Source: an uncultured Planctomycetales bacterium (GTDB lineage Bacteria > Omnitrophota > Gorgyraeia > Zapsychrales > Fredricksoniimonadaceae). Taken from it: 64,000 nt of DNA. The position numbers were made by a program, and so were the translations under genes. Of this stretch, positions 1-64,000 are shown piece after piece. The notes beneath the pieces were generated by a model. It searched no databases, was not told the DNA's origin, and saw nothing but the letters and a program-made list of their open reading frames with translations. The DNA is taken from the NCBI GenBank assembly GCA_964583975.1, contig CAZOXU010000002.1:48667-112666 (forward strand), read 5' to 3'. Numbering within the stretch: position 1 is the first letter of the stretch; each line of letters starts with the position of its first letter.

Positions 1-906
1 CTTCTTCAAAATTGACTAAAGATTTATAGTTAATTTTCTTTTGAATATGAGCGATATCTGCATTCGTTCTAAAAACATCACCTGGACGTACAGGCAAAAA
101 TTTAGGTTGAATGTTCTTGCCGATAACTTTATTTAATACTTCAACCAATTTTAAAACAGTATTTTCTTCACCATTAGCCACATTAAACACTTCATGCTTA
201 ATGCCAGGCGTTGTGGCTGAAAGAATATTGGCAGAAATAACGTTCTCAATATAGGTAAAATCTCTGGATTGCTTTCCTGTTCCAAAAATAGGCGGTTGTT
301 GATCATTCAATATGCAATGTATGAATTTAGGAACAACTACCGCATATTCATCATCCAAAGCTTGTTTAGGACCAAAGACATTAAAATAACGTAAACATAC
401 GGTCTCAACACCAAAAAACTCTGAGAATATACGGCAATAATACTCGCCCGTTAATTTGCTTAGAGCATACGGTGAGATTAAAAGCGGTAGTTGACTTTCT
501 GTTTCAGGAAATTGATTTGTATCTCCGTAAATGGAACTTGAAGAGGCCATAACAAAACGTTTAACTTTGTTTTTGGCGCAAGCCTGTAGCATAAAAAGGA
601 CACCATCAATATTGACCTTGTTATAACTTAAAGGATCCTCTAGAGATTTTGGAACTGAACGTAAGGCTGCCTGGTGTAAAACATAATCTATTCCCTGACA
701 AGACTTATCGCAATCTGCCGGATTAGTAATATCACCTCGAATCAATTCAAATTTATCTTTGCTAAGCCCTTTAGCAAAATCAAGATTCTCTTCTTTACCA
801 GAAAAGAAATTATCTAATACCCGTACAAAATGCCCCTGTTTAATTAAATGTTCAGCGATGCTGGAACCTATAAAACCTGCTCCTCCAGTAATTAAAAATT
901 TACTCA
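1..906 (-). CDS. NAD-dependent epimerase/dehydratase (UDP-sugar 4-epimerase / CapD-WbpP-like). The N-terminus is complete; the C-terminus runs off the window edge.
   Basis: The reverse translation starts MSKFLITGGAGFIGSSIAEHLIKQGH (Rossmann GxxGxxG). An SD sequence (AAGGAA) lies upstream at about 915-925. The ORF continues to position 1. Confidence 0.8.
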
Positions 907-939
907 TTACAATTCCTTTCTTTTATGACGAATTAAGAA

Positions 940-1725
940 TTAAAGATATCGATAAATATAATTTGGAACAAAATATTCAATTCCAGTTAAGACGTGGCCC
1001 AAAACATGCGCATGAGCTTGATTTAACAATTCTCCTGCTCTTTGAACCATGCCCCGTTGGGTGTCACCAGCTTTAACCACCATAACTACTCCATCCACTT
1101 GCGATCCAATAATGACAGCATCCGTAACAGGGATGACGGGCGGAGTATCTATTAAAATAAATTCAAATTGAGAACGCAAAAGATTCAAAAGCTCTTTCAT
1201 TCGAGATGAAGCTAAAAGCTCAGCGGGATGTGAAGGAATTGCCCCGCAATTAATAAAACTTAAATGATCTATATCAATGTTAAAAACAATATCTTCTAAT
1301 GATGCTTGGCCATTGAGATATTCACTTAATCCTTTATGTGGGCCTACACCTAAATAATTGACCATCTTACCTTTTCGCATATCTGCATCGATTAAAAGTA
1401 TTCTGGGTTTACTCATAGCCTGAGACATGGTAATGGCTAAATTAAGAGCAGTTATAGATTTACCTTCTGAAGTAATTGAGCTTGTTATGGCAATAACGCG
1501 AGGCGGTTTACCTTTATTAAGAGACATAATGTTTGTTGTTAAGCTTTTATATTGTTCAGACACTATTGATTTTGGATCAAAATATGGGATTAAGCGCGCA
1601 TCGACTTTTGATTCTTTCATCTTGCGGACAATCACTTGTTTTTGTTCCTGAATCTTAACCACCTTATCTAAGCGCTCCAGACGTTCTTTAGCTGCTTTTT
1701 GTAAGGCTTCGGTAATTTTTCCCAT
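940..1725 (-). CDS. Polysaccharide-biosynthesis tyrosine autokinase ATPase domain (BY-kinase, CpsD/Wze-like; exopolysaccharide/PEP-CTERM-locus kinase family).
   Basis: P-loop VIAITSSITSEGKSITALNLA and Walker A-prime LLIDADMRKG. It is 261 aa and soluble. It lies downstream of the chain-length determinant in the same operon. Confidence 0.75.
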   Translation of the reverse strand: MGKITEALQKAAKERLERLDKVVKIQEQKQVIVRKMKESKVDARLIPYFDPKSIVSEQYKSLTTNIMSLNKGKPPRVIAITSSITSEGKSITALNLAITMSQAMSKPRILLIDADMRKGKMVNYLGVGPHKGLSEYLNGQASLEDIVFNIDIDHLSFINCGAIPSHPAELLASSRMKELLNLLRSQFEFILIDTPPVIPVTDAVIIGSQVDGVVMVVKAGDTQRGMVQRAGELLNQAHAHVLGHVLTGIEYFVPNYIYRYL

Positions 1726-1739
1726 TGCTCAAACCTTTC

Positions 1740-2264
1740 TTATTGACTTATTGGCGAAAATTCTTGAATTTTATTCTTTAAATTCTTTATTTCTTGAGTT
1801 AATACTTTGATCTCTTGTTTATCATCTGAAACTTGTTCCTTAAGCTTTACGTAACGATCATTATAGGTAACCGTAAGGCTATTGATCTTATTTTTAGACT
1901 CGTTAGAAATTTGGTTTAAACGAGATTCCATAGTACGAACTTTTGCATCGTAAATATCTTTATTCTTATTTAATGTTTGGGTTAATTTCTGAACTTCTTT
2001 TTGCTGGCTTTTAATGGTCGAAACTAGATTTAATATTTCATTTTTATTAATATTAAGACTCATGAAACTTACTATACAAATAATAAAGGCAATGGCCCCT
2101 TCGAAAATTGCTAAAGCTATAAGGATAGCAATGGTTTTATTTGTTGATTTCTCAACCATAGGTTCTATTTTTCTTTCAATACCTAAAGATTCTTTTTCTT
2201 GAATAAAAGATCCCTGGGCTCTTTGTTCTTGAACCTTTTTTAAAGCATTAAATATCTGACTCAT
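1740..2264 (-). CDS. Hypothetical single-TM coiled-coil protein. It is a possible ExeB/GspB-like partner of the upstream ExeA-like ATPase.
   Basis: 174 aa. One hydrophobic helix (IAILIALAIFEGAIAFIICIVSF) is followed by a long K/E/Q-rich coiled-coil. It overlaps the upstream gene by 4 nt. Confidence 0.4.
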   Translation of the reverse strand: MSQIFNALKKVQEQRAQGSFIQEKESLGIERKIEPMVEKSTNKTIAILIALAIFEGAIAFIICIVSFMSLNINKNEILNLVSTIKSQQKEVQKLTQTLNKNKDIYDAKVRTMESRLNQISNESKNKINSLTVTYNDRYVKLKEQVSDDKQEIKVLTQEIKNLKNKIQEFSPISQ

Positions 2265-3100
2265 GCGTACTCTTCCTCTTTATTTTGAAAAAATTGTTTC
2301 ACAGGCGATTCATTAATGACTTCATTAAGAATGTCATGGTCTATAACGTTAGCCTCTCTGACGTAGCCTGTTAAGAAAGCACTGTCACAAATTTGATTGA
2401 TAAGCCGTGGAACACCTTTGGAAAATTCATACACTAAATCTAAGGCTTCATCAGTCACGTATTGGCGGTCACTTTCACTAGCAACCTTTAAACGATGTAC
2501 TACATAGTCTTTAGTTTCTTGTTTGCTTAAAGGAGACAAATGAAAATATACCGACACTCTTTGACGCAATTGCTCTAAGCGGGCCAAAGATAGTTTTTGT
2601 TTAAGCTCAGGTTGTCCTAAAAGAATAATTTGAATCAATTTCTCTGTTTCTGTTTCTAAGTTAGACAACATTCTGATTTCTTCTAAAACAGAAGGTTTTA
2701 AATTTTGTGCTTCATCAATAATTAGAACGACATTGTTATCTTTTTGCAGCTCTTCAATTAAATAATTATTCAATTGAGATAACATTTTTGATTTTGATCC
2801 AGCTTGAAAATCAATTCCCAAATCTTCCATAATTGTCATCAATAAATCTTTGCTATTTAAATGAGTGTTCGTCACAAGGGCTACTTGGGTATGCTTATTA
2901 AGTTTATTTAATAAAGTACGACAAACAGTAGTTTTGCCAGCGCCTATTTCCCCTGTTATGACAACAAATCCTTTACGTTGGTTAATAGCATAAACTAAAC
3001 TATCTAGTGCTTCCGTATGCTTATCACTAGAAAAAAAGAATCTAGAGTTTGGCGTTAGATTAAAAGGCGTTTCTTTAAAGTTATAAAAACTGTTATACAT
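2261..3100 (-). CDS. ExeA/GspA-like AAA ATPase (XrtA/PEP-CTERM-system-associated ATPase family).
   Basis: Motif NLTPNSRFFFSSDKHTEALDSLVYAINQRKGFVVITGEIGAGKTT (Walker A), then a Walker B LIIDEAQNL. It is about 280 aa, the typical size for this family. Confidence 0.7.
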   Translation of the reverse strand: MYNSFYNFKETPFNLTPNSRFFFSSDKHTEALDSLVYAINQRKGFVVITGEIGAGKTTVCRTLLNKLNKHTQVALVTNTHLNSKDLLMTIMEDLGIDFQAGSKSKMLSQLNNYLIEELQKDNNVVLIIDEAQNLKPSVLEEIRMLSNLETETEKLIQIILLGQPELKQKLSLARLEQLRQRVSVYFHLSPLSKQETKDYVVHRLKVASESDRQYVTDEALDLVYEFSKGVPRLINQICDSAFLTGYVREANVIDHDILNEVINESPVKQFFQNKEEEYA

Positions 3101-3110
3101 ATTTCCTCGG

Positions 3111-4397
3111 TTAAACGCCTTTCATGCTGGAAAACATGACTGTGACGGCGATCATTAATACCCCTGCTGTAGCCACCCAGAATAAAAGATGAAGCTGTCG
3201 TTGTTTATGTTCTTCAATAGATTCCACTGTGTTTATTTTAGAAATAGCACCCAAAAGAGGCGCCCCTAAAAATGTCGTAGCTTCATGAACATCTAGAAAT
3301 GATTTATCTAAAAATTCTGTTAAGAAAATTAAAGTTACTCCAAGACCTAATCCTAAAAATAGCCCCATAAATGTAATGAGAAATTTATTAGGACTAACTG
3401 GTCGTGTGGGAATACGAGCTTTTTCAATGATCGTATATTTTGTTCCTTCTTTAGAGGATTGAAGTCTTTGAGTGATTTTGGCAGTTTCTAAGTGTTGCAA
3501 GAGATTGTTGTAGATGGTTTCATTGACGCCAACATCGCGAGCCATAACATTATCTACTTTATCTATCAACATCACTTTATAAAGATCCTTTTCATTAACT
3601 CCTCCGGAAGCCGAAACATCAGTTACAGCTTTTTGGCCAATTTTGGTTAAAGCATCTTGGATTTGTGTCAACATGGGTTTAGTTGATTCTACGGTAAGCT
3701 TGACATCTTCAGAATATTCCAAATGTTGCTTCTTCAAGTCAGACATTTTCTTATCAATTTGATTCCTTAGTTCTCTTACTTGAGGATGCTGTTCTGTTGA
3801 ATCAAGTAAAAGAGTATTTAATTTATCTTTCAAATCAGCAATTTCTGACGACTTAATTTTCCCTAAATATACGTGAAGCTGTTCTTCAATAAATTTAATA
3901 GCATTGGAAGTTTCAATGTTTTGAGCCATCACATTACGTTGAACAAAAATATCTGTAACATTTTCTACTACGGCTTGACATTGCACCGCCTTTGGAGAAA
4001 CATAGGAAATTTCAATAATATTTTGACTAATGGGATTGAATTTAATTTCCTTTTGTAATGTTTTTATGATTAATTCCTTTTCAACTTGATTCTTTGCTTT
4101 ATTGTCTAAGTGAAGCCTTTTAACAAGTTCACTAAGACTCTCCCAACCCAACATTGTTTCTTTAATTGTTTGAATACGTTGGGCAGCTGCTGTTGAAACA
4201 GCAATATTGCTTAAAAGCGGGTTATCACTTTTCCCTTCTTCCACTAAAATTTTTGTTGAGGCTTGATATTCTTTAGGTAAAAGCATAGAAATACAAATAC
4301 CTAAAACTAATCCGGCAAATGTGGGTACGATCAAAAACCATTTGCGTCTAAAAAATACTTTTAAGTACTCCATTATTCCTTGACCAATATCTTGCAT
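3111..4397 (-). CDS. Polysaccharide chain-length determinant protein (Wzz/GumC-like, PEP-CTERM-locus subfamily).
   Basis: 428 aa. It has an N-terminal TM (FLIVPTFAGLVLGICISMLL), a long coiled-coil periplasmic region and a C-terminal TM (FMGLFLGLGLGVTLIFL). Confidence 0.7.
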   Translation of the reverse strand: MQDIGQGIMEYLKVFFRRKWFLIVPTFAGLVLGICISMLLPKEYQASTKILVEEGKSDNPLLSNIAVSTAAAQRIQTIKETMLGWESLSELVKRLHLDNKAKNQVEKELIIKTLQKEIKFNPISQNIIEISYVSPKAVQCQAVVENVTDIFVQRNVMAQNIETSNAIKFIEEQLHVYLGKIKSSEIADLKDKLNTLLLDSTEQHPQVRELRNQIDKKMSDLKKQHLEYSEDVKLTVESTKPMLTQIQDALTKIGQKAVTDVSASGGVNEKDLYKVMLIDKVDNVMARDVGVNETIYNNLLQHLETAKITQRLQSSKEGTKYTIIEKARIPTRPVSPNKFLITFMGLFLGLGLGVTLIFLTEFLDKSFLDVHEATTFLGAPLLGAISKINTVESIEEHKQRQLHLLFWVATAGVLMIAVTVMFSSMKGV

Positions 4398-4432
4398 AAT
4401 TTTCTATTCCTTTTATAAATACGTCGTCTAAA

Positions 4433-5308
4433 TTAAAGAGCAACAGCTTTAGCAGCGCCACCAGTACCAGCTGCTTGTCCAACAGGACTTAATATTGGAC
4501 TAATAGCCCTAGTAGCTTTAGCCCAGAAAGTAGCTGGCAAATATAAGGTGTCTCCTGGCTTCATAACATAATTTTCTCTGAGATCGCCTTTATAAAGTAG
4601 CGCATCCACATTAACTTTCTTTCTAGCAACCTTTCCACTATCGGAAGGCGTAAACCAAGAGGCATTATCTGTGGAAGCTGTTAATAAGGGTAGCCCTGCT
4701 GATAAAAGCGCATCACGGATTGTTATAGTATCTCCATGCATAAATATTTTTCCTGGAGATCCTACTTCTCCTACTACGAATACAATCTTACTGTTATAAC
4801 CACTAATTTTAAAAGTAATCTCAGGCTTAACAATATAAACAGATAATTTCTGAGTTAGAAGTTCTACAACTTGCTCTTTTGTCAGACCAGCAACGACAAC
4901 ATCTCCCACAAATTCATATTGAATTTTACCTTCTTTATTAATAATGTACTCGCCACTTACTTCTGGATGGCGCATAACAACAATATTAACAACGTCCTCA
5001 GGACCTAAGGTGTATTTACTGTTACTATTTTGGTCAATATAAGCTTTGGCTCTTAAATAATTCTGGTATTCCTCAGGAGTCATCGTTGCCTTGATTTTTT
5101 CTTCATCGGATGTAAGAACAGTCGTAGCTGCCTTATCTGCTGTAGTGTTAATATTCGGTGCCTTTGATGGATCTTCAGTTGAAACGACTTGTTGAACCGG
5201 GACTTGTGAGTTCAACTGTTCTAAAGCTTGTTGAGAATAAGCTAAAGAATTTAGCCCTACGCTTGAGAGAATAATTACTGAAATTTGAAAATTTCTTACT
5301 GTGTTCAT
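4433..5308 (-). CDS. Polysaccharide export outer-membrane protein (Wza/EpsA-like, Poly_export + SLBB domains).
   Basis: It has a signal peptide. The Poly_export motif YTLGPEDVVNIVVMRHPEVSGEYIINKEGKIQYEFVGDVVVAGLTKEQV is present. Size is 291 aa. Confidence 0.75.
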   Translation of the reverse strand: MNTVRNFQISVIILSSVGLNSLAYSQQALEQLNSQVPVQQVVSTEDPSKAPNINTTADKAATTVLTSDEEKIKATMTPEEYQNYLRAKAYIDQNSNSKYTLGPEDVVNIVVMRHPEVSGEYIINKEGKIQYEFVGDVVVAGLTKEQVVELLTQKLSVYIVKPEITFKISGYNSKIVFVVGEVGSPGKIFMHGDTITIRDALLSAGLPLLTASTDNASWFTPSDSGKVARKKVNVDALLYKGDLRENYVMKPGDTLYLPATFWAKATRAISPILSPVGQAAGTGGAAKAVAL

Positions 5309-5334
5309 TTTGAATATCTCCTTAAGAATTATAC

Positions 5335-5556
5335 TTATTCCACTTCAAATAAAACTTCATGTAGCTCGCGAATTTGGGCAAGATCATCTTCTTCATAAAC
5401 ACGCCAAGAACGCCAATCACGTTTGGGTTTTCTAATTTTACCCATTTTTTCCCAACGTATAATTGTCTTAGTACTGATACCCACTATCTGAGCTACTTCA
5501 GTGATAGTAAGACGTTTTTTTGTTCCATTTGAGGTCATAGCTAATATCTCTCCCAT
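5335..5556 (-). CDS. Small helix-turn-helix DNA-binding protein (MerR/excisionase-type HTH_17). It is the first gene of the eps operon.
   Basis: 73 aa. HTH motif LTITEVAQIVGISTKTIIRWEKMGKI. A strong SD (AAGGAG) lies at 5565-5570. Confidence 0.55.
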   Translation of the reverse strand: MGEILAMTSNGTKKRLTITEVAQIVGISTKTIIRWEKMGKIRKPKRDWRSWRVYEEDDLAQIRELHEVLFEVE

Positions 5557-5582
5557 AAGTAAGACTCCTTACATCCTTATAA

Positions 5583-5597
5583 GCATATAGCGTGCCA
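5583..5597 (-). promoter_or_regulatory. Candidate sigma-54 (-24/-12) promoter driving the HTH gene and the eps export operon.
   Basis: Minus-sense TGGCACG-CTAT-ATGCT, against the consensus TGGCACG-N4-TTGCW. The GG-to-GC spacing is correct. The -12 GC sits about 27 nt upstream of the ATG. rpoN is encoded divergently. Confidence 0.5.
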
Positions 5598-5874
5598 TCT
5601 GAAATATTAATATTTCAAAATGCCTTAAATGCTTATATTTAATATGGTTAAGATATTTTTACTTAAATAATTATGACAATCTGGGTAAACATAAGTGTTT
5701 AACAGAATAAACAACCCTGTCTAGGACAAACACAGACAATGACGGAAATTATAGCATATAGAGGGTTATAAAGTGTACAAATTTATATACACTCTAGGAT
5801 ATCAATGTAAACCATTATATTTCATATATTTACACATAATTTGCTATATGATATAGATATGTTATACTTCCAAA

Positions 5875-7233
5875 GTGAACTTAAATATAAGTAAAATTCA
5901 AACTCAAAAACAAATTTTCACGCCTTCTTTAGAACAGTCTATCCATGTTCTGTTGCTACCTTTGGCTGAACTAAGTACCAATATTGAACAAGAATTGCAA
6001 GAAAATCCCTTGTTAGAAGCTGAAACGCTAGAAACTCCTATTGATTGGGAACGCTTAGAACTCTTATCAAAGCTTCCATCTCAAGAAAATAATCAATCTC
6101 ATAGTGAAGAACATTTAAATAATACTGAGTCTTCTGCCACAAGCACCTTAACTTTGGAAGATCACTTATTTCAACAGCTGTTTTGGGAGATTACCGATCC
6201 ATTAAAAAGAAAAATTGGAGAATTTATTATAGGCAATCTAGACAAGGATGGTTATTTAAGCCTTAGTTATCAAGAAATAGCCGAACATTTAAACATATCT
6301 GATTTATCTAGAATTAGAGAAGTATTGGATACTATTCAAAATTTTGATCCCCTTGGGATTGCTGCTAAAGACTTTCAAGAAAGTTTGATTATCCAGCTGC
6401 ATCACCGTCAATCTCCCCACAGAGATTTAAGCATTACTATCATTGAATCCTATTTAGACGATTTAGGAAAAAAAAGATATTCTTTTATAGCAAAAGAACT
6501 ATCTGTTTCTCTAGAAGCTGTAACCGAGGCAGCCCAGTTAATTAGCCATTTAGAACCGAAACCTGCTCAAAATTATCGCCCGATTGACCCTTCTATTTAT
6601 ATTCAGCCTGATATTTATATTCGGAAAGATGATTCAGGTGAATATCTTGTTGAAACTAATAAAAGAGGTTTGCCAATTTTAAGAATCAATCAAATGTATC
6701 AAAGTTTACTTAAAAATTCCAAGCTATCTGCTCAAGAACGTGCTTATATCAAAGAAAAAGTTAATAACGCTTTAAATTTTATCAAAAGCATCCAACTTCG
6801 TGGTGAAACACTCACGGCGATTACCCAATACATTTTAAAACATCAACGAAAATTCTTTGATGGTAAAGAATCTATTGCTCCTTTAAGCCTTAAAGATGTC
6901 GCTATGCATCTTGATCGCAACGAATCAACCATATCCAGGGCTATTAGCAACAAATATGTCGATACACCTCAAGGACTCTTCCCCTTAAAGTTTTTCTTTT
7001 CTCATACGGTCGCACGACAAAATAATGAAGATATTTCTGCGTACAATATCAAAGAAGAGCTTGCCATGCTTATTGAAGAAGAATCTAAAGAAGCTCCTCT
7101 ATCAGACCAAGATATTCAAGAGCATTTTAAATCTAAAGGAATTGATTTAGCCAGACGAACTATTAGCAAATATCGAAAAATGCTAAATATTCCAACCTCT
7201 TATTTACGAAAATCTATCGAAACAATGAATTAA
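5875..7233 (+). CDS. rpoN: RNA polymerase sigma-54 factor RpoN.
   Basis: The N-terminus aligns with the RpoN activator-interacting region (QIFTPSLEQSIHVLLLPLAELSTNIEQELQENPLLE). The C-terminal RpoN box is ARRTISKYR. It has a GTG start and a weak SD. Confidence 0.9.
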   Translation: MNLNISKIQTQKQIFTPSLEQSIHVLLLPLAELSTNIEQELQENPLLEAETLETPIDWERLELLSKLPSQENNQSHSEEHLNNTESSATSTLTLEDHLFQQLFWEITDPLKRKIGEFIIGNLDKDGYLSLSYQEIAEHLNISDLSRIREVLDTIQNFDPLGIAAKDFQESLIIQLHHRQSPHRDLSITIIESYLDDLGKKRYSFIAKELSVSLEAVTEAAQLISHLEPKPAQNYRPIDPSIYIQPDIYIRKDDSGEYLVETNKRGLPILRINQMYQSLLKNSKLSAQERAYIKEKVNNALNFIKSIQLRGETLTAITQYILKHQRKFFDGKESIAPLSLKDVAMHLDRNESTISRAISNKYVDTPQGLFPLKFFFSHTVARQNNEDISAYNIKEELAMLIEEESKEAPLSDQDIQEHFKSKGIDLARRTISKYRKMLNIPTSYLRKSIETMN

Positions 7234-7577
7234 GCGCGTTTAAAATCATCTTGTATGCGGACAATATCTTCTTCGGTAAGAATTGCTCCTGTAGCTACTT
7301 CAATAAACACTAATAATTCCTTACCAGTGTTTCCAATACGATGAACAGCCCCTAAGGGAATATCCACCACACTTCCTGGCCCCACTTGAATTTCTCGATC
7401 ATCAACCACAGCTAAGCCTTGACCATGAACAAAAACCCATTTTTCAGAACGGTGTTGGTGTTTTTGAAGGCTGAGTCGACAGTCTGGTTTTACCTCTACC
7501 CTTTTGACCCAAACACCGTTTTCTTGATAAAACTTTTCATACATGCCCCAAGGTCGAGTTGTTTTTTCTAATACCAT
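7230..7577 (-). CDS. Cupin-domain protein (mannose-6-phosphate isomerase type II C-terminal-like).
   Basis: 115 aa. RPWGMYEKF...LSLQKHQHRSEKWVFVHGQG...IPLGAVHRIGNTG...EDIVRIQDDFKR matches the PMI type II cupin module. Confidence 0.6.
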   Translation of the reverse strand: MVLEKTTRPWGMYEKFYQENGVWVKRVEVKPDCRLSLQKHQHRSEKWVFVHGQGLAVVDDREIQVGPGSVVDIPLGAVHRIGNTGKELLVFIEVATGAILTEEDIVRIQDDFKRA

Positions 7578-7586
7578 GAAAACTCC

Positions 7587-8903
7587 TTAGCCTTTATAAA
7601 GATTATCTTTGGTTTGAAAGAATTCAATTAACTTATTCTTTAAGAAATCTAAATCTTTCTGAGCGTGCTTACTGCTTATAAAAAACGCCTCTAAATCTGC
7701 AGGTGGTAAATAAATGCCGTTTTTCAGAAGATAATAAAATAATTTAGGGTAAACAAGTTTTGAGGAAGCTGCTTGAGCTGAAGAATAATCAAGAACCTCT
7801 TCTTTACGAAAACGCAAACTCATCATTCCCTTATAATTTGATACATGCGCTGAAATATTATATTCCTTAAAATAATTATTAATGTCTTTAGTAAAATTAC
7901 TAGAAATCTGATTAATATGCTTATAAACAGAAGCGTTCAAATTCTTTAAAGTAGCTAATCCAGCGGCCATTACAACTGGATTGCCAGAAAAAGTTCCAGC
8001 CTGATAAACATCCCCTAAGGGACTCAATCGTTTCATAATATCAGATCGACCACCATATGCTCCAATGGGAAAACCTCCTCCAATAATCTTACCTAAACAG
8101 GTTAAATCAGGCTGGATTCCCAAATCTCCTTGAGCCCCTGCATAATTGGAACGAAAACCTGTCATAACTTCGTCAAAAATTAAAACAATTCCATATTTAC
8201 GTGTTAACTCTCTTAAAGTCTTTAAAAATTCTTTCTTTGGGTTAATAACCCCCATATTACCTGCTACGGGCTCTAATACAATACAGGCTAGCTCTTTACG
8301 GTGTCGTTCAATGGTGTTGTATAGCTCTTGCGTATCATTGAAAGGCACGCTTAAGGTATTTTGGACGTGCGCTGGCGGAACTCCTTTACTGGTTGAAGAT
8401 GCCAGAAATGCGACCCCGCTTCCCGCAGCAGTCAACAGATCATCACAATGACCATGATAACAACCATCAAATTTTATGATCTTATTACGATTAGTGAAAC
8501 CACGGGCCAGACGAATAGCACTCATCACAGCCTCTGTCCCAGAATTGACAAAACGAATCAGGTCAATAGATGGAACTTTCTCTATAATTTCTTTAGCTAA
8601 ATCTGTTTCTAACTTTGTGGTTGTTCCAAAACTAGTTCCATTTTTAACGGTTTTATTGACTGCAGCTAAGACTTCCTTATGGGCATGACCTAAAATCAAA
8701 GATCCCCAGGAAAGGCAGTAATCTGTATAACGGTTACCATCAATATCAAAGAATTGAGCACCAGATCCGTGTGACATAACTAAGGCTTGTCCACCTACTC
8801 CTTTAAAAGCCCTTACAGGACTGTTGACTCCTCCCACTAAATACTTCTGAGCTCTTTTAAATTCATCTTTTGATCGACTGATTTTCATTGTTTTTAAAGC
8901 CAT
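7587..8903 (-). CDS. hemL: Glutamate-1-semialdehyde 2,1-aminomutase.
   Basis: Class-III aminotransferase fold. FKGVGGQALVMSHGSGAQFFDIDGNRYTDYCLSWGSLILGHAH is a typical HemL N-terminal region. 438 aa. Confidence 0.9.
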   Translation of the reverse strand: MALKTMKISRSKDEFKRAQKYLVGGVNSPVRAFKGVGGQALVMSHGSGAQFFDIDGNRYTDYCLSWGSLILGHAHKEVLAAVNKTVKNGTSFGTTTKLETDLAKEIIEKVPSIDLIRFVNSGTEAVMSAIRLARGFTNRNKIIKFDGCYHGHCDDLLTAAGSGVAFLASSTSKGVPPAHVQNTLSVPFNDTQELYNTIERHRKELACIVLEPVAGNMGVINPKKEFLKTLRELTRKYGIVLIFDEVMTGFRSNYAGAQGDLGIQPDLTCLGKIIGGGFPIGAYGGRSDIMKRLSPLGDVYQAGTFSGNPVVMAAGLATLKNLNASVYKHINQISSNFTKDINNYFKEYNISAHVSNYKGMMSLRFRKEEVLDYSSAQAASSKLVYPKLFYYLLKNGIYLPPADLEAFFISSKHAQKDLDFLKNKLIEFFQTKDNLYKG

Positions 8904-9847
8904 TTTAAAACATCCTTCGTATGATAACTGATAATAATATCCGCTCCTGCTCTTTTCATAGATAAGAGACTTTCTAAAACTACATCTTTTTCATTAATCC
9001 ATCCCTTTTGACTTGCTGCCTTAATCATAGAATATTCTCCACTGACATTATAAGCAACAATGGGAACCGTAAGCTTACGACGAAGCATGTTGACAATATC
9101 TAAATACGCCAAAGCTGGCTTGACCATGACCATGTCCGCTCCCTCTTCAACATCTAAAAAGGCTTCTTTGAGTGCTTCGCGGGAGTTAGCTGGATTCATC
9201 TGATAGGTTTTTCGATCACCGAACTGGGCCGCTGAGTGGGCAGCCTCGCGAAAAGGACCATAAAAAGCAGAAGCGTATTTAACAGTATAAGAAAGAATTC
9301 CTGTATCCTTAAGATTATTCTTATTCAATGCTTCACGTATAACTCTAACTCGATAATCCATCATATCCGAGGGAGCCACCCAATCTGCTCCAGCCTGGGC
9401 ATGGCAAAGAGCCATTTTAGTCAAAACTGGTAAAGTTTTATCATTATCTATGAAATTTCCATTTAAAATCCCACAATGCCCATGATTGGTATAGGCGCAT
9501 AGGCAAACGTCTGTAGCCACAAGAAATTCAGGAAAATATTTCTTTATACTTCGAATGGCACTAGGAATAGCTCCTTTAGGATTATAAGAATTCTTAGCCA
9601 AAGGATCTTTTAAACTAGACAAACCAAACAATACTCCTGCTTTACCACCCAAACGAATATAGGATTCAATTTCTTTAAGCAAAAGATCTACAGAGAATCG
9701 TTTAATTCCTGGCATAGAAGCTATAATCTCTTCTTTATTCTTACCTTCCAATACAAAAAAAGGCTGCCATAAGTCATTTTTAGTTAAATGATGTTCTTGC
9801 ACAAATCCCCTAATTCTCTCAAATCGTAATCGACGATAGTGTCTCAT
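8894..9847 (-). CDS. hemB: Porphobilinogen synthase (delta-aminolevulinate dehydratase).
   Basis: The start MRHYRRLRFERIRGFVQEHHL aligns with HemB N-termini. The active-site region SAFYGPFREAA is present. The ORF track extends to 9925, but that extension overlaps the upstream gene. Confidence 0.85.
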   Translation of the reverse strand: MRHYRRLRFERIRGFVQEHHLTKNDLWQPFFVLEGKNKEEIIASMPGIKRFSVDLLLKEIESYIRLGGKAGVLFGLSSLKDPLAKNSYNPKGAIPSAIRSIKKYFPEFLVATDVCLCAYTNHGHCGILNGNFIDNDKTLPVLTKMALCHAQAGADWVAPSDMMDYRVRVIREALNKNNLKDTGILSYTVKYASAFYGPFREAAHSAAQFGDRKTYQMNPANSREALKEAFLDVEEGADMVMVKPALAYLDIVNMLRRKLTVPIVAYNVSGEYSMIKAASQKGWINEKDVVLESLLSMKRAGADIIISYHTKDVLKWL

Positions 9848-11871
9848 ATATTTATAACATGTGGTTGATATCCAGCCTCTTCTACAGCTCCTGCAGTCAC
9901 GGGACCTTTGGCATAAATCTGCCAAGAAGTGGGTATTGTAACATAATCTTCGAGAAAATTATGAAAAGTTGAAGGACTGGTAAAAATAATCCCTTCAATA
10001 GGATCCAAAGGCAATGGACGTTTAGGAATCTTAATGTTTTCATAGATGGTCCATTCTTTAACATTGGCCCCTTTTTCTTCCAAGGATTTTCTTAAGAATG
10101 GATTTGGCAATGAGGAGCGTGGCAATAAAATGATTTTGTCCTTTATAGTCATTACACGTGATATCAAATTGTAAAGACCTTGGGCCGTTTCCTGAGAAGA
10201 TATGATCTGTGCTGCTAGACCAAAATCCTCTAAAACTTCAGCTGTAGCTCGTCCGATAACGGCATATATCTTTTGGCGTACGTTATTAGCTGATTTAAGA
10301 CCTAAAATGACACGGACAAAATGTTCTGCTGCATTAGGGCTGGTTAAAACCACAAAATCACTTTGATCAAAATCTGTAATTATATTTTTTTTGTCTTGCT
10401 CGTTAAAAACGATAGGTTGAATTTTAATCATAGGCCAAGATATGATTTGACCCAAATGTGTATATTTTTCTGGATGCGTGCCACAGTGTAATAACAGCTT
10501 CTCTGCTTCTTTTTGATAAAAATTAACCGTATCACCCGCCACAATTAAGGCTGGCGCTTGTAATGATGCTAAAAAAACTTTCTTTTCAATATCAGCTAAA
10601 GAACCCGAAATAACCTTCTGATTAAACTTGGTCCCATTACTAATAATCATAATAGATTTTGTTTTTTCCCAACCAGCCTTAAGCAGAGACTGAATAATTT
10701 GTCTAAGTCTACTTAAACCCATTAAAAACACAATTGTGTCAGTCTGAGGAATTTCAATATCCTTATCGCTCGAATCATTTTCTGATTCGCCATATCCACT
10801 CACAAAAGCAACCGAAGACGATACTCCTCTAGCTGTTAAAGGCACCCCGAGCATTGATGGAATACTGGTCGCAGAGCTTACACCCGGCACAACATGCACA
10901 GGAATATGGTAGGAACGTAAATAAGTAATTTCATCAGCTCCTCGTCCAAAAATCAAAGGATCTCCTCCTTTAAGACGAACAACCTTTAAGCCCTGCATTG
11001 CTTTTTCTTTTAATTGCTGACAAAGCTTTTCTTGGGAAAGCGTGTGATGTCCTTTGCGTTTACCAACGTAGATATGTTCCGCATTAGGAGCATATTTTAA
11101 TAAAGAGTGATCTAAAAGATAATCATAAAATACACAGTCTGCACCTTTAAGAATTTCAATAGCTTTAAGTGTGATGAGTTGTGGATCTCCTGGGCCAGCC
11201 CCTACCAAAAAAACTTCACCATAACTTCGCCGAACATCAATACTTTCAAAGAATTTCTGGGTTTGCCAATCATCCGACCGTCCCACTACCGCCAGCTGTC
11301 CTTGTAAAGGTGTTGCTTCCCAAGGCAGAACGCTTTGAATAAGGCTCTCTAAGCCTAAACGTTTTAAGGCACATGTAGCTACAATTAAGCCATCTACCTT
11401 CTTATTACGTAAGATATCTAATCGTTCTTGAATGGTTCCACGAATATCCACTAAATGGACATCAGGTTTTAAAACTTTAATCATTTCTCCTCGCAACAGA
11501 CTACTTGTACCAATTCTTGCCCCTTGAGGTAAATTCTCAATAGAATACTCTGATACCCAAGCATCTGTATCATCTGAGGCTTTGGTTAAAGCAAAAACCT
11601 TCAGTCCTGGAAGCAGTTTCTTAGGCAAGTCTTTGGCACTATGAATGGCTATATCGATTTCTTTTTTTAAAAGAGCAGCATCTAGACTATCGGTAAAGAA
11701 ATTATCACTTGGGTTTGATGTTAAAGGAGTTTTCTTATCAAAATCTCCTTGGGTGGAGAATTTAATTAACTCATATTCAAAAGGACTTTTGGGCAACAAA
11801 GCAAGAATTTCTTGAACTTGAATTTGAGCCAAAGGACTTTGACGAGATCCAATTTTTAAACGTAAAGACAT
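9844..11871 (-). CDS. Tri-domain fusion. HemC-like N-terminal module (domains 1-2 only) + uroporphyrinogen-III C-methyltransferase (CobA/SUMT) + uroporphyrinogen-III synthase (HemD).
   Basis: N-terminus: GSRQSPLAQIQ and HSAKDLP (HemC catalytic Arg and Asp). It stops about 18 aa after the GRSDD motif, so domain 3 with the cofactor Cys is missing. Middle: VFLVGAGPGDPQLITLKAIEIL...VPGVSS (SUMT). C-terminus: HemD-like, about 220 aa. Confidence 0.8.
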   Translation of the reverse strand: MSLRLKIGSRQSPLAQIQVQEILALLPKSPFEYELIKFSTQGDFDKKTPLTSNPSDNFFTDSLDAALLKKEIDIAIHSAKDLPKKLLPGLKVFALTKASDDTDAWVSEYSIENLPQGARIGTSSLLRGEMIKVLKPDVHLVDIRGTIQERLDILRNKKVDGLIVATCALKRLGLESLIQSVLPWEATPLQGQLAVVGRSDDWQTQKFFESIDVRRSYGEVFLVGAGPGDPQLITLKAIEILKGADCVFYDYLLDHSLLKYAPNAEHIYVGKRKGHHTLSQEKLCQQLKEKAMQGLKVVRLKGGDPLIFGRGADEITYLRSYHIPVHVVPGVSSATSIPSMLGVPLTARGVSSSVAFVSGYGESENDSSDKDIEIPQTDTIVFLMGLSRLRQIIQSLLKAGWEKTKSIMIISNGTKFNQKVISGSLADIEKKVFLASLQAPALIVAGDTVNFYQKEAEKLLLHCGTHPEKYTHLGQIISWPMIKIQPIVFNEQDKKNIITDFDQSDFVVLTSPNAAEHFVRVILGLKSANNVRQKIYAVIGRATAEVLEDFGLAAQIISSQETAQGLYNLISRVMTIKDKIILLPRSSLPNPFLRKSLEEKGANVKEWTIYENIKIPKRPLPLDPIEGIIFTSPSTFHNFLEDYVTIPTSWQIYAKGPVTAGAVEEAGYQPHVINI

Positions 11872-11892
11872 GAAGATATTATAGAAAAGGTT

Positions 11893-14025
11893 TTATCTTT
11901 TGACTAGGGCTTTAATGGCAGGTAGGTGTGTTAAAGCAGCTTCCTCGCCTCTGGCAATCAGCTTCTGTACTTCATAAAGCTCAAACCAATTAATTCCCTT
12001 TAAATCAGGGTGAATTAGTACGTCTGCTTGTTTGCTGCTGGCTTCTGCCAGAATATATTCGGATGCTTGTAAAGTGCAAACAATGATATCTGCAATATTA
12101 GGCGTAAAAGCCTTTCCAATAAAACGCCCCAAGCGAAATGTAACAAAGGCTAATGGATCAACTTTAAAAGAGATTTTCTCTTGTTGTTTCATATGCTCAT
12201 TATGTAAATCCTGACTCCAAGCTACTTCTTGAGGCGATTGAAGTACATTAACAGCAATGATTTTCCTAACTCCCATATCCACTAATACATTGGTTGGTAA
12301 AGGATTTAAAACTCCGCCATCAATAATTAAACGATTTTCTGTTGTGATAGGACGAAGGACCCCTGGAATAGCAATGCTTTGATGAACCGCTTCAACTAAT
12401 GATCCTGTATCAATAACAATTTCTTCTCTACGATGTAGATCATAGGCTACAGCTTTAAAAGGAATCTTGGAATCATGAAAGGTTCTATCTCCTAATTTAC
12501 CCCATAACCAACGATTAATAGCTTGTCCTCTAACCAAACCTGATATAGGAAGAGCTAAAGGAACAAGTAGAAACATACATAAAAAAGCTAAGACATATAA
12601 ATGAAATATAACCAATAATAACATAATCAATAAAACAGTAAGCGCACGTTCAAAAGGAGGATCAAATATAGACAGCATTCCTGATTTTTTCTCAAATTCG
12701 CGGGCAAATTTCTCTAATTCGTCAGCGTTATACCCAACTGACCATAAACTGCCAATTAAAGCTCCCATACTGCTTCCTACAATCACATCTACTGGAATCT
12801 TTTCTTGTTCCAAAATACGAATTATGCCAACGTGAGCTAAACCTAAGGCTGCCCCACCTCCTAAAACCAAGCCAATGAGAGAGCCGCTAATTTGCCTGCT
12901 TAATCTTTGCAAAACCAAAGCATACTCACTGTGGGGATCAACCTTCACAATAGAAAAACCATTGAACACAATCTGGGAATCATATTCTGTAGGCTTTAAA
13001 GAAGGTAATTTAAAAAACACATCATAATTCAATATTTTCTTAATCTCGTCAGGAGTTAGGTCGTCCCCCTTCACACCACCGATAAGAACTTGAACCTTAT
13101 CGGTTTGAAATCGATCCTTAAGCTGTTGTGATAAATCGTCAATCACACAGCGGGTTAACCCAAGATCATATTCTCTTTCTAGTGTCATCAAATGAACAAT
13201 ATCGCTTTGAACTAAAGCTTTTAAAACAATATTGTCCAATTGATTGGGAAGATCAAAAATAATATAGCTGTAATCATTGACCGGAGAACTAATCAATTGA
13301 CCGATCCGAGGAAGAATTCCTTGATCGGCAGCATCAAATTTAACAGCTAACACATCTAAATTAAGTTTCTCTTTTTGAATAGCGGCTGAAATTTTCTGGT
13401 GGTCATAAACAATATCAGTCATGTTAACCAATGGGGCATTCAGGTCAGAGCTTAAACTGATCAATAGAACTTTTTTATCCGTTTGATTTCTTAATGTTAA
13501 GGCTAAATTAGCCGCGTAAGTCGAGCTGCCTGTTCCCTTCACAGGAGCATAGACAGAAATAATTGTACATTCCTGGGTATTGCGTACCCCTGTGGAATGG
13601 CTTCTGATTCTTTGTGAAAGGCTTTGACTTAAAGCTACTGCTAATTTGGGAATAGTTTTTAATAAGGCTGCAAAAGCATCTTTATCAATTTTTACTACCA
13701 CGGAATCATTGATAGCTTCATAGGTATGCGTATGATTTTCACCTGTTAAGGTAGAGATAATTCCAAAGTGCATGCCTCGAAGGATAAAATCTACATCTTC
13801 TTTCTGACCTGCAGAATTAATGGCATAAGAATAAATTCGACCGGTAACCACCGCATAAAAAGCATCAGCAGGATCACCTTTTTTACAGATAATATCACCC
13901 TTATTAAAATCAACTACGTCTACCCGACGAGATATGCGGTTTAATTCAAACCAGTTAAGTCCAGAAAAAAGAGGAATCTGTTTAATAACAGCTAATTTAT
14001 TAAAAAATGAAGGCAAAGCGGTCAT
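11893..14025 (-). CDS. Cyclic-nucleotide-binding domain / degenerate ParA-MinD-like domain / patatin-like phospholipase protein (NTE-like).
   Basis: An N-terminal cNMP-binding (CAP-like) domain. A middle domain ISVYAPVKGTGSSTYAANLALTL...KVLLISLS that looks like a P-loop ATPase lacking the Walker Lys. Patatin motifs GLVLGGGAALG (GxGxxG), GSSMG (GxSxG) and DGGV (catalytic Asp). There are hydrophobic inserts. Confidence 0.75.
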   Translation of the reverse strand: MTALPSFFNKLAVIKQIPLFSGLNWFELNRISRRVDVVDFNKGDIICKKGDPADAFYAVVTGRIYSYAINSAGQKEDVDFILRGMHFGIISTLTGENHTHTYEAINDSVVVKIDKDAFAALLKTIPKLAVALSQSLSQRIRSHSTGVRNTQECTIISVYAPVKGTGSSTYAANLALTLRNQTDKKVLLISLSSDLNAPLVNMTDIVYDHQKISAAIQKEKLNLDVLAVKFDAADQGILPRIGQLISSPVNDYSYIIFDLPNQLDNIVLKALVQSDIVHLMTLEREYDLGLTRCVIDDLSQQLKDRFQTDKVQVLIGGVKGDDLTPDEIKKILNYDVFFKLPSLKPTEYDSQIVFNGFSIVKVDPHSEYALVLQRLSRQISGSLIGLVLGGGAALGLAHVGIIRILEQEKIPVDVIVGSSMGALIGSLWSVGYNADELEKFAREFEKKSGMLSIFDPPFERALTVLLIMLLLVIFHLYVLAFLCMFLLVPLALPISGLVRGQAINRWLWGKLGDRTFHDSKIPFKAVAYDLHRREEIVIDTGSLVEAVHQSIAIPGVLRPITTENRLIIDGGVLNPLPTNVLVDMGVRKIIAVNVLQSPQEVAWSQDLHNEHMKQQEKISFKVDPLAFVTFRLGRFIGKAFTPNIADIIVCTLQASEYILAEASSKQADVLIHPDLKGINWFELYEVQKLIARGEEAALTHLPAIKALVKR

Positions 14026-15875
14026 TTAATGATCTCATTTTCCATCCACTCAAATTCACGAGCGAGAATTTTCTTAGCAATTTTCAAATCCGCAACATCA
14101 TTATTGCAAGAGCTATTGCTAAACGTATTTTCAATACGCTTACGTGATTGAATACAGAAACTATTGGCCAAATCCAAAGCATTATCTTGACCATTTTTCT
14201 TCAGCACCGCTGCATAAGAACATACCGCAGAAATAGCAAAAAGTTCTGTACCAATATCAACAACGCGATTGAGAATGCTTTGTTTACTTTCTAATTTTTG
14301 TTGATACATCATCATTTTATGAAAGGTCCCTCTTGCTAAGCGTTTACTGGCAGACTGAACATAGGTCATATGTTCATTCAACGGATGTGGCAAGTTAGCA
14401 ATATTAGAAGGAGTTAAAGAAGGTAACCACAGTTTAGGATACCAAAATGCATAGTAGATGCCCATTTTAAGAGCAGCTGCGAGCTTTGTTCCAATAGGAA
14501 CTCTTCCACTGATCAAAGGTTTAATTTTAGATAAATGTGGATCCAAAGCCTCACGAGCAATAAACAAATGCATGATATCTGTTGTGCCTTCGATAATACG
14601 ATTAATGCGCAAATCACGTAAAACTCGTTCTACTGGCCAATAATCTGTGCCCCGTTTACGCAATGAAGAAGAAATTTCATATCCTGATCCCCCTCTGATT
14701 TGCAAAGTCTCATCAGCTATTAACCATGATATCTCAGTACAGAAGAATTTAGCAATAGCAGCTTCAAGACGAATGTCCTTATGTTTATCATCAGCCATTG
14801 CTGAAGTAAGCCATGTGATAGCTTCCATAGCAAAGGTGTGAGAAGCGATATAGGATAATTTCAAAGCCACAGCTTCATGTTCGCCAATCGCACTTCCCCA
14901 TTGATGACGCTTAGTAGACCATTGCCGTGACACATTTAAACACCATTTACCAATACCTACCGAAGCAGCTGGGAGAGTTAAACGTCCTGTATTAAGCGTC
15001 ATCAAAGCTAATTTAAGTCCATCCCCTAACCCAAGGATGATGTTTTCTTTAGGAACTTTAACATCCTTGAATCGTATAAGACCGTTTTGAATGCCATGCA
15101 AGCCCATGAATTGGCAGCGATGAATTTTCTCAATCCCAGGGGTTGTTGTTTCAACGATAAAAGCAGTGATTTGTTTAATTTCTTTACCCTTTACAATTTT
15201 GGGAGGTGTAACAGCCATAACAACTAAAACATCGGCAATAAGACCGTTCGTACACCACAGTTTTTCTCCATTAATGAGATAGTGATTTCCATCTTCGGTT
15301 GGAGTAGCTGTTGTTGTCATTTGTCGAGGATCAGAACCAACAGAAGGTTCCGTTAAAGCAAAGGCTGAGATAGCGCCTTTAGCAAACATCGGCAAGAATT
15401 TCTTTTTTTGTTCTGGTGTACCAAAAAGTTTCAAAGGTTGAGGAACGCCGATACTTTGATGCGCTGATAAAAGAACAGCGGTGGAGCCGCAATAGCTGGA
15501 AACCATATGCATAATGCGATTGTAATTATATTGGCTAAAACCCATTCCACCGTATTCTGTTGGAATCTTTAGTGCAAAGGCTTTTAATTCTGCCAAGCCT
15601 TTGTAGACTTTCTCAGGAATAAGACCCGTACGATCAACTTCATCAGGATCAAGATTTTCTTTGAGAAATTTCTCAATCTTAACTAAATATTCATCTCCCA
15701 GTTTCTTTTCTTGAGCGCTTTGTTCTGGAAATGGTGAAATAAGATCAAAGTCCACTTCCCCATGAAAAAGTTTAAGAGCAAAACTAGGGGCTTTCCATTC
15801 CATTTCACGCGCAGCTTCGGCAAACTCTAACGACTTAAGTTTTTCTTGGCTGATATTCTTATCAAACATGCTCAT
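14022..15875 (-). CDS. Acyl-CoA dehydrogenase, large FadE-like form.
   Basis: 617 aa. The ACAD N/M/C domains are recognisable (e.g. LTEPSVGSD, RGGSGYE). It overlaps the downstream patatin gene by 4 nt. Confidence 0.8.
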   Translation of the reverse strand: MSMFDKNISQEKLKSLEFAEAAREMEWKAPSFALKLFHGEVDFDLISPFPEQSAQEKKLGDEYLVKIEKFLKENLDPDEVDRTGLIPEKVYKGLAELKAFALKIPTEYGGMGFSQYNYNRIMHMVSSYCGSTAVLLSAHQSIGVPQPLKLFGTPEQKKKFLPMFAKGAISAFALTEPSVGSDPRQMTTTATPTEDGNHYLINGEKLWCTNGLIADVLVVMAVTPPKIVKGKEIKQITAFIVETTTPGIEKIHRCQFMGLHGIQNGLIRFKDVKVPKENIILGLGDGLKLALMTLNTGRLTLPAASVGIGKWCLNVSRQWSTKRHQWGSAIGEHEAVALKLSYIASHTFAMEAITWLTSAMADDKHKDIRLEAAIAKFFCTEISWLIADETLQIRGGSGYEISSSLRKRGTDYWPVERVLRDLRINRIIEGTTDIMHLFIAREALDPHLSKIKPLISGRVPIGTKLAAALKMGIYYAFWYPKLWLPSLTPSNIANLPHPLNEHMTYVQSASKRLARGTFHKMMMYQQKLESKQSILNRVVDIGTELFAISAVCSYAAVLKKNGQDNALDLANSFCIQSRKRIENTFSNSSCNNDVADLKIAKKILAREFEWMENEIIK

Positions 15876-16061
15876 AATAGCCTCCGGGTAGAAGATGTAT
15901 TAATATTTGATATAATTACACTTACAATAAATTATATATGCAGTATAAAGCAGCCAACTAAAAAAGCAATCATTAGTCAAAGTTTTTACGTCGAAAGTAT
16001 GGAAAAGTAAAATTCTCAATTTAATTGACAAAATACAAAGTCCCTATAAAATTCAAAACAT

Positions 16062-16580
16062 ATGAATAAAAACAAACCTTCCCTTTTAGAAACTATTTTT
16101 GAATCTTTCCTGTGGAAGTCCCGTCTAGTGGTTCTTTTAGCTGTTATATTCGGACTTTTAGGTTCAATGGCTTTATTTTTATCTGGAAGCTTTGAAATAT
16201 ACCACACGGTTACCCACATCTTTCCTGCTGGCGCAGAAGAACCAGACTACAATAAACTTTTGATTGGAATCATTGGTGCTGTAGATTTATATTTAATTGG
16301 AATTGTTCTGCTAATTTTCTCTTTTGGTATTTACGAATTATTCATATCTAGAATTGATCTTGCCCAAGGTTCGGAACGCAATATTCTTGAAATAGAAACC
16401 CTCGATGAATTAAAGAATAAACTCATCAAGGTTATTATCATGGTCTTGATTGTTAGTTTCTTTAAATCAGTTCTTAGCACAAACTTCCAAACCCCTACCG
16501 AAATTTTACAATTCGGCCTGGCCATCTTATGCGTAGCTGGCTGCACTTTCTTTATTCGTAAAATTGAAAAAGACGAATAA
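16062..16580 (+). CDS. YqhA-family (UPF0114) inner-membrane protein.
   Basis: MNKNKPSLLETIFESFLWKSRLVVLLAVIFGLLGSM; multi-TM; 172 aa. Confidence 0.7.
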   Translation: MNKNKPSLLETIFESFLWKSRLVVLLAVIFGLLGSMALFLSGSFEIYHTVTHIFPAGAEEPDYNKLLIGIIGAVDLYLIGIVLLIFSFGIYELFISRIDLAQGSERNILEIETLDELKNKLIKVIIMVLIVSFFKSVLSTNFQTPTEILQFGLAILCVAGCTFFIRKIEKDE

Positions 16581-16585
16581 TAATT

Positions 16586-16870
16586 TTATTGAATATATTT
16601 CTGGGCGAGATCTGGGATGTCTTCTTTACGCACTTGCGAATGCCAGACGTTCTCAGGATAGATCATAATGTTCACTCCTGTGGCGCATTGCCCCAGGCAT
16701 TTGGCTTGGGCCACACGGATCATGGGATGTAGTTTGCGTTCCTTGGCTATTTCACGTAATTGACGAAACACTTCTTCCCCCTGATGATCACCGCAAGAAG
16801 CCTTTTCACCGTTGGCATTATGTACACAAACAAAAATTTGACGCTTATAGGGAGTGTTTTTAGTTTCCAT
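16586..16870 (-). CDS. Thioredoxin-like [2Fe-2S] ferredoxin.
   Basis: 94 aa. Cys pattern ...ASCGDHQG...CLGQCATGVNIMIYP, typical of the NuoE/thioredoxin-like Fd family. Confidence 0.7.
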   Translation of the reverse strand: METKNTPYKRQIFVCVHNANGEKASCGDHQGEEVFRQLREIAKERKLHPMIRVAQAKCLGQCATGVNIMIYPENVWHSQVRKEDIPDLAQKYIQ

Positions 16871-17750
16871 GAAGTATTCTCCTTAAAACAATTCCATAGG
16901 TTATTTTAGGCATGAGCTGCCTCGCTTTAACTTCTAGCCAAGAGGAAAAATCTGAAACATATCTTAATTTAGGATTTTTGGTATGAACAATTTTCTCAAT
17001 TAAACAAGCCACATGCTCAGGGTTACGAGTCATACGCTTCTTTCGATTTTGAACCCAACCGTTAAGAGTCTGACTGACCTTGTAATAAGGACTGTTAGGA
17101 TTATCAAAATTCTTAGCGTATTGAGCATTCTCAGAAAATATTTTGGTAGGATACGAGCCTGGCTCGACCAGAACCACTCGAATCCCAAACAATGATAGTT
17201 CATGAAACAAGCTTTCTGAGAAAGCCTCCAAGGCCCATTTACTGGCATTATAAGCCCCAAAGGCTGGCGCAGCCGTTAAACCTGCAATACTTGACATGTT
17301 GATGATCATTCCAGCCTGATTAGCTCGCATCAAAGGAATCACCTGACGGCAGACATTTTGTACGCCAAAGAAATTGACATCCATCACATCGCGTAGCTGC
17401 TCTTGAGTTAAATCTTCAAAAAAACCGCCTAAACCATATCCGGCATTATTAATTACACAGTCTAAACGTTGATGGGTTTGTGCGATTTCTTCTACCACTG
17501 TTTTAATACTGCCTGGCTCGGTCACATCCAAAGCTCGAATCTGGACATGCCCTACACGCTTGGCAATCTCTTCACGAAGCGCTTGAGATTTATCTAAATT
17601 ACGCATCGTAGCATACACAATATGACCTTGGGCTGACAAACGAGCCGCTGTCAATAAACCAAAACCACTGGATGCACCTGTAATCAGAATAATTTTTTGG
17701 GAATGAGAATTTTGCATCAAATTTGCATTGATTTTTGGATCATCATGCAA
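16860..17750 (-). CDS. Short-chain dehydrogenase/reductase (SDR).
   Basis: ILITGASSGFGLLTAARL (TGxxxGxG), NNAG, and the YxxxK region (YNASKWAL). The true start is probably the Met at about 17717 (MQNSHSQ...). Confidence 0.8.
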   Translation of the reverse strand: MHDDPKINANLMQNSHSQKIILITGASSGFGLLTAARLSAQGHIVYATMRNLDKSQALREEIAKRVGHVQIRALDVTEPGSIKTVVEEIAQTHQRLDCVINNAGYGLGGFFEDLTQEQLRDVMDVNFFGVQNVCRQVIPLMRANQAGMIINMSSIAGLTAAPAFGAYNASKWALEAFSESLFHELSLFGIRVVLVEPGSYPTKIFSENAQYAKNFDNPNSPYYKVSQTLNGWVQNRKKRMTRNPEHVACLIEKIVHTKNPKLRYVSDFSSWLEVKARQLMPKITYGIVLRRILHGN

Positions 17751-18784
17751 TCAACCAGCGTTAAAGCAATCATGGCTTCAGCCACTGGAACAACTCGCGG
17801 CGCCAGACAAGGATCATGGCGACCTTTAACAATAACTTCTACTTCTTTGTTCTGCTCATTAAGCGTCTTTTGTGGTGTAGGAATAGATGACGGAGGTTTT
17901 AAAGCCATACGGATAAGAATATCTTCACCCGTTGAAATACCACCCATAATACCACCCGAATGATTGGTTGCGGTTCCTACGCGATCACCTTTAAGTATAA
18001 AACGATCATTATTCACCGAACCTTTTAACTGGCTGGCACCAAAGCCATCACCAAATTCAATACCTTTGACGGTTGCAATCGACATCAAGCCTAAAGCCAA
18101 ACGGGCATTAAGCTTATCGAAACAAGGATCTCCTAAACCTGCCGGAGTATTTTTGATAACACACTCTAAGACTGCCCCTAAAGAATCTCCGTTCTTGCGA
18201 GCTTCTTCAATTTTGGCAATCATCGCTTCAGCCACTTTAGCATCTGCAGTGCGTACAATATTTTGCTCAATGACATTAAAATCAATATTTTTGGCAACAA
18301 GATCAGCCACTGCCAAGGTATAGACATGGATCTGAACGTTGTGTTTAGCTAAAAGTTTCTTAGCCACAGCGCCTGCAGCCACACGTGAAGCTGTTTCACG
18401 ACCTGAAGAACGTCCACCACCTCTGTAATCACGAATTCCAAATTTGGTGAAGTAAGAAAAATCAGCATGTCCCGGGCGGAACACATCTTTAATGTTATCG
18501 TAATCCTTAGATCGCTGGTCTTCATTACGAATAAGCAAGGCTAAAGGAGCGCCAGTAGTCTTACCTTCAAATACTCCTGATAGAATTTCTACCTTATCAG
18601 CTTCCTGACGTTGAGTTGTAATCTTACTTTGGCCCGGACGTCGGCGATCTAGATCTTTTTGAATGTCTGCCTCGGTTAAAGGTAAAAGCGGTGGTACACC
18701 ATCGATCACAACACCAATAGCTGGCCCATGGCTCTCACCAAAGGTAGTCACTTTAAATAATTGTCCGAAAGTATTTCCTGCCAT
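17717..18784 (-). CDS. aroC: Chorismate synthase.
   Basis: MAGNTFGQLFKVTTFGESHGPAIGVVIDGVPP...; 355 aa. Confidence 0.9.
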   Translation of the reverse strand: MAGNTFGQLFKVTTFGESHGPAIGVVIDGVPPLLPLTEADIQKDLDRRRPGQSKITTQRQEADKVEILSGVFEGKTTGAPLALLIRNEDQRSKDYDNIKDVFRPGHADFSYFTKFGIRDYRGGGRSSGRETASRVAAGAVAKKLLAKHNVQIHVYTLAVADLVAKNIDFNVIEQNIVRTADAKVAEAMIAKIEEARKNGDSLGAVLECVIKNTPAGLGDPCFDKLNARLALGLMSIATVKGIEFGDGFGASQLKGSVNNDRFILKGDRVGTATNHSGGIMGGISTGEDILIRMALKPPSSIPTPQKTLNEQNKEVEVIVKGRHDPCLAPRVVPVAEAMIALTLVDCMMIQKSMQI

Positions 18785-20467
18785 TTATAGTCCCTTATCT
18801 GTAACAGCGCCTTGTGAAGCACTAGTTACAAGTTTAGCATATTTTGCCAACACACCATGGGTATATCTTGGTTTTGGTTGCTTCCAAGATTTAAGGCGTT
18901 TTTTGATCTCAGTTGAGGCAACATTTAAATTAATCTGACGCTTGCTAGCATCAATGGTGATCGAATCGCCATTTTTAACGATAGCTAGCACGCCACCTGT
19001 ATAAGCCTCAGGAGTAATATGTCCAACCACAAAACCATGGCTACCACCTGAAAAACGGCCATCGGTAATTAAAGCCACATCTTTTCCCAATCCTCGGCCC
19101 ATAATCGCTGAGGTTGGTGAAAGCATCTCTCGCATCCCTGGTCCACCGCGAGGTCCTTCATAACGAATAACAATCACATCACCTTTAACAATCTTGCCCG
19201 CCAGAATAGCTTTCAAGGCTAATTCTTCCGAATCGTAAACTTTAGCTCGGCCGGTAAAAACCAAACCTTCCTTGCCTGTAATCTTAGCCACAGCACCTTC
19301 ACGGGCCAAATTTCCATAAAGGATAACCAAATGACCATCCTTTTTAATGGGATTATCAAAGCTTCGGATCACTTCCTGGCCAGCTGGATAAGGTTTTACA
19401 TCCTTTAAATTTTGAGCCACGGTCTTTCCAGTTACGGTCATGCAATCGCCATGTAAAAGCCCTCGATCTAAAAGCATCTTCATTAAAGGCAAGGTGCCAC
19501 CAATTTTGACCAATTCCATCATCACAAATCGACCTGAAGGTTTAAGATCAGCTAACACAGGAATCTTCTTGCCAATTCGAGTAAAATCATCAATCGTCAA
19601 ATTTACACCTGCTGCATGCGCCATAGCTGGCAAATGTAAAACAGCATTGGTCGAGCCGCCTAAAGCTGTTAAAACAGCAATGGCATTCTCAAAAGCTTTT
19701 TTGGTCATAATATCGCGTGGACGAATATTCTTTTCGAGTAAATTTAAAACAGCAGCTCCGGCTTGTCGACAATCAGCATTCTTTTCTTTAGAAACCGCCG
19801 CTTGAGCAGAGCTGTTAGGTAAACTCATACCGAGCGCCTCGATCGCTGAGGCCATAGTGTTAGCGGTGTACATTCCCCCACACGAACCAGGGCCTGGAAT
19901 AGCGCAAGATTCCACTGCTTTTAAATCATCATCCGAAATCTTTTTAGCTGCATGTTGTCCTACAGCTTCAAAAACCGAAACAATATCAGCATCCTTGCCC
20001 TTATAACAACCTGGGAGAATCGTTCCTCCATAAACAAACACTGCAGGGCGATTTAAGCGAGCCATAGCCATTAGACAGCCCGGCATATTCTTATCGCAAC
20101 CTCCAATGGCCACAAAGCCATCAAAGCCTTGGCAACCTACCACTGTTTCAATAGAATCAGCAATCACTTCTCGCGATACTAGGGAATATTTCATCCCCTC
20201 TGATCCCATCGAAATCCCATCAGAAACTGTAATGGTATTGAAAGTAATAGCCTTGCCGCCTGCCCCACTAACGCCTTCAGCAGCTCGGCGAGCTAAATCA
20301 TTGATATGAATATTACAAGGCGTCACTTCCGCCCATGTGGAAGCAATCCCGATCTGGGGTTTCTTGAAATCTTCATCTTTAAAGCCAACCGCACGGAGCA
20401 TCGAGCGGCTCGGGGCGCGATCAGCCCCATCAAGTACAATTTTGGAATATTTTCGTAAATTAGACAT
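18785..20467 (-). CDS. ilvD: Dihydroxy-acid dehydratase.
   Basis: 560 aa. Fe-S cluster Cys motifs ([16 protein letters not shown]); ILVD/EDD family. Confidence 0.9.
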
Positions 20468-20523
20468 GGGGTCCTTTTGTTTTTATATAACGACATCCGC
20501 CAAAGCTTTGTGGCGGATAACTT

Positions 20524-21141
20524 TTATTTTCTGACCAACCATGGTCGTTGTGTTTGAATTTTTTCTTCGTAGACAGAAAATTTATCAGCAAATTGCAAAC
20601 TCCAACCAATAGAATCTAACCCCTTAATCAAACATTCTTTGTTAAAAGCATCAATTTTAAAAGAATAGCTCTTAGAGCCTGCTTTGATGGTCTGGCTCGA
20701 TAAGTCTGCTGAAACCTGCGCACCTTTATTCTTTTTAGCGTATTCAAATAGTTCATCCACTTCTTTGGATTTTAACTGCACTAGCAAAATACCATTTTTA
20801 ACGCAATTATTAAAGAAGATATCGGCAAAGCTTGGAGCTATGATGACTCTAAAACCAAAATCTTCTAACGCCCATGGAGCATGTTCACGTGAAGAACCAC
20901 AACCAAAATTATCGCGAGTCAGTAAAACAGTGGCCTTGCGATAAGGCTCTTGGTTGAGGATAAAGTCAGGATTCTCCTGGGTCCCTTCATAATCCAGGTA
21001 ACGTAATTCATGAAACAAATGTTTACCAAATCCCTTTTTATCAATCTTCTTTAAAAATTGTTTGGGAATAATGGCATCAGTATCAACGTTGACTCTATCT
21101 AATGTTGCAGCAATTCCTGTGTGTGTCAAAAATGGTTCCAT
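20524..21141 (-). CDS. leuD: 3-isopropylmalate dehydratase small subunit.
   Basis: 205 aa. Aconitase swivel domain ([14 protein letters not shown]). Confidence 0.85.
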
Positions 21142-21143
21142 AA

Positions 21144-22547
21144 TTACCTCACATACTCTCTTAAATCAGCGATCTTTCCTTCTAAGGCGGCAATAGCTGC
21201 CATTTCAGGACTCATCAAATGAGTTCGTCCCCCAGGGCCTTGTCGGCCTTCAAAATTACGATTACTGGACGAGGCACAACGTTCGCCCTTCTTTAATTGA
21301 TCATCGTTCATACCTAAGCACATGGAACAGCCTGCAAAGCGCCACTCAAAGCCTGCTGCGATAAAAATTTTATCCAAGCCTTCTTTTTCAGCTTGAATAC
21401 GAACACGGCCAGATCCTGGAACTACAATTCCCTGAACACCTGGACGAATACGACGGCCGATTACCAGTTGGGCTGCCGCTCGTAAATCTTCGATACGGCC
21501 ATTAGTACAAGAACCAATAAAAACCTTGTCGATCTTAATATCATTCATCTTGGTACCTGGCTTTAAATCCATATAGGTTAAAGCATTGCGAGCAGCTGTA
21601 CGATCTACAGGATCTTTAAAACTATCTGGGTCAGGGACAACGCCATCAACACTGGTGACCTGCCCCGGACTTGTCCCCCATGTGACCATAGGAGAAATAT
21701 CCTTAGCCTTGATATTTAAGACCTTATCAAATTTAGCATCCTTATCACTGGGCAATGTTTTCCAAAATTTTACAGCTTTATCCCAATCTGCTCCCTTGGG
21801 TGCAAAATCACGACCTTGGATATAGCTAAATGTCACATCATCAGGAGCAATCATTCCTGCTCTGGCGCCTGCCTCGATCGACATATTACAAATGGTCATA
21901 CGAGCTTCCATACTTAAATTACGAATGGTCGAGCCAGCATATTCAATAACATACCCTGTTCCACCAGCTGTTCCAATTTGACCGATGATATAAAGAATAA
22001 TATCTTTGGAAGTCACTCCGCTTTTTAGTTCTCCATCGATATTAATAAGCATTGTTTTAGCTCGATTTTGCTGCAAAGTCTGGGTGGCTAAAACATGCTC
22101 TACTTCGGAGGTTCCAATACCAAAGGCCAAGGCACCAAATGCCCCATGAGTGGCTGTGTGAGAGTCCCCACAAACAATGGTCATCCCAGGCAAGGTCAAG
22201 CCTTGTTCTGGGCCGATAACATGCACAATGCCCTGGTTTTCATCAGCAAAATCATACAATTTAACGCCAAATTCCTGGCAATTTTTAGACAAGGTGTCCA
22301 TTTGAGTACGAGAAGTCATCTCGACCTTGGTAATATCCTTGGTTTTGGTAGACACATTATGATCCATGGTTGCAAAGGTTTTTTGCGGTTGGCGGACGGT
22401 TCTTTTGGTCTCACGAAGGGCAGCAAAGGCCTGAGGAGATGTGACCTCATGGATCAGATGTAAATCAATATAAATCAAAGAAGTATCCCCCTGCGATTCA
22501 CGTACCAGGTGGTCTTCCCAAATCTTTTCGTATAACGTTTTACCCAT
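21144..22547 (-). CDS. leuC: 3-isopropylmalate dehydratase large subunit.
   Basis: 467 aa. Aconitase family ([24 protein letters not shown]; the Cys ligands are present). Confidence 0.9.
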
Positions 22548-22623
22548 AATAATGACCCCTTTTCTATCAATTAAAGAAAGGTCATTATAATCAGGAAGCG
22601 GCTAGATTTCAAGGGTTTATCAA

Positions 22624-23901
22624 TTATCTCTCAAGGATAACTGCAGCTCCTTGACCGCCGCCAATACACAAAGAAACTAACCCAAGATTTTGATTAGTGC
22701 GGTTTAAATGCTTGAGCATGGTAAGGATAAGTCTGGCTCCTGTAGTACCAACAGGGTGACCTAAAGCAATGGCTCCCCCGTGGATATTAAGTCGGGCTGG
22801 ATCAATATCACCTGTATAACCATCAAAACCATTGTCTTGAGCAAACTTAGAAGAAGAAAGGGCCTTCAAGCAAGCAATGACCTGAGCAGCAAAGGCTTCA
22901 TTGATTTCAATAGCTTGCATATCAGCTAATTTTAAGCCAGTTTTCTTAAGAACTTTGGGGATCGCATAAGCAGGTCCAATTCCCATTCGTGAAGGATCTA
23001 CTCCAGAAAAAGCAAAACCACGGATATATCCTAATGGCTTTAAACCTAATTCTTTGGCTCGACTTTCCGACATTACGATCAGAGCAGCAGCTCCGTCTGT
23101 GACTTGAGAGGAATTACCAGCAGTCACAGTACCTGTGCCTTTTTCAAAGAATGGTCTTAATTTAGCCAAAGCTTCAAATGTTTGACCTTCGCGAGGGCCA
23201 TTATCATCTGTCACAGCTTCTTTATATTTTGGCCCTGGAATGACAGGAACAATTTCTTCTCTTAAGATACTTTTAGATGCTACCGCTTTTGTATGGCTTT
23301 CTAAGGAAAATTTGTCTTGATCATTTCTACTAATACCATATTCTTTAGCTAATACTTCTGCTGTTTGTCCCATGTTTAAACCACAGGCTGGATCAGTCAA
23401 TCCCAAAGCCAGACCAATCTTAGGATTCAATAAATGCTCAGGTCGAAATTTTGAAAAAGCCATTAAACGATCAGGTAAGGTTTTAGCTTTACTTAAGCCC
23501 ATAAAAATCTCTTGAGCGGCTTTGCTATAAAAAAATGGAATATTACTCATCGATTCTGTTCCACCCGCCAAAATACAACGACCTTCACCCACTTGAATTT
23601 TAATAGCAGCAGACACAACAGCTTCTATACCAGAGGCACAATTACGATGCACCGTATAAGCAGGCACAGACTTAGGAACACCAGCACCTAAGCCAATAAC
23701 ACGAGCAATATTAGCAGCATCCGCAGGTTGACCAACACAACCAAAGATCACTTCATCAAAATTATTCACATCAAAACCTGAACGTTCGATAAGTTCTCGA
23801 GCCGCAATACGCCCTAATTCCTGAGCGCTAAGATAATTAAAAGCCGTATTCATTTTACAAAATGGTGTTCTGATTCCATCAATGATTGCAATACGTTCCA
23901 T
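22624..23901 (-). CDS. Acetyl-CoA C-acetyltransferase (thiolase II).
   Basis: NCASGIEAV (active Cys), GGAIALGHPVGTTG, CIGGGQGAA (C-terminal Cys). 425 aa. Confidence 0.85.
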   Translation of the reverse strand: MERIAIIDGIRTPFCKMNTAFNYLSAQELGRIAARELIERSGFDVNNFDEVIFGCVGQPADAANIARVIGLGAGVPKSVPAYTVHRNCASGIEAVVSAAIKIQVGEGRCILAGGTESMSNIPFFYSKAAQEIFMGLSKAKTLPDRLMAFSKFRPEHLLNPKIGLALGLTDPACGLNMGQTAEVLAKEYGISRNDQDKFSLESHTKAVASKSILREEIVPVIPGPKYKEAVTDDNGPREGQTFEALAKLRPFFEKGTGTVTAGNSSQVTDGAAALIVMSESRAKELGLKPLGYIRGFAFSGVDPSRMGIGPAYAIPKVLKKTGLKLADMQAIEINEAFAAQVIACLKALSSSKFAQDNGFDGYTGDIDPARLNIHGGAIALGHPVGTTGARLILTMLKHLNRTNQNLGLVSLCIGGGQGAAVILER

Positions 23902-23910
23902 ATTCTCCCC

Positions 23911-25392
23911 CTAATTTTTAGGCCTAATATCTAGGATTCGTTTTTCTTTGTTAGCTGTTTCTAATTCCAATCTCTTGACCATTTCATTGAGCGGAATAAA
24001 TTTTACTTCATTGGGAGCCAATTCGGTCGCACCCATTAATTTATCTCGAAGCATATCACAAAAAGATTTTTCATTAATCTGCCCACGAGGCGTTATATAA
24101 ACAACTATTTCATCGCTGTCATAAGGATCATTGTTATGTTTACGAATTTCAATTTGCCATTCATCAATTTCTGCCACATCATTGAGCACTTCGGCAAAAT
24201 GATTCAAATTCACCAACATTCCCTTAATCTTAGAAAGATTAAGCTCTTTGGAGTCAGATAAACGAGAAATATCACTGGATAAACGAAGTGTGGTACGGCC
24301 ACAATAAGGACAAGCCCCATAGGTGATACCACCTTTAACAAAATCGCCAGTACGATATCGAATCACAACCGAAGCCCTGGCATCTAAGGACGTATAAACC
24401 AACTCCCCATCTTCGCTTAAATTCTTAACTTCTCCTGTCTGAGGATCAATAATTTCAAAAATTTCTTTATCAGGATATAAATGATAACCACTAGAAAGAT
24501 TATTCTGTGTCGGACATTCAGCCCAAGCCGTTTTACTTTCCGTAAATCCATAGGTCCCAAAAATAAGCACATTTTTAGCCCCACATTCACTCAACATCTC
24601 AGCCAACTTCATTTTGTAACCTGTTGTGACCTTGGCAGCTCCTAAAACAATCTTCTTTATAAATGACAGATCTTGTTTACGTTCGATTGCCATGCGAACA
24701 AGATGATAGATATAGCTTGGCACACCTAAAATCACCGAAGGTCTGGTACGAGATAAAGCAATTAAATTTCCTTCTGTTCCCATAACCTTCCCACCACCTG
24801 TGCTTAGCGCAAAAACATTGGCCTCAAGGGCTCCAAAAAAAGTTTGCCAAAAAGCTAGATGCGGTGCAAAAGGGAAAATATTCATAATCTTTTCATCGGC
24901 CTTAATATCAAAAAGGCTAACCATCCGAGAACCAGATGTATTTAAATTATCAATATCATGACGACTATAGGTAAATGGAACAGGAGAATTTGTTGTGCCA
25001 GTTGTAAAAGTCATAAAAATTGGCCGATAATCTTTGGCCAAGTCATCCTGAACCTTTTCTTTTCCTTCAATCAAAGATTTAAGCGCCAGTTGAATCAGTT
25101 TGCTTTTAGGCCAAAACTTACGGATCTTTTCTTGGTCTGGCTGGAGAATAAAATCTTTAAACTTCTGAGGATTATCTTTATCAACCAGATTTAATTTGGT
25201 GGAAAATGGAATACGTTTTAAATCTTCAACTTTTTGAATATCTAAAGGGTTAATTCGATTATCATCAAAGAGTTTACGGTAATGTGGACTAAAAGGATAT
25301 ACGTGATTATTTATAAAACTATGAAGGGTTACATCTTGAAGAGCTTTGACTTCGTCGTAAGTAAGCGATGCAATATTTTTCCAAGGATTCAT
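23911..25392 (-). CDS. Phenylacetate-CoA ligase-family (PaaK/CapK/F390-synthetase-like) adenylate-forming enzyme.
   Basis: 493 aa. The N-terminal region is like PaaK-family proteins. TTGTTNSP is a degenerate AMP-binding P-loop. Confidence 0.6.
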   Translation of the reverse strand: MNPWKNIASLTYDEVKALQDVTLHSFINNHVYPFSPHYRKLFDDNRINPLDIQKVEDLKRIPFSTKLNLVDKDNPQKFKDFILQPDQEKIRKFWPKSKLIQLALKSLIEGKEKVQDDLAKDYRPIFMTFTTGTTNSPVPFTYSRHDIDNLNTSGSRMVSLFDIKADEKIMNIFPFAPHLAFWQTFFGALEANVFALSTGGGKVMGTEGNLIALSRTRPSVILGVPSYIYHLVRMAIERKQDLSFIKKIVLGAAKVTTGYKMKLAEMLSECGAKNVLIFGTYGFTESKTAWAECPTQNNLSSGYHLYPDKEIFEIIDPQTGEVKNLSEDGELVYTSLDARASVVIRYRTGDFVKGGITYGACPYCGRTTLRLSSDISRLSDSKELNLSKIKGMLVNLNHFAEVLNDVAEIDEWQIEIRKHNNDPYDSDEIVVYITPRGQINEKSFCDMLRDKLMGATELAPNEVKFIPLNEMVKRLELETANKEKRILDIRPKN

Positions 25393-25434
25393 ATTACATA
25401 GTTTAGTATAGAGGCTTGCTTGCTGCTAGCGAAA

Positions 25435-25477
25435 TCCAAAAAAATAACCCTGCACCATTTCGATGCAGGGTTATTTT
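25435..25477 (-). terminator. Rho-independent terminator downstream of the small secreted-protein gene.
   Basis: A perfect 11-12 bp stem, AATAACCCTGCA...TGCAGGGTTATT. On the minus strand it is followed by a T run (plus-strand A run at 25435-25443). Confidence 0.6.
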
Positions 25478-25500
25478 AAAACATCATTTATTACTTAAGC

Positions 25501-25794
25501 TTAATAACCTGTTTTCTTTTCAACAGCTTCAACTGGAGCAGAAGCATCTTTTTCAACCGCATCACCTTTAACTTCATCCATGGCTTCGTTATTTTCTTCA
25601 TCCATGGTTACATCAGCATCGGTTTCTTCATTTGCGGCAGAATTATCGAAAACCATATTGTCCGCAACAGTATTACCCATTACAGCATTATCCATTGCTA
25701 CAGCTTTTCCTGTTTCAGCTTCTTGGGCTGCGACAAAACGCACACCAGCAAAAGCGAAAATTGCAACTAATGCGATTGATAAATACTTTTTCAT
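25501..25794 (-). CDS. Small acidic secreted protein, hypothetical.
   Basis: Signal peptide MKKYLSIALVAIFAFAGVRFVAAQ. The mature part is D/E/N-rich and low-complexity. 97 aa. Confidence 0.4.
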   Translation of the reverse strand: MKKYLSIALVAIFAFAGVRFVAAQEAETGKAVAMDNAVMGNTVADNMVFDNSAANEETDADVTMDEENNEAMDEVKGDAVEKDASAPVEAVEKKTGY

Positions 25795-25824
25795 TTCTTC
25801 CTCCTAATGTTGATTTGTTGAATG

Positions 25825-26925
25825 TTAAATTTTACAAAGCTTCTTAGACTTCTCTTCGATAGATCCCATAAGTTCATCAAAAGACTTTTCAAAGGCAACA
25901 ATGCCTTCTTCAAGAAGTTTGTTACAAACTATACCCACATCAATGCCTTTTTCTCGTAGCGAAGTTATTAACAGTTGAGCTCCTGCGACATTGCCAGGCA
26001 AGGCTAACTTTGATACGCCATGATCCAAAACAGCCAACAATGTTTTATCTGGAACAGTATTGACCGTATCAGCTGCTATCAATTCGGTAATATATTTGAT
26101 ATCGCTATACTTAGCATCCTTAGTTCCTGTAGAAGCCCAAAGCACTCTTTGGGTATGAGCACCTATCGCTTGCAAAGATTTAAACTCGTCTGAAGCAAAT
26201 AATTGTTGAAATTTATGGTAAATAATCTGAGAATTTGCCACCGCTGCTTGACCCCGTAAGTTAGACGATTTATTATCATCCAACCATTTATCAATACTTG
26301 TATCAATACGGCTTACAAAAACACTGGCTACCGAGCGAACCTTACTTAAATCGCCACCTTTTTGTTGCAGCGCTTTTAATCCTTTAATATAACTCCAGGC
26401 GATTTCGGTATATTGTTCAGCTGAAAAAATAAGTGTTACATTGACATTAACACCCTCAGCGATTAATCCTTCAAAAACCTTCATCCCATTTTTAGTTCCT
26501 GGAACCTTGATCATGACATTAGGACGATTCAAAGCTTTCCAAAGACGTAACCCTTCTTTTAATTGGCTTTCATATTCATTGGCAAGCTTAGGATTGATTT
26601 CTAAACTGACATAGCCATCTAAGCCATTAGTTTTTTCATAAACACCTTTAAAAAGATCAGCTGCATCAGCGACGTCTTTAATGGTAAGTGCATCATAGAT
26701 TTCAAATGTGCTCTTTCCTGCCTCGGCCAAAGCTTGGATCTTTTGGTCATAATCACTGCTAGTTGAAATAGCTTGTTTAAAAATGGTGGGGTTTGATGTT
26801 TGTCCGCGTAATCCTTGATCAATTAAACCTTGAAGTTGACCACCTGTAATCATGGAGCGACTAATATTATCAATCCACAGGCTTTGACCAAGATTAGCTA
26901 AATCGAAAAGAATAGTTTTTGCCAT
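25825..26925 (-). CDS. tal: Transaldolase (long form).
   Basis: MAKTILFDLANLGQSLWIDNISR...; 366 aa. Confidence 0.85.
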   Translation of the reverse strand: MAKTILFDLANLGQSLWIDNISRSMITGGQLQGLIDQGLRGQTSNPTIFKQAISTSSDYDQKIQALAEAGKSTFEIYDALTIKDVADAADLFKGVYEKTNGLDGYVSLEINPKLANEYESQLKEGLRLWKALNRPNVMIKVPGTKNGMKVFEGLIAEGVNVNVTLIFSAEQYTEIAWSYIKGLKALQQKGGDLSKVRSVASVFVSRIDTSIDKWLDDNKSSNLRGQAAVANSQIIYHKFQQLFASDEFKSLQAIGAHTQRVLWASTGTKDAKYSDIKYITELIAADTVNTVPDKTLLAVLDHGVSKLALPGNVAGAQLLITSLREKGIDVGIVCNKLLEEGIVAFEKSFDELMGSIEEKSKKLCKI

Positions 26926-26967
26926 ATTTTCCTTTGTAGAGGCACAGCATGCCGTGACCCTACATAA

Positions 26968-27909
26968 TTATTTCCGTTTAATTACGTTTTTAACAGCCTG
27001 AACAATATTGATATCTTTAAGACCAAAATGAGACATTAATTGTGCTGGTGTTCCAGATTCACCGAATGAATCTTTGACTCCAATCATTTCTACAGGACAT
27101 GGGCAATTTTGGGCCACTACTTCAGCCACAGCAGAACCTAATCCACCATTGATTTGATGCTCTTCTGCTGTCACAATCGCTCCAGTCTCCTTCACCGATT
27201 CAACAATAGCGCTAACATCAATAGGCTTGATCGTATGCATATTAAGAACTCTTATTTCCAATCCTTCTTTTTTCAAAATTTCAGCAGCGGCTAAAGCTTC
27301 AGCAACCATAACGCCACAGGCAATAATGGTAGCATCTTTGCCCTTACGCATCACATTGGCTTTGCCCACAATAAAAACATCTTCTTCCTTGGTAATCACA
27401 GGTAGTGGGGCGCGGGACGTTCTCATATAAAAAGGACCATATTCTTTAACAATCGCACGGGTGGCTCGCTTAGCTTCGAGATAATCACACGGACAAATGA
27501 CCTTCATATTGGGTAAAACACGCATGATGGCAAAGTCCTCTAAACATTGAGCCGAAGCGCCATCTTCTCCCACCGTAACGCCACCATGAGAACAAACAAC
27601 CTTAACATTGGTATTGTTATAGCAGACATCCAAGCGGATCATGTCATAAGCTCGATTGGTCAGAAACACGGCAAACGAGGTTGCAAAAGCCACATAACCT
27701 TGGGTACTTAAACCAGCGGCCGTACCCACCACGTCTTGTTCGGTAATGCCTAAATTAAAAAAGCGATCTGGAAATTCTTTTTTGAAATACTCAGCACGTG
27801 TAGCATCTTCAAGATCTCCTGAGCAAACAACGATATTCTCATTGACCTTACCTAAAGTCACCATCTCTTCACCAAAACCATCGCGTGTTGGAGTAGGTTT
27901 ATAGTCCAT
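26968..27909 (-). CDS. Transketolase, C-terminal (pyrimidine-binding) subunit of a split enzyme.
   Basis: 313 aa. It follows the N-terminal subunit, which abuts at 27909. Confidence 0.85.
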   Translation of the reverse strand: MDYKPTPTRDGFGEEMVTLGKVNENIVVCSGDLEDATRAEYFKKEFPDRFFNLGITEQDVVGTAAGLSTQGYVAFATSFAVFLTNRAYDMIRLDVCYNNTNVKVVCSHGGVTVGEDGASAQCLEDFAIMRVLPNMKVICPCDYLEAKRATRAIVKEYGPFYMRTSRAPLPVITKEEDVFIVGKANVMRKGKDATIIACGVMVAEALAAAEILKKEGLEIRVLNMHTIKPIDVSAIVESVKETGAIVTAEEHQINGGLGSAVAEVVAQNCPCPVEMIGVKDSFGESGTPAQLMSHFGLKDINIVQAVKNVIKRK

Positions 27910-28730
27910 TATTTTAATTCCCCTAAAGCAGCTGTCAGTTGTTCTTGATTAGGAGCCTTACCGTGCCAGGCACACTTACCTTCCATAAATGAAATGCCTT
28001 TACCTTTAACTGTATTAGCAATAATTACCGTTGGTTTACCCTTGGTATTTTTAGCTTCATCAAAAGCTGCAATCAAACTTTGGATATTGTGACCATCAAC
28101 AGCGATCGCCTTCCATCCGAAAGAAGTCCACTTGTCGGTCAATGGCTCCAAATCTTTGATTTCTTGTGTGGGACCATTTTCCTGGACCTTGTTGTAATCA
28201 ACAATGGCACAAACATTATCTATTTTATGATGAGCAGAAGTCATGGCAGCTTCCCAGACAGAACCTTCTTGGATTTCTCCGTCACCCATTAAGCAGTAGG
28301 TTCTAAAGGTTTTGCCACGCATTCTTGCACCTAAAGCAATACCGTTAGCATAGGACAAGCCATGACCTAAGGATCCTGTATTAAATTCAACCCCAGGGAC
28401 CTTAGTATGCACATGACCTTGCAAACGTGCTCCAAATTTTCGAAAGGTTTTTAATTCTTCTTTAGGAAAATAGCCAAAATTAGCTAGAGTGACATAAACA
28501 ACTGGTGAGACATGCCCTTTAGAAACGATTAAACGATCTCTGCCATCCCAGGCTGGTTCTTTAGGGCGATGATTTAACGTATGGCCATAAAGAGCTAGCA
28601 TAATTTCAACGGCAGATAAAGACCCTCCTGGATGGCCCGAGCCAGCCAACTGCAGAGTTTCTAAAATATCTTTACGTAAAACAACGGCTTGTTTTTTGAG
28701 TGATTGAAGATCGATATCTTGAACGGACAT
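27909..28730 (-). CDS. Transketolase, N-terminal (TPP-binding) subunit of a split enzyme.
   Basis: 273 aa. TPP-binding GDGEIQEGSVWEA and GSLGHGLS. Confidence 0.85.
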   Translation of the reverse strand: MSVQDIDLQSLKKQAVVLRKDILETLQLAGSGHPGGSLSAVEIMLALYGHTLNHRPKEPAWDGRDRLIVSKGHVSPVVYVTLANFGYFPKEELKTFRKFGARLQGHVHTKVPGVEFNTGSLGHGLSYANGIALGARMRGKTFRTYCLMGDGEIQEGSVWEAAMTSAHHKIDNVCAIVDYNKVQENGPTQEIKDLEPLTDKWTSFGWKAIAVDGHNIQSLIAAFDEAKNTKGKPTVIIANTVKGKGISFMEGKCAWHGKAPNQEQLTAALGELK

Positions 28731-28795
28731 AGGTCGAATTATATATTTAAATGATGAATTTTGCTAACTAAATTACACCGTTAAAATAATAAGAG

Positions 28796-28868
28796 TGGGA
28801 CATGCTGGGCTTGAACCAGCCACCTACTGATTAAGAGTCAGTCGCTCTACCAGATGAGCTAATGTCCC
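28796..28868 (-). tRNA. tRNA-Lys (anticodon CTT).
   Basis: Minus-sense GGGACATTAGCTCATCTGGTAGAGCGACTGACTCTTAATCAGTAGGTGGCTGGTTCAAGCCCAGCATGTCCCA. It folds as a cloverleaf: 7-bp acceptor stem, D stem GCTC/GAGC, anticodon stem ACTGA/TCAGT with loop CTCTTAA, and T stem GCTGG/CCAGC. CCA is not encoded. Confidence 0.85.
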
Positions 28869-28916
28869 GAAAATGAAAGCGATAATATAGCAGAACTTAC
28901 GCTTTACATCAAAGAT

Positions 28917-29372
28917 TTATTTCATTCTTATTTTAAAAACCAACTTCTTTACTCGATTTTTATTATTTTGATACAGGCATGCTGGCCTGTGTGCTTGGCC
29001 AGGATAGAAAATGGTAAATTGACCTTCTTTTACGACAATATCTGTAATAAATGTTTCAGCTTTGTAAAATTGATAATCTCCTACTTTGTCGTACTCAGTC
29101 ACAGCTGTCAACGATTCTGATGAAGTTACCTGCATCAATTCAACACCTGAAACAACATATTGAAGATCAGCATTAACCTGATGGGTTTCAAATCGGTTTT
29201 CCGTGGCAGGCTTAGGTTCATATTCCATCACCTTGACGAACAGGTTTTGACCATCAATATCAATCTGACCAGGCTGTAACTTTAAACAATCGTTCTCTTT
29301 AATAAACTTCAAGATTTTTTCAGCATAAGGAAAAGAATATCTGGATAAATTATTTATGGAATCAAAGATCAT
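28917..29372 (-). CDS. YhcH/YjgK/YiaL-family (DUF386) protein.
   Basis: 151 aa. MIFDSINNLSRYSFPYAEKILKFIKEND...QPGQIDIDGQNLFVKVMEYEPK. Confidence 0.65.
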   Translation of the reverse strand: MIFDSINNLSRYSFPYAEKILKFIKENDCLKLQPGQIDIDGQNLFVKVMEYEPKPATENRFETHQVNADLQYVVSGVELMQVTSSESLTAVTEYDKVGDYQFYKAETFITDIVVKEGQFTIFYPGQAHRPACLYQNNKNRVKKLVFKIRMK

Positions 29373-30019
29373 AGTACTCCCTGAAAGCTTTTTCGATGAA
29401 TGATCGATGGGCCAAATTCTATAATTGCTTTTTTATGTGATTGTGTTGGATAACCCTTATGTCCTTTAAAACCATATTGAGGATAAATTTGATCAAAATT
29501 ATCCATGAGCCTATCTCTGTAGGTTTTAGCAATAATTGAAGCGCAAGCGATCGATAAGCTAGCTGCATCTCCCCCAACGATACTTTGGAATTTATAAGGC
29601 AATTGGGTTTTGAAACTATTACCATCTACCAAAATCTTAACTTGGGCAACGGATACTTCTGACTCGGTTTGTTTGCGGATCTGTGCAATTAAACGCACAA
29701 CCGCCATTTCCATGGCATAAAAAGTTGCGTTTAAAATATTAATTTGATCTATTCCAACTTCAGAAATAAAGCCTATTCCAATATAGGCACGCTCTTGAAT
29801 CTCATGAAAAGCTTTTTGGCGTGCTAGAGCAGTTAATTTCTTAGAATCATCAATACGACAGGTAAAATCAAAATCCTTTAAACATACGGCTGAGGCGACC
29901 ACTGGTCCTGCTAAAGGACCTCGCCCTGCCTCATCTACACCTAAAACAAAACGGAAGCCCTGATTTTGGGCTTCCGTTTCATATTTAAGACTATGCTCTA
30001 ACCTATTGTTAGCTGGCAT
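29369..30019 (-). CDS. rnhB: Ribonuclease HII.
   Basis: VLGVDEAGRGPLAGPVVASAV. Confidence 0.9.
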   Translation of the reverse strand: MPANNRLEHSLKYETEAQNQGFRFVLGVDEAGRGPLAGPVVASAVCLKDFDFTCRIDDSKKLTALARQKAFHEIQERAYIGIGFISEVGIDQINILNATFYAMEMAVVRLIAQIRKQTESEVSVAQVKILVDGNSFKTQLPYKFQSIVGGDAASLSIACASIIAKTYRDRLMDNFDQIYPQYGFKGHKGYPTQSHKKAIIEFGPSIIHRKSFQGVL

Positions 30020-30392
30020 TAACTTTAGCTGTGGTTGGGGCCTGGTCTACTTTGACACGAGCAGATTTGCCTAAGCGATCTCTTAAGTAATACAACTTAG
30101 CACGCTTCACAACACCTTTAGCAACAATTTCAATCTTTTCAATGACTGGTGAGTTAATAGGAAAGGTTCTTTCCACACCTTCACCAAATGAAATTTTACG
30201 TACGGTAAAAGCTGCTGCAATGCCGGTACCGATCTTTTTAATAACTGTTCCTTCAAAAGAATGGATACGCATTTTTTCTGCTTCCTTAACCTTAATTTTC
30301 ATTTTAATGGCATCTCCGACATTAAAATGAGGAATATCCTTGCGAATCACATTAGAAGAAATTCCTTGAATCTTTTCAATATTGCTAACCAT
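30009..30392 (-). CDS. rplS: 50S ribosomal protein L19.
   Basis: 127 aa. It has conserved L19 core sequence and sits in the rplS-trmD context. Confidence 0.9.
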   Translation of the reverse strand: MVSNIEKIQGISSNVIRKDIPHFNVGDAIKMKIKVKEAEKMRIHSFEGTVIKKIGTGIAAAFTVRKISFGEGVERTFPINSPVIEKIEIVAKGVVKRAKLYYLRDRLGKSARVKVDQAPTTAKVNAS

Positions 30393-30408
30393 CTTACTCT
30401 CCTCTTGC

Positions 30409-31086
30409 TTATTTTAATAGATCAGGCCTAAATTTAGCTGTTCTTTTTAATGCTTGAGCCTGGCGCCACTGTTCGATCTGTTTATGATTGCCCGATAATA
30501 ACACATCAGGTACTTTTAGACCATGAAAATTTGCTGGCCGGGTATATTGAGGTCCCTCTAGCAAATTAGCCTCAAAACTTTCATTAAGAAGCGAGGCTTC
30601 CTTACCTAATACACCTGGTATCAAACGACTAATAGCATCGACCATCACCATGGCTGGAATCTCCCCACCGGTTAAAACATAGTCCCCGATAGAAAACTCC
30701 TCGTCTACTAGCGCCTGGCGAACACGCTCGTCGATACCTTCGTAATGGCCACAAATAATAATCAAATTCTTTGCGCTAGTCAAGCGTTTTGCGTGTTTTT
30801 GTGAAAAAGGCACTCCGGCTGGGGTAACGTAAATAACCTTGGCTTTTCTACGCCCTTTTACTTTCTTGATGGCATCAAATAATGGCTGCGGGCTTAACAC
30901 CATGCCAGGACCACCCCCAAAAGGCCTATCATCCACATTACGTCTCTTGCGATCTAATGAATAATCCCTTAAATCATGGGTTTTAATGACTATCTTTTTA
31001 TTCTCCTGAGCTCTTTTAATGATCGAATCATTAAAAATACCATCAAAAGCGCCAGGAAATAAAGTGATAATATCAAAGCGCAACAT
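30409..31086 (-). CDS. trmD: tRNA (guanine37-N1)-methyltransferase.
   Basis: MLRFDIITLFPGAF...; 225 aa. Confidence 0.9.
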   Translation of the reverse strand: MLRFDIITLFPGAFDGIFNDSIIKRAQENKKIVIKTHDLRDYSLDRKRRNVDDRPFGGGPGMVLSPQPLFDAIKKVKGRRKAKVIYVTPAGVPFSQKHAKRLTSAKNLIIICGHYEGIDERVRQALVDEEFSIGDYVLTGGEIPAMVMVDAISRLIPGVLGKEASLLNESFEANLLEGPQYTRPANFHGLKVPDVLLSGNHKQIEQWRQAQALKRTAKFRPDLLK

Positions 31087-33242
<2,156 letters not shown>

Positions 33243-33245
33243 GGA

Positions 33246-34478
33246 TTATTTTGCTGCTGAATCTGGACTAGAAAGAGGGTCTTCTTTGGTAGACAAAATA
33301 GGCAAGGTAGATTTCTTAAGATTATGATAATCCATTAATTCGGAACCAGGATAATAATACGAAAGGATTTGTTTAAAATTAAATTGCTGTTCGGCCATGC
33401 CGCGAGCTCCCCATTGGCACATACCAACTCCATGCCCCCAGCCTTTACCAACAAAATTGACATAATAGCCCTGCATGATAATTTCATAGTTATTACTTTT
33501 TAGATCATTAGGTCCTATGATTTCACGAAAATCCTTGCCTGGGACAGTAATTTCTTCACCATCACGGCTGGTTATTTTTAAAGCTTTCACGCGACCACTA
33601 CGATTACGATCAACAACCTTTATTTCTTTAATGGAACCTATTTTATAGCCACGCTTATTAAGATTCATTTGAATATCATGCAAACGATAGTTTCTTTTCC
33701 AATGCATATGCGGTGAGTCTTGACAAAACATACATGGCACCCCACGAAGCGGTGAAATGTCAGTCCCCCACAATTCTTTCGAATCCTCGGTCATCCCTGC
33801 ACAAGTTGCATGAAAATAAGCTGGTAAAACTTTTCCTTGAAAAGATAAAATCTGGCCAGAGGTTCTGTCAACAGCCAAACCTGTACGATAGCGTTCTGAG
33901 TCTTTTCCTCCGTACACCTGAGAGTAAATATCATTAGTCACATCATAGTCGGCCTTACCACTGGATTGCATTTTATAAATGGCATAAGTACGTGTAGCTA
34001 CTGCCTGAGCTTTGAGAGCCTCCATGGCCCAATGATGGGAAACTTCATGGTATAAAACGCCTTTAATATAATCTTCAATATCAATACTATTAATAGCGGT
34101 GATACGATTATTGGATGTGCGTAATAAAAAAACATCTCCACGGAAATTGTGATTATTAATAAGTACGGAAGTATCTTTGAGAGGTCTAATAATAAGGCGT
34201 TTAACAGAATACACATTGGTGCCCATAAACAGACCTTTGTCTAAAAGCCTCACCTTTGCTTTAATTAATTTGCGGCCTGTACCAATGATTTTTCCTGAAT
34301 CCAAATCTATAAAATTATACGGGCCTGGAATATTTAAGTTAAGTTCCCTGGCATCACGTACAATGGCGACTCTGACCATTTTAGGAGGCAAAACCTCTTT
34401 GCGGGTGACTTCAGCGATAGCAACCATCCCTCCCAACAGAATACCCACAACGAGATATGTAATGATTATTTTTTTCAT
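33246..34478 (-). CDS. SpoIID/LytB-domain protein (peptidoglycan lytic transglycosylase-like).
   Basis: 410 aa, with a signal/TM anchor. SpoIID-family region (HATCAGMTE...). Confidence 0.7.
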   Translation of the reverse strand: MKKIIITYLVVGILLGGMVAIAEVTRKEVLPPKMVRVAIVRDARELNLNIPGPYNFIDLDSGKIIGTGRKLIKAKVRLLDKGLFMGTNVYSVKRLIIRPLKDTSVLINNHNFRGDVFLLRTSNNRITAINSIDIEDYIKGVLYHEVSHHWAMEALKAQAVATRTYAIYKMQSSGKADYDVTNDIYSQVYGGKDSERYRTGLAVDRTSGQILSFQGKVLPAYFHATCAGMTEDSKELWGTDISPLRGVPCMFCQDSPHMHWKRNYRLHDIQMNLNKRGYKIGSIKEIKVVDRNRSGRVKALKITSRDGEEITVPGKDFREIIGPNDLKSNNYEIIMQGYYVNFVGKGWGHGVGMCQWGARGMAEQQFNFKQILSYYYPGSELMDYHNLKKSTLPILSTKEDPLSSPDSAAK

Positions 34479-34687
34479 TTTTTAGAAATAAAAAACATGA
34501 TGACACTAAAAACAACACTTAATAAAATACAAGTGGCTAATGGGAAATAAAATGTAAAATTATCTTTCTTGATCAATAAATCGCCGGGTAACCGTCCAAA
34601 ATGAATAAACTTTCCTAAGGTTAAAACAATCACCCCTAGAACTACCAAAACCAGACCAATTAGAATAATTATTTTTCCATATTCCAT
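34475..34687 (-). CDS. DUF2905-family small membrane protein.
   Basis: 70 aa; two TM helices (MEYGKIIILIGLVLVVLGVIVLTLGKF...). Confidence 0.55.
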   Translation of the reverse strand: MEYGKIIILIGLVLVVLGVIVLTLGKFIHFGRLPGDLLIKKDNFTFYFPLATCILLSVVFSVIMFFISKK

Positions 34688-34743
34688 ATGATTAGTGCCA
34701 TATTATAGCTTTGATTATAATTTTTAGGCAGATTTTTTATTAG

Positions 34744-34782
34744 AAAAAAACGCCGCCCCACATTAAAGCGAGACGGCGTTTT
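34744..34782 (-). terminator. Rho-independent terminator after the small secreted-protein gene.
   Basis: Stem AACGCCG...CGGCGTT, followed by TTTTTTT in minus sense. Confidence 0.6.
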
Positions 34783-34809
34783 ATAAGGCATTAGCTTTTT
34801 ACCAAAAGG

Positions 34810-35103
34810 TTATTTGGTAATCTCTAAAGGAGATTTAGCTATTGTCCAAGCTCCATCTACGATGTGTTTACCCATATAAAAACCACCTTTAAGTAAACCA
34901 CCTGTTAAGGCTAATGGATAAACATGAGCTTTGGTGTCCTTGGTTTCAGTCATCACACTGTCTTTAACAGACATTGGTGACATAACCACATCTTTTGCAC
35001 CAGCTATAAATGAATCTTTAGCAGCAGTTGGTGTTGCAAAAGATGGACTAACATAAGCAATTACAACAGCTAAGATTACAGCAATGATAGATAAGCGTTT
35101 CAT
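34810..35103 (-). CDS. Small secreted protein, hypothetical.
   Basis: Signal peptide MKRLSIIAVILAVVIAYVSPSFA; 97 aa. Confidence 0.4.
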   Translation of the reverse strand: MKRLSIIAVILAVVIAYVSPSFATPTAAKDSFIAGAKDVVMSPMSVKDSVMTETKDTKAHVYPLALTGGLLKGGFYMGKHIVDGAWTIAKSPLEITK

Positions 35104-35207
35104 ATCCCACCTCCGGTTAAGGTCTCCTAATGGAGCCCTTCTACTTTAAGTATGGCATGAAATGCAAGCAAAAAAGGTTATTTTAGGGGTTTTTGAGAAA
35201 ACGTTTT

Positions 35208-35600
35208 TTAAACAAACTGCGAAAATATGGCAAGAATATAGAGGCTTATTGTGCAGATAAAGCCACCAAACCAACACAGGGAGCGCAAGTTCGAACGATC
35301 AGAGATATAACAAAAGCCATAAAGAATGCGAAATACAATAAATAAGATCGCCAGGCTCGTAATGGTACTAGTGGGTGCATCACCAGCAATTTTAGCAATA
35401 ATAACTCCTGCCGCAAAAGGTGGAAAAGCTTCAAAAGAGTTTAAATGAGCAAAATGGGCCCTTTTTGCCTTACCTTGAAGTTTATCAGCAAAGTCGCGAG
35501 GCAAACTATTATCGTAGCTTTTGGTAGAAAATTTGGCGTAGCCGGCAAAAATGTACGGCAAAATAGCTGCTATTAACACACAAAGGTATGCCGTAGTCAA
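35208..35600 (-). CDS. MAPEG-family membrane protein (putative).
   Basis: 130 aa. 3-4 TM helices. The KAKRAHFAHLNSFEAFPPF motif resembles bacterial MAPEG. Confidence 0.5.
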   Translation of the reverse strand: MTTAYLCVLIAAILPYIFAGYAKFSTKSYDNSLPRDFADKLQGKAKRAHFAHLNSFEAFPPFAAGVIIAKIAGDAPTSTITSLAILFIVFRILYGFCYISDRSNLRSLCWFGGFICTISLYILAIFSQFV

Positions 35601-35607
35601 TTTATAC

Positions 35608-36678
35608 CTACCACTCTAAGGCGCCACCGGTTTGGTATTCTGTTACGCGGGTTTCAAAGAAATTCTTTTCTTTCTTAAGATCGATTATTTCACTCATCCA
35701 AGGAAACGGATTGCTGGAATTATAAACACGATCAAGGCGAAGCTTTTCTAATCTACGATCAGCTATGTACTGGATATATTCTCTCATCATAGGAACATTT
35801 AATCCTAATACACCCCGAGGCAAACATTCTTGGGCATAATTGACTTCTAATTCAACAGCACGTTTGATACGTTGGGTCAAATGCTGAGCAAATTCAGCAG
35901 TCCAACCATATTTATTTTCATCAATGATCGTATTAATTAATTGGATACCAAAATTCATATGGATACTTTCATCACGCAAAATATATTGAATCTGCTCACA
36001 AGTTCCAGGCATTCTATTTTGACGTCCAAATGAAAGCATGGTCACAAAGCCGCTATAAAAGAAAATTCCTTCGGTCACCACATAAAAGGCCACCAGATTA
36101 TCTAAAAATTTCTGTAAACCTTCCTTGGTAGCTAAATCAACATTTTCATCCACAATACCATCAGTACAACTCATGGAGAATTCATCTTTTTCATAAATCT
36201 CTTTGTTCTCTCGATACATATTAAAAATTTCTGTTTCATCAAGAGATAAAGATTCTGAAATATATTGGAATGTATGGACGTGTACTGCCTCTTCAAAAGC
36301 CTGACGCAGTAAATATTGACGGCATTCGGGATTGTCAACCAATTTAAAAATAGATAGAACAATATTATTACCAACCAAGGTCTCAGCTGTTGAGAAAAAG
36401 CCTAAATTACGTTTGATTACATGCCGCTCATCAGGCGTGAAAGCATTAGGATTTTTCCATTGCTCAATATCTCTTTGCATAGAGACTTCTGTCGGCATCC
36501 AAGTGTTTGCGCAAGCATCTAAATAGGAATGCCAGGCCCATTTGTATTTAATAGGAACTAACTGATTAACATCCACTTTTCTATTGTTAAGAATGATCTT
36601 CTTATTATCAGCAGAAACTCTTTCTCTGCTCATTCGAAGACCACCAGCACACTCTTGGCTTTTTAAATCTTCTGGCAT
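35608..36678 (-). CDS. nrdB: Ribonucleotide reductase small subunit, R2c-type (class Ic-like: Glu/Phe variant).
   Basis: In the [10 protein letters not shown] motif a Glu takes the place of the first Asp ligand. In EEAVHVHTF a Phe sits at the radical-Tyr position. The start is at 36678 with SD AAGGAG. The ORF track extends to 36789. Confidence 0.85.
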
Positions 36679-36691
36679 GAATAAATCTCCT

Positions 36692-39600
36692 TTATTGGCA
36701 CGATTCACAATCTTGGACTGGTTCAGCACTAGGTTTGGCAGCAACAGCTTCAACAACGCTGCCTTTTTCATCACGCTGGCGCTGACCAACTACGTTACCA
36801 TATTTTGTAATATCCAGAGTACTTTTCTCAATACGAGTAGCACCCATAGATCGTAAATAATAAGTTGTTTTGAGTCCTTTTTCCCAAGCAAACATATACA
36901 TATCACTAATCTTTTTACCACTAGGCTTGGCTTGATATAAGTTTAAACTTTGCCCCATATCAATCCATTTCTGACGACGAGAAGCAGCTTCAATAATCCA
37001 CTCATAATCAATTTCAAAGGCAGTAGCATATTTAGATTTTAAATGAGCAGGAATACGTTTGATTTCTTGGACACTACCATCAAAATATTTAAGATCATCA
37101 ATCATTTCCTGGTCCCAAAGTCCTAATTTCTTTAGATCTTCCACCAAGTATTCATTGATAACGGTAAATTCACCTGAAAGATTACTCTTAACGAAAACAT
37201 TTTTATACATTGGTTCAATACTTTGGGTTACTCCACAAATGTTGCCAATGGTGGCTGTTGGAGCGATCGCCATGACCAAACTATTACGAAGACCATCTCT
37301 TTTAATAGCTTGGCGAACAAAACCCCAATCCATACGTTGAGTGCGATCCATATCCAAATAATCACCGCGTTCTTTGGCTAATAAATCAATCGTATCAATT
37401 GGTAAAAGTCCTCTATCCCACTTAGAACCTTGATAGGTAGAATATTTTCCTCTCTCCCTGGCTAATTCGCAACTGCCAAGCAAAGCATAGTATGAAATTG
37501 CTTCCATGCTTTCATCAGCAAATTCAACAGCTTCCGCAGAAGCATAGCTAATATCCAAATGATACAAGGCATCTTGAAAGCCCATAATCCCCATACCTAC
37601 TGGACGATGACGGCCATTAGCTGTGGCTGTTTCTGTTGTAGGATAATAATTAATGTCGATAACATTATCCAGCATACGCACAGCGGTCATGATGGTTTCT
37701 TTAAGCTTTTTATGATCAATACCTTCCTTGGTTACGTGCACACTCAAATTCACTGAACCAAGATTGCAAACAGCATTTTCTTCTTTAGATGTATTAAGAA
37801 GGATTTCCGTACATAAATTAGAACTGTGAACAACGCCTACGTGATCTTGAGGAGAACGGACATTGGAAGGATCCTTCCAGGTAATCCATGGATGGCCAGT
37901 TTCAAAAACCATTGAAAGCATTTTACGCCATAATTGGACAGCTGAGACGGTTCTAAAATGTTTAATTTTACCTTCTTTAGCTAACTGTTCATATTCATGG
38001 TATCGCTTCTCGAATGCCTGACCATAGATATGATGCAAATCTGGAGTTTCTGAAGGTGTAAATAAAGTCCAATCGGCATTAGCCTTAACTCTCTTCATAA
38101 ATAAATCAGGAATCCAGTTAGCTGTATGCATATCATGCGTACGACGGCGTTCATCACCCGTGTTCTTACGCAATTCTAGAAATTCTTCAATATCCAAATG
38201 CCAGGCTTCCAGGTAAGCACACATGGCTCCCTTACGTTTTCCCCCTTGATTAACCGCAACTGCTGTATCGTTGGCTACTTTCAAAAATGGAATAATCCCC
38301 TGACTTTTACCATTGGTACCTTTAATGCGCGATCCCATAGCGCGAACACTGGTCCAATCATTTCCAAGTCCACCGCTCCATTTAGAAAGCATCGCATCAT
38401 CTTGGATACACTTAAAAATATGCCATAAATCATCTTCAATGGTTGTTAAGAAGCAAGATGATAATTGTGGATGTTTTGTTCCTGCATTAAAAAGTGTTGG
38501 GGTTGATGACATGAAACGAAATGTGGAGAGGATATTGTAAAACTCAATAGCTTTTTGATTCTTTTGTTCGCCTTCACGAGAAGCCAAACCCATAGCTACA
38601 CGCATCCAGAAAATTTGAGGAATTTCAATGCGTCTTTCTTGAGAATGGATAAAATAACGATCAAACAAAGTCTGTAGCCCCATATAATGGAATAAAAAAT
38701 CTCTTTCAGGAACCAAGGCTTTGGATAATTCTTTTAAATTAAATGATTTTAATTCAGGATCTAATAATTCCAGTTGAACAGCTTGTCCAATAAACTTAAT
38801 AAAATACTCCGGATACTCTACACGGATACGCTCAAAAGAAGCATCGGTTCCTAAAGCCTCGGTGTATTCCAAAAGCAACAATAATCGCGCTGCAACAAAG
38901 GAATAATTTGGCTCTTTTTCAATATAGCTGCGAGCTGCCATAATGTTAGCGAGAGCCATTTGACGCTCGGTCATGCCGTTAAAATAATTCTTAACAGCTT
39001 CTTTAAAAAGAAGATCTACAGAAACATTGCTTAAAGATTTACAGCAGGTTTCAATATTAAAACGGATCTCTTCTAAATCAATAGGTCGTTCTTCACCCTT
39101 TTCATTTTTGATAACAAGGTTTTTGACCCATTCAATAGATTCTTCAACCTGCGCATTCTTAACACGACGGGCTTTGGCTCTTTCTTCTCTGTAAATGATA
39201 TATCGTTTAGCCACATCATGATAGCCGCCAGCCATAATAATTTTCTCAACGATATCCTGAATCTCTTCAATATTGATGGATTTACCTTCTGGCCATCTGG
39301 TTCTTATTTCAGCGGTAACCTTGTCCGATAATTCATGGGCTTTTTCAATCAAAATCTCATTATAAATACCTTTGTTATGTGCAATCAAAGCTTTAGCAAT
39401 GGCTAAAGTAATCTTTTCTTGTTTGAAAGAGACAATCTTACCGTCGCGTTTAATGATGGAATAAAGTTCAAATAATTGTCGACGAGCAGCATGGTGTTTT
39501 CGGTAACTAGCATAACGTTCAGCTGTTTCTTTATGACCAGTTTCATAAAGCTGTCGAATCACTTCATCTTGAATTTCTTCGACTGTTAAAAAAGGTTTTT

Positions 39601-39820
39601 GCATGCCCCTTTCTTTAAGAACCGCCAACACACAGTCTGTGACTTTATTAACTTCTGCTAAATCTTCCGAAGATAGTTCGGATTCGCGAGGAAGGCCAAG
39701 TTGTTCTTTAAAAGCATTAGCAACAGCATGGGTAATACGATGAGGTACAAATTCAATAATTTGACCATTACGTTTTTGTACTTTGATGTCGAAACTATTA
39801 GTGGTAAGTGAAGAAGACAT
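36692..39820 (-). CDS. nrdA: Ribonucleotide reductase large subunit with three N-terminal ATP-cone domains.
   Basis: Three V.KR.G..E.F-type cones: [24 protein letters not shown] and [14 protein letters not shown]. The catalytic core and C-terminal CESCQ tail follow. The start is at 39820, preceded by AAGGGGGG. Confidence 0.9.
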
Positions 39821-39966
39821 CGACAGAGCCCCCCTTAAACAAAAATTAATAGAATCTGAATAAACACTATATATATGAATCAAAAATTAGATGAGTACTA
39901 CATATAGTACTTAAGAACGAACTTCAGTCAAACATTTTTAGAACTATTTTTACTTAGAATTATTTT

Positions 39967-40575
39967 TTATTTTGAAGAAAAAAGCTTCTCAACTTCTTGC
40001 CAATTCACAACATTCCAAAATGCGGCAATGTAATCAGGTCGTCGGTTTTGATAATTTAAATAGTAGGCATGTTCCCAAACATCAATCCCTAAAAGAGGTG
40101 TTTTACCTTCCATCAAAGGACTATCCTGATTAGCTGTTGAAGATATTTCTAATTTGCCTTCTTTATTTTTTGACAACCAAGCCCAGCCACTTCCGAAACG
40201 TGTTGTAGCTGCAGCAGCAAATTTTTCTTTAAACGCATCAAAAGAACCAAATTCTTTATTGATCGCTTCCGCAATCTTGCCTGTTGGAGCCCCTCCACAT
40301 TTTGGACCAATAATGGCCCAAAAAAATGTGTGGTTAGCATGTCCACCACCATTGTTACGAACCACATTACGGATATCTTCTGGAATTTTATTTAAATCAG
40401 AAATTAACGCTTCAACAGATTTTGATTCTAAATCTGCTTTGCCTTTGATCGCGTTGTTAACATTGTTAATATAAGCTTGATGATGTTTGGTGTGGTGAAT
40501 TTCCATGGTGCGTGCATCAATGTGTGGTTCTAAAGCATTGTAGGGATATGCGAGAGCTGGTAGTGTGTAAGCCAT
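39967..40575 (-). CDS. Superoxide dismutase (Fe/Mn family).
   Basis: 202 aa. HHTKHHQAY...DVWEHAYY. Confidence 0.9.
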
Positions 40576-40596
40576 TATATTCTCCTAAGGATTTAA

Positions 40597-41103
40597 TTAT
40601 ATTGATTTAACAGCATTTAAAACTTCGTCATAGTTTGGTTCTGAAGCAACTTCTTTCACTAATTGAACATAACGAACCTTACCATTAGCATCAACGACAA
40701 AAATAGAACGAGCCAAAAGGTTTAAACCCTTAATCAGCACGCCATAATTTTCACCAAAATTACTACGATAATCTGATAGTGTTTTCACAGCACTAGCCCC
40801 CGCTGCTCCACACCAACGTTTTTGCGCAAAAGGAAGATCTTTGCTGATAGTTAAAACAGCAACATCTGCATGCTTAGATGCTTCTTGATTAAAACGTTTT
40901 GTTTGCAAATCACAAACGGGAGTGTCTAAAGAAGGAACTACTGACAAAATTACTTTCTTTCCTTTATAAGAGGACAACTTAACTTCAGATAAATCATTAG
41001 CCACTAAGGTTACATCAGGAGCATTATCTCCTACCTTAACTTCATTCCCCTGTAAAGTTAGTGGGTTACCTTTCATTGTTACTGCACCAATACGTTCTGA
41101 CAT
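40597..41103 (-). CDS. tpx: Thiol peroxidase (atypical 2-Cys peroxiredoxin).
   Basis: MKGNPLTLQGNEVKVGD...SLDTPVCDLQ. The likely start is at 41103. The ORF track extends to 41154. Confidence 0.85.
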   Translation of the reverse strand: MSERIGAVTMKGNPLTLQGNEVKVGDNAPDVTLVANDLSEVKLSSYKGKKVILSVVPSLDTPVCDLQTKRFNQEASKHADVAVLTISKDLPFAQKRWCGAAGASAVKTLSDYRSNFGENYGVLIKGLNLLARSIFVVDANGKVRYVQLVKEVASEPNYDEVLNAVKSI

Positions 41104-41163
41104 ACAAACTCCTTTCCCGCCGAAGGCTGATCCGCTACGTTTTGTAACGGACAAATATTAAAA

Positions 41164-41838
41164 CTATTTTTCTAAATTGTTCTTATAAATAACGGCTGCT
41201 AAAAGACCGCCAGCCACTGGACCGACAATATAAATCCACCAATTTTGTAAGGTGCCCCCCATTAAGGCCGGCCCAATATAACGAGCTGGATTCATAGCTG
41301 CTCCAGAAATTGGACCACCCATCATAATATCCAAGGCCACTGTTAAACCAATAAATAACCCACCTAATTTAGGAGCTCTTGCATCAACAGCTGTCCCAAA
41401 AACTACAAAAACTAAAAAGAAGGTCAAAATAATTTCAGTAATTAGACCCATACTGACTGTAATATCATTACCTAAAGAAGGAGTCCCCATCCCTACTGCA
41501 GTTAATACTGCCGCAGGAACTGTCCATTTAATTAAAAAAGCTGCTACCAGCGCTCCCAAACATTGAGCTAGAATATAGGCAACAGCTGCATTGGTTTCAA
41601 TTTTCTTAGCAAAACATAAACTAACAGTAACTGCAGGGTTTAAATGCCCCCCACTGATGGCGGCTGTGGCAGAAACCATGACTGCTATAGCAAAACCATG
41701 AGCCAAAGCAATCCCAGTTAAACCTAATTTGCCTCCGCTGATATAATCAGCGCTAATAGCTCCAACACCAATAAAAATAAGGGTAAATGTTCCGATGAAT
41801 TCTGCTACGAGAGATTTGTTTAATTGATTTTTAGACAT
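41164..41838 (-). CDS. MIP-family channel (aquaporin/aquaglyceroporin).
   Basis: Two NPA boxes (NPAVT, NPAR). 224 aa, 6 TM. Confidence 0.85.
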   Translation of the reverse strand: MSKNQLNKSLVAEFIGTFTLIFIGVGAISADYISGGKLGLTGIALAHGFAIAVMVSATAAISGGHLNPAVTVSLCFAKKIETNAAVAYILAQCLGALVAAFLIKWTVPAAVLTAVGMGTPSLGNDITVSMGLITEIILTFFLVFVVFGTAVDARAPKLGGLFIGLTVALDIMMGGPISGAAMNPARYIGPALMGGTLQNWWIYIVGPVAGGLLAAVIYKNNLEK

Positions 41839-41891
41839 TAATTTTTTCCTGTAAGAGGGTTAGGAAAGACATCTTACAATCTTCTTTTTAT

Positions 41892-42323
41892 TTGTCAATC
41901 GTTTGCTATAATCAAAACATGTATATTTATAAAACACAAATCAAATTGCATGATACCGACGCTGCTGGGCTTCTTTTTTTTGGAAAACAATTCTTTTATG
42001 TTCATGATGCATATGAAAAATTATTAGAAAAAATTGGTTTCGGATTTTCAAATTTACTTAAGAAAAGAAAATATTTTTTACCCATCGTTCATGCGGAAAG
42101 TACTTATAAAAAACCTCTATTTGTTGGGGATGAAATTACGATCCGAGTCAAACTTACCAATATCGGAACCAGCTCTATCACCTTCACTTATATCATTACC
42201 AATAAAAAGAACGATGTAGTAGGAACTGCCAAAACAGTCCACGTTACAACCGACAAAGCTACAAAGAAGAAAATCCCACTCCCTAAAGCCTTCCGATCCG
42301 CTCTTGAAAAAATTGCCGACTAA
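41892..42323 (+). CDS. Hotdog-fold acyl-CoA thioesterase (4HBT/YbgC-like). It is a likely DHNA-CoA thioesterase for the adjacent men cluster.
   Basis: ...YKTQIKLHDTDAAGLLFFGKQFFYVHDAYE... The probable true start is the ATG at 41919, immediately after an extended -10 (TGCTATAAT, about 41903-41911). Confidence 0.7.
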   Translation: MSIVCYNQNMYIYKTQIKLHDTDAAGLLFFGKQFFYVHDAYEKLLEKIGFGFSNLLKKRKYFLPIVHAESTYKKPLFVGDEITIRVKLTNIGTSSITFTYIITNKKNDVVGTAKTVHVTTDKATKKKIPLPKAFRSALEKIAD

Positions 42324-43650
42324 CCTTTAAGCCTTGATTTAAATCCTTGGGCCATGGATAAAATAAAACAGGTATTTTGATTTTAGGCAGATATTGAAAA
42401 CAATGGCTCCTTAAATAATTCTCATCAAAAACTCCTGTCATGCGAACAAAAGCCACCGGTCTATGCCCATATTCGGCATCTTCACGCGAGACAACAATGA
42501 CTTCTTTAACCTGAGGCGATCGTAATAATGCACTTTCAATTTCCTCAGGTTGAATATTCTCACCCGCACAGATAAACATGTTATCCATCCGCCCTAAAAC
42601 CGTTAGAAAACCATTCTCCAACTTTCCTAAATCTCTAGTCTCAAACCACCCTTCGCCAGTTACAGGAGCAGAAATCTTATTTTGATTCCAATAACCCTTA
42701 AATAAAACTTCACCTTTAACTAAAATCTGCCCTTGTTCGTTAATCATCAATTGACGATACGGTAAAACCTTGGCCGATGATTTATTAACATCCTGCACCT
42801 TACCCGTAGCCACTTGCGAAGACATTTCTGTTAATCCATAACTGACATATACCGATAAATCCAGTTCTAATGCTCGCTCTAATAAATTATGCGGAATTGA
42901 ACTACCGCCAAGCAAAATATACTTTAAAGATTTTAAAAAGGAATGATTGTCCTTATTTTCCATAAGCCTGTGAAGTTGAAGAGCTACCAAAGAAATATGG
43001 GTTGGTTGAGATTTCTTGATGACATAATCCAACTCTTCTTGCATCGACATAACAATAGTAGCTTGTGCTAGATAACAACGACAAACAATACTGATCCCTG
43101 AAACATGATACAAAGGTAAGGATAATATCCACCGGTCCCCCTTATTTAAGGCAATAGTCTCCTGCGAACCCTTGGCACTGTAATAATGGTTTCCCCAGGT
43201 GTGGACTGCGGCCTTAGGTAAATTACTACTACCTGATGTCCATATGATGGTCGCCTCTTGATCTAAAGGAATCTCGGATGTAGCTACAACTTGGACCTGT
43301 CTGGCATCATAGGAAATCAAATCTTTAAGATCAATGATCGGGACTAATATTTTTTTACCTGCTTTAAATTGTTTATTAGCAGTTAACACAACCTTAGGAT
43401 TGAGTTTTTGGCAACACTGCAGTAAGGTTTCATATGGCCAGGCAGGATTTAAAGGACAAGCAATAGCTCCCATTTTCCAAAGAGAAAGCAAGACAATGAC
43501 ATACTCAATACTATTTTGTTCAATAATGACAACGCGATCGCCCAGACCAATACCTCGACCTTTCAGATGCTTCATGACCGCACTGATATAATGCTCTAGC
43601 CTTTCATAATCAATTTTTCTAGATCCCCAAATAATCGCTTGCTCACTCAT
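42283..43650 (-). CDS. menE: O-succinylbenzoate-CoA ligase.
   Basis: 455 aa. AMP-binding enzyme (TSGSSNLPKA P-loop). It lies in the men cluster. Confidence 0.8.
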   Translation of the reverse strand: MSEQAIIWGSRKIDYERLEHYISAVMKHLKGRGIGLGDRVVIIEQNSIEYVIVLLSLWKMGAIACPLNPAWPYETLLQCCQKLNPKVVLTANKQFKAGKKILVPIIDLKDLISYDARQVQVVATSEIPLDQEATIIWTSGSSNLPKAAVHTWGNHYYSAKGSQETIALNKGDRWILSLPLYHVSGISIVCRCYLAQATIVMSMQEELDYVIKKSQPTHISLVALQLHRLMENKDNHSFLKSLKYILLGGSSIPHNLLERALELDLSVYVSYGLTEMSSQVATGKVQDVNKSSAKVLPYRQLMINEQGQILVKGEVLFKGYWNQNKISAPVTGEGWFETRDLGKLENGFLTVLGRMDNMFICAGENIQPEEIESALLRSPQVKEVIVVSREDAEYGHRPVAFVRMTGVFDENYLRSHCFQYLPKIKIPVLFYPWPKDLNQGLKVSRQFFQERIGRL

Positions 43651-44714
43651 CGCAATAAATCCTTAAGAATAATACACTGTTGATTAATCAAATGTTCACT
43701 CTTAAGCCAGCGGTCTGTTCCTAAACCTGGCACTTGTTCACTAACCAACGCTAAATTTGCTAAAACCTTAAGTCCGACTGCAGACTCAAAGCTCGAACTA
43801 ATAATAGGTTTCTTACCATGACGCCAGGCTTCTTCAATCCACTGCAAGGTCTCTATGAATCCTAAAGCCATGGGTTTTAAAACATACGCTTTGACAGCTT
43901 CATGCTGCGCCAAGGTTGGCGAACATCTGCCTGGCGCAGTCACGCCGCATTTTGATACCTTTAAAGTTTCATCTAAAGCTACTGGAAAATGACTCTGTTG
44001 ATAAAATTGATTAAGCTGGCTAATATCACTCAAGGGTTCTTCTATAAATTCAATTCGCTCATGCCCTATAAGCTCTACAAACAAAAGCGCTTCTTTCAAA
44101 CTCCAGACACGATTTCCATCCAGACGTAATAAAGCATCTTTAGGTATTATCTTTCTTAATTCTTGGACTTTTTTGACATCCAAAGGAATATTTCGATCTC
44201 CAACTTTGAGCTTAAATACTTTTATACCTGCCTCGACTAAGCTTTTAGCCTCAGTGATAACCTGATCATAGGTTCCTTGTAAAAGAGCAGCCGAAGCAAC
44301 GTCCTCAAGCGTTGATCCTAAGAATTCTGCCAGACTGACTCGTTGAGATTGGGCAACAAATAAAAAACAAGCTGATTCAACAGCAAATCTAGCACTAGGA
44401 CATAACTCTTTAATAAGAACGTCATCTTTTAACTCTCGGATCAAAGATTTTCTATCATCCGCTAGCTTCAAACCTTTAAGGTGTTTTTGAATTTCTTCAA
44501 GGTGATGCCGGCAATGTTTGAGTGTCTCAGCACTCACTCCCGGCAAAGGGGCTGCCTCTGAGCAAACAGACATTCCATCAGTGGAAATTAAGGTCAAATA
44601 AAAACCTGTCCGCTGAGTAAGAATATTACCTGCAAAGGTGAAGGATTGAGTAAGTGGAATTTCAAAAGGAACAATTGAAGATTGGGCAATAACTAACGAC
44701 TGCACAGGATCCAT
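43647..44714 (-). CDS. menC: O-succinylbenzoate synthase (enolase superfamily).
   Basis: 355 aa. KLKVG...D-x-N motif pattern, in men context. Confidence 0.7.
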   Translation of the reverse strand: MDPVQSLVIAQSSIVPFEIPLTQSFTFAGNILTQRTGFYLTLISTDGMSVCSEAAPLPGVSAETLKHCRHHLEEIQKHLKGLKLADDRKSLIRELKDDVLIKELCPSARFAVESACFLFVAQSQRVSLAEFLGSTLEDVASAALLQGTYDQVITEAKSLVEAGIKVFKLKVGDRNIPLDVKKVQELRKIIPKDALLRLDGNRVWSLKEALLFVELIGHERIEFIEEPLSDISQLNQFYQQSHFPVALDETLKVSKCGVTAPGRCSPTLAQHEAVKAYVLKPMALGFIETLQWIEEAWRHGKKPIISSSFESAVGLKVLANLALVSEQVPGLGTDRWLKSEHLINQQCIILKDLLR

Positions 44715-45568
44715 CCAATAGAAAATACAACACTATAGAGTAAAAGCCATCGCCCTGTGGTAGCTAAAGCAGAATTCAAAGCCTGTGGGTCAGAGTTAGT
44801 CATGACTGTTCGCACAGTAGGAATAGCTAAAAAACCAACGCCAGAGGCAGCCAACATTCCTAGATGATCTTTGGTGATTAAAAAGACCAAAAAAGGAGAA
44901 ATTGTAGTAGCTAAAATACAAAATAAATATTCAGCAAAAGCAAATTTCTTACCAAAACGTACCGCTAAGGTCAGTTTTCCTACCTTACGATCACCTTCAA
45001 TATCTCTCAAATTATTAATGGCTAGAATAGCGCAAGATAAAAAACCGGGAGCCAGACCAGCTAATACAATCGCCCAATCAATATCCAAGGCCTGCACATA
45101 ATAAGTACCTCCAACTGCAACTGGGCCAAAGAAAATAAAAACAAATAATTCACCTAGACCTAGATAAGCCAAGGCGTTCTTCCCTGCTGTATAAAGGATT
45201 CCTGAGGTTATAGCCGTCACGGCAATGATGGCAATTGTTGCTCCAGCACGATAAACAAGGTAGCTACTACAGATGGCTGCTAAGATAAAAACAATCACCA
45301 TGACTCGAAAGATATCAGCTGGTTTTATCAAGCCTGCCTGGGTTACGCGCAGAGGGCCTACTCGATTAACATCCGCACCCTTCTTAAAATCAAAATAATC
45401 ATTAGCTAGATTGGTCCCGATTTGAATAAGTAAGGCAGTAATAAGACATGTAATGGCGGATAAGGCATGAAAGATCCCGTCTCCCCAGGCCATCGATGCT
45501 CCAATTAGAACTGGAGCAATAGCAGCTGGCAAGGTTTTAGGACGAATAGCAAGAAGCCAAGGACTCAT
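44693..45568 (-). CDS. menA: 1,4-dihydroxy-2-naphthoate polyprenyltransferase.
   Basis: 291 aa. UbiA-family membrane prenyltransferase (NDYFD...). Confidence 0.85.
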
Positions 45569-46386
45569 GGTCTTTTAGGAAATTTTGAAAAATCAGGTTT
45601 ACGTTTTTGTACAAAAGCATTGCGCCCTTCTTGACCTTCTTCAGTCATGTAAAACAACAAGGTCGCATTTCCAGCTAATTCTTGTAAACCAGTTTGGCCA
45701 TCACAATCCGCATTTAAAGCTGACTTAAGGCAACGAATAGCTAGTGGTGAATGTTGCAATATTTCCTTACACCACTGAATAGTTTCTTGTTCTAATCTTT
45801 TATAAGGAACAACCGTATTGACCAGACCCATTTCCAATGCCTGTTTGGCATTATACTGACGGCATAAAAACCAAATTTCGCGAGCCTTTTTCTGTCCCAC
45901 GATACGAGCCATATAGCTGGAACCAAAGCCGCCATCAAAAGATCCAACCTTAGGACCGGTTTGGCCAAAGATAGCATTATCAGCCGCGACCGTTAAATCA
46001 CAAACCATCTGAAGGATTTGTCCGCCACCCACGGCATAACCTGCCACCATGGCAATCACAGGTTTGGGACAGCCACGAATTTGTTTTTGAAAATCTAAAA
46101 CATTCAATCGGTTGGTCCCGTCTTTATCTTTGTATCCCGCATCACCTCTAATTTTCTGATCTCCACCTGAACAAAACGCATCTTTACCCTCACCTGTCAA
46201 AATAATAACGCCAATTCTTTCATCATCCCTAGCATCATTGAGAGCATCCATCATTTCTTTAACAGTCACTGGTGTAAATGCATTTCGACGATGTGGACGG
46301 TTAATGGTAATTTTAGCAATACCATCCATCTTTTGGTATTTAATATCTTCATATTGACCTGCAGTTTTCCAAGAAACTTTACTCAT
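45565..46386 (-). CDS. menB: 1,4-dihydroxy-2-naphthoyl-CoA synthase.
   Basis: 273 aa. Crotonase fold (AFCSGGDQK...). MenB family. Confidence 0.9.
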
Positions 46387-46400
46387 GAGGACCTCTCTAA

Positions 46401-46733
46401 TTAATGTAATGGACTTTTAAACGTTTCATCTTTATAGCGTGGGATTAAATGAATGTGGGCATGCATGACAATCTGACCTGCCACCGCCCCACTATTAACC
46501 AATAAATTATAACCATCAGGACGATGTTCTTTATCTAAAAGCTCTTTGGCTTTATTAATCAGTGAATGTAATGCTCGAATCTCATCCAAACTTGCTTGGA
46601 AAAGTTGTTCGCAATGCCGTTTGGGAATAAATAACATATGCCCTTTGCTCGCTGGCTTAATATCATAAATTGCATAGGCCAAATTATTATCTAAAACTTT
46701 AGGTAAATTTGAACAAAAAATACATTCAGACAT
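46401..46733 (-). CDS. HIT-family hydrolase.
   Basis: Histidine triad HAHIHLIP. The probable start is MSECIFC at 46733. The ORF track extends to 46790. Confidence 0.8.
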
Positions 46734-46805
46734 GGGGCTGTCTTTCTTTAAGGAACATTTAGAGTTGTATCGACGAATAACGCAGGGCACAAACAGAAAT
46801 GAAAA

Positions 46806-47069
46806 TTAAACTTTTAAACTTCTTTGTAATTCTTCTACGTCTTTTTTAGCCTTTGATATAGTCACCTGAAAAATTTCACAATAAAGTTGAATGGCTAAAT
46901 CTTTTTCACCTTCCATCAGAAGATGTCGGACATCAAACATCGTAGCCCTACCTTTGGTTGGTAATTTTCCTCGACGACGAGCATCATTAAGCACTCGGAC
47001 CCTATAAATATTAACTAAAATCAAAGCGCTAACTAAAACAATTAAAGTTGTGTAAAGATAAATAATCAT
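46806..47069 (-). CDS. Small membrane-anchored hypothetical protein.
   Basis: 87 aa. An N-terminal TM helix, then a charged C-terminal helix. Confidence 0.35.
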   Translation of the reverse strand: MIIYLYTTLIVLVSALILVNIYRVRVLNDARRRGKLPTKGRATMFDVRHLLMEGEKDLAIQLYCEIFQVTISKAKKDVEELQRSLKV

Positions 47070-47081
47070 ATTTTCCTCATT

Positions 47082-47306
47082 TTAATCATCATTAGAATCC
47101 TTGGCCTCTTTTGAGAAATCATCGACTACTTTTTTAACCTGCAGTTCGGCTTTATCAATCTTGAGCTTACATAATCGGATCAATTCTACAGCTTCTTTGA
47201 CCTGCTCAGCCAATTCATCAACATCCACATCTTCATCGTCAAGCTGTCGGATAATTTCATCTAAACGTTCAACAGCTTCTCTATATTTAACCTGGTTAGA
47301 ATTCAT
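47082..47306 (-). CDS. xseB: Exodeoxyribonuclease VII small subunit.
   Basis: 74 aa. YREAVERLDEIIRQLDDEDVDVDELAEQVKEAVELIRLCKLKI. Confidence 0.8.
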   Translation of the reverse strand: MNSNQVKYREAVERLDEIIRQLDDEDVDVDELAEQVKEAVELIRLCKLKIDKAELQVKKVVDDFSKEAKDSNDD

Positions 47307-48640
47307 GATGCCCCTTTAAGTATTTCTTTAATCTCGCTTGTCACCACACCATCAGCTAATTGCGTGGTTAAAATCCCCTTACTTTTAATACTTTTAATGC
47401 TCTTAATAACCTTACCCTTAGAGTCTCTCGTAATACTAAAACCCTTTTTAAGCATGTTTTTGGGGTCTATGACTTGCACAAACTTTTGATACCCATCTAT
47501 TTTAGTCTTGGATGCCTGCAGACGCAATTGAATTGTTCGTTTTAAAGCATCTTTCCATTGTAAATTCTGTTTTCGGGCATTCTTAATCGTAAAAAGTGGT
47601 AATCGTCTAAAACTTTCTGTCATGCGCGAAATCAGGCTTTGTTGAATTTGGATGGCCCCCTGGGTGGAATGACGCAATATCAAAGCCTGACTTTTGATGT
47701 ATTCACGCTTTTCTTTTAATCGTTCTTCAACCAAATTAAATAAAGAATTTTGCTTTTCTTCGATTGATAACAAGAAGGTTTGAATCTGGTTTATCAGGAA
47801 GCCTGCCACGGCTGTAGGAGTTTTGGCAAAGGTATGTGCAGCTAAATCGGTCACGGTTGTATTAATCTCATGTCCTATCCCACTGATAATAGGGACTTTA
47901 GAAGAAGCGACAGCCTCAGCGATCATCTGGCTGTCAAAACAGCTTAAATCAGCGATCGAACCACCGCCACGGGTAATCACAATAACGTCTATACCAGGAA
48001 TTCGATTTAACAGTTTAATCGCATTTGAAACCGAATTTTCTGTTGTTTTGCCTTGCATTATGGAGTTCACAATGCTCACACTAAAAGCATAGCCGGTTTT
48101 TTTGATTTCATCCACAAAATCATAATAAGCTGCAGACTCATACGATGTAATAAGCCCTATCGATAAGGGCAAAAGAGGCATCGGCAATTGCTTATTTTTT
48201 TCCAAAACTCCCTTTTGTCTTAATAAAGCGATCAACCGCTGGCGATCCTGAGCTATTTTTCCCAGCGTATAAGTAGGATCAATGGCTTCGCAAATCAATC
48301 GAACCTGTCCAAAAGGAGGATAAAACTCCACCTTACACAAAAGCTTCACTTCAATATCATCTTTAAGAACAAAAGCATTTTCAGCTTTTTGAAGCAGCGC
48401 TTCTATTTTAGGTCGAACATTGGCCCATATCGTAACGCCAATCTTAGCTACGATTGAATTGGAATCTTGATCTTTCTCGCTCAAGGTAAAATAAAGATGT
48501 TTCTTATCTCTTAATTCTTGGACTTCCCCACAAATCCATAAAGCTTGAGGAAATCCACTAGTCAAAACATCACGAATAAAATTATTTAACTCTGATACGG
48601 TTAGGAAATCATCACTGTGGTGGGCACTATTGAGCATCAA
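47303..48640 (-). CDS. xseA: Exodeoxyribonuclease VII large subunit.
   Basis: 445 aa. An OB-fold N-terminus followed by the XseA catalytic region. Confidence 0.85.
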   Translation of the reverse strand: MMLNSAHHSDDFLTVSELNNFIRDVLTSGFPQALWICGEVQELRDKKHLYFTLSEKDQDSNSIVAKIGVTIWANVRPKIEALLQKAENAFVLKDDIEVKLLCKVEFYPPFGQVRLICEAIDPTYTLGKIAQDRQRLIALLRQKGVLEKNKQLPMPLLPLSIGLITSYESAAYYDFVDEIKKTGYAFSVSIVNSIMQGKTTENSVSNAIKLLNRIPGIDVIVITRGGGSIADLSCFDSQMIAEAVASSKVPIISGIGHEINTTVTDLAAHTFAKTPTAVAGFLINQIQTFLLSIEEKQNSLFNLVEERLKEKREYIKSQALILRHSTQGAIQIQQSLISRMTESFRRLPLFTIKNARKQNLQWKDALKRTIQLRLQASKTKIDGYQKFVQVIDPKNMLKKGFSITRDSKGKVIKSIKSIKSKGILTTQLADGVVTSEIKEILKGAS

Positions 48641-49062
48641 TTATCAATAAATCCAAGATTGAGAAGTTCTCGTTCCAACACTTGTCCTGCAGTAATAATA
48701 ACAGCTTCAAAACTTTTAATCTTTATCTGTAAAGAGTCCTTTAATGTGTGCAATTTCTTAGCATTCTCGGCATTTTTATTCTTCATATCCGAGCTATACC
48801 ACTGTTCATAACTTTTATAATCTTCGTAGGCTTTATTAAAATCTGTTAAAGCATCAGCATATTTCTTTATTTCTTGATGAGCTTTCAAGACATCTAAGTC
48901 TTTAACTTTTTGCCACTTTTCTAGCAAATAAGGGTTTGTAATAAACTGACGCTGATCCATTACATAGTAAATTTCAAGATTCTTTTCAATTTCATCTAGA
49001 AACTCTAACAATTGTTTTTTAAATAGACTTTTTTGATGCCACGATTTTAAAAGCTTAAGCAT
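48637..49062 (-). CDS. Hypothetical protein.
   Basis: 141 aa, K/E-rich helical. It is translationally coupled to xseA. Confidence 0.4.
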   Translation of the reverse strand: MLKLLKSWHQKSLFKKQLLEFLDEIEKNLEIYYVMDQRQFITNPYLLEKWQKVKDLDVLKAHQEIKKYADALTDFNKAYEDYKSYEQWYSSDMKNKNAENAKKLHTLKDSLQIKIKSFEAVIITAGQVLERELLNLGFIDN

Positions 49063-49066
49063 ATTC

Positions 49067-51088
49067 CTACCTTTGCATTAAATTCAAATATTGAAATAAG
49101 AATTTTAACTCATCCCAACGGATAATTGGCAATATCGTCGAATAATTATCACTCCAAGGTCTAATGGTCGGATACAACCCAACATCTATGGTTTTCCAAT
49201 TATATTGATTCAACAATTTCTGATACTTTTGCTTATCCCAAGTCATCACAGCCCAGACCGTACGCATGGTTAAACCTTCATCGGATGTCTGTTTGTAAGC
49301 TACCTGGGCCCCCATATCTTGGGCTATATGAGCCAAGATTGGCTTAAGATCAAAATAACGATTGGGAATATGAAAAAGAATGACGCCTTCTTTACTCAAA
49401 TGTTCTTTATAAATCGCTGCGACATCTCGATTAATCAAATGAGTTGGTATGGAATCCCCCCCAAAAGCATCTATGACCAAGACATCATAAAGAACATCTT
49501 TTTGTTTTTCCAGAGAAATACGCGCATCTCCTAAGAAAATATTGATCTGCCCTGGAGCTAAAGAAAGATAGCCAAAATAATTCTTAGCTAAAGTTACCAC
49601 ATCTGGGTCTAATTCAAAAAAATCTATAGGACAATCCGCACTAGAATACATAGCAATAGTTCCAGCGCCTAACCCAACCCCTCCAATACGGTTGATCTTT
49701 AAAATATCCTTGGTAAGCACATCACCTAAAGGAGATGTGGGGCTATAATAACCTAAAGGAATCCATCTTTTGGAAGGTTCTAAGAACTCAACCCCATGCA
49801 AGGTGGTTCCATGTAAAAAAACCCTAAAATCTCTCTTATCAAAAATATCATAAATACCATAGTAATTACGCTTCTTGATCACCGAAGCATACTTTTTAAT
49901 AGCATTTTCAATGGGTGAAGAGAAAACAATTGCTATAAGGGCAAATATGGTTACGACCTTTCGATTTGCACCTAGTGCTAGTAATAAAAGACCTACTAAA
50001 AACTCGACTAAATTAGTCGACACTAATGGAATAATCCAGCTTGTAAGAATACCTCCTAAAAAACCACCTAAAGAAATCATTACGTAAAAAAAGGTCAAAT
50101 TTTTATGATGTGGCTTGGTTCGGATTAATTCTCCTTGAATAAACATACAAAGCAAAAAGAGCAAAACATTAAATATAACAATAGAAATAATTACAGGCAT
50201 GGTAAACATCTTGCTCAAAAAATAATAAACAATGGATGTGCCTACAATAAGAAAAATGAAATGGTTGATCCATGCTGGAGCAAAAGGTTTATTTTTAAAA
50301 TTAAAAACAAAACTCAACAGATAAATACTTAAGGGAATAATCCAAAGTAATGGGGCTGGAGTAACTTCATAAGTAATAATATTGGTTACCGAAAGGAATA
50401 AAACAACACCTGCAGCAGATAAGCATAACCATCCTAAAGCCTTAGACCAGTCATATTGAATTTTCTCAGATTTGTCAGCCACCTGCTTACTCACAGGAAC
50501 AATTTTCAAAGCCACGATATTTAAGAATACAAGAACAACGTAGACTAATCGCCAGATGTTTAATTGAGAGGTGTTGGTTAAATATAATTCAAACAAAAAA
50601 GGATAGGTCAAAAGGCCTAAAAAGGATCCTAAATTAGAAACAGCATATAATGCATAAGGATTATCTTTAGATTTCGTGGTGTTTGCTACAGCCAACCAAC
50701 TTTGCGTCACTAAACTCACAGTGGCAAGCACAAAAAAAACAGGGCCAATTGAAAAAAGAAGCTTAACAAAAATATCCATAACTAACGGCAGGTTGGATTC
50801 GCCATGAGGGATTTGTAACATTCTTCCAGGGAAGAAAACAAACGGAATCAAAAGAAGAATTAAATGAATCTTTAAATATCCAGCAATTCCCTTCTTCGTA
50901 ATCAATTGGTGGGCAAAAATATACCCCGCTAATAGAATGCCTTGAAAAAAAACAACACAAGCTCCCCAAACTAAATAACTCCCCCCATAATTAGGAAGAA
51001 AAAGCTTGGCAATAATCAATTCAATTTGGAATAATAAAAATGCAGATAAAAAGGTTATACCTGCTAAAAGATAAAAACCCAAATCCAA
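49067..51088 (-). CDS. Fused polytopic membrane domain / spermidine-synthase-like (PABS) protein.
   Basis: About 400 aa of TM helices, followed by GVGLGAGTIAMYSS...DVLVIDAFGGDSIPTHL (spermidine-synthase fold). Confidence 0.7.
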   Translation of the reverse strand: MDLGFYLLAGITFLSAFLLFQIELIIAKLFLPNYGGSYLVWGACVVFFQGILLAGYIFAHQLITKKGIAGYLKIHLILLLIPFVFFPGRMLQIPHGESNLPLVMDIFVKLLFSIGPVFFVLATVSLVTQSWLAVANTTKSKDNPYALYAVSNLGSFLGLLTYPFLFELYLTNTSQLNIWRLVYVVLVFLNIVALKIVPVSKQVADKSEKIQYDWSKALGWLCLSAAGVVLFLSVTNIITYEVTPAPLLWIIPLSIYLLSFVFNFKNKPFAPAWINHFIFLIVGTSIVYYFLSKMFTMPVIISIVIFNVLLFLLCMFIQGELIRTKPHHKNLTFFYVMISLGGFLGGILTSWIIPLVSTNLVEFLVGLLLLALGANRKVVTIFALIAIVFSSPIENAIKKYASVIKKRNYYGIYDIFDKRDFRVFLHGTTLHGVEFLEPSKRWIPLGYYSPTSPLGDVLTKDILKINRIGGVGLGAGTIAMYSSADCPIDFFELDPDVVTLAKNYFGYLSLAPGQINIFLGDARISLEKQKDVLYDVLVIDAFGGDSIPTHLINRDVAAIYKEHLSKEGVILFHIPNRYFDLKPILAHIAQDMGAQVAYKQTSDEGLTMRTVWAVMTWDKQKYQKLLNQYNWKTIDVGLYPTIRPWSDNYSTILPIIRWDELKFLFQYLNLMQR

Positions 51089-51108
51089 CTTCCCTTTCTA
51101 AGACAAGT

Positions 51109-51729
51109 TTATCCACCAAAAGTTCTTCGGGTTGAGGTTTTACGAATTTCTTTCTCGCTAGCCCAATCCAGTAATCCTGTGGTTAAATTCTTTAAATTAA
51201 GAGTAATTTTGAAATACACATCGGTAACCTTATCATTGCTTTGTTGAATCTCTGTAATGCTTCCAGTCAAAAGATATTCAGCTCCGAATTGTTTACCAAT
51301 TTGGATAGCCTTTAAAGAATCAACCAATCCACCTTCACGTTGGATCTTGATCTCTGCAAGAGCCGCCTCATCGGTACTTCGATCAATAAAACGAAACTTA
51401 CCTGATTGAATTAACTCGGTCCTAATAGAATCCGTAATGGCCTCGGTATCTACATGTTGCATCGATTTGTTTCTGACTTGATCAACAAGTATGACCGGAG
51501 GATGTTGATTGGTTAGTTGCACAACTGCAGGCGCAGATAAAAGTGACTGCACCATACTTTGAACAATTTGTTGAAGATCTGACGAACTAAAATCTGCTGA
51601 GATTAATTGTGGAGACTTCGCATCTTTATATTTAACCACAGGACCCGAAGCGCATCCTGTAATCATCACGACTAATAAACCGATAGAAAAATATTTAATC
51701 TGTTCATTCATAACTACCTCCCTATTCAT
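51109..51729 (-). CDS. LpoB-like lipoprotein (COG3417-like).
   Basis: Lipobox ITGCASG. VILVDQVRNKSMQHVDTEAITDSIRTELIQSGKFRFI resembles the LpoB core (LLVDSVNNRT...ETLRNALANNGKFTLV). Confidence 0.5.
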   Translation of the reverse strand: MNREVVMNEQIKYFSIGLLVVMITGCASGPVVKYKDAKSPQLISADFSSSDLQQIVQSMVQSLLSAPAVVQLTNQHPPVILVDQVRNKSMQHVDTEAITDSIRTELIQSGKFRFIDRSTDEAALAEIKIQREGGLVDSLKAIQIGKQFGAEYLLTGSITEIQQSNDKVTDVYFKITLNLKNLTTGLLDWASEKEIRKTSTRRTFGG

Positions 51730-53075
51730 GTTAGATTTAAGTAGTATATCCTATTCCCTGTTCGTACAAAACGAATTATTTTTTTACTATTCTCTTTAAC
51801 ATGAACTTTAATATATGCGTTTGCTCCCGTGTCTTTTTGCAAAAAAGCAAACTCATGTTCACCTGCTGAAACAGGTATTCGCATCACTTGAACATTAGCA
51901 GGCAAGGTTAACCAACTGCGCAAATCAGCATTTTCACTAAAAACATTATAAACTGAAATGGCTAAAGAACCCAAATCTCCCAATTCCCTTTCCACCTGTT
52001 TGGCAACAACCACCTTTGAAGCCACTCTAATTAATTCATGCGTCACCATGGCAGGTATTTTTTCCTTAAGAGCTTTAGCTGCGAGACCGGAGACATTACA
52101 GATAGGTTGAGTTTCAGTAATAATTTGCCCATTTTCGTAAACAAGCAATGGCGACGAATATAAAAATTCCATGTTATAAATAGGAAAGGCAACCGCAATA
52201 AAGTTAGGCGAATATAAAGATATCGGAAGAGGTATTTTGATTTCTTGTTTTTGCGGAACAAAACTATCTTCAAAGAAAACAATTAATTCACTAGTTTGAT
52301 CATTATTAAATGTCCGTGAAAGACGAGTCACATCTTTTTGAAGATAAGTGTTCTCAGGATAAATTTCTAAAGCTTTTTTATAATCAATATAGGCATCATC
52401 CCTCTGGCCAATCATTTCATAAATAATGCCTGATAAATAAAAGGTATAGGCATTTTGAAAAGAATTCTTTAAATTTCCAACAACCGCATCTAGTTTTGAG
52501 TATGCATTCACCACCGTACCAGGAATTTCGCTAGAAACCCCACGCTTTTGAGCTACAGCCTTAGCTTTTTCCAACTCACTAAGGTGTTCGCGCAAAGATT
52601 GTTCTTGTTGCATATTAGCTTTACGAATTTCAACAGCAGCCCCTTGCAAATCTTGTTGATAAAGATAATTCAAGGCCTGATAGTGATACAGCAATACTCG
52701 CTCATAACCAGGCATTCGATACGGCAAAGCATTGTCATTAACTAAAATTGAGCTAGCTTGAGCAGCTGCCCCAGAAGCACTAAAAACAGCTTTTTCATCT
52801 AAGTGCCGCATGGCTTCTTCGGCAGCTTGGAAGCTCTGCTTGCTTAGATAAATATCTCCTTGAATTTGAGCAATACGTCCACGTTCTAATAAATACAACA
52901 CCTTATCCCGAGACTTAAGCTTAGAGCCAAACTCTCTTTTAATATCGATAGAATTATTGTTTTGAATTTTCTCAATCAGAGGATTAATTTGAGATGTGTA
53001 GGAATGAAACGTGCTGGTCGATGCGCAACCAGAACAAAACAAAAATATAAGTACAATAAAAGAGTTTTTTATCAT
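51726..53075 (-). CDS. TPR-repeat lipoprotein.
   Basis: Lipobox LFCSGCAS. TPR-like repeats (AYIDYKKALEIYPEN...). 449 aa. Confidence 0.55.
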   Translation of the reverse strand: MIKNSFIVLIFLFCSGCASTSTFHSYTSQINPLIEKIQNNNSIDIKREFGSKLKSRDKVLYLLERGRIAQIQGDIYLSKQSFQAAEEAMRHLDEKAVFSASGAAAQASSILVNDNALPYRMPGYERVLLYHYQALNYLYQQDLQGAAVEIRKANMQQEQSLREHLSELEKAKAVAQKRGVSSEIPGTVVNAYSKLDAVVGNLKNSFQNAYTFYLSGIIYEMIGQRDDAYIDYKKALEIYPENTYLQKDVTRLSRTFNNDQTSELIVFFEDSFVPQKQEIKIPLPISLYSPNFIAVAFPIYNMEFLYSSPLLVYENGQIITETQPICNVSGLAAKALKEKIPAMVTHELIRVASKVVVAKQVERELGDLGSLAISVYNVFSENADLRSWLTLPANVQVMRIPVSAGEHEFAFLQKDTGANAYIKVHVKENSKKIIRFVRTGNRIYYLNLT

Positions 53076-53436
53076 GTGTCCAGTATGGTAAAAACCCTGT
53101 AAGAATAAAAAATAGCCTAGGTATACACTTACATAGAAATCTGTTCTTACTACATGTTTGTAATTTTGGTTACTATACCATAAAGTATTACCAAAATAGA
53201 TACAAAAAATTCAAGAATATTATCCGATTTATCCATCATTTGACGAAAAAATCAATACAACATTCTGACGATCAAAAAACTAATAGAACCCCCTTGGTTA
53301 TTAAGCAACGTTCTTCAAGAAAGAAAATTCGAGGATATTTAGGTATATTCCTAAGACAAAAATCCAAAAAATAATTCATAAAACAAGGAAATAACTTTAA
53401 TTGGATTTTTTTAAAATAACTGCTTCTTAGATAATA

Positions 53437-55269
53437 TCAATCAGGGTATTTAAACATCGAGCGTCCAGATTTAGCGGCATCACTCCAATCATATTGCGTC
53501 TCTAATAAGAAAATTGTTTGAATTAAAGCCAGGTGTGAATACCCTTGTGGAAAGTTTCCTGTCAAGCGCCCTGAAGCGGTTTCTATATCCTCTGAAAAAA
53601 GGCCAAATCTGTTAGCATGGGACAGTATTTTATCAAGCATATGGTGAGCTTGTTGTTCATGTCCAGTTAAATAGAGAGCATTGATCATCCAAAACGTGCA
53701 TACAATAAATGCGTTTTCCGGAACACCAAATTCATCGGATGCTTTATACCGCATTGTAAAGCCACCTTTAGTTAAATCCTTATAAGTTTTAAAGACTGTT
53801 TTAATTATGCGTGGATCTTTTTTATCTAAAAATCCATAATGAAGCATCAAGAGATTCGAAGCATCTAAATCTTTACTTCCATAAAACATTACAAAGCTTT
53901 GCTTCTCTTCATCCCACCCATTCTTAAGGATATCCTCTTTGATCTCTTGGGCTACTTTAAAATACCCTGGTGCGTATTGGTCTTTACCGATAAATTGAGC
54001 AATCTTAGCAGCTCTGTCCATAGCGACCCAACTCATCATTTTAGAATGAACAAAATGTTTCATAGGGCCACGATGTTCCCATATACCGCAATCTGGTTCT
54101 TTCCATTTAGCTTCTACCATTTTTGCTAATGATCGCACCATTGTCCAGATTTCTTCATTAATCAATAGATCATTTCTAAAATCAACTACAAACGATGTAT
54201 AAATAGTTTCAATGAGTTGCCCGTACACATCATTTTGTTTCTGCTTATAAGCAGCGTTACCAATACGCACAGGTCGGGAATTTTCATAACCATTTAAATG
54301 ATCCAAAACCTTTTCTTCAAGCTTCTCTTCCCCATTGATACCGTACATAACAGAAATTTTATAATCCTTAAGAAGCATCCTGTTAAGAATAAAATTAATA
54401 TACCTTAGAGAGGTTCTGGCATGCCCCATACGAGCATACAAATCAATAATCATTGACGCATCTCTAATCCAACAGTAACGGTAATCCCAATTGCGGTCCT
54501 TCCCCATAATTTCAGGCAAAGATGTGGTTGGAGCAGCAATAACCGCACCAGTTCTTTGAAACATCAAAAGTTTAAGAGTAATAATAGAACGAATAACTAG
54601 TTCTTTATATTTTTCTGGAATCTCCGTCCGATAGATCCAATACAACCAATAACTTTTTGTTTTTTCATATTCCAAGAAAATCTTGTCTTTTGTGATCGAT
54701 TCAATTTTCTCATGATATGATAAAAGAAAATAAGACGATTCTTTCAACTCAATTTCTCGATGATGGACAATATCTTCCATATTCAGGTTAGTATAAAGAT
54801 AATAACTATTGTATTCCCCCTCAACAGTAGTGATTTTTAAATATTCGGAATGGATTGCTAGCTTAGCTTCACTTGCTCCGTAATTAGGCCTTGGATTTAA
54901 CTCAACGGTAATAATAGGTTTTCCGCAGACCAAATAAACACTTCGATGTATTTCCGCTGGACAATAGACTTGTGCATCGTTAGTATCGAATCGAGGCATA
55001 TAATCCCTGACTTCAAAAATCCCGTCTTTGGTTTTAAAAACTGTTTTTAAGATAGGCGTTCGATGCAAATAAGACTGTTCAACACTAACAATATCCTTAG
55101 CCCAGATTTTAAAATAACCTCCTTTTTGTTTATCTAGAATACGACCAAATACGGATGAAGAGTCAAAAAAAGGAAGACACAGCCAATCAATAGAACAGTC
55201 TTCATTGACCAGCGCTGCGCTAGTACAATTTCCAATAATGGCATAATTATAATTAGATGGAATTTTCAA
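53437..55269 (-). CDS. Glycoside hydrolase family 15 protein (glucoamylase-like; putative trehalase).
   Basis: 610 aa. A GH15 (alpha/alpha)6 catalytic domain. It is clustered with otsA and otsB. Confidence 0.75.
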   Translation of the reverse strand: MKIPSNYNYAIIGNCTSAALVNEDCSIDWLCLPFFDSSSVFGRILDKQKGGYFKIWAKDIVSVEQSYLHRTPILKTVFKTKDGIFEVRDYMPRFDTNDAQVYCPAEIHRSVYLVCGKPIITVELNPRPNYGASEAKLAIHSEYLKITTVEGEYNSYYLYTNLNMEDIVHHREIELKESSYFLLSYHEKIESITKDKIFLEYEKTKSYWLYWIYRTEIPEKYKELVIRSIITLKLLMFQRTGAVIAAPTTSLPEIMGKDRNWDYRYCWIRDASMIIDLYARMGHARTSLRYINFILNRMLLKDYKISVMYGINGEEKLEEKVLDHLNGYENSRPVRIGNAAYKQKQNDVYGQLIETIYTSFVVDFRNDLLINEEIWTMVRSLAKMVEAKWKEPDCGIWEHRGPMKHFVHSKMMSWVAMDRAAKIAQFIGKDQYAPGYFKVAQEIKEDILKNGWDEEKQSFVMFYGSKDLDASNLLMLHYGFLDKKDPRIIKTVFKTYKDLTKGGFTMRYKASDEFGVPENAFIVCTFWMINALYLTGHEQQAHHMLDKILSHANRFGLFSEDIETASGRLTGNFPQGYSHLALIQTIFLLETQYDWSDAAKSGRSMFKYPD

Positions 55270-55275
55270 AAGATT

Positions 55276-56061
55276 TCACCTCACACAATATTCTAGAAAC
55301 TCAACAACTTCATCAGTATTATTTAAATAATAGTGGGCATGAGAATGTTTGGTATGCCCTACATTTATAGTGATTCCTACGTTTTTCAAAGCTAAAAAAG
55401 CATCTTCATCTGTTGTGTCATCACCGATATAAATTGGAAGAACTGGTTGTTTTGCTTTAATATTCTGATATTTCTCTAAAATCCATGTTACAACCTTACC
55501 TTTATCCCAATCTAAAGGAGACCTTATTTCGAAAACTTTCTTGCCCAGTGTAATTCGAACTTCTTTTTTAGAAGAAAATTCTTTTGTAATCTTTTTAAGA
55601 AATGTCTTAAAAATAGATTCATCCTTTGGGTTAAGCAACCTGTAATGCACACTTAAACCAAATCCTTTATCTTCCACAAAGGCCCCTTTATAAAATACCA
55701 ACTCTTTAGTAATCTTCCATTTTAAATGCTCTAAGATTTCTCTAAATCGTGAAAAAGAGGAATTCTTAAAACCAATATCTATCCCTTCAATTTCAAGACC
55801 ATGATTGCCTATGTAAACAATCTTGTCAACCCCAACTAATTGTTTTACGTCGGACATAACCCTACCACTAATAATAAAAAGATGTATCCGCTTGTTGTCT
55901 GACAACCTATTAAGAATATGCCGCATTCTCAAAGAAAGAATAGCCAACTCTGGTCTCTCAACAATAGGTGTTAACGTACCGTCATAATCCAAAAAAAGCA
56001 TTATTTGACTACTTTTTAATCGTTTTTTTAAAATATCCAGTTCTTTAATAAGATATACCAT
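55276..56061 (-). CDS. otsB: Trehalose-6-phosphate phosphatase (HAD-IIB).
   Basis: MLFLDYDGTLTPIV (the DxDGT motif); 261 aa. Confidence 0.8.
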   Translation of the reverse strand: MVYLIKELDILKKRLKSSQIMLFLDYDGTLTPIVERPELAILSLRMRHILNRLSDNKRIHLFIISGRVMSDVKQLVGVDKIVYIGNHGLEIEGIDIGFKNSSFSRFREILEHLKWKITKELVFYKGAFVEDKGFGLSVHYRLLNPKDESIFKTFLKKITKEFSSKKEVRITLGKKVFEIRSPLDWDKGKVVTWILEKYQNIKAKQPVLPIYIGDDTTDEDAFLALKNVGITINVGHTKHSHAHYYLNNTDEVVEFLEYCVR

Positions 56062-56081
56062 AATTAAAATCTTAATAGTTG

Positions 56082-57200
56082 CTACGAGACTCTCAATTTC
56101 TGTCCCAATGAAGAATGAGTATTAAGCATCTCGTTCTTTAGGTATAAAGTTTGTGTAGGATAAGCAAATTCAATTCTTTCTTTCTCAAACTCCCGCATGA
56201 TGGCTAAATTGATCGTCTGCTGTTTATCCATATAGACATTGTAATCTGAGCTTAATACATAATAGACGATCTCATAAACAAGGGCAGAATCCCCAAAACT
56301 CTGAAAATGGACCCGATCCATCTTCACCTCAGCCTTTTCTAATATATTCTGAATAATTTGAGGAATTCTTTCTACTAACTTTAATGGAGTCTGATATGTC
56401 ACCCCCACCTTAAAAGCAATTCGACGTGATTGCATACGCTTATAGTTCTTTACGCGACCTTTAGTCAAATCTGAATTTGATAAAATCAATTGTTCACCAG
56501 AAAGACTTAAAATTCGCGTTGTTTTCAATCCAATATGCTGAACCGTTCCCATGCAATCATCAATAATAATGAAATCCCCAATCTCAAATGGTTTATCCAA
56601 ATAGATCGACAAAGCGCTAAAAGCATCTCCCAACACAGCTTGGGACGCCATTGCAACAGCAACGCCCCCAATTCCAATACCGGCTATTAAAGAAGTAATA
56701 TTAACACCCAAATTATCTAGAATAAAAACCGCACCAAGAACCCATAATCCCCATTTAATTACCCATACCACACTTTTAACCAGAGCTTGAGATGATGGAT
56801 TGTCAGAACCAATGCGCTTAAGCAAGGTTTTATTCACACTATATTGGATAATTTCTTGAAACAATAAAATGGCACGAATTGTTACAACCAAGACTGCAGC
56901 ATATTTAATTAATGAACGTACTGCTTCTGGTAGGACAAGCGATGATACGGCTATATACAATGAAACAACAGTGATAACTGGCCACCCAATCTGGGAAAAC
57001 AAGCTTACAATGAAATCATCAAAATCAGAAATCGTCCTTGCCGCCAATTTCCCTAAATATTTAATAACAAATCTTTTAGCCATAGATAGACCCACAAGTA
57101 ATACAAGAAATGTCAGAAGGGAAACGACATAATCTTCAACCGTATTTTTAAATACAGTAATTTTTAGTACGACATTAAAATGATCCATAAACGTCATCAT
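56082..57200 (-). CDS. Mechanosensitive ion channel, MscS family.
   Basis: TM helices followed by the MscS beta-domain (GDFIIIDDCMGTVQHIGLKTTRI). The likely start is at 57200. Confidence 0.8.
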   Translation of the reverse strand: MMTFMDHFNVVLKITVFKNTVEDYVVSLLTFLVLLVGLSMAKRFVIKYLGKLAARTISDFDDFIVSLFSQIGWPVITVVSLYIAVSSLVLPEAVRSLIKYAAVLVVTIRAILLFQEIIQYSVNKTLLKRIGSDNPSSQALVKSVVWVIKWGLWVLGAVFILDNLGVNITSLIAGIGIGGVAVAMASQAVLGDAFSALSIYLDKPFEIGDFIIIDDCMGTVQHIGLKTTRILSLSGEQLILSNSDLTKGRVKNYKRMQSRRIAFKVGVTYQTPLKLVERIPQIIQNILEKAEVKMDRVHFQSFGDSALVYEIVYYVLSSDYNVYMDKQQTINLAIMREFEKERIEFAYPTQTLYLKNEMLNTHSSLGQKLRVS

Positions 57201-59458
57201 GCGGCCACCTCCTCCCCTTCCTTGCGAACTTGGGTCAATTGACCAACCAATTCTCCTGCCCAACGGTAAATATTGTTACTTTTTACCACCTCTCTCATTT
57301 GTTTCATACGTTGCGCTTGTTCTTCTTTAGGCATTTCCAACGCTGTATAAATTGCTTTTGAAGTTTGACCTATGTCATAGGGGTTAACGATTAACGAATC
57401 ATGCAATTCGCGTGCAGCCCCAGTAAATTGACTTAAAATTAACACTCCCTGCTCATCGTTACGGGCTGCAATAAATTCTTTAGCTACTAAATTCATCCCA
57501 TCATGCAATGATGTAACCATACAGACATCCGCCGCCTTATAAAATGGCAGTATATCCTGATGACTGTGATGCTTCATTAACAAAAGTATCGGCTGCCAAT
57601 TCTTCTTTTTAAATTTTGTATTAATTCGTTCAACTTCTTTGACTATTTCATCGATAAATTCTTTATATTTCGGAATCATGGTACGGCTAGGAGCACCTAA
57701 TTCAACGAATGTAAACTTCCCTCTAAAAAATGAATGAGTATCTAACAGGTTCTCTATAGCACGAAACCGTTCCAAAATACCTTTGGTATAATCCAATCGA
57801 TCTACCCCAACTCCAAGTAATTGAGCCTGAATACCATACTTCTTAAGAAGCATTTGCTTGTCTTCTAATGATTTAACTTCCGTTTCATCCGTAGAATCAA
57901 AACTTATACTAATAGGAAATGGTTTTATAAAAGTTGTGTGCCCTTCACGATTAATAGCAAAATGTTCATAATCAATACGTGATTCCAAGAATCGATCCAC
58001 GGATTCAATAAAATTATTACAATGAAACTGAGTATGGAATCCTAGAATATCAGCACCCAGCATTCCTTGCAGCAATTCCCTCCTCCATGGGCAAATGCCA
58101 AACGACTCCGGGTTAGGCCAAGGAATATGCCAAAATATGGCTATTTTCGCATCAGGCTTTAAAGCTTTAATCATGCTTGGTAACAAAGCAAAATGGTAAT
58201 CTTGGATTAAAATAAAAGGATTTGAAATCCCTTCTAATTCTTCTGCGACAGCCTGAGCAAATTTTTTGTTAACTGCTTTATAATCTTCCCAATCCTTAGC
58301 TCTAAAAATAGGTCTCGTATGTGCGATATGGCATAATGGCCATAGTCCTTCATTAGAAAATCCTGAATAAAATCCTTCCTCTAAATCTTTATCTATCCAA
58401 ACTCGGCGTAAGGTATATTTTGGCTCTTCCGGAGGAACCTTGATTCTGTCATTCTTATCAACTGTTTCACGATCAGCATTACCGCTGCCTTGGGCGATCC
58501 ATGTCCCCCCACAAGCATTGAGCACTGGTTCAAGAGCAGTGACTAAACCACTAGCAGGCACAATACATTCAATTTTGTTATCAGTCTTGATATGCATGTA
58601 AGGTTCTCTGTTGGAAACCACAAAAAGCGGACGATCTTCCAGCTTTAAACGAACAAATTCCTTCAACCTCTGAGGCGTCCAACGGGATTCTGAAGTATAC
58701 CGAAGACGGGCTTCTTCTTCAGCAGCTGCTCTGGCCATATCCAAGCTTTTAGCCATTTGAGTAATCTCTAGGGCCAAAGGTCCCAATAAAAGTTGTTGTT
58801 TAGCATTTAAAGGCCTGGAAGATTCACCTTTGCGAATTCTTCGTATCCACTCTGTAGTTCTTTTTATAGGAATCATGACATTGAAATAGATAACAATAAA
58901 TGTAGTCAATGAAATCAATAATGCCTGAATGAGGGCTCTCCAAAAGCTATTGATTAAAAGTCGTTGAACACGTTCACTAATAAAATCAACATCATAAAAT
59001 AATGTCAAAACATGAGTTGTTTTATCCCCCACTGTTAACGGAACCGCATAAGCATATAGCGATGCTTTCCCTAAATTAAAAAAACTCCCATAATCTGTCC
59101 CTAAACGCTCTACTTCCTGTATTCCTTCAAACAAAACTCTAGTATTAGACTCTAATTGAGGGCTAAAATCTTTTGAGGTAACTATCATATTCTCTCTAGT
59201 ATCATAAATATTGATACCAACAAGCCTTTCGCGATTAGAAAATCTATCCACTATTCGTTGTAAACTTTGAATATTCCCCTCAGCTGCTAACAACGGTTCA
59301 ACCGAAACCTTTAAACTATCTGCAATAAAACTAGCTCTTTTCTCTAGTTCATTCTTAAGACGATCTTGCTCTTGTTGAGCCTGCCAGTAAGAAAAAGCAA
59401 ACGCGACCATAGCAACAATGGATACCAACGATAGAATTAATCGTAAAGTTATTTTCAT
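57197..59458 (-). CDS. otsA: Trehalose-6-phosphate synthase (GT20) with an N-terminal TM-periplasmic-TM-HAMP-like sensor extension.
   Basis: The GT20 core starts at LFVVSNREPY. The N-terminal extension of about 300 aa has two TM helices flanking a roughly 150-aa extracytoplasmic region, then an amphipathic linker. The ATG is at 59456-59458, preceded by SD AGGAG. Confidence 0.8.
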   Translation of the reverse strand: MKITLRLILSLVSIVAMVAFAFSYWQAQQEQDRLKNELEKRASFIADSLKVSVEPLLAAEGNIQSLQRIVDRFSNRERLVGINIYDTRENMIVTSKDFSPQLESNTRVLFEGIQEVERLGTDYGSFFNLGKASLYAYAVPLTVGDKTTHVLTLFYDVDFISERVQRLLINSFWRALIQALLISLTTFIVIYFNVMIPIKRTTEWIRRIRKGESSRPLNAKQQLLLGPLALEITQMAKSLDMARAAAEEEARLRYTSESRWTPQRLKEFVRLKLEDRPLFVVSNREPYMHIKTDNKIECIVPASGLVTALEPVLNACGGTWIAQGSGNADRETVDKNDRIKVPPEEPKYTLRRVWIDKDLEEGFYSGFSNEGLWPLCHIAHTRPIFRAKDWEDYKAVNKKFAQAVAEELEGISNPFILIQDYHFALLPSMIKALKPDAKIAIFWHIPWPNPESFGICPWRRELLQGMLGADILGFHTQFHCNNFIESVDRFLESRIDYEHFAINREGHTTFIKPFPISISFDSTDETEVKSLEDKQMLLKKYGIQAQLLGVGVDRLDYTKGILERFRAIENLLDTHSFFRGKFTFVELGAPSRTMIPKYKEFIDEIVKEVERINTKFKKKNWQPILLLMKHHSHQDILPFYKAADVCMVTSLHDGMNLVAKEFIAARNDEQGVLILSQFTGAARELHDSLIVNPYDIGQTSKAIYTALEMPKEEQAQRMKQMREVVKSNNIYRWAGELVGQLTQVRKEGEEVAA

Positions 59459-59480
59459 TCTAAGAATCTCCTCTTTCTGT

Positions 59481-59565
59481 CTAAAAATAAAAAGACCACC
59501 ACTGGTTTTTAAACCAGATGGCGGCCCGACCATCAACTTATCCTCCAGGATAAAATCTAATCCTG
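59481..59565 (-). promoter_or_regulatory. Conserved leader element, copy A, in the otsA 5' leader. It has a P1 hairpin, a 22-nt box and a terminator-like hairpin with a U tract.
   Basis: Minus-sense CAGGAUUAGAUUUUAUCCUG ... UUGAUGGUCGGGCCGCCAUCUG GUUUAAAAACCAG UGGUGGUCUUUUUAUUUUU. The 22-nt box is identical to copy B at 61818-61839. Confidence 0.5.
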
Positions 59566-59598
59566 AACCCTTTTAATCCTGTTCTAGATAAATCATAA

Positions 59599-60213
59599 TT
59601 ATCGCGTCATAATTCCTTTTTTGAATACGCTAAACATATCCATAAGCCAACTCTTCTTTAAAGTAAAATTATAACCACTCAAACTCCAGTGAGTAATGGT
59701 AGATTGAATCATCCCCCAAAAGATAAAACCTGTCGCATCCACAGCAAGATCCTTACGAAAAATGCCTAACCTTACACCTTGGGTTAAAATAGACTCAATG
59801 GTATTTAAATATTTCTCAACAACCCCAAACATTTCTCTACGAAGAGTTTTATCATGCAAATTTAAAGACTCATTAATTAGGATAAACGATACCCCCTTGC
59901 GTTGTTCCGCATAGGATAGATGCGCAAAGAAAATATTTTCTAGTTTCTGTAGAGGATCAGATTCTTGATTAGCAGCATTCTTAATGGCACCCAAGAGGGT
60001 CTCTTCAATATCTTCAATTAGAAGACTGAGAATTTTCTTCTTACTCTTAAAATGTCTATACAATGCGCCATCGGTGATGTCAAGATCTGCCGCAATTCCT
60101 CGAACAGTTAAATTCTTAATTCCATCGGCAATAATAATCCGCCTTGCGGCATTAACAATTTCCTGTTGACGAACAGTCCTTTTGTGATGCTGAATTTCTA
60201 TTGTCGATTCCAT
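59599..60213 (-). CDS. TetR-family transcriptional regulator.
   Basis: N-terminal HTH (ARRIIIADGIKNLTVRGIAADLDITDGALYRHFKSKKKIL); 204 aa. Confidence 0.8.
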   Translation of the reverse strand: MESTIEIQHHKRTVRQQEIVNAARRIIIADGIKNLTVRGIAADLDITDGALYRHFKSKKKILSLLIEDIEETLLGAIKNAANQESDPLQKLENIFFAHLSYAEQRKGVSFILINESLNLHDKTLRREMFGVVEKYLNTIESILTQGVRLGIFRKDLAVDATGFIFWGMIQSTITHWSLSGYNFTLKKSWLMDMFSVFKKGIMTR

Positions 60214-60235
60214 TAGAAAGCCTTTTCATTAGAAT

Positions 60236-60253
60236 AGTAAGCAAGTGCTTACT
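60236..60253. promoter_or_regulatory. Candidate TetR autoregulatory operator (palindrome) overlapping the tetR promoter.
   Basis: Perfect inverted repeat AGTAAGCA-AG-TGCTTACT, 23 nt upstream of the tetR ATG. A -35 TTGACA (minus-sense, plus-strand 60280-60285) lies upstream. Confidence 0.45.
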
Positions 60254-60502
60254 TGTGACAATATCACCTATTTAAATAATGTCAAGTTCTCAAATAGAAC
60301 CTAACTCTGCTCTTCCATCCAAGCAGCCACGATCTTTTTACTATTAAAATTATTTTCTAATAGACGACTAACCAAGAATTACTGAAGTTGTAACGACCAA
60401 ACATCAGTAAAACAAGCAATTTAATATCCAGCTGATTGTAGTTCAACTTTTTCTTGATTTGGATTAGATAATTTAGTCATGCTTTCTCCCTTTGAAACTT
60501 TA

Positions 60503-61774
60503 TTAACCTAAAAACCGATACAATACTAAATAAGAGCCAACTCCAGCAAAATAACCTAATAGAGCTGGGAATGACGCTTTTCTTAAATACCAAATAAAAT
60601 TGATCTTCTCTATCCCCATAACTACCACACCTGCTGCTGATCCAATAATAAGAACACTTCCACCTGTCCCAACACTAAAAGCCAAAAGCTCCCACAACTT
60701 GGAATCCATGGGAAAATGCGCCAGATCATACATTCCCATGGTAGCAGCTGTTAGAGGAACATTGTCCACAATCGCAGATAGAAGCCCCAGGGCGACTGCA
60801 ATGATGTCTTTATTATTAAGTGTCGTATCCATAAACAATGCCAATCTGGACAATAATCCGGATGTTTCAAGAGCAGATACTGCCAGCAAAACAGATAGAA
60901 AGAATAGAATACTAGACATGTCTATATGATTAAGCGCATGGGGAACTTTTAAATGCTCCTTAGTCTTATGAATGATATCTGTTAATAACCATAATAAACC
61001 CAAACCAAAAAGCACCCCTATGAATGGCGGAAGACCCGTCACTCCCTTAAAAATCGGTACAAGTATCAATGAGCCTAACCCAAGATAAAATACCCTTTTA
61101 GTTCCAACAACCTTTTCATCATTTGTTGAATCAATTCTTGGAATTTCTCCATCCTTCATCGTCAATGTAAAATAAATTAAAGGGACAACCATGGCAACGA
61201 CACTTGGAATAAAAAGCATTTGAATAATCCTTGATGCGCTGACCTGTCCGCCAATCCATAACATGGTGGTGGTAACATCCCCTATGGGAGACCAAGCGCC
61301 GCCAGCATTTGCAGCAATAATAATCATACTGCCAAAAATAAGACGATCATTCCTATCGCTAATAAGACGAGATAGCAGAGAAACCATAACAATTGAGGTT
61401 GTTAAATTATCTAGAACGGCTGATAAAAAAAACGTGCTCAGTGAGATCACCCATAACAACGATCTCTTCTTTCTTACCTTCATGATATTTGTAACAACCT
61501 GAAATCCATTGTGCGTTTCCATTAATCGCACAATAGTCATAGCTCCAATCAAAAAGAATACAATCTGAGCCGTGCTCTCTAAATGATGAGAAAGACTATC
61601 TACGACACCATGTATATTTCCTCCGGTCAGATGTAGATGCTCTTCAGCTAGAAGAACCCAACAAATAACCGCAGTTATCATGGCTGAGGAAGCTTTATTT
61701 ATACCGATGACATGCTCCATCGCCATTGCCCCATACCCAAGCACAAACACAATCATAATCAAATTCTCAAACAT
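60503..61774 (-). CDS. NhaD/ArsB-superfamily Na+/H+ antiporter (NhaD-type).
   Basis: About 12 TM helices. It is similar to NhaD/citrate-transporter-fold permeases. The ATG is at 61772-61774 (MFENLIMIV...). The longer ORF-track start is a TTG and overlaps the leader terminator. Confidence 0.7.
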   Translation of the reverse strand: MFENLIMIVFVLGYGAMAMEHVIGINKASSAMITAVICWVLLAEEHLHLTGGNIHGVVDSLSHHLESTAQIVFFLIGAMTIVRLMETHNGFQVVTNIMKVRKKRSLLWVISLSTFFLSAVLDNLTTSIVMVSLLSRLISDRNDRLIFGSMIIIAANAGGAWSPIGDVTTTMLWIGGQVSASRIIQMLFIPSVVAMVVPLIYFTLTMKDGEIPRIDSTNDEKVVGTKRVFYLGLGSLILVPIFKGVTGLPPFIGVLFGLGLLWLLTDIIHKTKEHLKVPHALNHIDMSSILFFLSVLLAVSALETSGLLSRLALFMDTTLNNKDIIAVALGLLSAIVDNVPLTAATMGMYDLAHFPMDSKLWELLAFSVGTGGSVLIIGSAAGVVVMGIEKINFIWYLRKASFPALLGYFAGVGSYLVLYRFLG

Positions 61775-61785
61775 AAATATCCTTT

Positions 61786-61864
61786 CCCAAAAAAAGCCGT
61801 CACCTGATTTTTTCAATCAGATGGCGGCCCGACCATCAAAAAAACCTCTGGAGAGAAACTCCAG
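61786..61864 (-). promoter_or_regulatory. Conserved leader element, copy B, in the nhaD 5' leader.
   Basis: Minus-sense CUGGAGUUUCUCUCCAG ... UUGAUGGUCGGGCCGCCAUCUG AUUGAAAAAAUCAGGUG ACGGCUUUUUUU. The box is identical to copy A. The terminator hairpin covaries. Confidence 0.5.
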
Positions 61865-61992
61865 ACCCAAATCATATTAACAAATAAGGATTAATATGCA
61901 ATAACACTTTGGATTCTAATAATTTAATTTCACCTACTTCAATGGAGATTAATTATAAACGGAAGAATAAGTTGAAAATTGACACAAAGACA

Positions 61993-62030
61993 TAAAAAAT
62001 CCCCACAACAGCATTGCTATTGCGGGGATT
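61993..62030 (-). terminator. Rho-independent terminator downstream of tRNA-Ser.
   Basis: Minus-sense AATCCCCGCAATAGCAATGCTGTTGTGGGGATTTTTT. Confidence 0.5.
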
Positions 62031-62159
62031 GCGTATCTCTCACCGTCGATAAACGGTAATACAACTGGCGGTCTACTTCGCTTCAATACTTTTGTGTTGA
62101 AGCTTCGTAGAACCAGTTACTTCGAAGCTCAAACATAAAAATTTTTGAGCGAAGAAGAA

Positions 62160-62248
62160 CGGAGAAGGAGAGATTCGAACTCTCGAGGCGCCTTACGACG
62201 CCCACACGCTTTCCAAGCGTGCGCATTCAACCACTCTGCCACCTCTCC
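62160..62248 (-). tRNA. tRNA-Ser (anticodon GGA).
   Basis: Minus-sense GGAGAGGTGGCAGAGTGGTTGAATGCGCACGCTTGGAAAGCGTGTGGGCGTCGTAAGGCGCCTCGAGAGTTCGAATCTCTCCTTCTCCG. It has a long variable arm, anticodon loop UUGGAAA and T loop TTCGAAT. Confidence 0.85.
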
Positions 62249-62260
62249 AAAAAGATTTCT

Positions 62261-63871
62261 TTAATAAAGAGCCTGCCGCTGCGCCTTAATGCGCTCATCA
62301 GCCAAATACTCATCGTACGTCATCATCTGGTCGATAAACCCTTTAGGAGTGATCTCCACAATACGGTTAGCCACGGTTTGCACTAATGTATGATCATGCG
62401 ATGAAAACAATATGGCACCAGGAAAAGTTTCCATTCCCTTATTTAATGAAGTGATTGATTCTAAATCCAAATGGTTTGTTGGTTCATCTAGGATAACTAC
62501 ATTAGCCCCTGTCAGCATCATTTTTGAAAGCATGCAACGGACTTTTTCACCTCCAGAGAGCACCTTAACTTGCTTTAAACTTTCTCCCCCAGAAAAAAGC
62601 ATGCGTCCTAAGAATCCGCGTACAAAGTTCTCATCAGTTTCTTTAGAATACTGGCGCAACCAATCTACAATATTCAAATCCACATTAAAAAATTTTGTAT
62701 TATCTTTTGGAAAATAGGTTTGAGTGGTTGAAACACCCCATTTAAAGGAGCCCGAGTCTGCAGGGATTTCATTCATCAAAATTTGAAAAAGTACAGATTT
62801 AACCAAATCGTTAGGGCCTACAAAGGCAATTTTGTCAGATTTATAAACATGTAATGAAAAATCTTTAAACATCACCTGACCATTAATCGATTTACTCAAA
62901 TTCTCAACAAACAAGACATCATTACCAGCCTCACGTTCAGGCTTAAAATTGATAAAAGGATATTTACGTGTGGATGGTTTAAATTCTTCCAAGGTCAATT
63001 TCTCTAAAATTTTCTTACGTGAAGTAGCTTGGCGGGCTTTGGAAGCATTGGCTGAGAATCGGGCAATAAAATCCTGGAGTTCTTTGCGCTTCTCTTCTGT
63101 TTTCTTATTGGCATCTGAACGCTGCCTTAAGGCTAATTGGCTAGCTTCTAACCAAAAACTATAATTTCCGGTATAAGGTGTTATCTTTCCATAATCAATA
63201 TCACAAACATGGGTGCAGACATTGTCCAAGAAGTGTCGATCATGGGATACAACAATGGCTGTATTTTGAAAATTGATAAGAAACTCCTCTAACCACATAC
63301 AGGTATCGACATCCAAATGATTGGTAGGCTCATCTAAGATCAAGATATCAGGATTGCCAAATAAAGCCTGCGCTAAAAGTACGCGCACCTTCAACGCCCC
63401 TTCAAGATTCTTCATTTGCTCACGATGCAAATCTTCACTAATTCCCAAATCACTTAAAAGCTTAGCTGCATCAGACTCAGCATCCCAGCCGTTCATTTCT
63501 CCAAATAAAGCTTCTAATTCTGAAGCCCTTAAACCATCGGCGTCAGAGAAATCAGGCTTAGCATAAAGCTCATCTTTTTCTTTAATGACTTTATAAAGCT
63601 CTTTGTGACCCATAATTACGGTTGTTAATACATCAAATTCATCAAAGGCAAATTGGTCTTGCTTTAACATAGAAATACGCTTGCCAGAGGCAACTGTAAT
63701 TGAACCAGCAGTCGTATCAATGTCACCAGAAAGGATTTTGAGGAAAGTAGATTTGCCACTACCATTTGCACCAATAATGCCATAGCAGTTGCCTGGATTA
63801 AAGGTGATATTAACCCCATCAAAAAGAACTCGTTTGCCAAATTGTAAAGATACATTATTTGCGGTAATCAC
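62261..63871 (-). CDS. ABC-F family ATPase (two ABC cassettes, no TM domain; EttA/YbiT/Uup-like).
   Basis: Two Walker A sites (GANGSGKST, GPNDLVKS) and two LSGGE signatures (LSGGEKVR...). 536 aa. Confidence 0.85.
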   Translation of the reverse strand: MITANNVSLQFGKRVLFDGVNITFNPGNCYGIIGANGSGKSTFLKILSGDIDTTAGSITVASGKRISMLKQDQFAFDEFDVLTTVIMGHKELYKVIKEKDELYAKPDFSDADGLRASELEALFGEMNGWDAESDAAKLLSDLGISEDLHREQMKNLEGALKVRVLLAQALFGNPDILILDEPTNHLDVDTCMWLEEFLINFQNTAIVVSHDRHFLDNVCTHVCDIDYGKITPYTGNYSFWLEASQLALRQRSDANKKTEEKRKELQDFIARFSANASKARQATSRKKILEKLTLEEFKPSTRKYPFINFKPEREAGNDVLFVENLSKSINGQVMFKDFSLHVYKSDKIAFVGPNDLVKSVLFQILMNEIPADSGSFKWGVSTTQTYFPKDNTKFFNVDLNIVDWLRQYSKETDENFVRGFLGRMLFSGGESLKQVKVLSGGEKVRCMLSKMMLTGANVVILDEPTNHLDLESITSLNKGMETFPGAILFSSHDHTLVQTVANRIVEITPKGFIDQMMTYDEYLADERIKAQRQALY

Positions 63872-64000
63872 GAAGCATCCTCAATCTTTCTCATGCGAAG
63901 TCTCTGCGAATCCCATCTTGCGACAATAAAACGTTGGGGCGTAGCAGGATAATAAGGGGCAGATTATAACAATTTGATAAGGTAAACGCAACTAAGAATT

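Follow-up and report, generated by a model that had tools for sequence, protein, structure and literature searches.

The hallmark of HMBS (PBG deaminase, HemC) is a dipyrromethane cofactor that the enzyme makes itself and holds by a thioether to a cysteine of domain 3. The locus described here raises the question of whether a HemC module that ends ahead of domain 3 can still be an enzyme, and what it would do as the first part of a polypeptide that also contains SUMT (CobA) and HemD modules. The gene in question lies within the window, which is the whole 64-kb stretch of DNA that was analyzed, together with hemB, hemL and a cupin gene (Table 1).

Architecture of the fusion protein

Pfam searches placed three domains on the protein in the order given by the initial annotation, HemC (domains 1 and 2)-CobA-HemD: PF01379 Porphobil_deam (aa 5-205, profile positions 1-206 of 207, 174 bits), PF00590 TP_methylase (aa 220-428, 159 bits) and PF02602 HEM4 (115.4 bits against a gathering score of 27.5). 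The relationship of the N-terminal module to HemC was borne out by the TIGR00212 hemC model as well, with 175.7 bits against a cut-off of 164. The PBG deaminase catalytic residues that had been read from the sequence are present as R10-Q-S12, H77-S-A-K-D81 and G42-D43, followed by G197-R-S-D-D201, and the SUMT motif V220-FLVGAGPGDP does begin close behind, 19 residues past D201. An identical protein (P0121) is encoded on a 222,597-bp NCBI contig.

Table 1. Features of the fusion gene and its neighbors (positions in the window).
Feature	Position	Strand	Remarks
HemC(short)-SUMT-HemD protein, predicted trifunctional	9844..11871	(-)	complete ORF: ATG start, 675 aa, TGA stop
Two-domain HMBS module, aa 1-215	11227..11871	(-)	corresponds approximately to E. 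coli HemC residues 2-221; ends at the domain 1/3 hinge
Asp81 codon, E. coli catalytic Asp84	11629..11631	(-)	conserved, with one exception among 145 short-HemC modules
Leu126 codon, E. coli Arg131 position	11494..11496	(-)	Arg lost in the tri-domain clade
Cys167 codon, E. coli Ala172 position	11371..11373	(-)	clade-specific, near-invariant Cys
HemC'-SUMT junction, aa 206-219, KFFESIDVRRSYGE	11215..11256	(-)	ungapped, conserved; no space for domain 3
SUMT/CobA module, aa 218-456	10504..11220	(-)	GAGPGD and GGDP motifs
Uroporphyrinogen-III synthase (HemD) module, aa 468-675	9847..10470	(-)	PF02602 at aa 475-673
hemB, porphobilinogen synthase, 317 aa	8894..9847	(-)	NF006762, 456 bits; cut-off 297
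hemL, glutamate-1-semialdehyde 2,1-aminomutase, 438 aa	7587..8903	(-)	TIGR00713, 558 bits; cut-off 527
Cupin, 115 aa	7230..7577	(-)	PF01050/PF07883

In terms of structure, Foldseek superimposed the HemC module on 1pda with an rmsd of 2.1 A over 224 columns, which shows the periplasmic-binding-protein-like fold of the PF01379 type. The AF2 model folded this module confidently without domain 3 (pLDDT approximately 80-95 across aa 1-215). The model of the whole protein reached a pTM of only 0.58, which leaves the inter-domain packing without a prediction and was counted against our best explanation. The SUMT module was recognized by TIGR01469 (249.9 bits; cut-off 185) and NF004790 (253.8 bits; cut-off 198), has the GxGxGD and GGDP motifs in invariant form (G224-D229 and G302-P305), and matched 1s4d with an rmsd of 2.4 A over 242 columns. 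In the HemD module T510-S511 and S632-P-S634 are invariant, and every NCBIfam HemD equivalog model scored below its cut-off, the best at 86.8 bits against 275.

Relatives have separate and partly fused versions of these genes, and a long open reading frame of this kind could arise if a sequencing or assembly frameshift joined hemC, cobA and hemD and removed domain 3. However, the same three Pfam domains, in proteins of approximately 650-700 aa, were found in at least 120 independent protein clusters at 52-100% identity, most of them named Candidatus Omnitrophota, and the architecture and length were the same in assemblies from four sources (NCBI, ENA, JGI and Logan). The junction is ungapped and conserved, with D212 and G218 invariant and Y217 conserved in at least 90%, and stand-alone short HemCs stop at the identical hinge position. 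Recurrence in so many clusters and the ungapped junction rule out a frameshift or assembly artefact, whose probability we consider vanishingly small; the merging of genes that the initial annotation had named as a refutation is not borne out. Counted at 50% identity, the tri-domain protein makes up 59 clusters and is common in Omnitrophota. GC content and sigma-54 had at first suggested a chlamydial origin of the window, a reading that was dropped because the closest homologs and the GTDB loci bear Omnitrophota names. The mean pairwise identities of the modules (HemC' 0.59, SUMT 0.65, HemD 0.51) put the conservation of HemC' on a par with that of its two partners.

A close known arrangement is the CobA/HemD bifunctional protein (KEGG K13542 type), which occurs in Desulfovibrio vulgaris, Clostridium josui and Selenomonas, and of which a 476-aa example was found in locus L012. 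It shares the SUMT-then-HemD order on one polypeptide; with an HMBS module added at the N-terminus, the fusion would have three consecutive activities. JGI names the homologs of the fusion 'uroporphyrinogen III methyltransferase/synthase'. The HmbS-UroS protein of Leptospira interrogans is approximately 547 aa long, a length that would fit a full-length HemC. This HmbS-UroS fusion (PMC8698207) resembles the protein studied here in that HMBS is joined to the consumer of its unstable product, but it has no SUMT. In the siroheme synthase CysG, too, a homologous SUMT module is part of a multifunctional enzyme, one that supplies the siroheme pathway. Unlike CysG, whose partners are downstream enzymes, the fusion lacks a NAD_binding_7/SirC module by Pfam and has upstream enzymes as its partners, and the CysG model NF007922 aligned over positions 209-449 of 450 only and scored 256.8 bits, where its cut-off is 400.

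Domain 3 and the short-HemC family

In E. coli HemC the hinge is at residues 218-221 and domain 3 comprises residues 222-313 (PMC3945110). The alignment of E. coli HemC (1PDA/1YPN) to the fusion spans residues 6-219 only and ends at this hinge, ahead of domain 3. The TIGR00212 alignment covers profile positions 1-221 of 293 only, and the HemC C-terminal domain PF03900 had no Pfam match in the protein. The absence of domain 3 and of the cofactor cysteine, as initially proposed, is confirmed by these alignments, so the fusion lacks the domain with the cofactor cysteine (E. coli Cys242) that defines canonical HMBS.

The domain-3 sequences of three solved HMBS structures (E. coli, V. cholerae and B. 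megaterium) were combined into a profile; the E. coli sequence was confirmed from the PDB. This profile had no match in the window, read in all six frames (best E = 3), nor in twelve related loci totaling 179 kb or in 509 short-HemC family proteins, and a very divergent domain 3 might escape a profile built from three sequences. These results bear on the trans-acting cofactor carrier considered in the initial annotation, by which a catalytic HemC' would work with a separately encoded domain-3-like protein that docks onto it and brings the dipyrromethane cofactor, bound to a cysteine. Such a protein would retain the canonical chemistry, and its gene may lie beyond the inspected loci. However, the profile searches were empty in all three sets, and in the operons examined no conserved small gene of unassigned family accompanies short hemC. 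The only recurrent extra gene is the cupin, which occurs beside the tri-domain gene alone. We regard a domain 3 supplied in trans as very improbable.

The addition of a HemC without domain 3 had been called unusual, but such a HemC is no oddity of the fusion. Short HemCs were represented by 254 clusters at E<=1e-30, and domain 3 was absent from all of the best 150 of these 254 representatives. The family, with approximately 250 clusters at 50% identity, spans Omnitrophota, Chlamydiota, Verrucomicrobiota and Fibrobacterales. The short HemC occurs alone or fused to HemD, SUMT, HemA, SirC, sulfite reductase or an ArsC-like domain. Stand-alone forms of approximately 220 aa were found in Chlamydiota, Verrucomicrobiota and Omnitrophota, and the HemC'-HemD proteins (approximately 400-510 aa, mostly 415-446) have no domain 3. 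PF03900 was also absent from the 80-100-aa inserts of three HemC'-X-HemD proteins. The short HemC is a large pre-existing family and no product of the fusion.

The short type is already covered by a curated NCBIfam HMBS model of 241 positions, NF002202 (PRK01066), which we take to have been built from chlamydial HemC. The fusion module aligned to positions 20-235 of this model with 197.8 bits, below the cut-off of 251, which was counted against our best explanation; the stand-alone relatives, at 128-242 bits, were likewise below it. The fusion module has the same two-domain extent to the hinge as the stand-alone forms and the same family-specific residues, Glu22, Thr63 and Ala173 (E. coli numbering), and differs from them in being joined to SUMT and HemD. 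Full-text searching of the literature found no account of a domain-3-less HMBS or of a HemC-SUMT-HemD fusion, and the short-HemC class, large as it is, is apparently unstudied.

Active-site residues and candidate cofactor anchors

The cleft of HemC' is conserved at R11, S13, Q19, D46, F62, K83, D84, S128, S129, R132, R149, R155, R176, Q198 and G199 (E. coli numbering). The catalytic Asp and the cleft residues are invariant in every architecture class of short HemC, and correspond to those of canonical HMBS save for R131. Canonical HMBS (E. coli HemC 1PDA and human HMBS) and the fusion have in common the fold of the first two domains, an arginine-rich cleft and the catalytic Asp; the fusion lacks domain 3, the Cys242 cofactor loop, PF03900 and Arg131. 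Glu22, Thr63 and Ala173 are traits of the short family that set it apart from the canonical enzyme, and Cys172 is a trait of the tri-domain clade. The Arg131 position is occupied by L, S or A in tri-domain representatives and by Arg in most stand-alone and HemC'-HemD forms. In E. coli, mutagenesis is said to have shown that Arg131 is required for cofactor assembly, and its replacement by Leu in the fusion was counted against a catalytic reading of the module.

This Leu could also fit a HemC-like module that is not an enzyme at all but a PBG- or bilane-binding, regulatory or scaffold part of a CobA/HemD protein, with a canonical three-domain HemC encoded elsewhere making the hydroxymethylbilane. 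The missing domain 3 and Cys242, both called invariant in all characterized HMBS enzymes (PMC3949521, PMC7959689), would be expected of such a module, and the DNA inspected amounts to 64 kb of the genome. On the other hand, the catalytic and pyrrole-binding residues other than R131 are invariant in hundreds of diverged sequences, and a pure binding domain would have no need of them, of Asp84 above all. The equal conservation of HemC' and its two partner modules also argues against it. Furthermore, the short HemC is the sole HemC in related, otherwise complete early-pathway operons (hemA-hemC-cobA-hemD-hemB-hemL). A non-enzymatic module is for these reasons unlikely, and so is the regulatory role that the initial annotation had offered as an alternative to catalysis.

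If the module is catalytic, its cofactor may have found another anchor. Cys167 was present in 114 of the 120 close homologs among those listed and in 55 of the 59 tri-domain representatives, and the position is Ala in most other short HemCs; the tri-domain clade combines this cysteine with the loss of Arg131. In the human enzyme, the c2 ring of the cofactor is bound by Ala189 (E. coli A170) through its backbone NH and by Arg195 (R176) through its side chain (PMC7959689, Table 2). The Ala position, at which the NH holds the acetate of the c2 ring, precedes Cys167 by two residues, and helical periodicity would turn Cys167 toward the same side of the helix as Arg171 (E. coli R176). Cys167 is a candidate alternative cofactor anchor in the tri-domain clade. 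No cysteine is conserved across the whole family (145 modules), and 6 of these 145 modules, as well as 5 of 96 in another count, are free of cysteine. A universal replacement cysteine is ruled out because some members have none and the preferred position differs by clade: the tri-domain clade favors 172 and the Chlamydiota-type proteins favor 75 (E. coli numbering). The latter have Ala172, Arg131 and, in 89%, Cys75, whereas the fusion has Cys172 and no Arg131.

Gene context, proposed pathway and significance

The ATG of hemB overlaps the TGA of the fusion gene as ATGA. The order fusion-hemB-hemL-cupin was kept in six loci at 54-72% identity. The cupin gene is located 3' of hemL in every tri-domain locus examined (L005-L010), even in L008, which has different flanking genes; a functional link of the cupin to the tri-domain gene is possible. 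Among approximately 55 scanned ORFs of the window, Pfam identified no tetrapyrrole genes beyond hemB and hemL. A promoter and terminator scan of positions 7000-16200 gave matches that were at least as frequent in shuffled sequence.

The initial annotation had suggested a flux toward precorrin-2 and siroheme. This part is supported only indirectly, by related operons, such as SirC-HemA-HemC'-SUMT-HemB-HemL-NIR_SIR, HemA-HemC'...CobA/HemD-HemB-HemL...NIR_SIR and NIR_SIR-TusA-SirC-HemA-[HemC'-SUMT]-HemD-HemB-HemL. Short-HemC operons also carry genes for SirC-like NAD_binding_7 proteins, PAPS reductase, TusA and NIR_SIR sulfite reductase, and in one relative the short HemC is fused straight to sulfite reductase. 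In a further related locus, HemC'-HemD is found beside HemF and a HemY-like gene, with Chlamydiota as the closest named homologs. The window itself contains no sirC, ahb, chelatase, NIR_SIR, hemA or hemE/N/H gene, which was counted against a siroheme end product at this locus. Since SirC and sulfite reductase recur in the related operons, siroheme is the most likely end product, and siroheme-dependent heme is possibly another.

Taken together, we consider it fairly probable that the fusion is an Omnitrophota trifunctional enzyme that leads from PBG to precorrin-2 and is built on a two-domain HMBS lacking the Cys242-bearing domain 3. The intact substrate- and pyrrole-binding cleft makes it most likely that the HemC' module is catalytic. 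The N-terminal module would convert porphobilinogen to hydroxymethylbilane, the C-terminal HemD module would form uroporphyrinogen III from it, and the central SUMT module would produce precorrin-2. The gene would be translationally coupled to hemB, with hemL next in line. The fusion to HemD and SUMT would hand the unstable hydroxymethylbilane directly onward, and such channeling would commit the flux to precorrin-2.

Priming of the first module may occur in two ways. Either the cofactor or the first pyrrole would be anchored to the clade-specific Cys167, or the primer would be non-covalent, bound to a residue other than Cys, or dispensed with altogether. For the tri-domain clade we rank the two about equally, and for the cysteine-free family members priming of the second type must hold. 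A broader reading is that the two-domain HMBS family forms hydroxymethylbilane and yet dispenses with tethering of a dipyrromethane cofactor to cysteine, a feature regarded as universal for the enzyme. It might use a non-covalent primer, attachment to a non-cysteine residue (the family-specific, invariant Glu22 and Thr63 are candidates) or no cofactor; Cys167 of the tri-domain clade would then be a secondary, lineage-specific device. We hold this reading tentatively, as a serious possibility of somewhat less than even probability.

What appears to be new here is a class of PBG deaminases, so far delineated by sequence, without domain 3 and without the cysteine called invariant. The fusion is currently annotated as 'uroporphyrinogen-III C-methyltransferase' only, a name that masks the probable HMBS activity, so that pathway reconstructions in these phyla would wrongly score hemC as missing. 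As a test object it should be convenient, since one soluble polypeptide should turn PBG and SAM into precorrin-2, and it would be attractive for the engineering of siroheme, B12 or heme pathways. If the short HMBS is active, the tethering of the cofactor is dispensable or has been reinvented, and the view of the polymerase mechanism and of product-length control would change. If, moreover, the short enzymes work independently of cysteine, they would form a mechanistic class of their own, the second for this textbook enzyme and the one used by Chlamydiota, Omnitrophota and their relatives, and a mechanistically distinct HMBS of the Chlamydiota could serve as a selective drug target.

Extent and domain structure of the fusion protein

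The initial annotation described a HemC-CobA-HemD fusion without HemC domain 3, and Pfam, NCBIfam and the alignment to E. coli HemC showed this description to be accurate. The N-terminal module, which consists of domains 1-2 of porphobilinogen deaminase (HMBS) and is referred to here as HemC' or short HemC, is HemC-related by profile, with PF01379 covered almost completely (see table) and the NCBIfam hemC model TIGR00212 aligned only at positions 1-221 of 293. PF03900, the C-terminal domain of HemC, was not found in a Pfam scan of the 675 residues. In the comparison with solved structures, residues 6-219 of E. coli HemC aligned with the fusion, and none beyond. Because domain 1 of the E. coli enzyme comprises residues 1-99 and 200-217, domain 2 residues 105-193, the hinge residues 218-221 and domain 3 residues 222-313 (PMC3945110), HemC' extends precisely to the hinge. 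From V220, 19 residues past GRSDD (G197-D201), the sequence reads VFLVGAGPGDP, the SUMT motif, and the fusion scored above the cut-offs of both NCBIfam SUMT models (TIGR01469 and NF004790). The protein qualifies as a SUMT and as a HemD. Of the defining features of canonical HMBS, one is lacking: domain 3 and its cofactor cysteine.

Genes and domains in the window and in the 675-aa fusion protein
Feature	Position	Strand	Description
Fusion ORF	9844..11871	(-)	ATG to TGA, 675 aa
PF01379	aa 5-205		Porphobilinogen deaminase domains 1-2; profile positions 1-206/207; Pfam
PF00590	aa 220-428		Tetrapyrrole methylase; Pfam
PF02602	aa 475-673		HemD; Pfam
hemB, longest ORF	8894..9925	(-)	TTG start at 9925, within fusion gene
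Cupin	7230..7577	(-)	115 aa; PF01050 C-terminal type / Cupin_2
710-aa protein	11893..14025	(-)	cNMP-binding, ParA/AAA_31-like and patatin phospholipase domains
ORF without Pfam match	49067..51088	(-)	673 aa
ORF without Pfam match	48637..49062	(-)	141 aa
ORF without Pfam match	1740..2264	(-)	174 aa

The same three Pfam domains, in proteins of ~650-700 aa with 52-100% identity, were present in at least 120 clusters among the matches listed in a full-protein search that drew on NCBI, ENA, JGI and Logan assemblies. Where names were given, these homologues were called 'uroporphyrinogen-III C-methyltransferase [Candidatus Omnitrophica/Omnitrophota]' or 'uroporphyrinogen III methyltransferase/synthase', with no mention of the HemC part, and two GTDB loci belong to Omnitrophota MAGs. 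The HemC'-SUMT junction (FxxIDVRRxYGxVxLVGAGPGDP) aligned without gaps, with D212 and G218 invariant. An assembly artefact is ruled out by this recurrence together with the gap-free conserved junction, and the merging of separate genes by a frameshift, which had been raised as an objection, was not borne out, as the same architecture recurs across these clusters. Mean pairwise identity was 0.59 for HemC' versus 0.65 for SUMT and 0.51 for HemD, so the HemC' module is not decaying.

Fused consecutive tetrapyrrole enzymes such as CobA/HemD and CysG are well known, and the present protein is comparable to a CobA/HemD bifunctional enzyme with an HMBS attached. An HmbS-UroS fusion is found in Leptospira (PMC8698207). 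A Foldseek search of the PDB returned no fused HMBS-SUMT-UroS architecture among solved structures, and no description of such a three-enzyme protein was found in the open-access literature.

The hem cluster and the fate of its product

The order [fusion]-hemB-hemL-cupin is conserved in six loci (54-72% identity). For hemB, the ATG at 9847 is almost certainly the true start: a protein of 317 aa results, the length seen in the orthologues, and this ATG overlaps the stop codon of the fusion as ATGA. The cupin lies 3' of hemL in all loci with the tri-domain gene (L005-L010), even in L008, where the other flanks have changed. Its sole NCBIfam match was to the C-terminal cupin of GMP/PMI enzymes. 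It could conceivably contribute to the pathway, for instance by handling metal, but such a role is unsupported. Directly upstream of the fusion, 21 nt from its ATG, is the gene for the 710-aa protein; this synteny is shared by five tri-domain loci and absent from the sixth, L008. The L005 locus of a close relative (72% identity) carries inserted genes immediately 3' of its hem cluster (15215-18943), namely a Tn3-family transposase and a TacA/GNAT toxin-antitoxin pair.

The initial annotation also proposed a flux toward precorrin-2, and this proposal has indirect support. The fusion of UroS to SUMT implies that uroporphyrinogen III is made beside the methylase, and SirC, PAPS reductase, TusA and sulfite reductase are repeatedly linked with short HemC and SUMT in relatives. 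Neither sirC nor ahb was found in the 64-kb window; a chelatase, NIR_SIR, hemA and hemE/N/H were also absent from it. Siroheme is the best-supported product of the pathway, and a putative siroheme-dependent heme synthesis is possible. Elsewhere in the window (35608..46386) are genes for both subunits of a class I ribonucleotide reductase, an Fe/Mn superoxide dismutase and a peroxiredoxin, a set typical of an oxygen-exposed lifestyle. They adjoin a MenE/MenC/MenA/MenB-like menaquinone string (42283-46386), which suggests a respiratory chain in need of haem.

Short HemC family and its predicted activity

Short HemC is a family and not an accident of the tri-domain fusion. When residues 1-218 were used as the query, the best 120 matches all lacked domain 3 and consisted of stand-alone PF01379-only proteins (205-250 aa), PF00590 fusions and PF01451 fusions. 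An exhaustive HMMER search over 1.84 billion cluster representatives gave 7162 matches at E<=1e-10, of which 254 reached E<=1e-30; domain 3 was absent from all of the best 150 of these 254. A near-complete HemC' module was present in 145 of the 150, and their architectures, assigned with custom HMMs and cross-checked with Pfam, were HemC'-SUMT-HemD (59/145), HemC'-HemD (45), stand-alone HemC' (24), HemC'-SUMT (8), an N-terminal partner as in HemA-HemC', SirC-HemA-HemC' or SirC-HemC' (8), and HemC'-LMWPc/ArsC-like (1). One further protein, HemC'-NIR_SIR-TusA, falls outside these architectures and joins HemC' directly to a siroheme-dependent sulfite reductase. Individual proteins with such fusions are P0324 (841 aa), P0370 (726 aa), P0374 (383 aa) and P0298/P0319/P0340, of the types HemC'-NIR_SIR-TusA, SirC-HemA-HemC', SirC-HemC' and HemA-HemC'. 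Five others encoded outside the window (P0025, P0034, P0102, P0107 and P0260; ~350 aa) end in an LMWPc/ArsC-like domain (PF01451), whose CxxNSCRS motif contains cysteines. The domain occupies the exact place of HemC domain 3 and might provide HemC' with a nucleophile or with redox regulation.

The stand-alone proteins stop a few residues past the ...F..ID.R motif, that is, at the same hinge. A search with one of them (P0079) retrieved proteins of 216-250 aa named Chlamydiia, Chlamydiota or Chlamydia sp., some of them encoded on contigs as long as 2.0 Mb; other named members belong to Verrucomicrobiota and Fibrobacterales. Short HemCs matched the NCBIfam 'hydroxymethylbilane synthase' model NF002202 (241 positions) almost end to end, below its cut-off. 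The existence of this model, which is presumably linked to chlamydial HemC, means that annotation pipelines already recognise the short type.

The substrate- and pyrrole-binding residues of solved HMBS are essentially invariant across all HemC' architecture classes. In E. coli numbering they are R11, S13, Q19, D46, F62, H80, S81, K83, D84, S128, S129, R132, R149, G150, R155, A170, R176, Q198 and G199; the roles of HMBS binding residues in the human enzyme have been tabulated (PMC7959689, Table 2). Short HemC also stands where HMBS is expected in operons that are otherwise complete, namely Rrf2-PAPS reductase-SirC-HemA-HemC'-SUMT-HemB-HemL-NIR_SIR in L003 (Omnitrophica GCA_028707125.1; SirC to NIR_SIR at 8655-14198), HemA-HemC'-...-CobA/HemD-HemB-HemL-...-NIR_SIR in L012, and NIR_SIR-TusA-SirC-HemA-[HemC'-SUMT]-HemD-HemB-HemL in a third operon. 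In L011, a locus with its nearest named homologues in Chlamydiota, HemC'-HemD adjoins HemF and a HemY-like oxidase. All intermediate fusion stages are displayed by the operons with short HemC, and in the tri-domain gene a hemC'-cobA-hemD string has reached complete fusion. No hemD lies within 10 kb on either side of the L003 operon, where UroS is either encoded elsewhere or its step covered otherwise. AF2 folded residues 1-215 with pLDDT ~80-95 in the absence of domain 3, and superposing the model with 1PDA gave an rmsd of 2.1 A across 224 columns. The invariant binding residues, the operon slot and the confident fold indicate that HemC' is most likely an active HMBS.

The missing cofactor anchor

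The cofactor cysteine has been called invariant or conserved, and all solved HMBS have been described as three-domain proteins (PMC3949521, PMC7959689, PMC7242693); a 2026 Chem Rev review gives the same description. Sequences from E. coli, V. cholerae and B. megaterium served to build a profile of domain 3; the E. coli one matches 1YPN/1AH5 with 100% identity at residues 219-313. No domain 3 was found with this three-sequence profile in any of the six frames of the window (best E = 3), in twelve related loci totalling 179 kb or among 509 related proteins. A canonical domain 3 would be detected, given that single-sequence phmmer with domain 3 picked up the human and Arabidopsis enzymes at 1e-10; a very divergent one could escape.

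A thioether to cysteine cannot be general in the short family overall, because the 145 modules have no conserved cysteine column and some members are cysteine-free (6/145 modules and 5/96 stand-alone proteins); P0038 and P0060 are stand-alone examples. Glu22 and Thr63 are invariant residues specific to the family. Within the tri-domain clade, a cysteine at E. coli position 172 (Cys167 in the fusion) is present in 114 of the 120 close homologues listed and in 55 of 59 representatives. Arg131, which has a role in cofactor assembly in E. coli HemC, is lost in this clade (Leu126 in the fusion; L, S or A in representatives) and kept in nearly all other short HemCs. The Chlamydiota-type proteins have a different signature, with Cys at position 75 in 100 of 112 P0079 homologues, Ala at 172 and Arg at 131. 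The backbone NH of A170 binds the c2-ring acetate and R176 the c2-ring propionate (PMC7959689). Position 172 is two residues past A170 and four before R176; by helical periodicity it falls on the side of the helix that bears R176, and it probably lines the cleft. The pTM of the AF2 fusion model was 0.58. The conservation of Cys167 in the clade and its placement between A170 and R176 make it a reasonable candidate for an alternative anchor.

By itself the tri-domain fusion is of modest interest. The main point is the class of two-domain HMBS behind it, of which no description was found in the open-access literature and which contradicts a stated invariant of the textbook enzyme.

Follow-up and report, generated by a model that had tools for sequence, protein, structure and literature searches.

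The window, by which we mean the whole stretch of 64,000 nucleotides that was analysed, encodes a trehalose-6-phosphate synthase (OtsA) that is preceded in frame by a membrane receptor module, consisting of a first transmembrane helix (TM1), an extracytoplasmic Cache/PDC-like domain, a second transmembrane helix (TM2), a HAMP-like module and a linker of fixed length. This receptor-enzyme architecture is real, widespread and undescribed, and it is a variant of the HAMP-coupled sensor enzymes. It seems fairly probable that the protein is a receptor-type trehalose-6-phosphate synthase in which the sensor module gates catalysis. We suggest more tentatively, and with somewhat less than even confidence, that it stands for an undescribed one-component class of receptor-enzymes in which Cache and HAMP directly gate a GT-B glycosyltransferase, which would be the first instance of a HAMP domain signalling to an enzyme of bulk metabolism.

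Coding sequence and domain architecture

The complete coding sequence of sensor-otsA lies at 57197..59458 on the minus strand, as do all features described below, and comprises 753 aa plus the stop codon, with an ATG at 59458. The surrounding open reading frame extends further, over 57197..59536, and a database protein that is 100% identical (P0185, 778 aa) is annotated from the upstream TTG at 59536. This TTG was rejected and the start was assigned to ATG 59458, because the TTG sits inside the nhaA-I riboswitch aptamer, 5' of the terminator hairpin. A Shine-Dalgarno sequence, GAGGAG (59468..59473), can be read in front of the ATG with a 9-nt spacer. The first-pass annotation had given the receptor-like part as 58570-59458; its end agrees with the ATG preceded by GAGGAG, while 58570 falls at aa 296 and thus just within the GT20 core.

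Kyte-Doolittle analysis in 19-residue windows gave only two hydropathy peaks, at aa 1-27 (maximum 2.35) and aa 171-199 (maximum 2.17). These correspond to the two TM helices that had been proposed at the outset, and both were present in 67/67 full-length family members examined. TM1 (aa 5-25, 59384..59446) is continuous with the long helix at the N terminus of the sensor, the AF2 model showing an unbroken helix over residues 2-58, and TM2 (aa 174-198, 58865..58939) lies within the AF2 helix 158-210; the loop between TM1 and TM2 is 148 aa long. A cleavable signal peptide at A19-F-A21 was considered and set aside, as the A-x-A is not conserved in homologues and the AF2 helix 2-58 is continuous. 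In our model TM1 is treated as an uncleaved signal-anchor. By the positive-inside rule, the K+R count of the TM flanks did not discriminate the topology (5.8 vs 6.0). Only the net charge of the flanks did, at +4.5 on the cytoplasmic side against +1.6 outside, and it was higher on the cytoplasmic than on the periplasmic side in 62/67 sequences. A stronger argument than charge for an inside N terminus is that the enzyme requires cytoplasmic UDP-glucose and glucose-6-phosphate. A soluble or disordered N-terminal extension, which the first-pass annotation had named as the outcome that would speak against a receptor, was not what was found.

Between the two TM helices lies a single-Cache/PDC-like sensor domain (aa 26-173, 58940..59383), assigned from AF2, Foldseek and a match of the family profile to PDB sequences (5is1, E 1.9e-4). 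An extracytoplasmic domain of about 150 aa had been expected here, and the 148 aa are predicted to adopt a Cache/PDC fold. In the AF2 model, a long N-terminal helix is followed by an alpha/beta sandwich (pLDDT ~80-90), in which an antiparallel beta-sheet is flanked by helices. The N-terminal part as a whole follows the order helix, PDC sheet, TM2, helix-loop-helix, and has a pLDDT of 75, the value for the full length being 81. Foldseek ranked a WalK model first, with an alignment of 273 columns that covers TM-Cache-TM-HAMP, and the sensor domains of WalK, KinD and DcuS came next. With the sensor domain, WalK structures 4ywz, 5is1 and 7dud were matched at E ~1e-7, and KinD, DcuS and Tlp3 were matched as well; the probability was 1.0 for WalK (TM 0.69-0.78 on target), KinD and DcuS. 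The window protein did not reach the gathering score of any model of the Pfam Cache clan, and its Pfam matches in this domain were sub-threshold only: sCache_4 with 16.2 bits (cutoff 22.1), ArlS_N with 16.9 (27) and SMP_2 with 16.2 (28.9), together with CHASE8 and Cache_WalK. The external domain carries a conserved polar motif, R-I-V-x-R/K-F-x-N-R-E-R-L, at aa 68-79.

TM2 is directly followed by a HAMP-like module (about aa 195-246; 58721..58870, aa 197-246), with AS1 PIKRTTEWIRRIRKG, a connector and AS2 PLALEITQMAKSLDMARAAA. About 50 residues of helix-connector-helix stand straight after TM2, the AF2 helix reaching to residue 210 and being followed by a loop and a second helix at 227-254. P197 at the start of AS1, G211 at the connector and E231 at the start of AS2 are invariant or nearly so. 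When the family profile was compared with PDB, 23 of the 25 top matches were HAMP chains (Af1503, Tsr, PcaY, NarQ, EnvZ-chimera, Aer), their E-values being marginal (0.006-0.4). The Af1503 HAMP, at E 0.006, was aligned over its entire length (21-71 to 5-56). This bears out the HAMP-like linker that had been proposed behind TM2. Pfam HAMP (PF00672) gave no match in the window protein even at E<=10; it matched 5 of 15 diverse family members at E<1, the best at 1.7e-6.

The HAMP-like module passes into a linker of fixed length (aa 247-277, 58628..58720), in which EEEARLR and a short hinge precede a W-T-x-x-R-L helix that enters GT20 beta-1. W260, T261 and L265 are invariant across diverse members. 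The spacing from this W to the N of the SNR motif is 23 in 46/46 sequences, and that from the AS2 Glu to the W is 29 in 38/43. The locus scan used the pattern AR[AL][ASH]AEEEA, so that the apparent conservation of that motif is biased in the locus set. In the AF2 model, which is a monomer, helix 262-273 has a pLDDT above 80, and residues 251-257, between HAMP and the conserved helix, are below 50, which leaves the coupling of HAMP to the enzyme outside the model.

The remainder of the protein is a GT20 trehalose-6-phosphate synthase catalytic domain (aa 278-753, 57200..58627; Pfam PF00982). Pfam Glyco_transf_20 was matched over aa 279-742 (E 4e-120, 402 bits against a cutoff of 32.5), covering profile positions 4-472 of 473, in agreement with the GT20 start at LFVVSNREPY read in the first-pass annotation. 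In BLASTP, residue 4 of E. coli OtsA (b1896) aligned to L278 at 31% identity; the E. coli protein has 474 aa, close to the canonical length of about 470 that had been quoted. All residues corresponding to E. coli R9, G22, Y76, W85, D130, H154, R262, K267, R300, D361 and E369, which Gibson et al. reportedly list as catalytic or substrate residues, are kept. The motifs SNR, SGL, Y..FSN..LWP, QDYH, WHIPWP, DRLDYTKG, APSR and HDGMNLVAKE are likewise conserved relative to b1896, and Foldseek gave TM values of 0.83-0.90 between the GT20 domain and solved TPS structures. The NCBIfam equivalog TIGR02400 (trehalose_OtsA) stayed below its cutoff (433.4 vs 564.85 bits), with a score exceeding the 304 bits of the glucosylglycerol-phosphate synthase model. 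On this sequence evidence the domain is a divergent subfamily of trehalose-6-phosphate synthase, and its product is probably trehalose-6-phosphate, as the adjacent otsB and trehalase-like genes suggest.

Family distribution and genetic context

With the N-terminal 277 aa as query, 794 protein clusters (at 50% identity) were obtained, 364 of them at E<=1e-10. The best 166 relatives of the module comprised 52 with GT20, 90 truncated fragments and 24 with frameshift-like tails, and no output domain other than GT20 was found among these 166; one partial match, P0310 (390 aa), has no Pfam domain. A survey of TM-extended OtsA, which the first-pass annotation had proposed, placed the in-frame fusion in at least 78 species of ~11 phyla, in metagenome-assembled genomes throughout. 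The module was in frame with GT20 at 78/78 evaluable genome loci, and at 66 of these the ORF is intact, with a length of 733-796 aa. Uncultured phyla of soil and groundwater (Acidobacteriota, Omnitrophota, Methylomirabilota and others) are rich in this family. The fusion is the standard form of OtsA in the host clade, widespread elsewhere and not special to the host genome. In the databases these proteins are named plainly "trehalose-6-phosphate synthase" and the sensor has been overlooked; our literature searches found no paper describing the sensor-HAMP-OtsA architecture.

Against the nearest relatives, pS was saturated (0.76-1.0), and pN was 0.18-0.32 in the sensor and 0.12-0.30 in the HAMP and linker; judged from these substitution values, the N-terminal module is under purifying selection. 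The sensor also varies: it is duplicated in P0019, accompanied by an extra LMWPc domain in P0301, and absent in P0015, where TM-HAMP-GT20 is kept. Such variants represent the modular sensor evolution typical of receptors.

Downstream of sensor-otsA follows a gene for an MscS-family mechanosensitive channel (56082..57200; Pfam MS_channel_1st/2nd/3rd). The otsA stop codon and the ATG of this gene (57198-57200) overlap as ATGA, and we predict from this that MscS is translationally coupled to sensor-otsA. Next come OtsB, the trehalose-6-phosphate phosphatase (55276..56061; Pfam Trehalose_PPase, E 3.5e-49), and, as the last gene of the cluster, a GH15 trehalase-like hydrolase (53437..55269; Pfam TREH_N and Glyco_hydro_15). 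Immediately upstream lies a TetR-family regulator (59599..60213; Pfam TetR_N, TetR_C). An OtsB homologue was found at 56 of 80 related loci, mostly directly downstream. MscS is syntenic at loci L001, L003 and L010, the GH15 gene at L001, L002 and L003, and the TetR gene is upstream at L003 too. The context of MscS, GH15 and riboswitch belongs to the closest loci only (Omnitrophota-like and one Elusimicrobiota) and is absent from the Acidobacteriota loci, which are many; therefore, an osmotic reading may not generalise.

The leader of sensor-otsA contains an nhaA-I riboswitch aptamer of the Li+-I/Na+-II type (59516..59570; Rfam RF03057, full model 1-55, 51.6 bits), as had been anticipated in the first-pass annotation by its mention of leader-RNA control. 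A second full-length match of 53.1 bits was obtained, the gathering score being 37 and the putative ligand Li+ or Na+, and nhaA-I riboswitches precede both sensor-otsA and a neighbouring NhaD/CitMHS transporter gene. An expression platform of the intrinsic-terminator type follows at 59480..59527. The 3' arm of aptamer helix P2 and the 5' arm of this platform overlap, and the platform is followed by UUUUUAUUUUU; the hairpin is formed by GGCCGCCAUCUGGUUU/AAAA/ACCAGUGGUGGUC and precedes a U-run. The MFE fold of 59459-59575 was -36.1 kcal/mol, with a z of -3.3. Homologues of the aptamer stand directly upstream of the orthologous gene at L003, L010 and L041, and the linkage was found at L001 as well. 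The riboswitch alone could suffice for salt control. According to White et al. 2022 (PMC9646797), otsA lies downstream of 16 of 944 nhaA-I RNAs, for which an osmotic role was suggested. That the OtsA so controlled is a membrane receptor fusion goes unmentioned there, and terminator-type nhaA-I variants were limited in that paper to Deltaproteobacteria, whereas the terminator platform found here belongs to an Omnitrophota-like genome.

Proposed sensor control of catalysis and its alternatives

Control of catalysis by the sensor is suggested by the receptor anatomy, the invariant length of the linker and the co-transcription of synthesis and degradation genes, and we infer that the stimulus is osmotic, ionic or desiccation-related. 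The N terminus would lie in the cytoplasm and the Cache/PDC-like domain would be displayed outside; after the return via TM2, HAMP and a helical linker, rigid and constant in length, would lead straight into beta-strand 1 of an intact GT20. By analogy with other TM-Cache-TM-HAMP proteins, a parallel homodimer is most likely. A stimulus acting outside or in the membrane would alter the packing of HAMP, and the linker would pass this change on. The linker ends ~20 residues ahead of the Arg in SNR that binds glucose-6-phosphate, and it could therefore switch the geometry of the acceptor site, GT-B closure or the oligomeric state. Synthesis of trehalose-6-phosphate might in this way be turned up or down within seconds. 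Such protein-level control would act under a transcriptional layer, made up of the nhaA-I Li+/Na+ riboswitch and its terminator platform, and next to the translationally coupled MscS as an emergency valve. It would also let OtsA, OtsB and the GH15 trehalase-like enzyme share an operon without a futile cycle. To our knowledge GT-B glycosyltransferases are not established as HAMP outputs, and the mechanism is without precedent.

One alternative is that the module is a passive anchor or scaffold, which merely keeps OtsA at the cytoplasmic face of the membrane and transmits no signal. Trehalose-6-phosphate could then be made near MscS or the transporters, the membrane be protected locally, or the enzyme be held as a dimer. 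A tether would agree with an enzyme domain that is complete and may be able to function alone, with the low AF2 confidence of the stretch joining HAMP to the enzyme, and with the absence of the external domain from P0015. However, a tether needs neither a conserved, folded external domain of 148 aa nor a HAMP; a linker length that is invariant across phyla would be unneeded, and the invariant W-T-x-x-R-L and the P/G/E residues of HAMP would not be required. Purifying selection acts on the whole module, and the same order of modules is otherwise met in signalling receptors. It seems unlikely that the module is only an anchor.

It may also be asked whether the protein is a true receptor-enzyme that responds to a specific small molecule from outside the cell, bound by the Cache domain, and not to osmolarity or the state of the membrane. 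An external osmoprotectant or nutrient, for example, could make de novo trehalose synthesis unnecessary. Cache/PDC domains typically bind small molecules, the structural neighbours found by Foldseek include the ligand-binding domains of KinD, DcuS, Tlp3 and PctD, and conserved polar motifs such as that at aa 68-79 are present in the external domain. The N-R-x-E part of this motif is, however, also present in WalK and may have a structural role, and the external domain of WalK, the closest relative, has no established small-molecule ligand. In addition, P0015 keeps TM-HAMP-GT20 without an external domain, and the gene context suggests ionic or osmotic stress. A specific ligand of this kind is quite improbable as the input.

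The reading that initiation occurs at an internal Met near GT20, the 277 upstream codons being untranslated or a separate gene, can appeal to the canonical OtsA, which is soluble and ~470 aa long, and to the many short fragments among database relatives, but it is effectively refuted: there is no Met from M241 to the essential R284, and the next, M288, is past the SNR motif; the SD ahead of ATG 59458 is strong; the full fusion is conserved in frame across phyla, as counted above, with amino acids conserved while synonymous change is saturated; and short contigs and frameshifts account for the fragments.

Comparison with known systems

Trehalose synthesis belongs to the textbook responses to osmotic stress and desiccation, and the prevailing view places its control chiefly in the transcription of a soluble OtsA. 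If the sensor does gate the enzyme, an environmental sensor is wired straight onto a compatible-solute enzyme, and synthesis of the solute is controlled independently of transcription, on a timescale of seconds. Receptor OtsA would then offer an assayable output, trehalose-6-phosphate, for signal transmission by HAMP and for the input of a bacterial osmosensor, and it may be of importance to bacteria that have to survive drying and salinity in soil and groundwater habitats.

In module order and fold, the protein resembles the WalK/YycG-type sensor histidine kinases from aa 1 to ~250. The extracellular domain of WalK is the best match of the sensor domain in both sequence and structure, and NCBIfam HK_WalK aligns to aa 2-251, in line with the topology of histidine kinases to which the first-pass annotation had likened the protein. 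Its HK_WalK score is 33 bits against a cutoff of 725, and it is therefore no WalK orthologue. In contrast to WalK/YycG, it is without HisKA, HATPase and cytoplasmic PAS domains, and its output is GT20. Membership in the histidine kinases or chemoreceptors was rejected, as neither kinase (HisKA/DHp, HATPase_c) nor MCP domains were found and GT20 is the only Pfam domain C-terminal to the HAMP-like region.

With the soluble GT20 enzymes (E. coli OtsA; PDB 1GZ5/1UQU, 5JIJ and 5HUT) the protein has in common the GT-B fold and the catalytic and substrate residues. What sets it apart from E. coli OtsA is a membrane receptor made up of 277 additional residues at the N terminus. Control of the E. coli enzyme is largely transcriptional (RpoS), with stimulation by K+ in addition. 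Post-translational control is known among GT20 enzymes: plant class I TPS1 has an auto-inhibitory N-terminal extension, and cyanobacterial GgpS, a GT20 relative, is activated by salt. The likeness lies in control of the enzyme through an N-terminal extension or ionic conditions; the regulators of TPS1 and GgpS are soluble, unrelated in sequence to the module described here, and without TM helices, Cache or HAMP.

Enzymes coupled to HAMP are known from signalling, such as the mycobacterial adenylyl cyclase Rv3645, TM-HAMP-GGDEF diguanylate cyclases and HAMP-PP2C phosphatases. As in these, TM and HAMP are fused directly to a catalytic domain in one polypeptide. In those enzymes the output domain produces or removes a signalling molecule and is an obligate dimer, with the active sites at the dimer interface, whereas the output in the window is a metabolic GT-B enzyme for the precursor of a bulk compatible solute. 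If gating is confirmed, a metabolic enzyme of the GT-B type would join the signalling domains known as HAMP outputs.

Gene model and N-terminal module of sensor-OtsA

The span 58570-59458, for which the first-pass annotation had claimed an OtsA with a two-TM periplasmic sensor and a HAMP-like module, is the 5' third of the ORF 57197..59536 (−). This mechanical ORF begins at TTG 59536, within the nhaA-I aptamer (59516-59570), and a strong terminator hairpin followed by a U-run (59480-59527) lies downstream of that codon. A GAGGAG Shine-Dalgarno precedes the first ATG (59458) by 9 nt, and the product read from this ATG is 753 aa long (57197-59458, −). Exactly two hydrophobic peaks were detected by Kyte-Doolittle analysis, at aa 1-27 and aa 171-199 with 148 residues between them, and both are the helices that had been quoted. 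Pfam Glyco_transf_20 (GT20) was placed at aa 279-742 (E 4e-120); therefore about 277 residues precede the enzyme, and the first-pass observation holds as stated.

The sequence of the window protein by itself gave weak, though consistent, signs of a sensor and HAMP identity. Its aa 2-251 aligned with the TM1-sensor-TM2-HAMP region of the NCBIfam WalK histidine-kinase model (E 2.5e-8, far below the cutoff), and its sole PDB match by phmmer was 5is1, the S. aureus WalK extracellular domain. Pfam HAMP did not match it. With a profile of 11 homologues the 5is1 match rose to E 1.9e-4, and 4ywz and 7dud were also found. The AlphaFold2 model of aa 1-297, a check proposed along with the original claim, gave a folded sensor with TM helices and a HAMP-like helix-loop-helix (pLDDT 75). 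It can be seen that TM1 runs on as the sensor's long helix (2-58), followed by a five-strand alpha/beta domain, by a helix comprising TM2 and the first HAMP helix (158-209), and, after a loop, by helix 226-254 and a short helix 262-272. In a Foldseek search of the PDB, the full WalK integrative model aligned across 273 columns (E 2.8e-10), and the other top matches were WalK, KinD, DcuS, Tlp3 and further Cache/PDC sensor domains.

A profile of the TM2-to-linker segment was built from 15 diverse family members. HAMP-containing chains made up 23 of its 25 top PDB matches (Af1503 HAMP, Tsr, PcaY, NarQ, EnvZ chimeras and Aer among them) with the whole HAMP aligned, at marginal E-values of 0.006-0.4. 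Pfam HAMP was matched in 5 of the 15 members (best 1.7e-6), and three HAMP hallmarks are conserved: P197 at the start of AS1, G211 in the connector and E231 at the start of AS2. Because of the structure, the PDB profile matches and these residues, we name the N-terminal module (aa 1-277) a "single-Cache/PDC-like sensor plus HAMP-like relay", homologous at family level to those families and working like them. The window sequence itself falls under the curated Pfam thresholds for Cache/PDC and HAMP families.

Distribution of the fusion, its linker and the enzyme domain

Aa 1-277 were searched exhaustively with phmmer against 1.84 billion cluster representatives, which yielded 794 proteins at E<=1e-3, 364 at E<=1e-10 and 38 at E<=1e-30. 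Among the best 166 proteins, GT20 lies directly behind the module in 52, fragments too short to judge account for 90, and 24 have frameshift-like tails, some with "VVSNREP" remnants; no kinase, cyclase or any other output domain was found on the module in this set. The suggested survey of TM-extended OtsA was also run as a genome scan (one genome per GTDB species, single motif pattern), in which at least 128 loci were confirmed and 80 of them fetched. They come from eleven phyla: Omnitrophota, Acidobacteriota (the majority), Methylomirabilota, Nitrospirota, Elusimicrobiota, Bacteroidota, Verrucomicrobiota, Gemmatimonadota, Thermodesulfobacteriota, Chloroflexota and Dormibacterota. All carriers in the scan are MAGs or SAGs, and no cultured host of the family was identified. 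In 78/78 fetched loci having a continuing contig, the module runs into GT20 uninterrupted and in the same frame, 66 loci hold intact ORFs (733-796 aa), and both TM peaks occur in 67/67 aligned proteins. The architecture is well supported and widespread.

In comparisons with the four closest loci, synonymous change has reached saturation (pS 0.76-1.0) and pN is low, at 0.18-0.32 in the sensor, 0.12-0.30 in HAMP/linker and 0.09-0.19 in GT20, which indicates that the fusion as a whole is under purifying selection. When the full-length protein was searched, at least 120 proteins of ~750 aa with 56-85% identity were found, the named ones, mostly from Omnitrophota, being labelled plain "trehalose-6-phosphate synthase"; the receptor-fused form is the normal OtsA of the Omnitrophota clade. 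Three database proteins depart in architecture, as would be expected of receptors: the external sensor domain is duplicated in P0019 (913 aa), P0015 lacks the sensor and has only a short loop between TM1 and TM2 (a single 940-bp contig, possibly an assembly artefact), and P0301 (894 aa) carries an extra low-molecular-weight phosphatase domain C-terminal to GT20.

After AS2 comes a near-invariant A-E-E-E-A-R-L-R, which 6-7 more variable residues separate from an invariant W-T-x-x-R-L helix; this helix leads through a short turn into GT20 beta-1 (L-F-V-V-S-N-R). In a phmmer set free of motif bias, W and the N of SNR are 23 positions apart in 46/46 sequences, and the AS2 Glu and W are 29 apart in 38/43, the HAMP connector being the only place with length variation. 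Such constancy is what a mechanical signalling helix, unlike a flexible tether, would be expected to display. Residues 251-257 are of low confidence in the AF2 monomer model. The Arg of SNR aligns with R9 of E. coli OtsA, a ligand of glucose-6-phosphate's phosphate; therefore the relay ends ~20 residues before the acceptor site.

The GT20 domain shares 31% identity with E. coli OtsA and keeps all residues known to us as UDP-glucose/glucose-6-phosphate-binding or catalytic, with the motifs SNR, SGL, Y..FSN..LWP, QDYH, WHIPWP, DRLDYTKG, APSR and HDGMNLVAKE conserved. The full-length AF2 model (pLDDT 81) has TM 0.83-0.90 (on target) against solved TPS structures. The NCBIfam OtsA equivalog score is 433, below the cutoff of 565 bits, and the glucosylglycerol-phosphate synthase model scores clearly lower (304 bits). 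Trehalose-6-phosphate is the likely product, since an OtsB phosphatase gene and a trehalase-like GH15 gene share the operon.

Operon and leader RNAs

The control of otsA by a leader RNA, also claimed at first pass, takes the form of a predicted nhaA-I riboswitch with terminator (59480-59570, −) directly before sensor-otsA, its aptamer being a full-length Rfam match of 51.6 bits (gathering score 37). A second nhaA-I riboswitch (61819-61868, or 61801-61868 with its own terminator-like platform, −) precedes a CitMHS-family ("citrate transporter", NhaD-like) transporter gene (60503-61774/61816, −), and a TetR regulator is encoded at 59599-60213 (−). Both riboswitches thus lie inside 2.4 kb, on intrinsic-terminator platforms whose 5' arm overlaps P2. 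The CitMHS gene probably starts at the ATG near 61774, because the mechanical TTG 61816 abuts the aptamer (61819).

Downstream, the otsA stop and the mscS start (−) overlap as ATGA (57197-57200) with GGAGGAGG just upstream, which implies that trehalose synthase and mechanosensitive channel are translationally coupled; the mechanical mscS call (TTG 57263) is 21 codons too long. OtsB (−) begins 20 nt beyond mscS, and the GH15/TREH_N trehalase-like gene (53437-55269, −), syntenic in L001, L002 and L003, lies 6 nt beyond otsB in this synthesis-gene operon. Neither of two successive ORFs, of 141 and 673 aa (48637-51088, −), has a Pfam match; they lie downstream of genes for an LpoB-like lipoprotein (51109-51729) and a TPR protein (51726-53075).

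NhaA-I also lies directly before orthologous otsA at L003 and L010 (Omnitrophota) and L041 (an Elusimicrobiota chromosome), and was not found at the Acidobacteriota and other scanned loci. In the closest genome, L001 (6813-8000 and 11329-12993), it precedes an antiporter-otsA operon, in which a 360-aa cation/H+ antiporter-like membrane protein gene abuts sensor-otsA. MscS is followed there by two tandem OtsB paralogues, which are 50% and 36% identical to the OtsB of the window.

Proposed receptor-enzyme function and comparison with known systems

We favour, as the most likely reading, that sensor-OtsA is a dimeric receptor-enzyme in which Cache/TM/HAMP input would modulate trehalose-6-phosphate synthesis. 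It is suggested by the receptor anatomy, the linker of invariant length, the dedication of the fusion to GT20 and the modular evolution of the sensor. Moreover, co-transcription of synthesis and degradation genes would be unexplained unless activity is controlled post-translationally. GT20 enzymes offer precedents for such control: plant TPS1 is auto-inhibited by its N-terminus, GgpS is activated by salt, and E. coli OtsA is stimulated by K+. An osmotic, ionic or membrane-state stimulus fits the riboswitch and MscS context. It seems unlikely that the module is a purely structural membrane anchor, which would poorly account for a sensor that is folded and conserved, for the HAMP residues and for a linker of fixed length. 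A response of the receptor-enzyme to one particular ligand from outside, the usual case for Cache domains, is a less likely but live alternative as to the stimulus. That the N-terminal extension is an annotation artefact can practically be dismissed. As a receptor-enzyme, sensor-OtsA would be a tractable model for osmosensing and HAMP signalling.

Each part is of a known kind and the combination is not known: no description of a TM/Cache/HAMP-OtsA fusion was found in the full-text literature, and we know of no earlier case of a HAMP feeding a GT-B metabolic enzyme, nor was one found in the searchable literature. As for the RNAs, White et al. 2022 (PMC9646797) validated nhaA-I RNAs as Li+ riboswitches and the terminator-type variants as sensors of Na+ ("Na+-II"), with C54/U54 as the position for Li+ versus Na+ specificity. 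Downstream of 944 representatives they listed otsA 16 times, "citrate transporter" 5 times and mscS 3 times, counted nhaD and "citrate transporter" among the rare associated genes, and suggested an osmotic role, with no mention of a receptor architecture of OtsA. Their terminator-type variants were reported only from Deltaproteobacteria, whereas the terminator-type pair of the window, one member controlling otsA, lies in an Omnitrophota-like genome. The RNA layer of otsA control is thus already known, and the proposed protein layer is not.

Follow-up and report, generated by a model that had tools for sequence, protein, structure and literature searches.

Two nhaA-I family riboswitch elements in the otsA and nhaD leaders of an uncultured Omnitrophota-like genome

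The window, which is the whole 64,000-nucleotide stretch of DNA analysed here, possesses two non-coding leaders of like design, one ahead of a gene for trehalose-6-phosphate synthase (otsA; copy A) and the other ahead of a gene for a Na+/H+ antiporter (nhaD; copy B) (Table 1). Behind otsA lie a gene for an MscS-type channel, the trehalose-phosphatase gene otsB and a trehalase-like gene, and the four are presumed from their tight spacing to be co-transcribed; the true start of mscS is probably just past the otsA stop. Between the two leaders is a gene for a TetR-family regulator, which is not part of the riboswitch; its transcripts would run into copy A. Strand bias in the window is extreme: among ORFs of 150 aa or more, 46 of 48 lie on the minus strand.

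Table 1. Elements and genes of the otsA and nhaD loci, in positions of the window.
Feature	Position	Strand	Evidence or detail
Copy A aptamer (nhaA-I / Li+-I-type)	59516..59570	-	Rfam RF03057; aptamer-only fold P1 + P2
Copy A GGGU	59567-59570	-	RF03057 alignment
Copy A P1	59560-59566 / 59545-59551	-	AGG at 59542-59544
Copy A P2	5′ arm GAUGGU 59529-59534; loop CGGGCC 59523-59528; 3′ arm GCCAUC 59517-59522	-	
Copy A intrinsic terminator	59484..59527	-	stem 59493-59527, 15 bp, one bulge
otsA, 753 aa	57197..59458	-	first gene after copy A; Pfam PF00982 4.3e-120, NCBIfam OtsA models
Rest of presumed operon after otsA	53437..57263	-	Pfam and NCBIfam
mscS (MscS-type channel)	56082-57263 (mechanical ORF)	-	
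otsB (trehalose-phosphatase)	55276-56061	-	
GH15 trehalase-like gene	53437-55269	-	
TetR-family regulator gene (tetR)	59599..60213	-	Pfam TetR_N and TetR_C; between the two riboswitch units
Copy B aptamer	61819..61868	-	Rfam RF03057; fold
Copy B aptamer parts	GGGU 61865-61868; P1 61859-61864 / 61848-61853; AGG 61845-61847; P2 and loop 61820-61837	-	
Copy B intrinsic terminator	61787..61830	-	stem 61794-61830, then U tract
nhaD (NhaD-family Na+/H+ antiporter), 423 aa	60503..61774	-	downstream of copy B
Strong 15-bp terminator of tRNA-Ser	61998-62030	-	just upstream of copy B
tRNA-Ser(GGA) gene	62159-62249	-	upstream of copy B

The antiporter is identified by NCBIfam models TIGR00775 (NhaD, 2.1e-118) and NF038006 (above cut-off) and by Pfam CitMHS, and its ATG at 61774 is preceded by the Shine-Dalgarno sequence AAAGGA. 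A single unannotated Logan contig of 2.7 kb was all that matched the exact NhaD protein. In OtsA, residues 279-742 form the glycosyltransferase family 20 (GT20) trehalose-6-phosphate synthase domain. Its start is the ATG at 59458, served by a GAGGAG Shine-Dalgarno sequence, from which its relatives align at residue 1. A mechanical ORF beginning at TTG 59536, which would set part of the copy A leader inside coding sequence, was rejected on the basis of this alignment.

The N-terminal extension of OtsA is of some 275 aa (residues 1-275; 58630-59458, minus strand) and contains a transmembrane helix. It has a weak likeness to the sensor/transmembrane N-terminus of histidine kinases (NCBIfam WalK 2.5e-8, residues 2-251), with Pfam ArlS_N and sCache_4 matches below threshold. 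Riboswitch-linked OtsA proteins of about 745-753 aa with this extension are also found at seven metagenome and relative loci (L001, L002, L015, L052, L056, L078 and L084). Such a fusion of a membrane-anchored, sensor-like domain with trehalose-6-phosphate synthase is unusual, and it recurs across metagenome loci.

Upstream of copy B is a tRNA-Ser gene with a strong terminator of its own, and copy B therefore needs its own promoter within the ~130 nt before its GGGU. A promoter scan gave weak and uninformative matches only, the best for copy A (9/12) lying inside the 3′ end of tetR; the sigma-70-type consensus that was used may not fit Omnitrophota. A sub-threshold Rfam match to the sRNA sX4 (34.8 bits against a gathering score of 70) overlaps the tRNA-Ser gene and is probably caused by the tRNA.

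The feature that first drew attention to the leaders is a 22-nt box, TTGATGGTCGGGCCGCCATCTG, which is present in exactly two copies in the window, at 59515-59536 and 61818-61839 of the minus strand. None of 100 dinucleotide-preserving shuffles contained a match to it with up to three mismatches permitted, which bears out the claims of a preliminary description of this DNA that the otsA and nhaD leaders share a 22/22-identical box and that this identity is beyond chance. On the minus strand both copies have the same order of parts, namely GGGU, the P1 hairpin, AGG, a short U/A-rich linker and the box, followed on its 3′ side by a hairpin, a U tract, a Shine-Dalgarno sequence and ATG. The box is predicted to fold as GAUGG(U)-CGGGCC-(G)CCAUC, and the hairpin upstream of it keeps its structure with a different sequence in each copy (UCAGGAU/AUCCUGG in A, CUGGAG/CUCCAG in B), both as had been described. 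The hairpin and U tract after the box are likewise present; however, the stems are 15-16 bp long rather than the 7-9 bp proposed, as they begin at GGGCCGCC, within the box. The span originally given to the copy A element (59481-59565) is too short at its 5′ end, the conserved GGGU reaching 59570, 5 nt outside.

When the whole window was searched with cmscan against Rfam 15, four matches passed the gathering thresholds, these being two tRNAs and two copies of the nhaA-I RNA (RF03057, riboswitch). Both nhaA-I matches take in the full model, positions 1-55 of 55, with 51.6 bits for copy A and 53.1 bits for copy B against a gathering score of 37 bits. In the RF03057 alignment P1 corresponds to the upstream hairpin, and P2 and its loop to the box. 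Both copies carry the consensus nucleotides of the family: the 5′ GGGU, the AGG after P1 and GGUCGGGCCGCC, which forms P2 and its loop. The 22/22 identity is explained by the box being an aptamer core close to the family consensus (cGaUGGUCGGGCCGCCAuCg), and a recent duplication is not needed. The conserved pairs at the base of P1, G-C and C-G (consensus GGGU-GC...GC-AGG), are absent from both copies, copy A having U.G then C-G and copy B having C-G then U-A. With scores that stay above the gathering threshold, this deviating base is a mark of a subgroup within nhaA-I by sequence and not grounds for exclusion from the family.

An Rfam search had been proposed in the preliminary description, which named nhaA-I and the DUF1646 motif (Na+-I) among the relevant models. 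The former matches both leaders; the latter matches neither, with no hit to its covariance model at E ≤ 1 on 3 kb nor at E ≤ 10 on 86 nt, and membership of Na+-I was rejected on these permissive values. The functional reading offered there, of a cis-regulatory leader with a terminator/antiterminator platform that is probably an ion-sensing riboswitch for salt and osmotic genes, is supported. Its alternative of a protein-mediated attenuator found no support, and its suggestion of a novel or unannotated RNA gives way to the full-length, above-threshold matches of both copies to RF03057, which also rule out a novel riboswitch class. Both elements are very probably transcriptional ON switches of the nhaA-I family (RF03057; Li+-I / Na+-II of White et al., 2022). 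The nhaA-I family is curated and has been validated by experiment, and both this kind of RNA and its association with otsA, nhaD and mscS were already known from it.

The nhaA-I motif was discovered by comparative genomics (Weinberg et al., 2017, PMC5737381) and was experimentally validated as an RNA sensor, the Li+-I riboswitch (White et al., 2022, PMC9646797). The majority of its members are Li+-selective ON switches (Li+-I), chiefly upstream of nhaA, and the motif was reported from the Alpha-, Beta-, Gamma- and Deltaproteobacteria (PMC9646797). Rare variants with intrinsic terminators were reported in Deltaproteobacteria only, before genes of unknown function; the name Na+-II was given to the terminator-bearing variant of D. 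propionicus, which responds to Na+ (PMC9646797). Genes following the 944 nhaA-I RNAs of that study include otsA (16), nhaD (6), putative citrate transporter (5), glycosyl transferase (5) and mscS (3) (PMC9646797, Supplementary Table I), and an nhaD leader with three aptamers, a terminator after each, was also described (PMC9646797). The authors raised the possibility that the otsA-linked members might be Na+-sensing variants in the osmotic response (PMC9646797). With regard to nhaA-I class riboswitches in Omnitrophota, a search of the literature found nothing relevant.

When the aptamer alone is folded, each copy forms P1 and P2. In the full leader, the minimum free energy structure of both copies consists of P1 and the 15-16 bp terminator hairpin, with the U tract next to it. 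Of the terminators folded alone, that of copy A has an energy of -22.4 kcal/mol with z = -6.8, and that of copy B an energy of -20.7 kcal/mol with z = -3.8. The stem of copy A reads GGGCCGCCA(U)CUGGUU / AACCAGUGGUGGUCU, then UUUUUAUUUU, and that of copy B reads GGGCCG(C)CAUCUGAUU / AAUCAGGUG(A)CGGCUU, the inner part of which was also picked up by a terminator scan. The 5′ arm of the terminator, GGGCCGCCAUCUG..., is made up of the 3′ half of the conserved loop and the entire 3′ arm of P2, and its formation consumes GGGCCGCCAUC. The aptamer P2 and the terminator are therefore mutually exclusive.

A switching mechanism can be proposed from these folds. P1 and P2 would form in the nascent leader, with the conserved nucleotides GGGU, AGG and (U)CGGGCC(G) joining them. 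At a high intracellular level of a small alkali cation the bound aptamer would keep hold of the loop GGCC as well as the 3′ arm of P2, the terminator of 15-16 bp would be blocked and RNA polymerase would read through. With copy B this would lead to expression of nhaD and export of Na+/Li+, and with copy A to expression of otsA-mscS-otsB-trehalase, for osmoprotection by trehalose and its turnover. When the cation is low, the far more stable terminator would win, with transcription stopping at the U tract. The ON logic of both copies is inferred from the validated D. propionicus homologue, which has the same layout.

A search with the OtsA protein matched five genomic loci. The MAGs with the closest relatives (83%, 80%, 76% and 72% identity) bear the label Candidatus Omnitrophota or 'uncultured Planctomycetales'. 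Locus L001 possesses both riboswitches and the same gene order of nhaD, tetR, otsA, mscS, otsB and trehalase; L002 has the otsA copy and shares the otsA-mscS-otsB-trehalase order, while L004 has one copy that runs off the contig end. The P1 sequences of copies A and B, the two copies of L001 and that of L002 differ, and all still pair. No nhaA-I element is present within the 442 nt upstream of otsA at L003 (L003:1-442; 76% OtsA identity). This control is therefore dispensable, and riboswitch and operon make-up vary among close relatives. At L003, mscS and otsB are also absent between otsA and the trehalase gene. A Candidatus Paceibacterota MAG (L005) encodes a long OtsA of 49% identity followed by otsB, with no nhaA-I element upstream.

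Beyond these relatives, at least 120 metagenome contigs contain the 16-nt core ATGGTCGGGCCGCCAT, according to a scan whose pattern confined the sample to U-type loops and one P2 sequence. Among the matches listed and the relatives, 126 occurrences of the core were examined, and 95 of these have a P1-like hairpin correctly placed. A terminator pairing with the P2 3′ arm follows in 38 of the 95, mostly on low-GC contigs (among the matches listed). The 38 distinct metagenome P1 stems among the matches listed show 3-5 pair types per position. In 37 distinct terminators, also among the matches listed, the part pairing with the invariant CCGCCAU is constant, and the distal positions +3 to +6 each show 4-6 pair types, these pairs being defined by per-sequence folding in a set already selected for terminator presence. 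The variety of pair types at these distal positions points to covariation maintaining the hairpin. The preliminary description had named a lack of recurrence or of covariation as grounds for refuting it; the core recurs, and the P1 and terminator stems covary.

The first downstream ORF of at least 100 aa was called for 25 terminator-type elements among the matches listed. These first genes include GT20/OtsA (7), MscS (3), Band_7 (3), CitMHS/NhaD (2) and OmpR-type regulators (2), as well as DUF1646, a P-type ATPase and a Na+/H+ exchanger, and otsA is the second gene in several further loci. It is worth mentioning that L019:457-580 (plus strand) has two tandem nhaA-I aptamers ~90 nt apart, the first then followed by a terminator-like hairpin, and that L025 has two nhaA-I copies ~900 nt apart (2587 and 3501, plus strand). 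Both arrangements are consistent with the tandem arrangements in the literature.

Regarding the cation that is sensed, we lean towards Na+, or Na+ and Li+ together, as the ligand of copies A and B. The principal alternative is that both are strictly Li+-selective Li+-I riboswitches and that the operons serve lithium detoxification and not a sodium or osmotic response; this is possible, though we consider it the less probable reading. It draws on construct position 54 of the D. propionicus RNA, which is C in the Na+-II RNA and U in most nhaA-I RNAs (PMC9646797). From the wild-type and M4 templates (PMC9646797, Supplementary Table II) this position maps to the nucleotide closing the P2 loop, which reads GC-CGGGCC-GC in Na+-II and GU-CGGGCC-GC elsewhere. 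Copies A and B have U (U.G) at the equivalent position, as do most nhaA-I RNAs and the validated Li+-I aptamers. In addition, NhaD-type antiporters also transport Li+, and Li+ alters trehalose metabolism in eukaryotes, as noted by White et al. (PMC9646797). However, Na+ still elicits a response from the C54U mutant of the Na+-II RNA, as do Li+ and NH4+ (PMC9646797), and U at this position thus does not exclude Na+ sensing.

The base of P1 also stands against strict Li+ selectivity. The first pair is C-G in copy B and U.G in copy A, and it is C-G in the Na+-II RNA, whereas all three published Li+-I constructs and the Rfam consensus have G-C. In a sample of 85 aptamers (L001-L125 and the window, among the matches listed) a terminator accompanies none of the 30 elements with a G-C base but 28 of the 38 with a C-G base, or 32 of 44 when C-G and U.G are taken together; NhaA homologues follow G-C-base elements only (6/6) and OtsA homologues only those with a C-G or U.G base, all of these correlations being confounded by GC content and phylogeny and offered as a lead rather than a result. 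The pair that opens P1 after GGGU may be a specificity determinant, or its distribution may be only an effect of GC content or phylogeny. Two further points against the Li+-only reading are the gene set of otsA, mscS, otsB, DUF1646, Band_7 and P-type ATPase, which looks like an osmotic or Na+ response, and the terminator platform of the two copies, which is as in Na+-II.

A broader proposal can be made from the same sample, namely that terminator-bearing nhaA-I RNAs with a C-G or U.G P1 base and a loop U form a distinct specificity subgroup sensing Na+, or Na+ and Li+; we give this about an even chance. Low-GC uncultured lineages such as Omnitrophota commonly have RNAs of this description, which are tied to otsA/mscS/nhaD osmoadaptation operons. 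If the proposal is true, Na+-II-like sensing would extend beyond the Deltaproteobacteria and beyond the single C54 signature, and the P1 base would be a second specificity determinant. This would be a refinement and not a new kind of system, given that Na+ sensing by otsA-linked members has already been suggested (PMC9646797).

It was also considered whether the hairpin and U tract of copy A are merely a constitutive terminator of tetR, a scenario already entertained in the preliminary description; the likeness to copy B would then arise from duplication and not from regulation. The stretch from the tetR stop (59599) to otsA has no second terminator, and tetR transcripts must therefore end at the copy A hairpin or read through it. 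However, copy B has the same terminator design and is preceded not by a protein-coding gene but by tRNA-Ser with its own terminator, and the scenario was rejected on this ground. Moreover, each of the 38 aptamer-bearing leaders from other contigs (among the matches listed) has a terminator that pairs with the 3′ arm of P2, and the layout of copy A matches the validated D. propionicus switch. As a full account of copy A this is very unlikely. The terminator of copy A may well double as the tetR terminator at low ligand, which is compatible with its role as part of a riboswitch.

Least probable of all, and hardly credible, is that the box is a DNA operator (inverted repeat GATGG-N8-CCATC) bound by the TetR protein encoded between the copies, the hairpins being incidental: the box is partly palindromic and tetR adjoins the motif in the closest relatives L001, L002 and L126 too, but the same core is present in at least 120 unrelated metagenome contigs, always in one orientation to the downstream gene and with covarying P1 and terminator stems, the box region fits an RNA covariance model, which scores structure, nhaA-I RNAs are experimentally proven sensors (PMC9646797), and no TetR homologue was found in the examined flanks of eight otsA-linked loci (L015, L046, L052, L056, L078, L084, L086 and L122). 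In the flanks examined a TetR homologue lies beside the motif in the nearest relatives only, while the motif itself is widespread and has RNA-type covariation, and the operator was rejected in favour of the riboswitch.

The main value of the two nhaA-I elements is one of annotation, as they place otsA-mscS-otsB-trehalase and nhaD under the predicted direct RNA control of an alkali-cation riboswitch and point to the way in which an uncultured lineage links the synthesis of compatible solutes to ion stress. What is known of the nhaA-I family is left unchanged by them. They add two small increments, the first being nhaA-I instances in an Omnitrophota-like genome, beyond the Proteobacteria of White et al. 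2022 (PMC9646797), and the second being the combination of a Li+-I loop nucleotide with three traits of the Na+-sensing variant, namely its P1 base, its terminator platform and an osmotic gene set. Copies A and B would also be convenient test RNAs for the nucleotides that set selectivity for Li+ versus Na+.

When compared with known systems, the Na+-I riboswitch (DUF1646 motif) has a similar two-hairpin architecture, terminator platforms and an overlapping regulon of nhaD, DUF1646 and Na+ transport genes (PMC9646797). However, copies A and B have no match to the DUF1646 model, and their P2 loop and lower P1 follow the nhaA-I consensus. With Li+-I / nhaA-I they share the two-hairpin fold, GGGU, AGG and GGUCGGGCCGCC, down to the U at the close of the P2 loop, and the published genes otsA, nhaD/'citrate transporter' and mscS are the same as those found here. 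Most Li+-I members are thought to occlude the ribosome-binding site, and they precede nhaA and come from Proteobacteria. Copies A and B differ from these in having intrinsic terminators, a P1 that starts with C-G or U.G instead of G-C, and an Omnitrophota-like genome. The Na+-II riboswitch, known from the D. propionicus 'hypo' RNA, has the same fold with a P1 start of GGGU-C...G-AGG, and in predicted folds its terminator 5′ arm starts at the same GGGCCGC in the P2 loop and in the same register as in copies A and B. Its logic is ON, as is likewise predicted for the two copies. The defining feature of Na+-II is C at position 54 (loop CCGGGCC), where copies A and B have U. Na+-II has been published only from Deltaproteobacteria, before genes of unknown function, whereas copies A and B precede otsA and nhaD and have their relatives in Omnitrophota.

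Follow-up and report, generated by a model that had tools for sequence, protein, structure and literature searches.

In the window, i.e., the whole stretch of 64,000 nucleotides of DNA analysed here, the gene for an NhaD-type Na+(Li+)/H+ antiporter is preceded by a short leader (copy B), and a similar leader (copy A) precedes a gene for a trehalose-6-phosphate synthase. The question raised by this locus is which kind of element copy B represents, how it could control the antiporter gene and to which cation it would respond. Judged from its match to a curated covariance model, the leader in front of nhaD is a member of the described nhaA-I riboswitch family, and it acts, with a probability of about 0.85, as an alkali-cation ON riboswitch of the nhaA-I class working by antitermination.

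The nhaA-I RNAs, which comparative genomics brought to light in 2017 (PMC5737381), received their validation as Li+-I riboswitches in 2022 (White et al. 2022, PMC9646797), the validated members coming from Azorhizobium caulinodans, Pseudomonas monteilii and Ralstonia eutropha (PMC9646797). The Na+-II riboswitches correspond to rare nhaA-I variants which combine an intrinsic terminator with a C instead of a U at position 54, and which respond to Na+ (PMC9646797). In single-round transcription assays, the riboswitch from Desulfobulbus propionicus gave read-through upon addition of the cation, and the Na+-II RNA carrying the C54U mutation (M4) gave a response with Li+, Na+ and NH4+ (PMC9646797).

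Family Membership and Architecture of the Leader

The whole window was scanned against Rfam 15 with the curated thresholds, which gave a total of four matches, two tRNAs and two copies of RF03057 (nhaA-I RNA). The match of copy B, located at 61868..61819 on the minus strand, scores 53.1 bits for a gathering score of 37 (E = 1.2e-7, whole window against all Rfam families), and its alignment spans the model over its full length, positions 1-55 of 55. Since the nhaA-I family is already described and curated, copy B is not a new kind of element; the gene associations on record for the family include both nhaD and otsA, and copy B adds one member to them. Chance can be discarded as the origin of copy B in view of the Rfam E-values and of the way the element is conserved in relatives. 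A DUF1646 (Na+-I) or other Rfam identity is equally ruled out, no credible match being found at E<=10: a permissive Rfam scan of the region 59440..61900 gave no match to the DUF1646 model at this threshold, and the other families yielded just chance-level snoRNA/sRNA matches.

The leader reads, on the minus strand, GGGU-CUGGAG-UUUCU-CUCCAG-AGGUUUUUUU-GAUGGU-CGGGCC-GCCAUC-UGAUUGAAAAAAUCAGGUGACGGC-UUUUUUU-GGGAAAGGAUAUUU-AUG, and the aptamer is situated within the 5' UTR, on the same strand as nhaD and 45 nt upstream of its ATG (Table 1). Every conserved nucleotide of the validated RNAs, i.e., GGGU, AGG and GGUCGGGCCGCC, is found in copy B, which also possesses the P2 hexaloop CGGGCC closed by GGU/GCC (61834-61823). 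The 22 nt at 61839..61818 (TTGATGGTCGGGCCGCCATCTG) recur unchanged in copy A at about 59536..59515, and the 22-mer offset by 2 nt occurs at exactly two sites in the window, corresponding to the two copies, compared to none in 100 shuffles. This box corresponds to P2 of the aptamer, a stem-loop that reads GAUGG-U-CGGGCC-G-CCAUC, because the tested sequences in the supplement of PMC9646797 place position 54 just 5' of the CGGGCC loop.

A previous sequence-only reading of this region had described it as a 5'-UTR regulatory RNA carrying an identical 22-nt box at 61818-61839, and both claims hold, the former by the RF03057 score above the curated threshold and the latter by the two sites counted in the window. 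That reading named neither the riboswitch family nor the P2 stem-loop behind the box. The limits proposed for the element (61786-61864) have to be corrected, since it begins 4 nt earlier with the conserved GGGU at 61868-61865. The pairing of the P1 hairpin CUGGAG/CUCCAG was properly recognized, with a loop that consists of the 5 nt UUUCU instead of UUUCUC.

Table 1. Coordinates of the riboswitch copies, their parts and the neighbouring genes in the window.
Feature	Position	Strand	Basis or detail
Sigma-70-like promoter candidate, TTGAAG/18-nt spacer/TAGAAT	61913..61942	-	consensus match only, 9/12 positions
nhaA-I aptamer, copy B	61819..61868	-	RF03057, 53.1 bits, and comparison with validated sequences
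Conserved GGGU, copy B	61868-61865	-	
P1, copy B	61864-61848	-	CUGGAG (61864-61859) pairs with CUCCAG (61853-61848), loop UUUCU
Linker AGGUUUUUUU, copy B	61847-61838	-	
Conserved AGG after P1, copy B	61847-61845	-	
P2 5' arm GAUGG, copy B	61837-61833	-	
Specificity nucleotide U ("position 54"), copy B	61832	-	
P2 loop CGGGCC, copy B	61831-61826	-	
P2 3' arm GCCAUC, copy B	61825-61820	-	
Intrinsic terminator, copy B	61789..61830	-	stem 61830..61794, loop GAAAA, U7 61795..61789
Ribosome-binding site AAGGA, 5 nt before ATG	61780..61784	-	read from sequence
nhaD, NhaD-type Na+(Li+)/H+ antiporter, 423 aa	60503..61774	-	CitMHS PF03600; NF038006 NhaD_1
TetR-family regulator gene, between nhaD and copy A	59599..60213	-	profile matches
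nhaA-I aptamer, copy A	59516..59570	-	RF03057, 51.6 bits
Intrinsic terminator, copy A	59483..59527	-	stem 59527..59493, then UUUUUAUUUUU
Gene behind copy A, 753 aa	57197..59458	-	Glyco_transf_20, E = 4.8e-120; OtsA-type models

Expression Platform and Proposed Mechanism

The terminator of copy B consists of a stem of 15 pairs with one C/A mismatch (GGGCCG-C-CAUCUGAUU / AAUCAGGUG-A-CGGCUU), the 5' arm of which is made of the P2 loop and the P2 3' arm. As a consequence of this reuse, P2 and the terminator are mutually exclusive. On folding, the first 49 nt alone adopt the P1+P2 structure (-16.7 kcal/mol), and the minimum free energy fold of the full leader comprises P1 and the terminator (z = -3.6 versus shuffles), with -31.3 kcal/mol compared to -23.2 kcal/mol when P2 is enforced, a gap of about 8 kcal/mol. 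The register is that of the D. propionicus riboswitch, the 5' arm beginning with the GGCCGC of the P2 loop, and the U7 tract ends 14 nt before the ATG of nhaD.

The two alternative hairpins sharing CCAUCUG that had been proposed from the sequence are thus recovered on folding as P2 and the terminator, which lends support to the accompanying idea of a termination control of the antiporter. Some details were less accurate. The downstream hairpin followed by seven U does occur, with a GAAAA loop of 5 nt and not GAAAAA; it had been taken for a 9-bp hairpin followed by ACGGC, the latter being no spacer since it pairs with the GCCG of the box to give the 15-pair stem. In the same way, the spacing to the nhaD start is not 12 nt, the U-tract ending 14 nt before the ATG (61774) with the AAGGA of the ribosome-binding site (RBS) at 61784-61780 in between. 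A consensus scan also flagged as terminator-like the P1 hairpin followed by GGUUUUUUU (61847..61865, minus strand), which represents the conserved P1 and linker of the aptamer; it is not the terminator, because this feature also occurs in the validated D. propionicus RNA, where termination takes place at the hairpin downstream.

According to the proposed mechanism, transcription would start about 40 nt upstream of the aptamer, and the first 50 nt would fold as P1 and P2 to create an aptamer for a small alkali cation. In the absence of the cation, the P2 loop and P2 3' arm (GGGCCGCCAUC) would be captured into the 15-pair terminator followed by U7, and transcription would end 14 nt before the start codon of nhaD. 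With the cation bound, P2 would be held, the terminator could not form and nhaD would be transcribed, the predicted outcome being the induction of a Na+(Li+)/H+ exporter by an ON switch. By analogy, nhaD is very probably turned on by blocking premature transcription termination. For copy B, we infer ligand binding, the direction of regulation and the identity of the ligand, the D. propionicus riboswitch suggesting that the cation-bound aptamer would stop termination and leave the gene on. The promoter candidate at 61942..61913 lies about 45 nt upstream of aptamer copy B, and farther upstream of the leader occurs a tRNA-Ser(GGA) gene with its own terminator-like site at 62030..61998.

A mainly translational control, in which the leader would hide the RBS and the hairpin and U-tract would be an inefficient terminator, looks quite improbable. 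In the full-leader minimum free energy fold, the U7 of the linker (61838..61844) does pair with the purine-rich GAAAGGAU around the RBS, the hairpin adjoins the nhaD start codon, and the authors of PMC9646797 speculate that ribosome access is the target of most Li+-I members. However, the pairing of the linker with the RBS is absent in copy A and would be weaker at best at the related locus L003, where the U-run of the linker is shorter; moreover, a 15-pair stem abutting U7 is a textbook intrinsic terminator, and in the case of D. propionicus an RNA of this architecture did terminate transcription in vitro (PMC9646797). Antitermination remains the preferred mechanism, to which a translational control of nhaD would add at most a secondary layer.

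The nhaD Gene and Its Start Codon

The product of the gene behind copy B scores 153.6 bits for the NCBIfam model NF038006 (NhaD_1), for a cutoff of 80, and a 100% identical protein of 423 aa is on record. Its best-named homologues, up to 75% identical, come from Candidatus Omnitrophota MAGs; the GC content of the window amounts to 37.7%, and an Omnitrophota-like organism is its probable source, going by these homologues and by synteny. Apart from three truncated entries, nearly all of the best 120 homologues measure 416-433 aa, and none of these 120 reaches the 437 aa of a longer open reading frame starting at a TTG codon. Both the identical record and the homologue lengths locate the start of nhaD at the ATG 61774 rather than at the TTG 61816, in full agreement with the downstream start favoured in the sequence-only reading. 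The same reading held that the TTG frame would run through the box, the hairpin and the poly-U, which is correct for the terminator loop, the 3' arm and the U-tract and incorrect for the box, since the TTG lies just 3' of it. In terms of annotation, the region consists of a riboswitch and not of coding sequence.

The Second Copy and the Trehalose-6-Phosphate Synthase Gene

Copy A gives a full-length RF03057 match of 51.6 bits at 59570..59516 (minus strand; gathering score 37), and shares with copy B the design of its platform, a terminator overlapping P2. The claim that copy B is a second instance of the architecture of copy A is thereby verified, both by the family match and by the terminator design. 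The gene located behind copy A starts at an ATG at 59458 preceded by GAGGAG, and encodes a protein of 753 aa with a GT20 trehalose-6-phosphate-synthase domain (residues about 278-750) joined to an N-terminal membrane region. Copy A would accordingly function as the same ON switch for a membrane-anchored trehalose-6-phosphate synthase, and the organism would thus hold at least two genes, nhaD and the trehalose-P synthase gene, under the same cation-sensing RNA.

The 753-aa protein is not a plain OtsA. Its N-terminal region of about 275 residues looks membrane-anchored, and residues 2-251 resemble the N-terminus of a sensor histidine kinase (WalK model, E = 2.5e-8). No other gene follows the riboswitch as often in relatives as this sensor-like/GT20 fusion, with 20 of the 122 instances among the matches listed.

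Distribution and Conservation among Relatives

Relatives were collected by scanning one genome per GTDB species for the exact 20-mer GATGGTCGGGCCGCCATCTG, which gave at least 119 loci (individual loci are designated by L numbers); one of those listed is an archaeal coding match and nearly all others have a GGGU...AGG aptamer upstream. Eighteen of the 19 relatives sampled pass the RF03057 gathering score. According to the labels of the submitters, which were taken as given for these MAGs, the 122 instances among the matches listed belong to the Omnitrophota (43), the Deltaproteobacteria/Syntrophales (29), the Planctomycetota (20), the Elusimicrobiota (6), the Verrucomicrobiota (5) and smaller groups, nine being unclassified.

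A terminator in the same register is detected behind 101 of the 122 instances listed, with 41/43 in Omnitrophota, 28/29 in Deltaproteobacteria and 16/20 in Planctomycetota, in a sample which is biased in this respect because the 20-mer already extends 3 nt into the terminator arm. In a control run on the usable instances, 101 of 120 were scored as terminators compared to 13% with shuffled tails, and the reversed-box control of the detector was uninformative, with 62/120 positives. Of the 101 terminator-bearing instances listed, 75-98 have a 3' arm that pairs with CCGCCAUCUG, and the variable part of the stem covaries in these instances, which are not phylogenetically independent: the first variable position beyond the box is AU in 61, CG in 14, GC in 13 and UA in 6 of the 101 terminators, and the next one UA in 38, CG in 24, GC in 10 and AU in 6. 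The sequence of P1 differs and yet stays paired in the two copies of the window and at the loci L002 and L003, and C-G, U-A, G-C and A-U closing pairs of P1 all occur among the 89 relatives parsed, the automatic picks leaving 33 of the 122 instances unparsed. P2, being fixed by the 20-mer of the search pattern, has no room for variation in this sample.

The motif has been reported from Proteobacteria, and its terminator-type variants only from Deltaproteobacteria (PMC9646797). The abundance of the terminator type in MAGs labelled as Omnitrophota, Planctomycetota and Elusimicrobiota represents an extension beyond the Proteobacteria, and these terminator-type RNAs sit before osmotic-stress genes. 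Among the 122 relatives listed, the genes behind the riboswitch comprise GT20 trehalose-P synthases (20), MscS (13), SPFH/Band 7 proteins (12-13), DapB-like proteins (5), Na+/H+ exchangers (4), OmpA-like proteins (4), NhaD-type CitMHS proteins (3) and GT4 enzymes (3), along with rarer GH15 trehalase-like proteins (2), Rnf/Nqr (2-3), P-type ATPases (2) and OAD-beta. NhaA is found downstream in a single one of the 122 relatives listed; in the published nhaA-I collection, nhaA accounts for 356 of 944.

Starting from six NhaD homologues of 60-75% identity, nine loci were also inspected, two of which carry the RNA. At L003 (NhaD 73% identical), nhaA-I RNAs precede both nhaD and the GT20 gene and the nhaD-TetR-GT20 order is kept, and at L002 (NhaD 75% identical) a single nhaA-I RNA occurs, in front of nhaD. 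No riboswitch was found at the loci of L004-L010, with homologues of 60-70% identity, so the RNA is tied to the nhaD-TetR-GT20 locus type and not to nhaD generally. Three of these loci (L004, L005 and L006; NhaD 68-70% identical) have nhaD, devoid of a riboswitch, directly behind a cold-shock-domain gene, and the riboswitch control of nhaD is thus locus-specific even within the lineage.

The Adjacent TetR Gene

As an alternative to an RNA element, the box could be a DNA operator of the adjacent TetR-family repressor, the RNA features being incidental, a fallback already considered in the sequence-only reading. The GATGG...CCATC motif is indeed an inverted repeat in DNA, the TetR gene lies between copies A and B, and at L003, L069, L070, L074 and L122 the end of a TetR orthologue (50-60% identity) lies 50-80 nt before the box. 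Nevertheless, within the stretches of DNA analysed, a detectable orthologue accompanies the identical 20-mer at only 5 of the 119 loci listed (directly upstream at four of them, farther away at L018) and at L003, which was fetched separately, and the operator identity is rejected on this co-occurrence. In addition, a curated RNA covariance model is matched, including a further helix (P1), which covaries and lies outside the box, the complementary arm and the U-tract always follow on the same strand, members of the nhaA-I family act as RNA in vitro (PMC9646797), and copy B is not on the promoter side of the TetR gene. The operator reading is therefore extremely improbable, and the riboswitch reading is retained.

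The TetR protein itself shows a YsiA-like C-terminal domain, and its gene has its own promoter-like site at 60285..60258. The TetR-then-riboswitch arrangement occurs in the window and at five other loci, and this conserved order may point to an additional level at which the downstream gene is controlled.

Comparison with Known Cation Riboswitches

MAFFT misaligned P1 of the distant validated sequences and, for this reason, the structural comparison was made by eye. Copy B resembles the Li+-I riboswitches in its two-hairpin aptamer with GGGU, AGG and the GGU-CGGGCC-GCC loop closed by a U-G pair, in its position ahead of a cation/proton antiporter gene, within the 5' UTR, and in its ON-switch logic, which is predicted here. 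It differs from them by the closing pair of P1 (G-C in Li+-I, C-G in copy B), by a U-rich linker, by an intrinsic terminator instead of the presumed RBS control, and by the downstream gene, nhaD in place of nhaA; besides, the Li+-I class was reported from Proteobacteria whereas the host of copy B appears to be an Omnitrophota-like MAG.

With the Na+-II riboswitch of D. propionicus (Fig. 5 and Supplementary Table II of PMC9646797), copy B shares the GGGUC...GAGG base of P1, a similar linker (AGGUUUUCUUG in the Na+-II RNA, AGGUUUUUUUG in copy B), a terminator 5' arm that starts from the GGCCGC of the P2 loop and leads to a U-run, and the predicted antitermination ON logic, and C54-type relatives also precede nhaD (L130). 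In contrast, the Na+-II RNA possesses C54 where copy B has the U of the authors' M4 mutant, the P2 sequences differ, and the Na+-II host belongs to the Deltaproteobacteria, unlike that of copy B. The Na+-I (DUF1646) riboswitches display a two-stem architecture with P2 overlapped by the terminator, and a similar gene repertoire of Na+ transporters, dapB, oad genes and osmoprotectant synthesis, but their Rfam model gives no match and the conserved nucleotides of their lower P1 and P2 loop differ according to the authors (PMC9646797).

The lower part of P1 reads GGGUC...GAGG in copy B and GGGUU...GAGG in copy A, and neither corresponds to the GGGUG...CAGG of Li+-I, a trait which represents a reading of the three published validated sequences and not a stated definition. 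The P1 closing pair is C-G in copy B and U-G in copy A, and the U-rich linker resembles that of the Na+-II RNA. U-rich linkers also occur at L130. The U54 RNAs of the terminator type, copy B among them, combine the "Li+" nucleotide with an otherwise Na+-II-like scaffold, and as such offer a natural test of the discrimination between Li+ and Na+.

Li+ or Na+ as the Ligand

Members of the NhaD family transport Li+ as well as Na+, and consequently the nhaD context does not discriminate between the two cations. Rfam membership is no better guide, since the two C54-type copies found at L130 pass the nhaA-I gathering score too. With respect to copy B, a physiological trigger consisting of Na+, alone or together with Li+, in the frame of a salt-stress response, is rated at slightly better than even odds, and a ligand of some other kind is improbable.

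A canonical Li+-I riboswitch, Li+-selective, which would let NhaD expel toxic Li+ and ignore physiological Na+, is the unlikely but serious alternative. In this respect, both copies harbour a U at the specificity position (61832 in copy B, 59529 in copy A), the single position for which an effect on Na+ selectivity has been demonstrated, and their core is GGUCGGGCCGCC, exactly as in the three validated Li+-I aptamers; RF03057 is annotated from Li+-validated members, and nhaD and otsA are among the listed nhaA-I associations, the authors noting effects of Li+ on trehalose metabolism. However, the validated Li+-I RNAs have a G-C closing pair in P1 and are presumed to act mostly by RBS control, whereas copy B combines C-G with a terminator, like the Na+-responsive variant. 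Among the relatives, a G-C closing pair goes with the lack of a terminator in 7 of 9 instances and the other closing pairs go with a terminator in 72 of 80 (Fisher p = 2.8e-5), an association that ignores phylogeny and is confounded by GC content (60% without terminator, 48% with). The genes behind the subfamily also make up an osmotic/sodium set, in which nhaA occurs once among about 120 instances listed, and in the Na+-II scaffold U54 broadened the response to Li+, Na+ and NH4+ instead of conferring Li+ selectivity (PMC9646797).

Position 54 is a U in all 122 relatives listed, as follows from the search pattern, and no C54 variants were found among the 119 loci listed. A metagenome scan with the box of D. 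propionicus yielded 12 loci, about half of which are chance matches in coding sequence. At L130, a metagenomic NhaD that is 51.5% identical lies behind two C54 (Na+-II-type) aptamers, each with a terminator, an arrangement that speaks for Na+, and at L137/L140 a more distant NhaD follows two C54 aptamers and a degenerate third. A 2022 review states that Na+-II riboswitches were never found in tandem, and it may have assigned C54 doublets such as those of L130 and L137 to Li+-I.

The authors of the class gave no ligand assignment to the otsA- and nhaD-associated members (PMC9646797). As a tentative proposal, less probable than not, the U54 terminator-bearing nhaA-I RNAs with C-G or U-A closing pairs, which are abundant in Omnitrophota, Planctomycetota, Elusimicrobiota and Syntrophales, could form a distinct salt/osmotic subclass responding to Na+, or to Na+ and Li+ alike, whose regulon would bring together sensor-fused trehalose-6-P synthases, MscS, SPFH proteins, NhaD and Na+ pumps. 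Should this subclass be real, the single-nucleotide rule (U54 for Li+, C54 for Na+) would be incomplete, and the lower P1 and the linker would help to set the specificity.

Other Arrangements Observed among Relatives

The SPFH/Band 7 (HflK/C-like) proteins, a class absent from the published nhaA-I association table, are encoded behind the riboswitch at 12 Omnitrophota loci (L013, L021, L046, L048, L050, L051, L060, L092, L100, L102, L119 and L129), and start with MEWQNVP... or MDWQNVP.... At L031, L040, L054 and L066 (Planctomycetota/Verrucomicrobiota), G-C-closing, terminator-less RNAs precede a conserved, unannotated membrane protein of about 125 aa, for which no Pfam match was found at these four loci. 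Two of them, L040 and L066, have the CCAUCUG after P2 complementary to GGAGAUGG at the RBS, a pairing which corresponds to the RBS-control design expected for canonical Li+-I.

At L002 (2555..2945, on a contig shared with L101), the riboswitch and its terminator are followed by an ORF of 49 codons with an NhaD-like start, MFKDPANILVVVIFIC, and about 330 nt separate the aptamer from the beginning of the full nhaD. The short ORF may have been left behind by a duplication or rearrangement, and a gene for a transposase is located immediately upstream. Tandem or nearby aptamers, each with its own terminator, occur at L080 (3071-3258), L095, L124, L130 (4077-4248) and L137/L140, those of L080 consisting of two U54 copies located before an OAD-beta gene.
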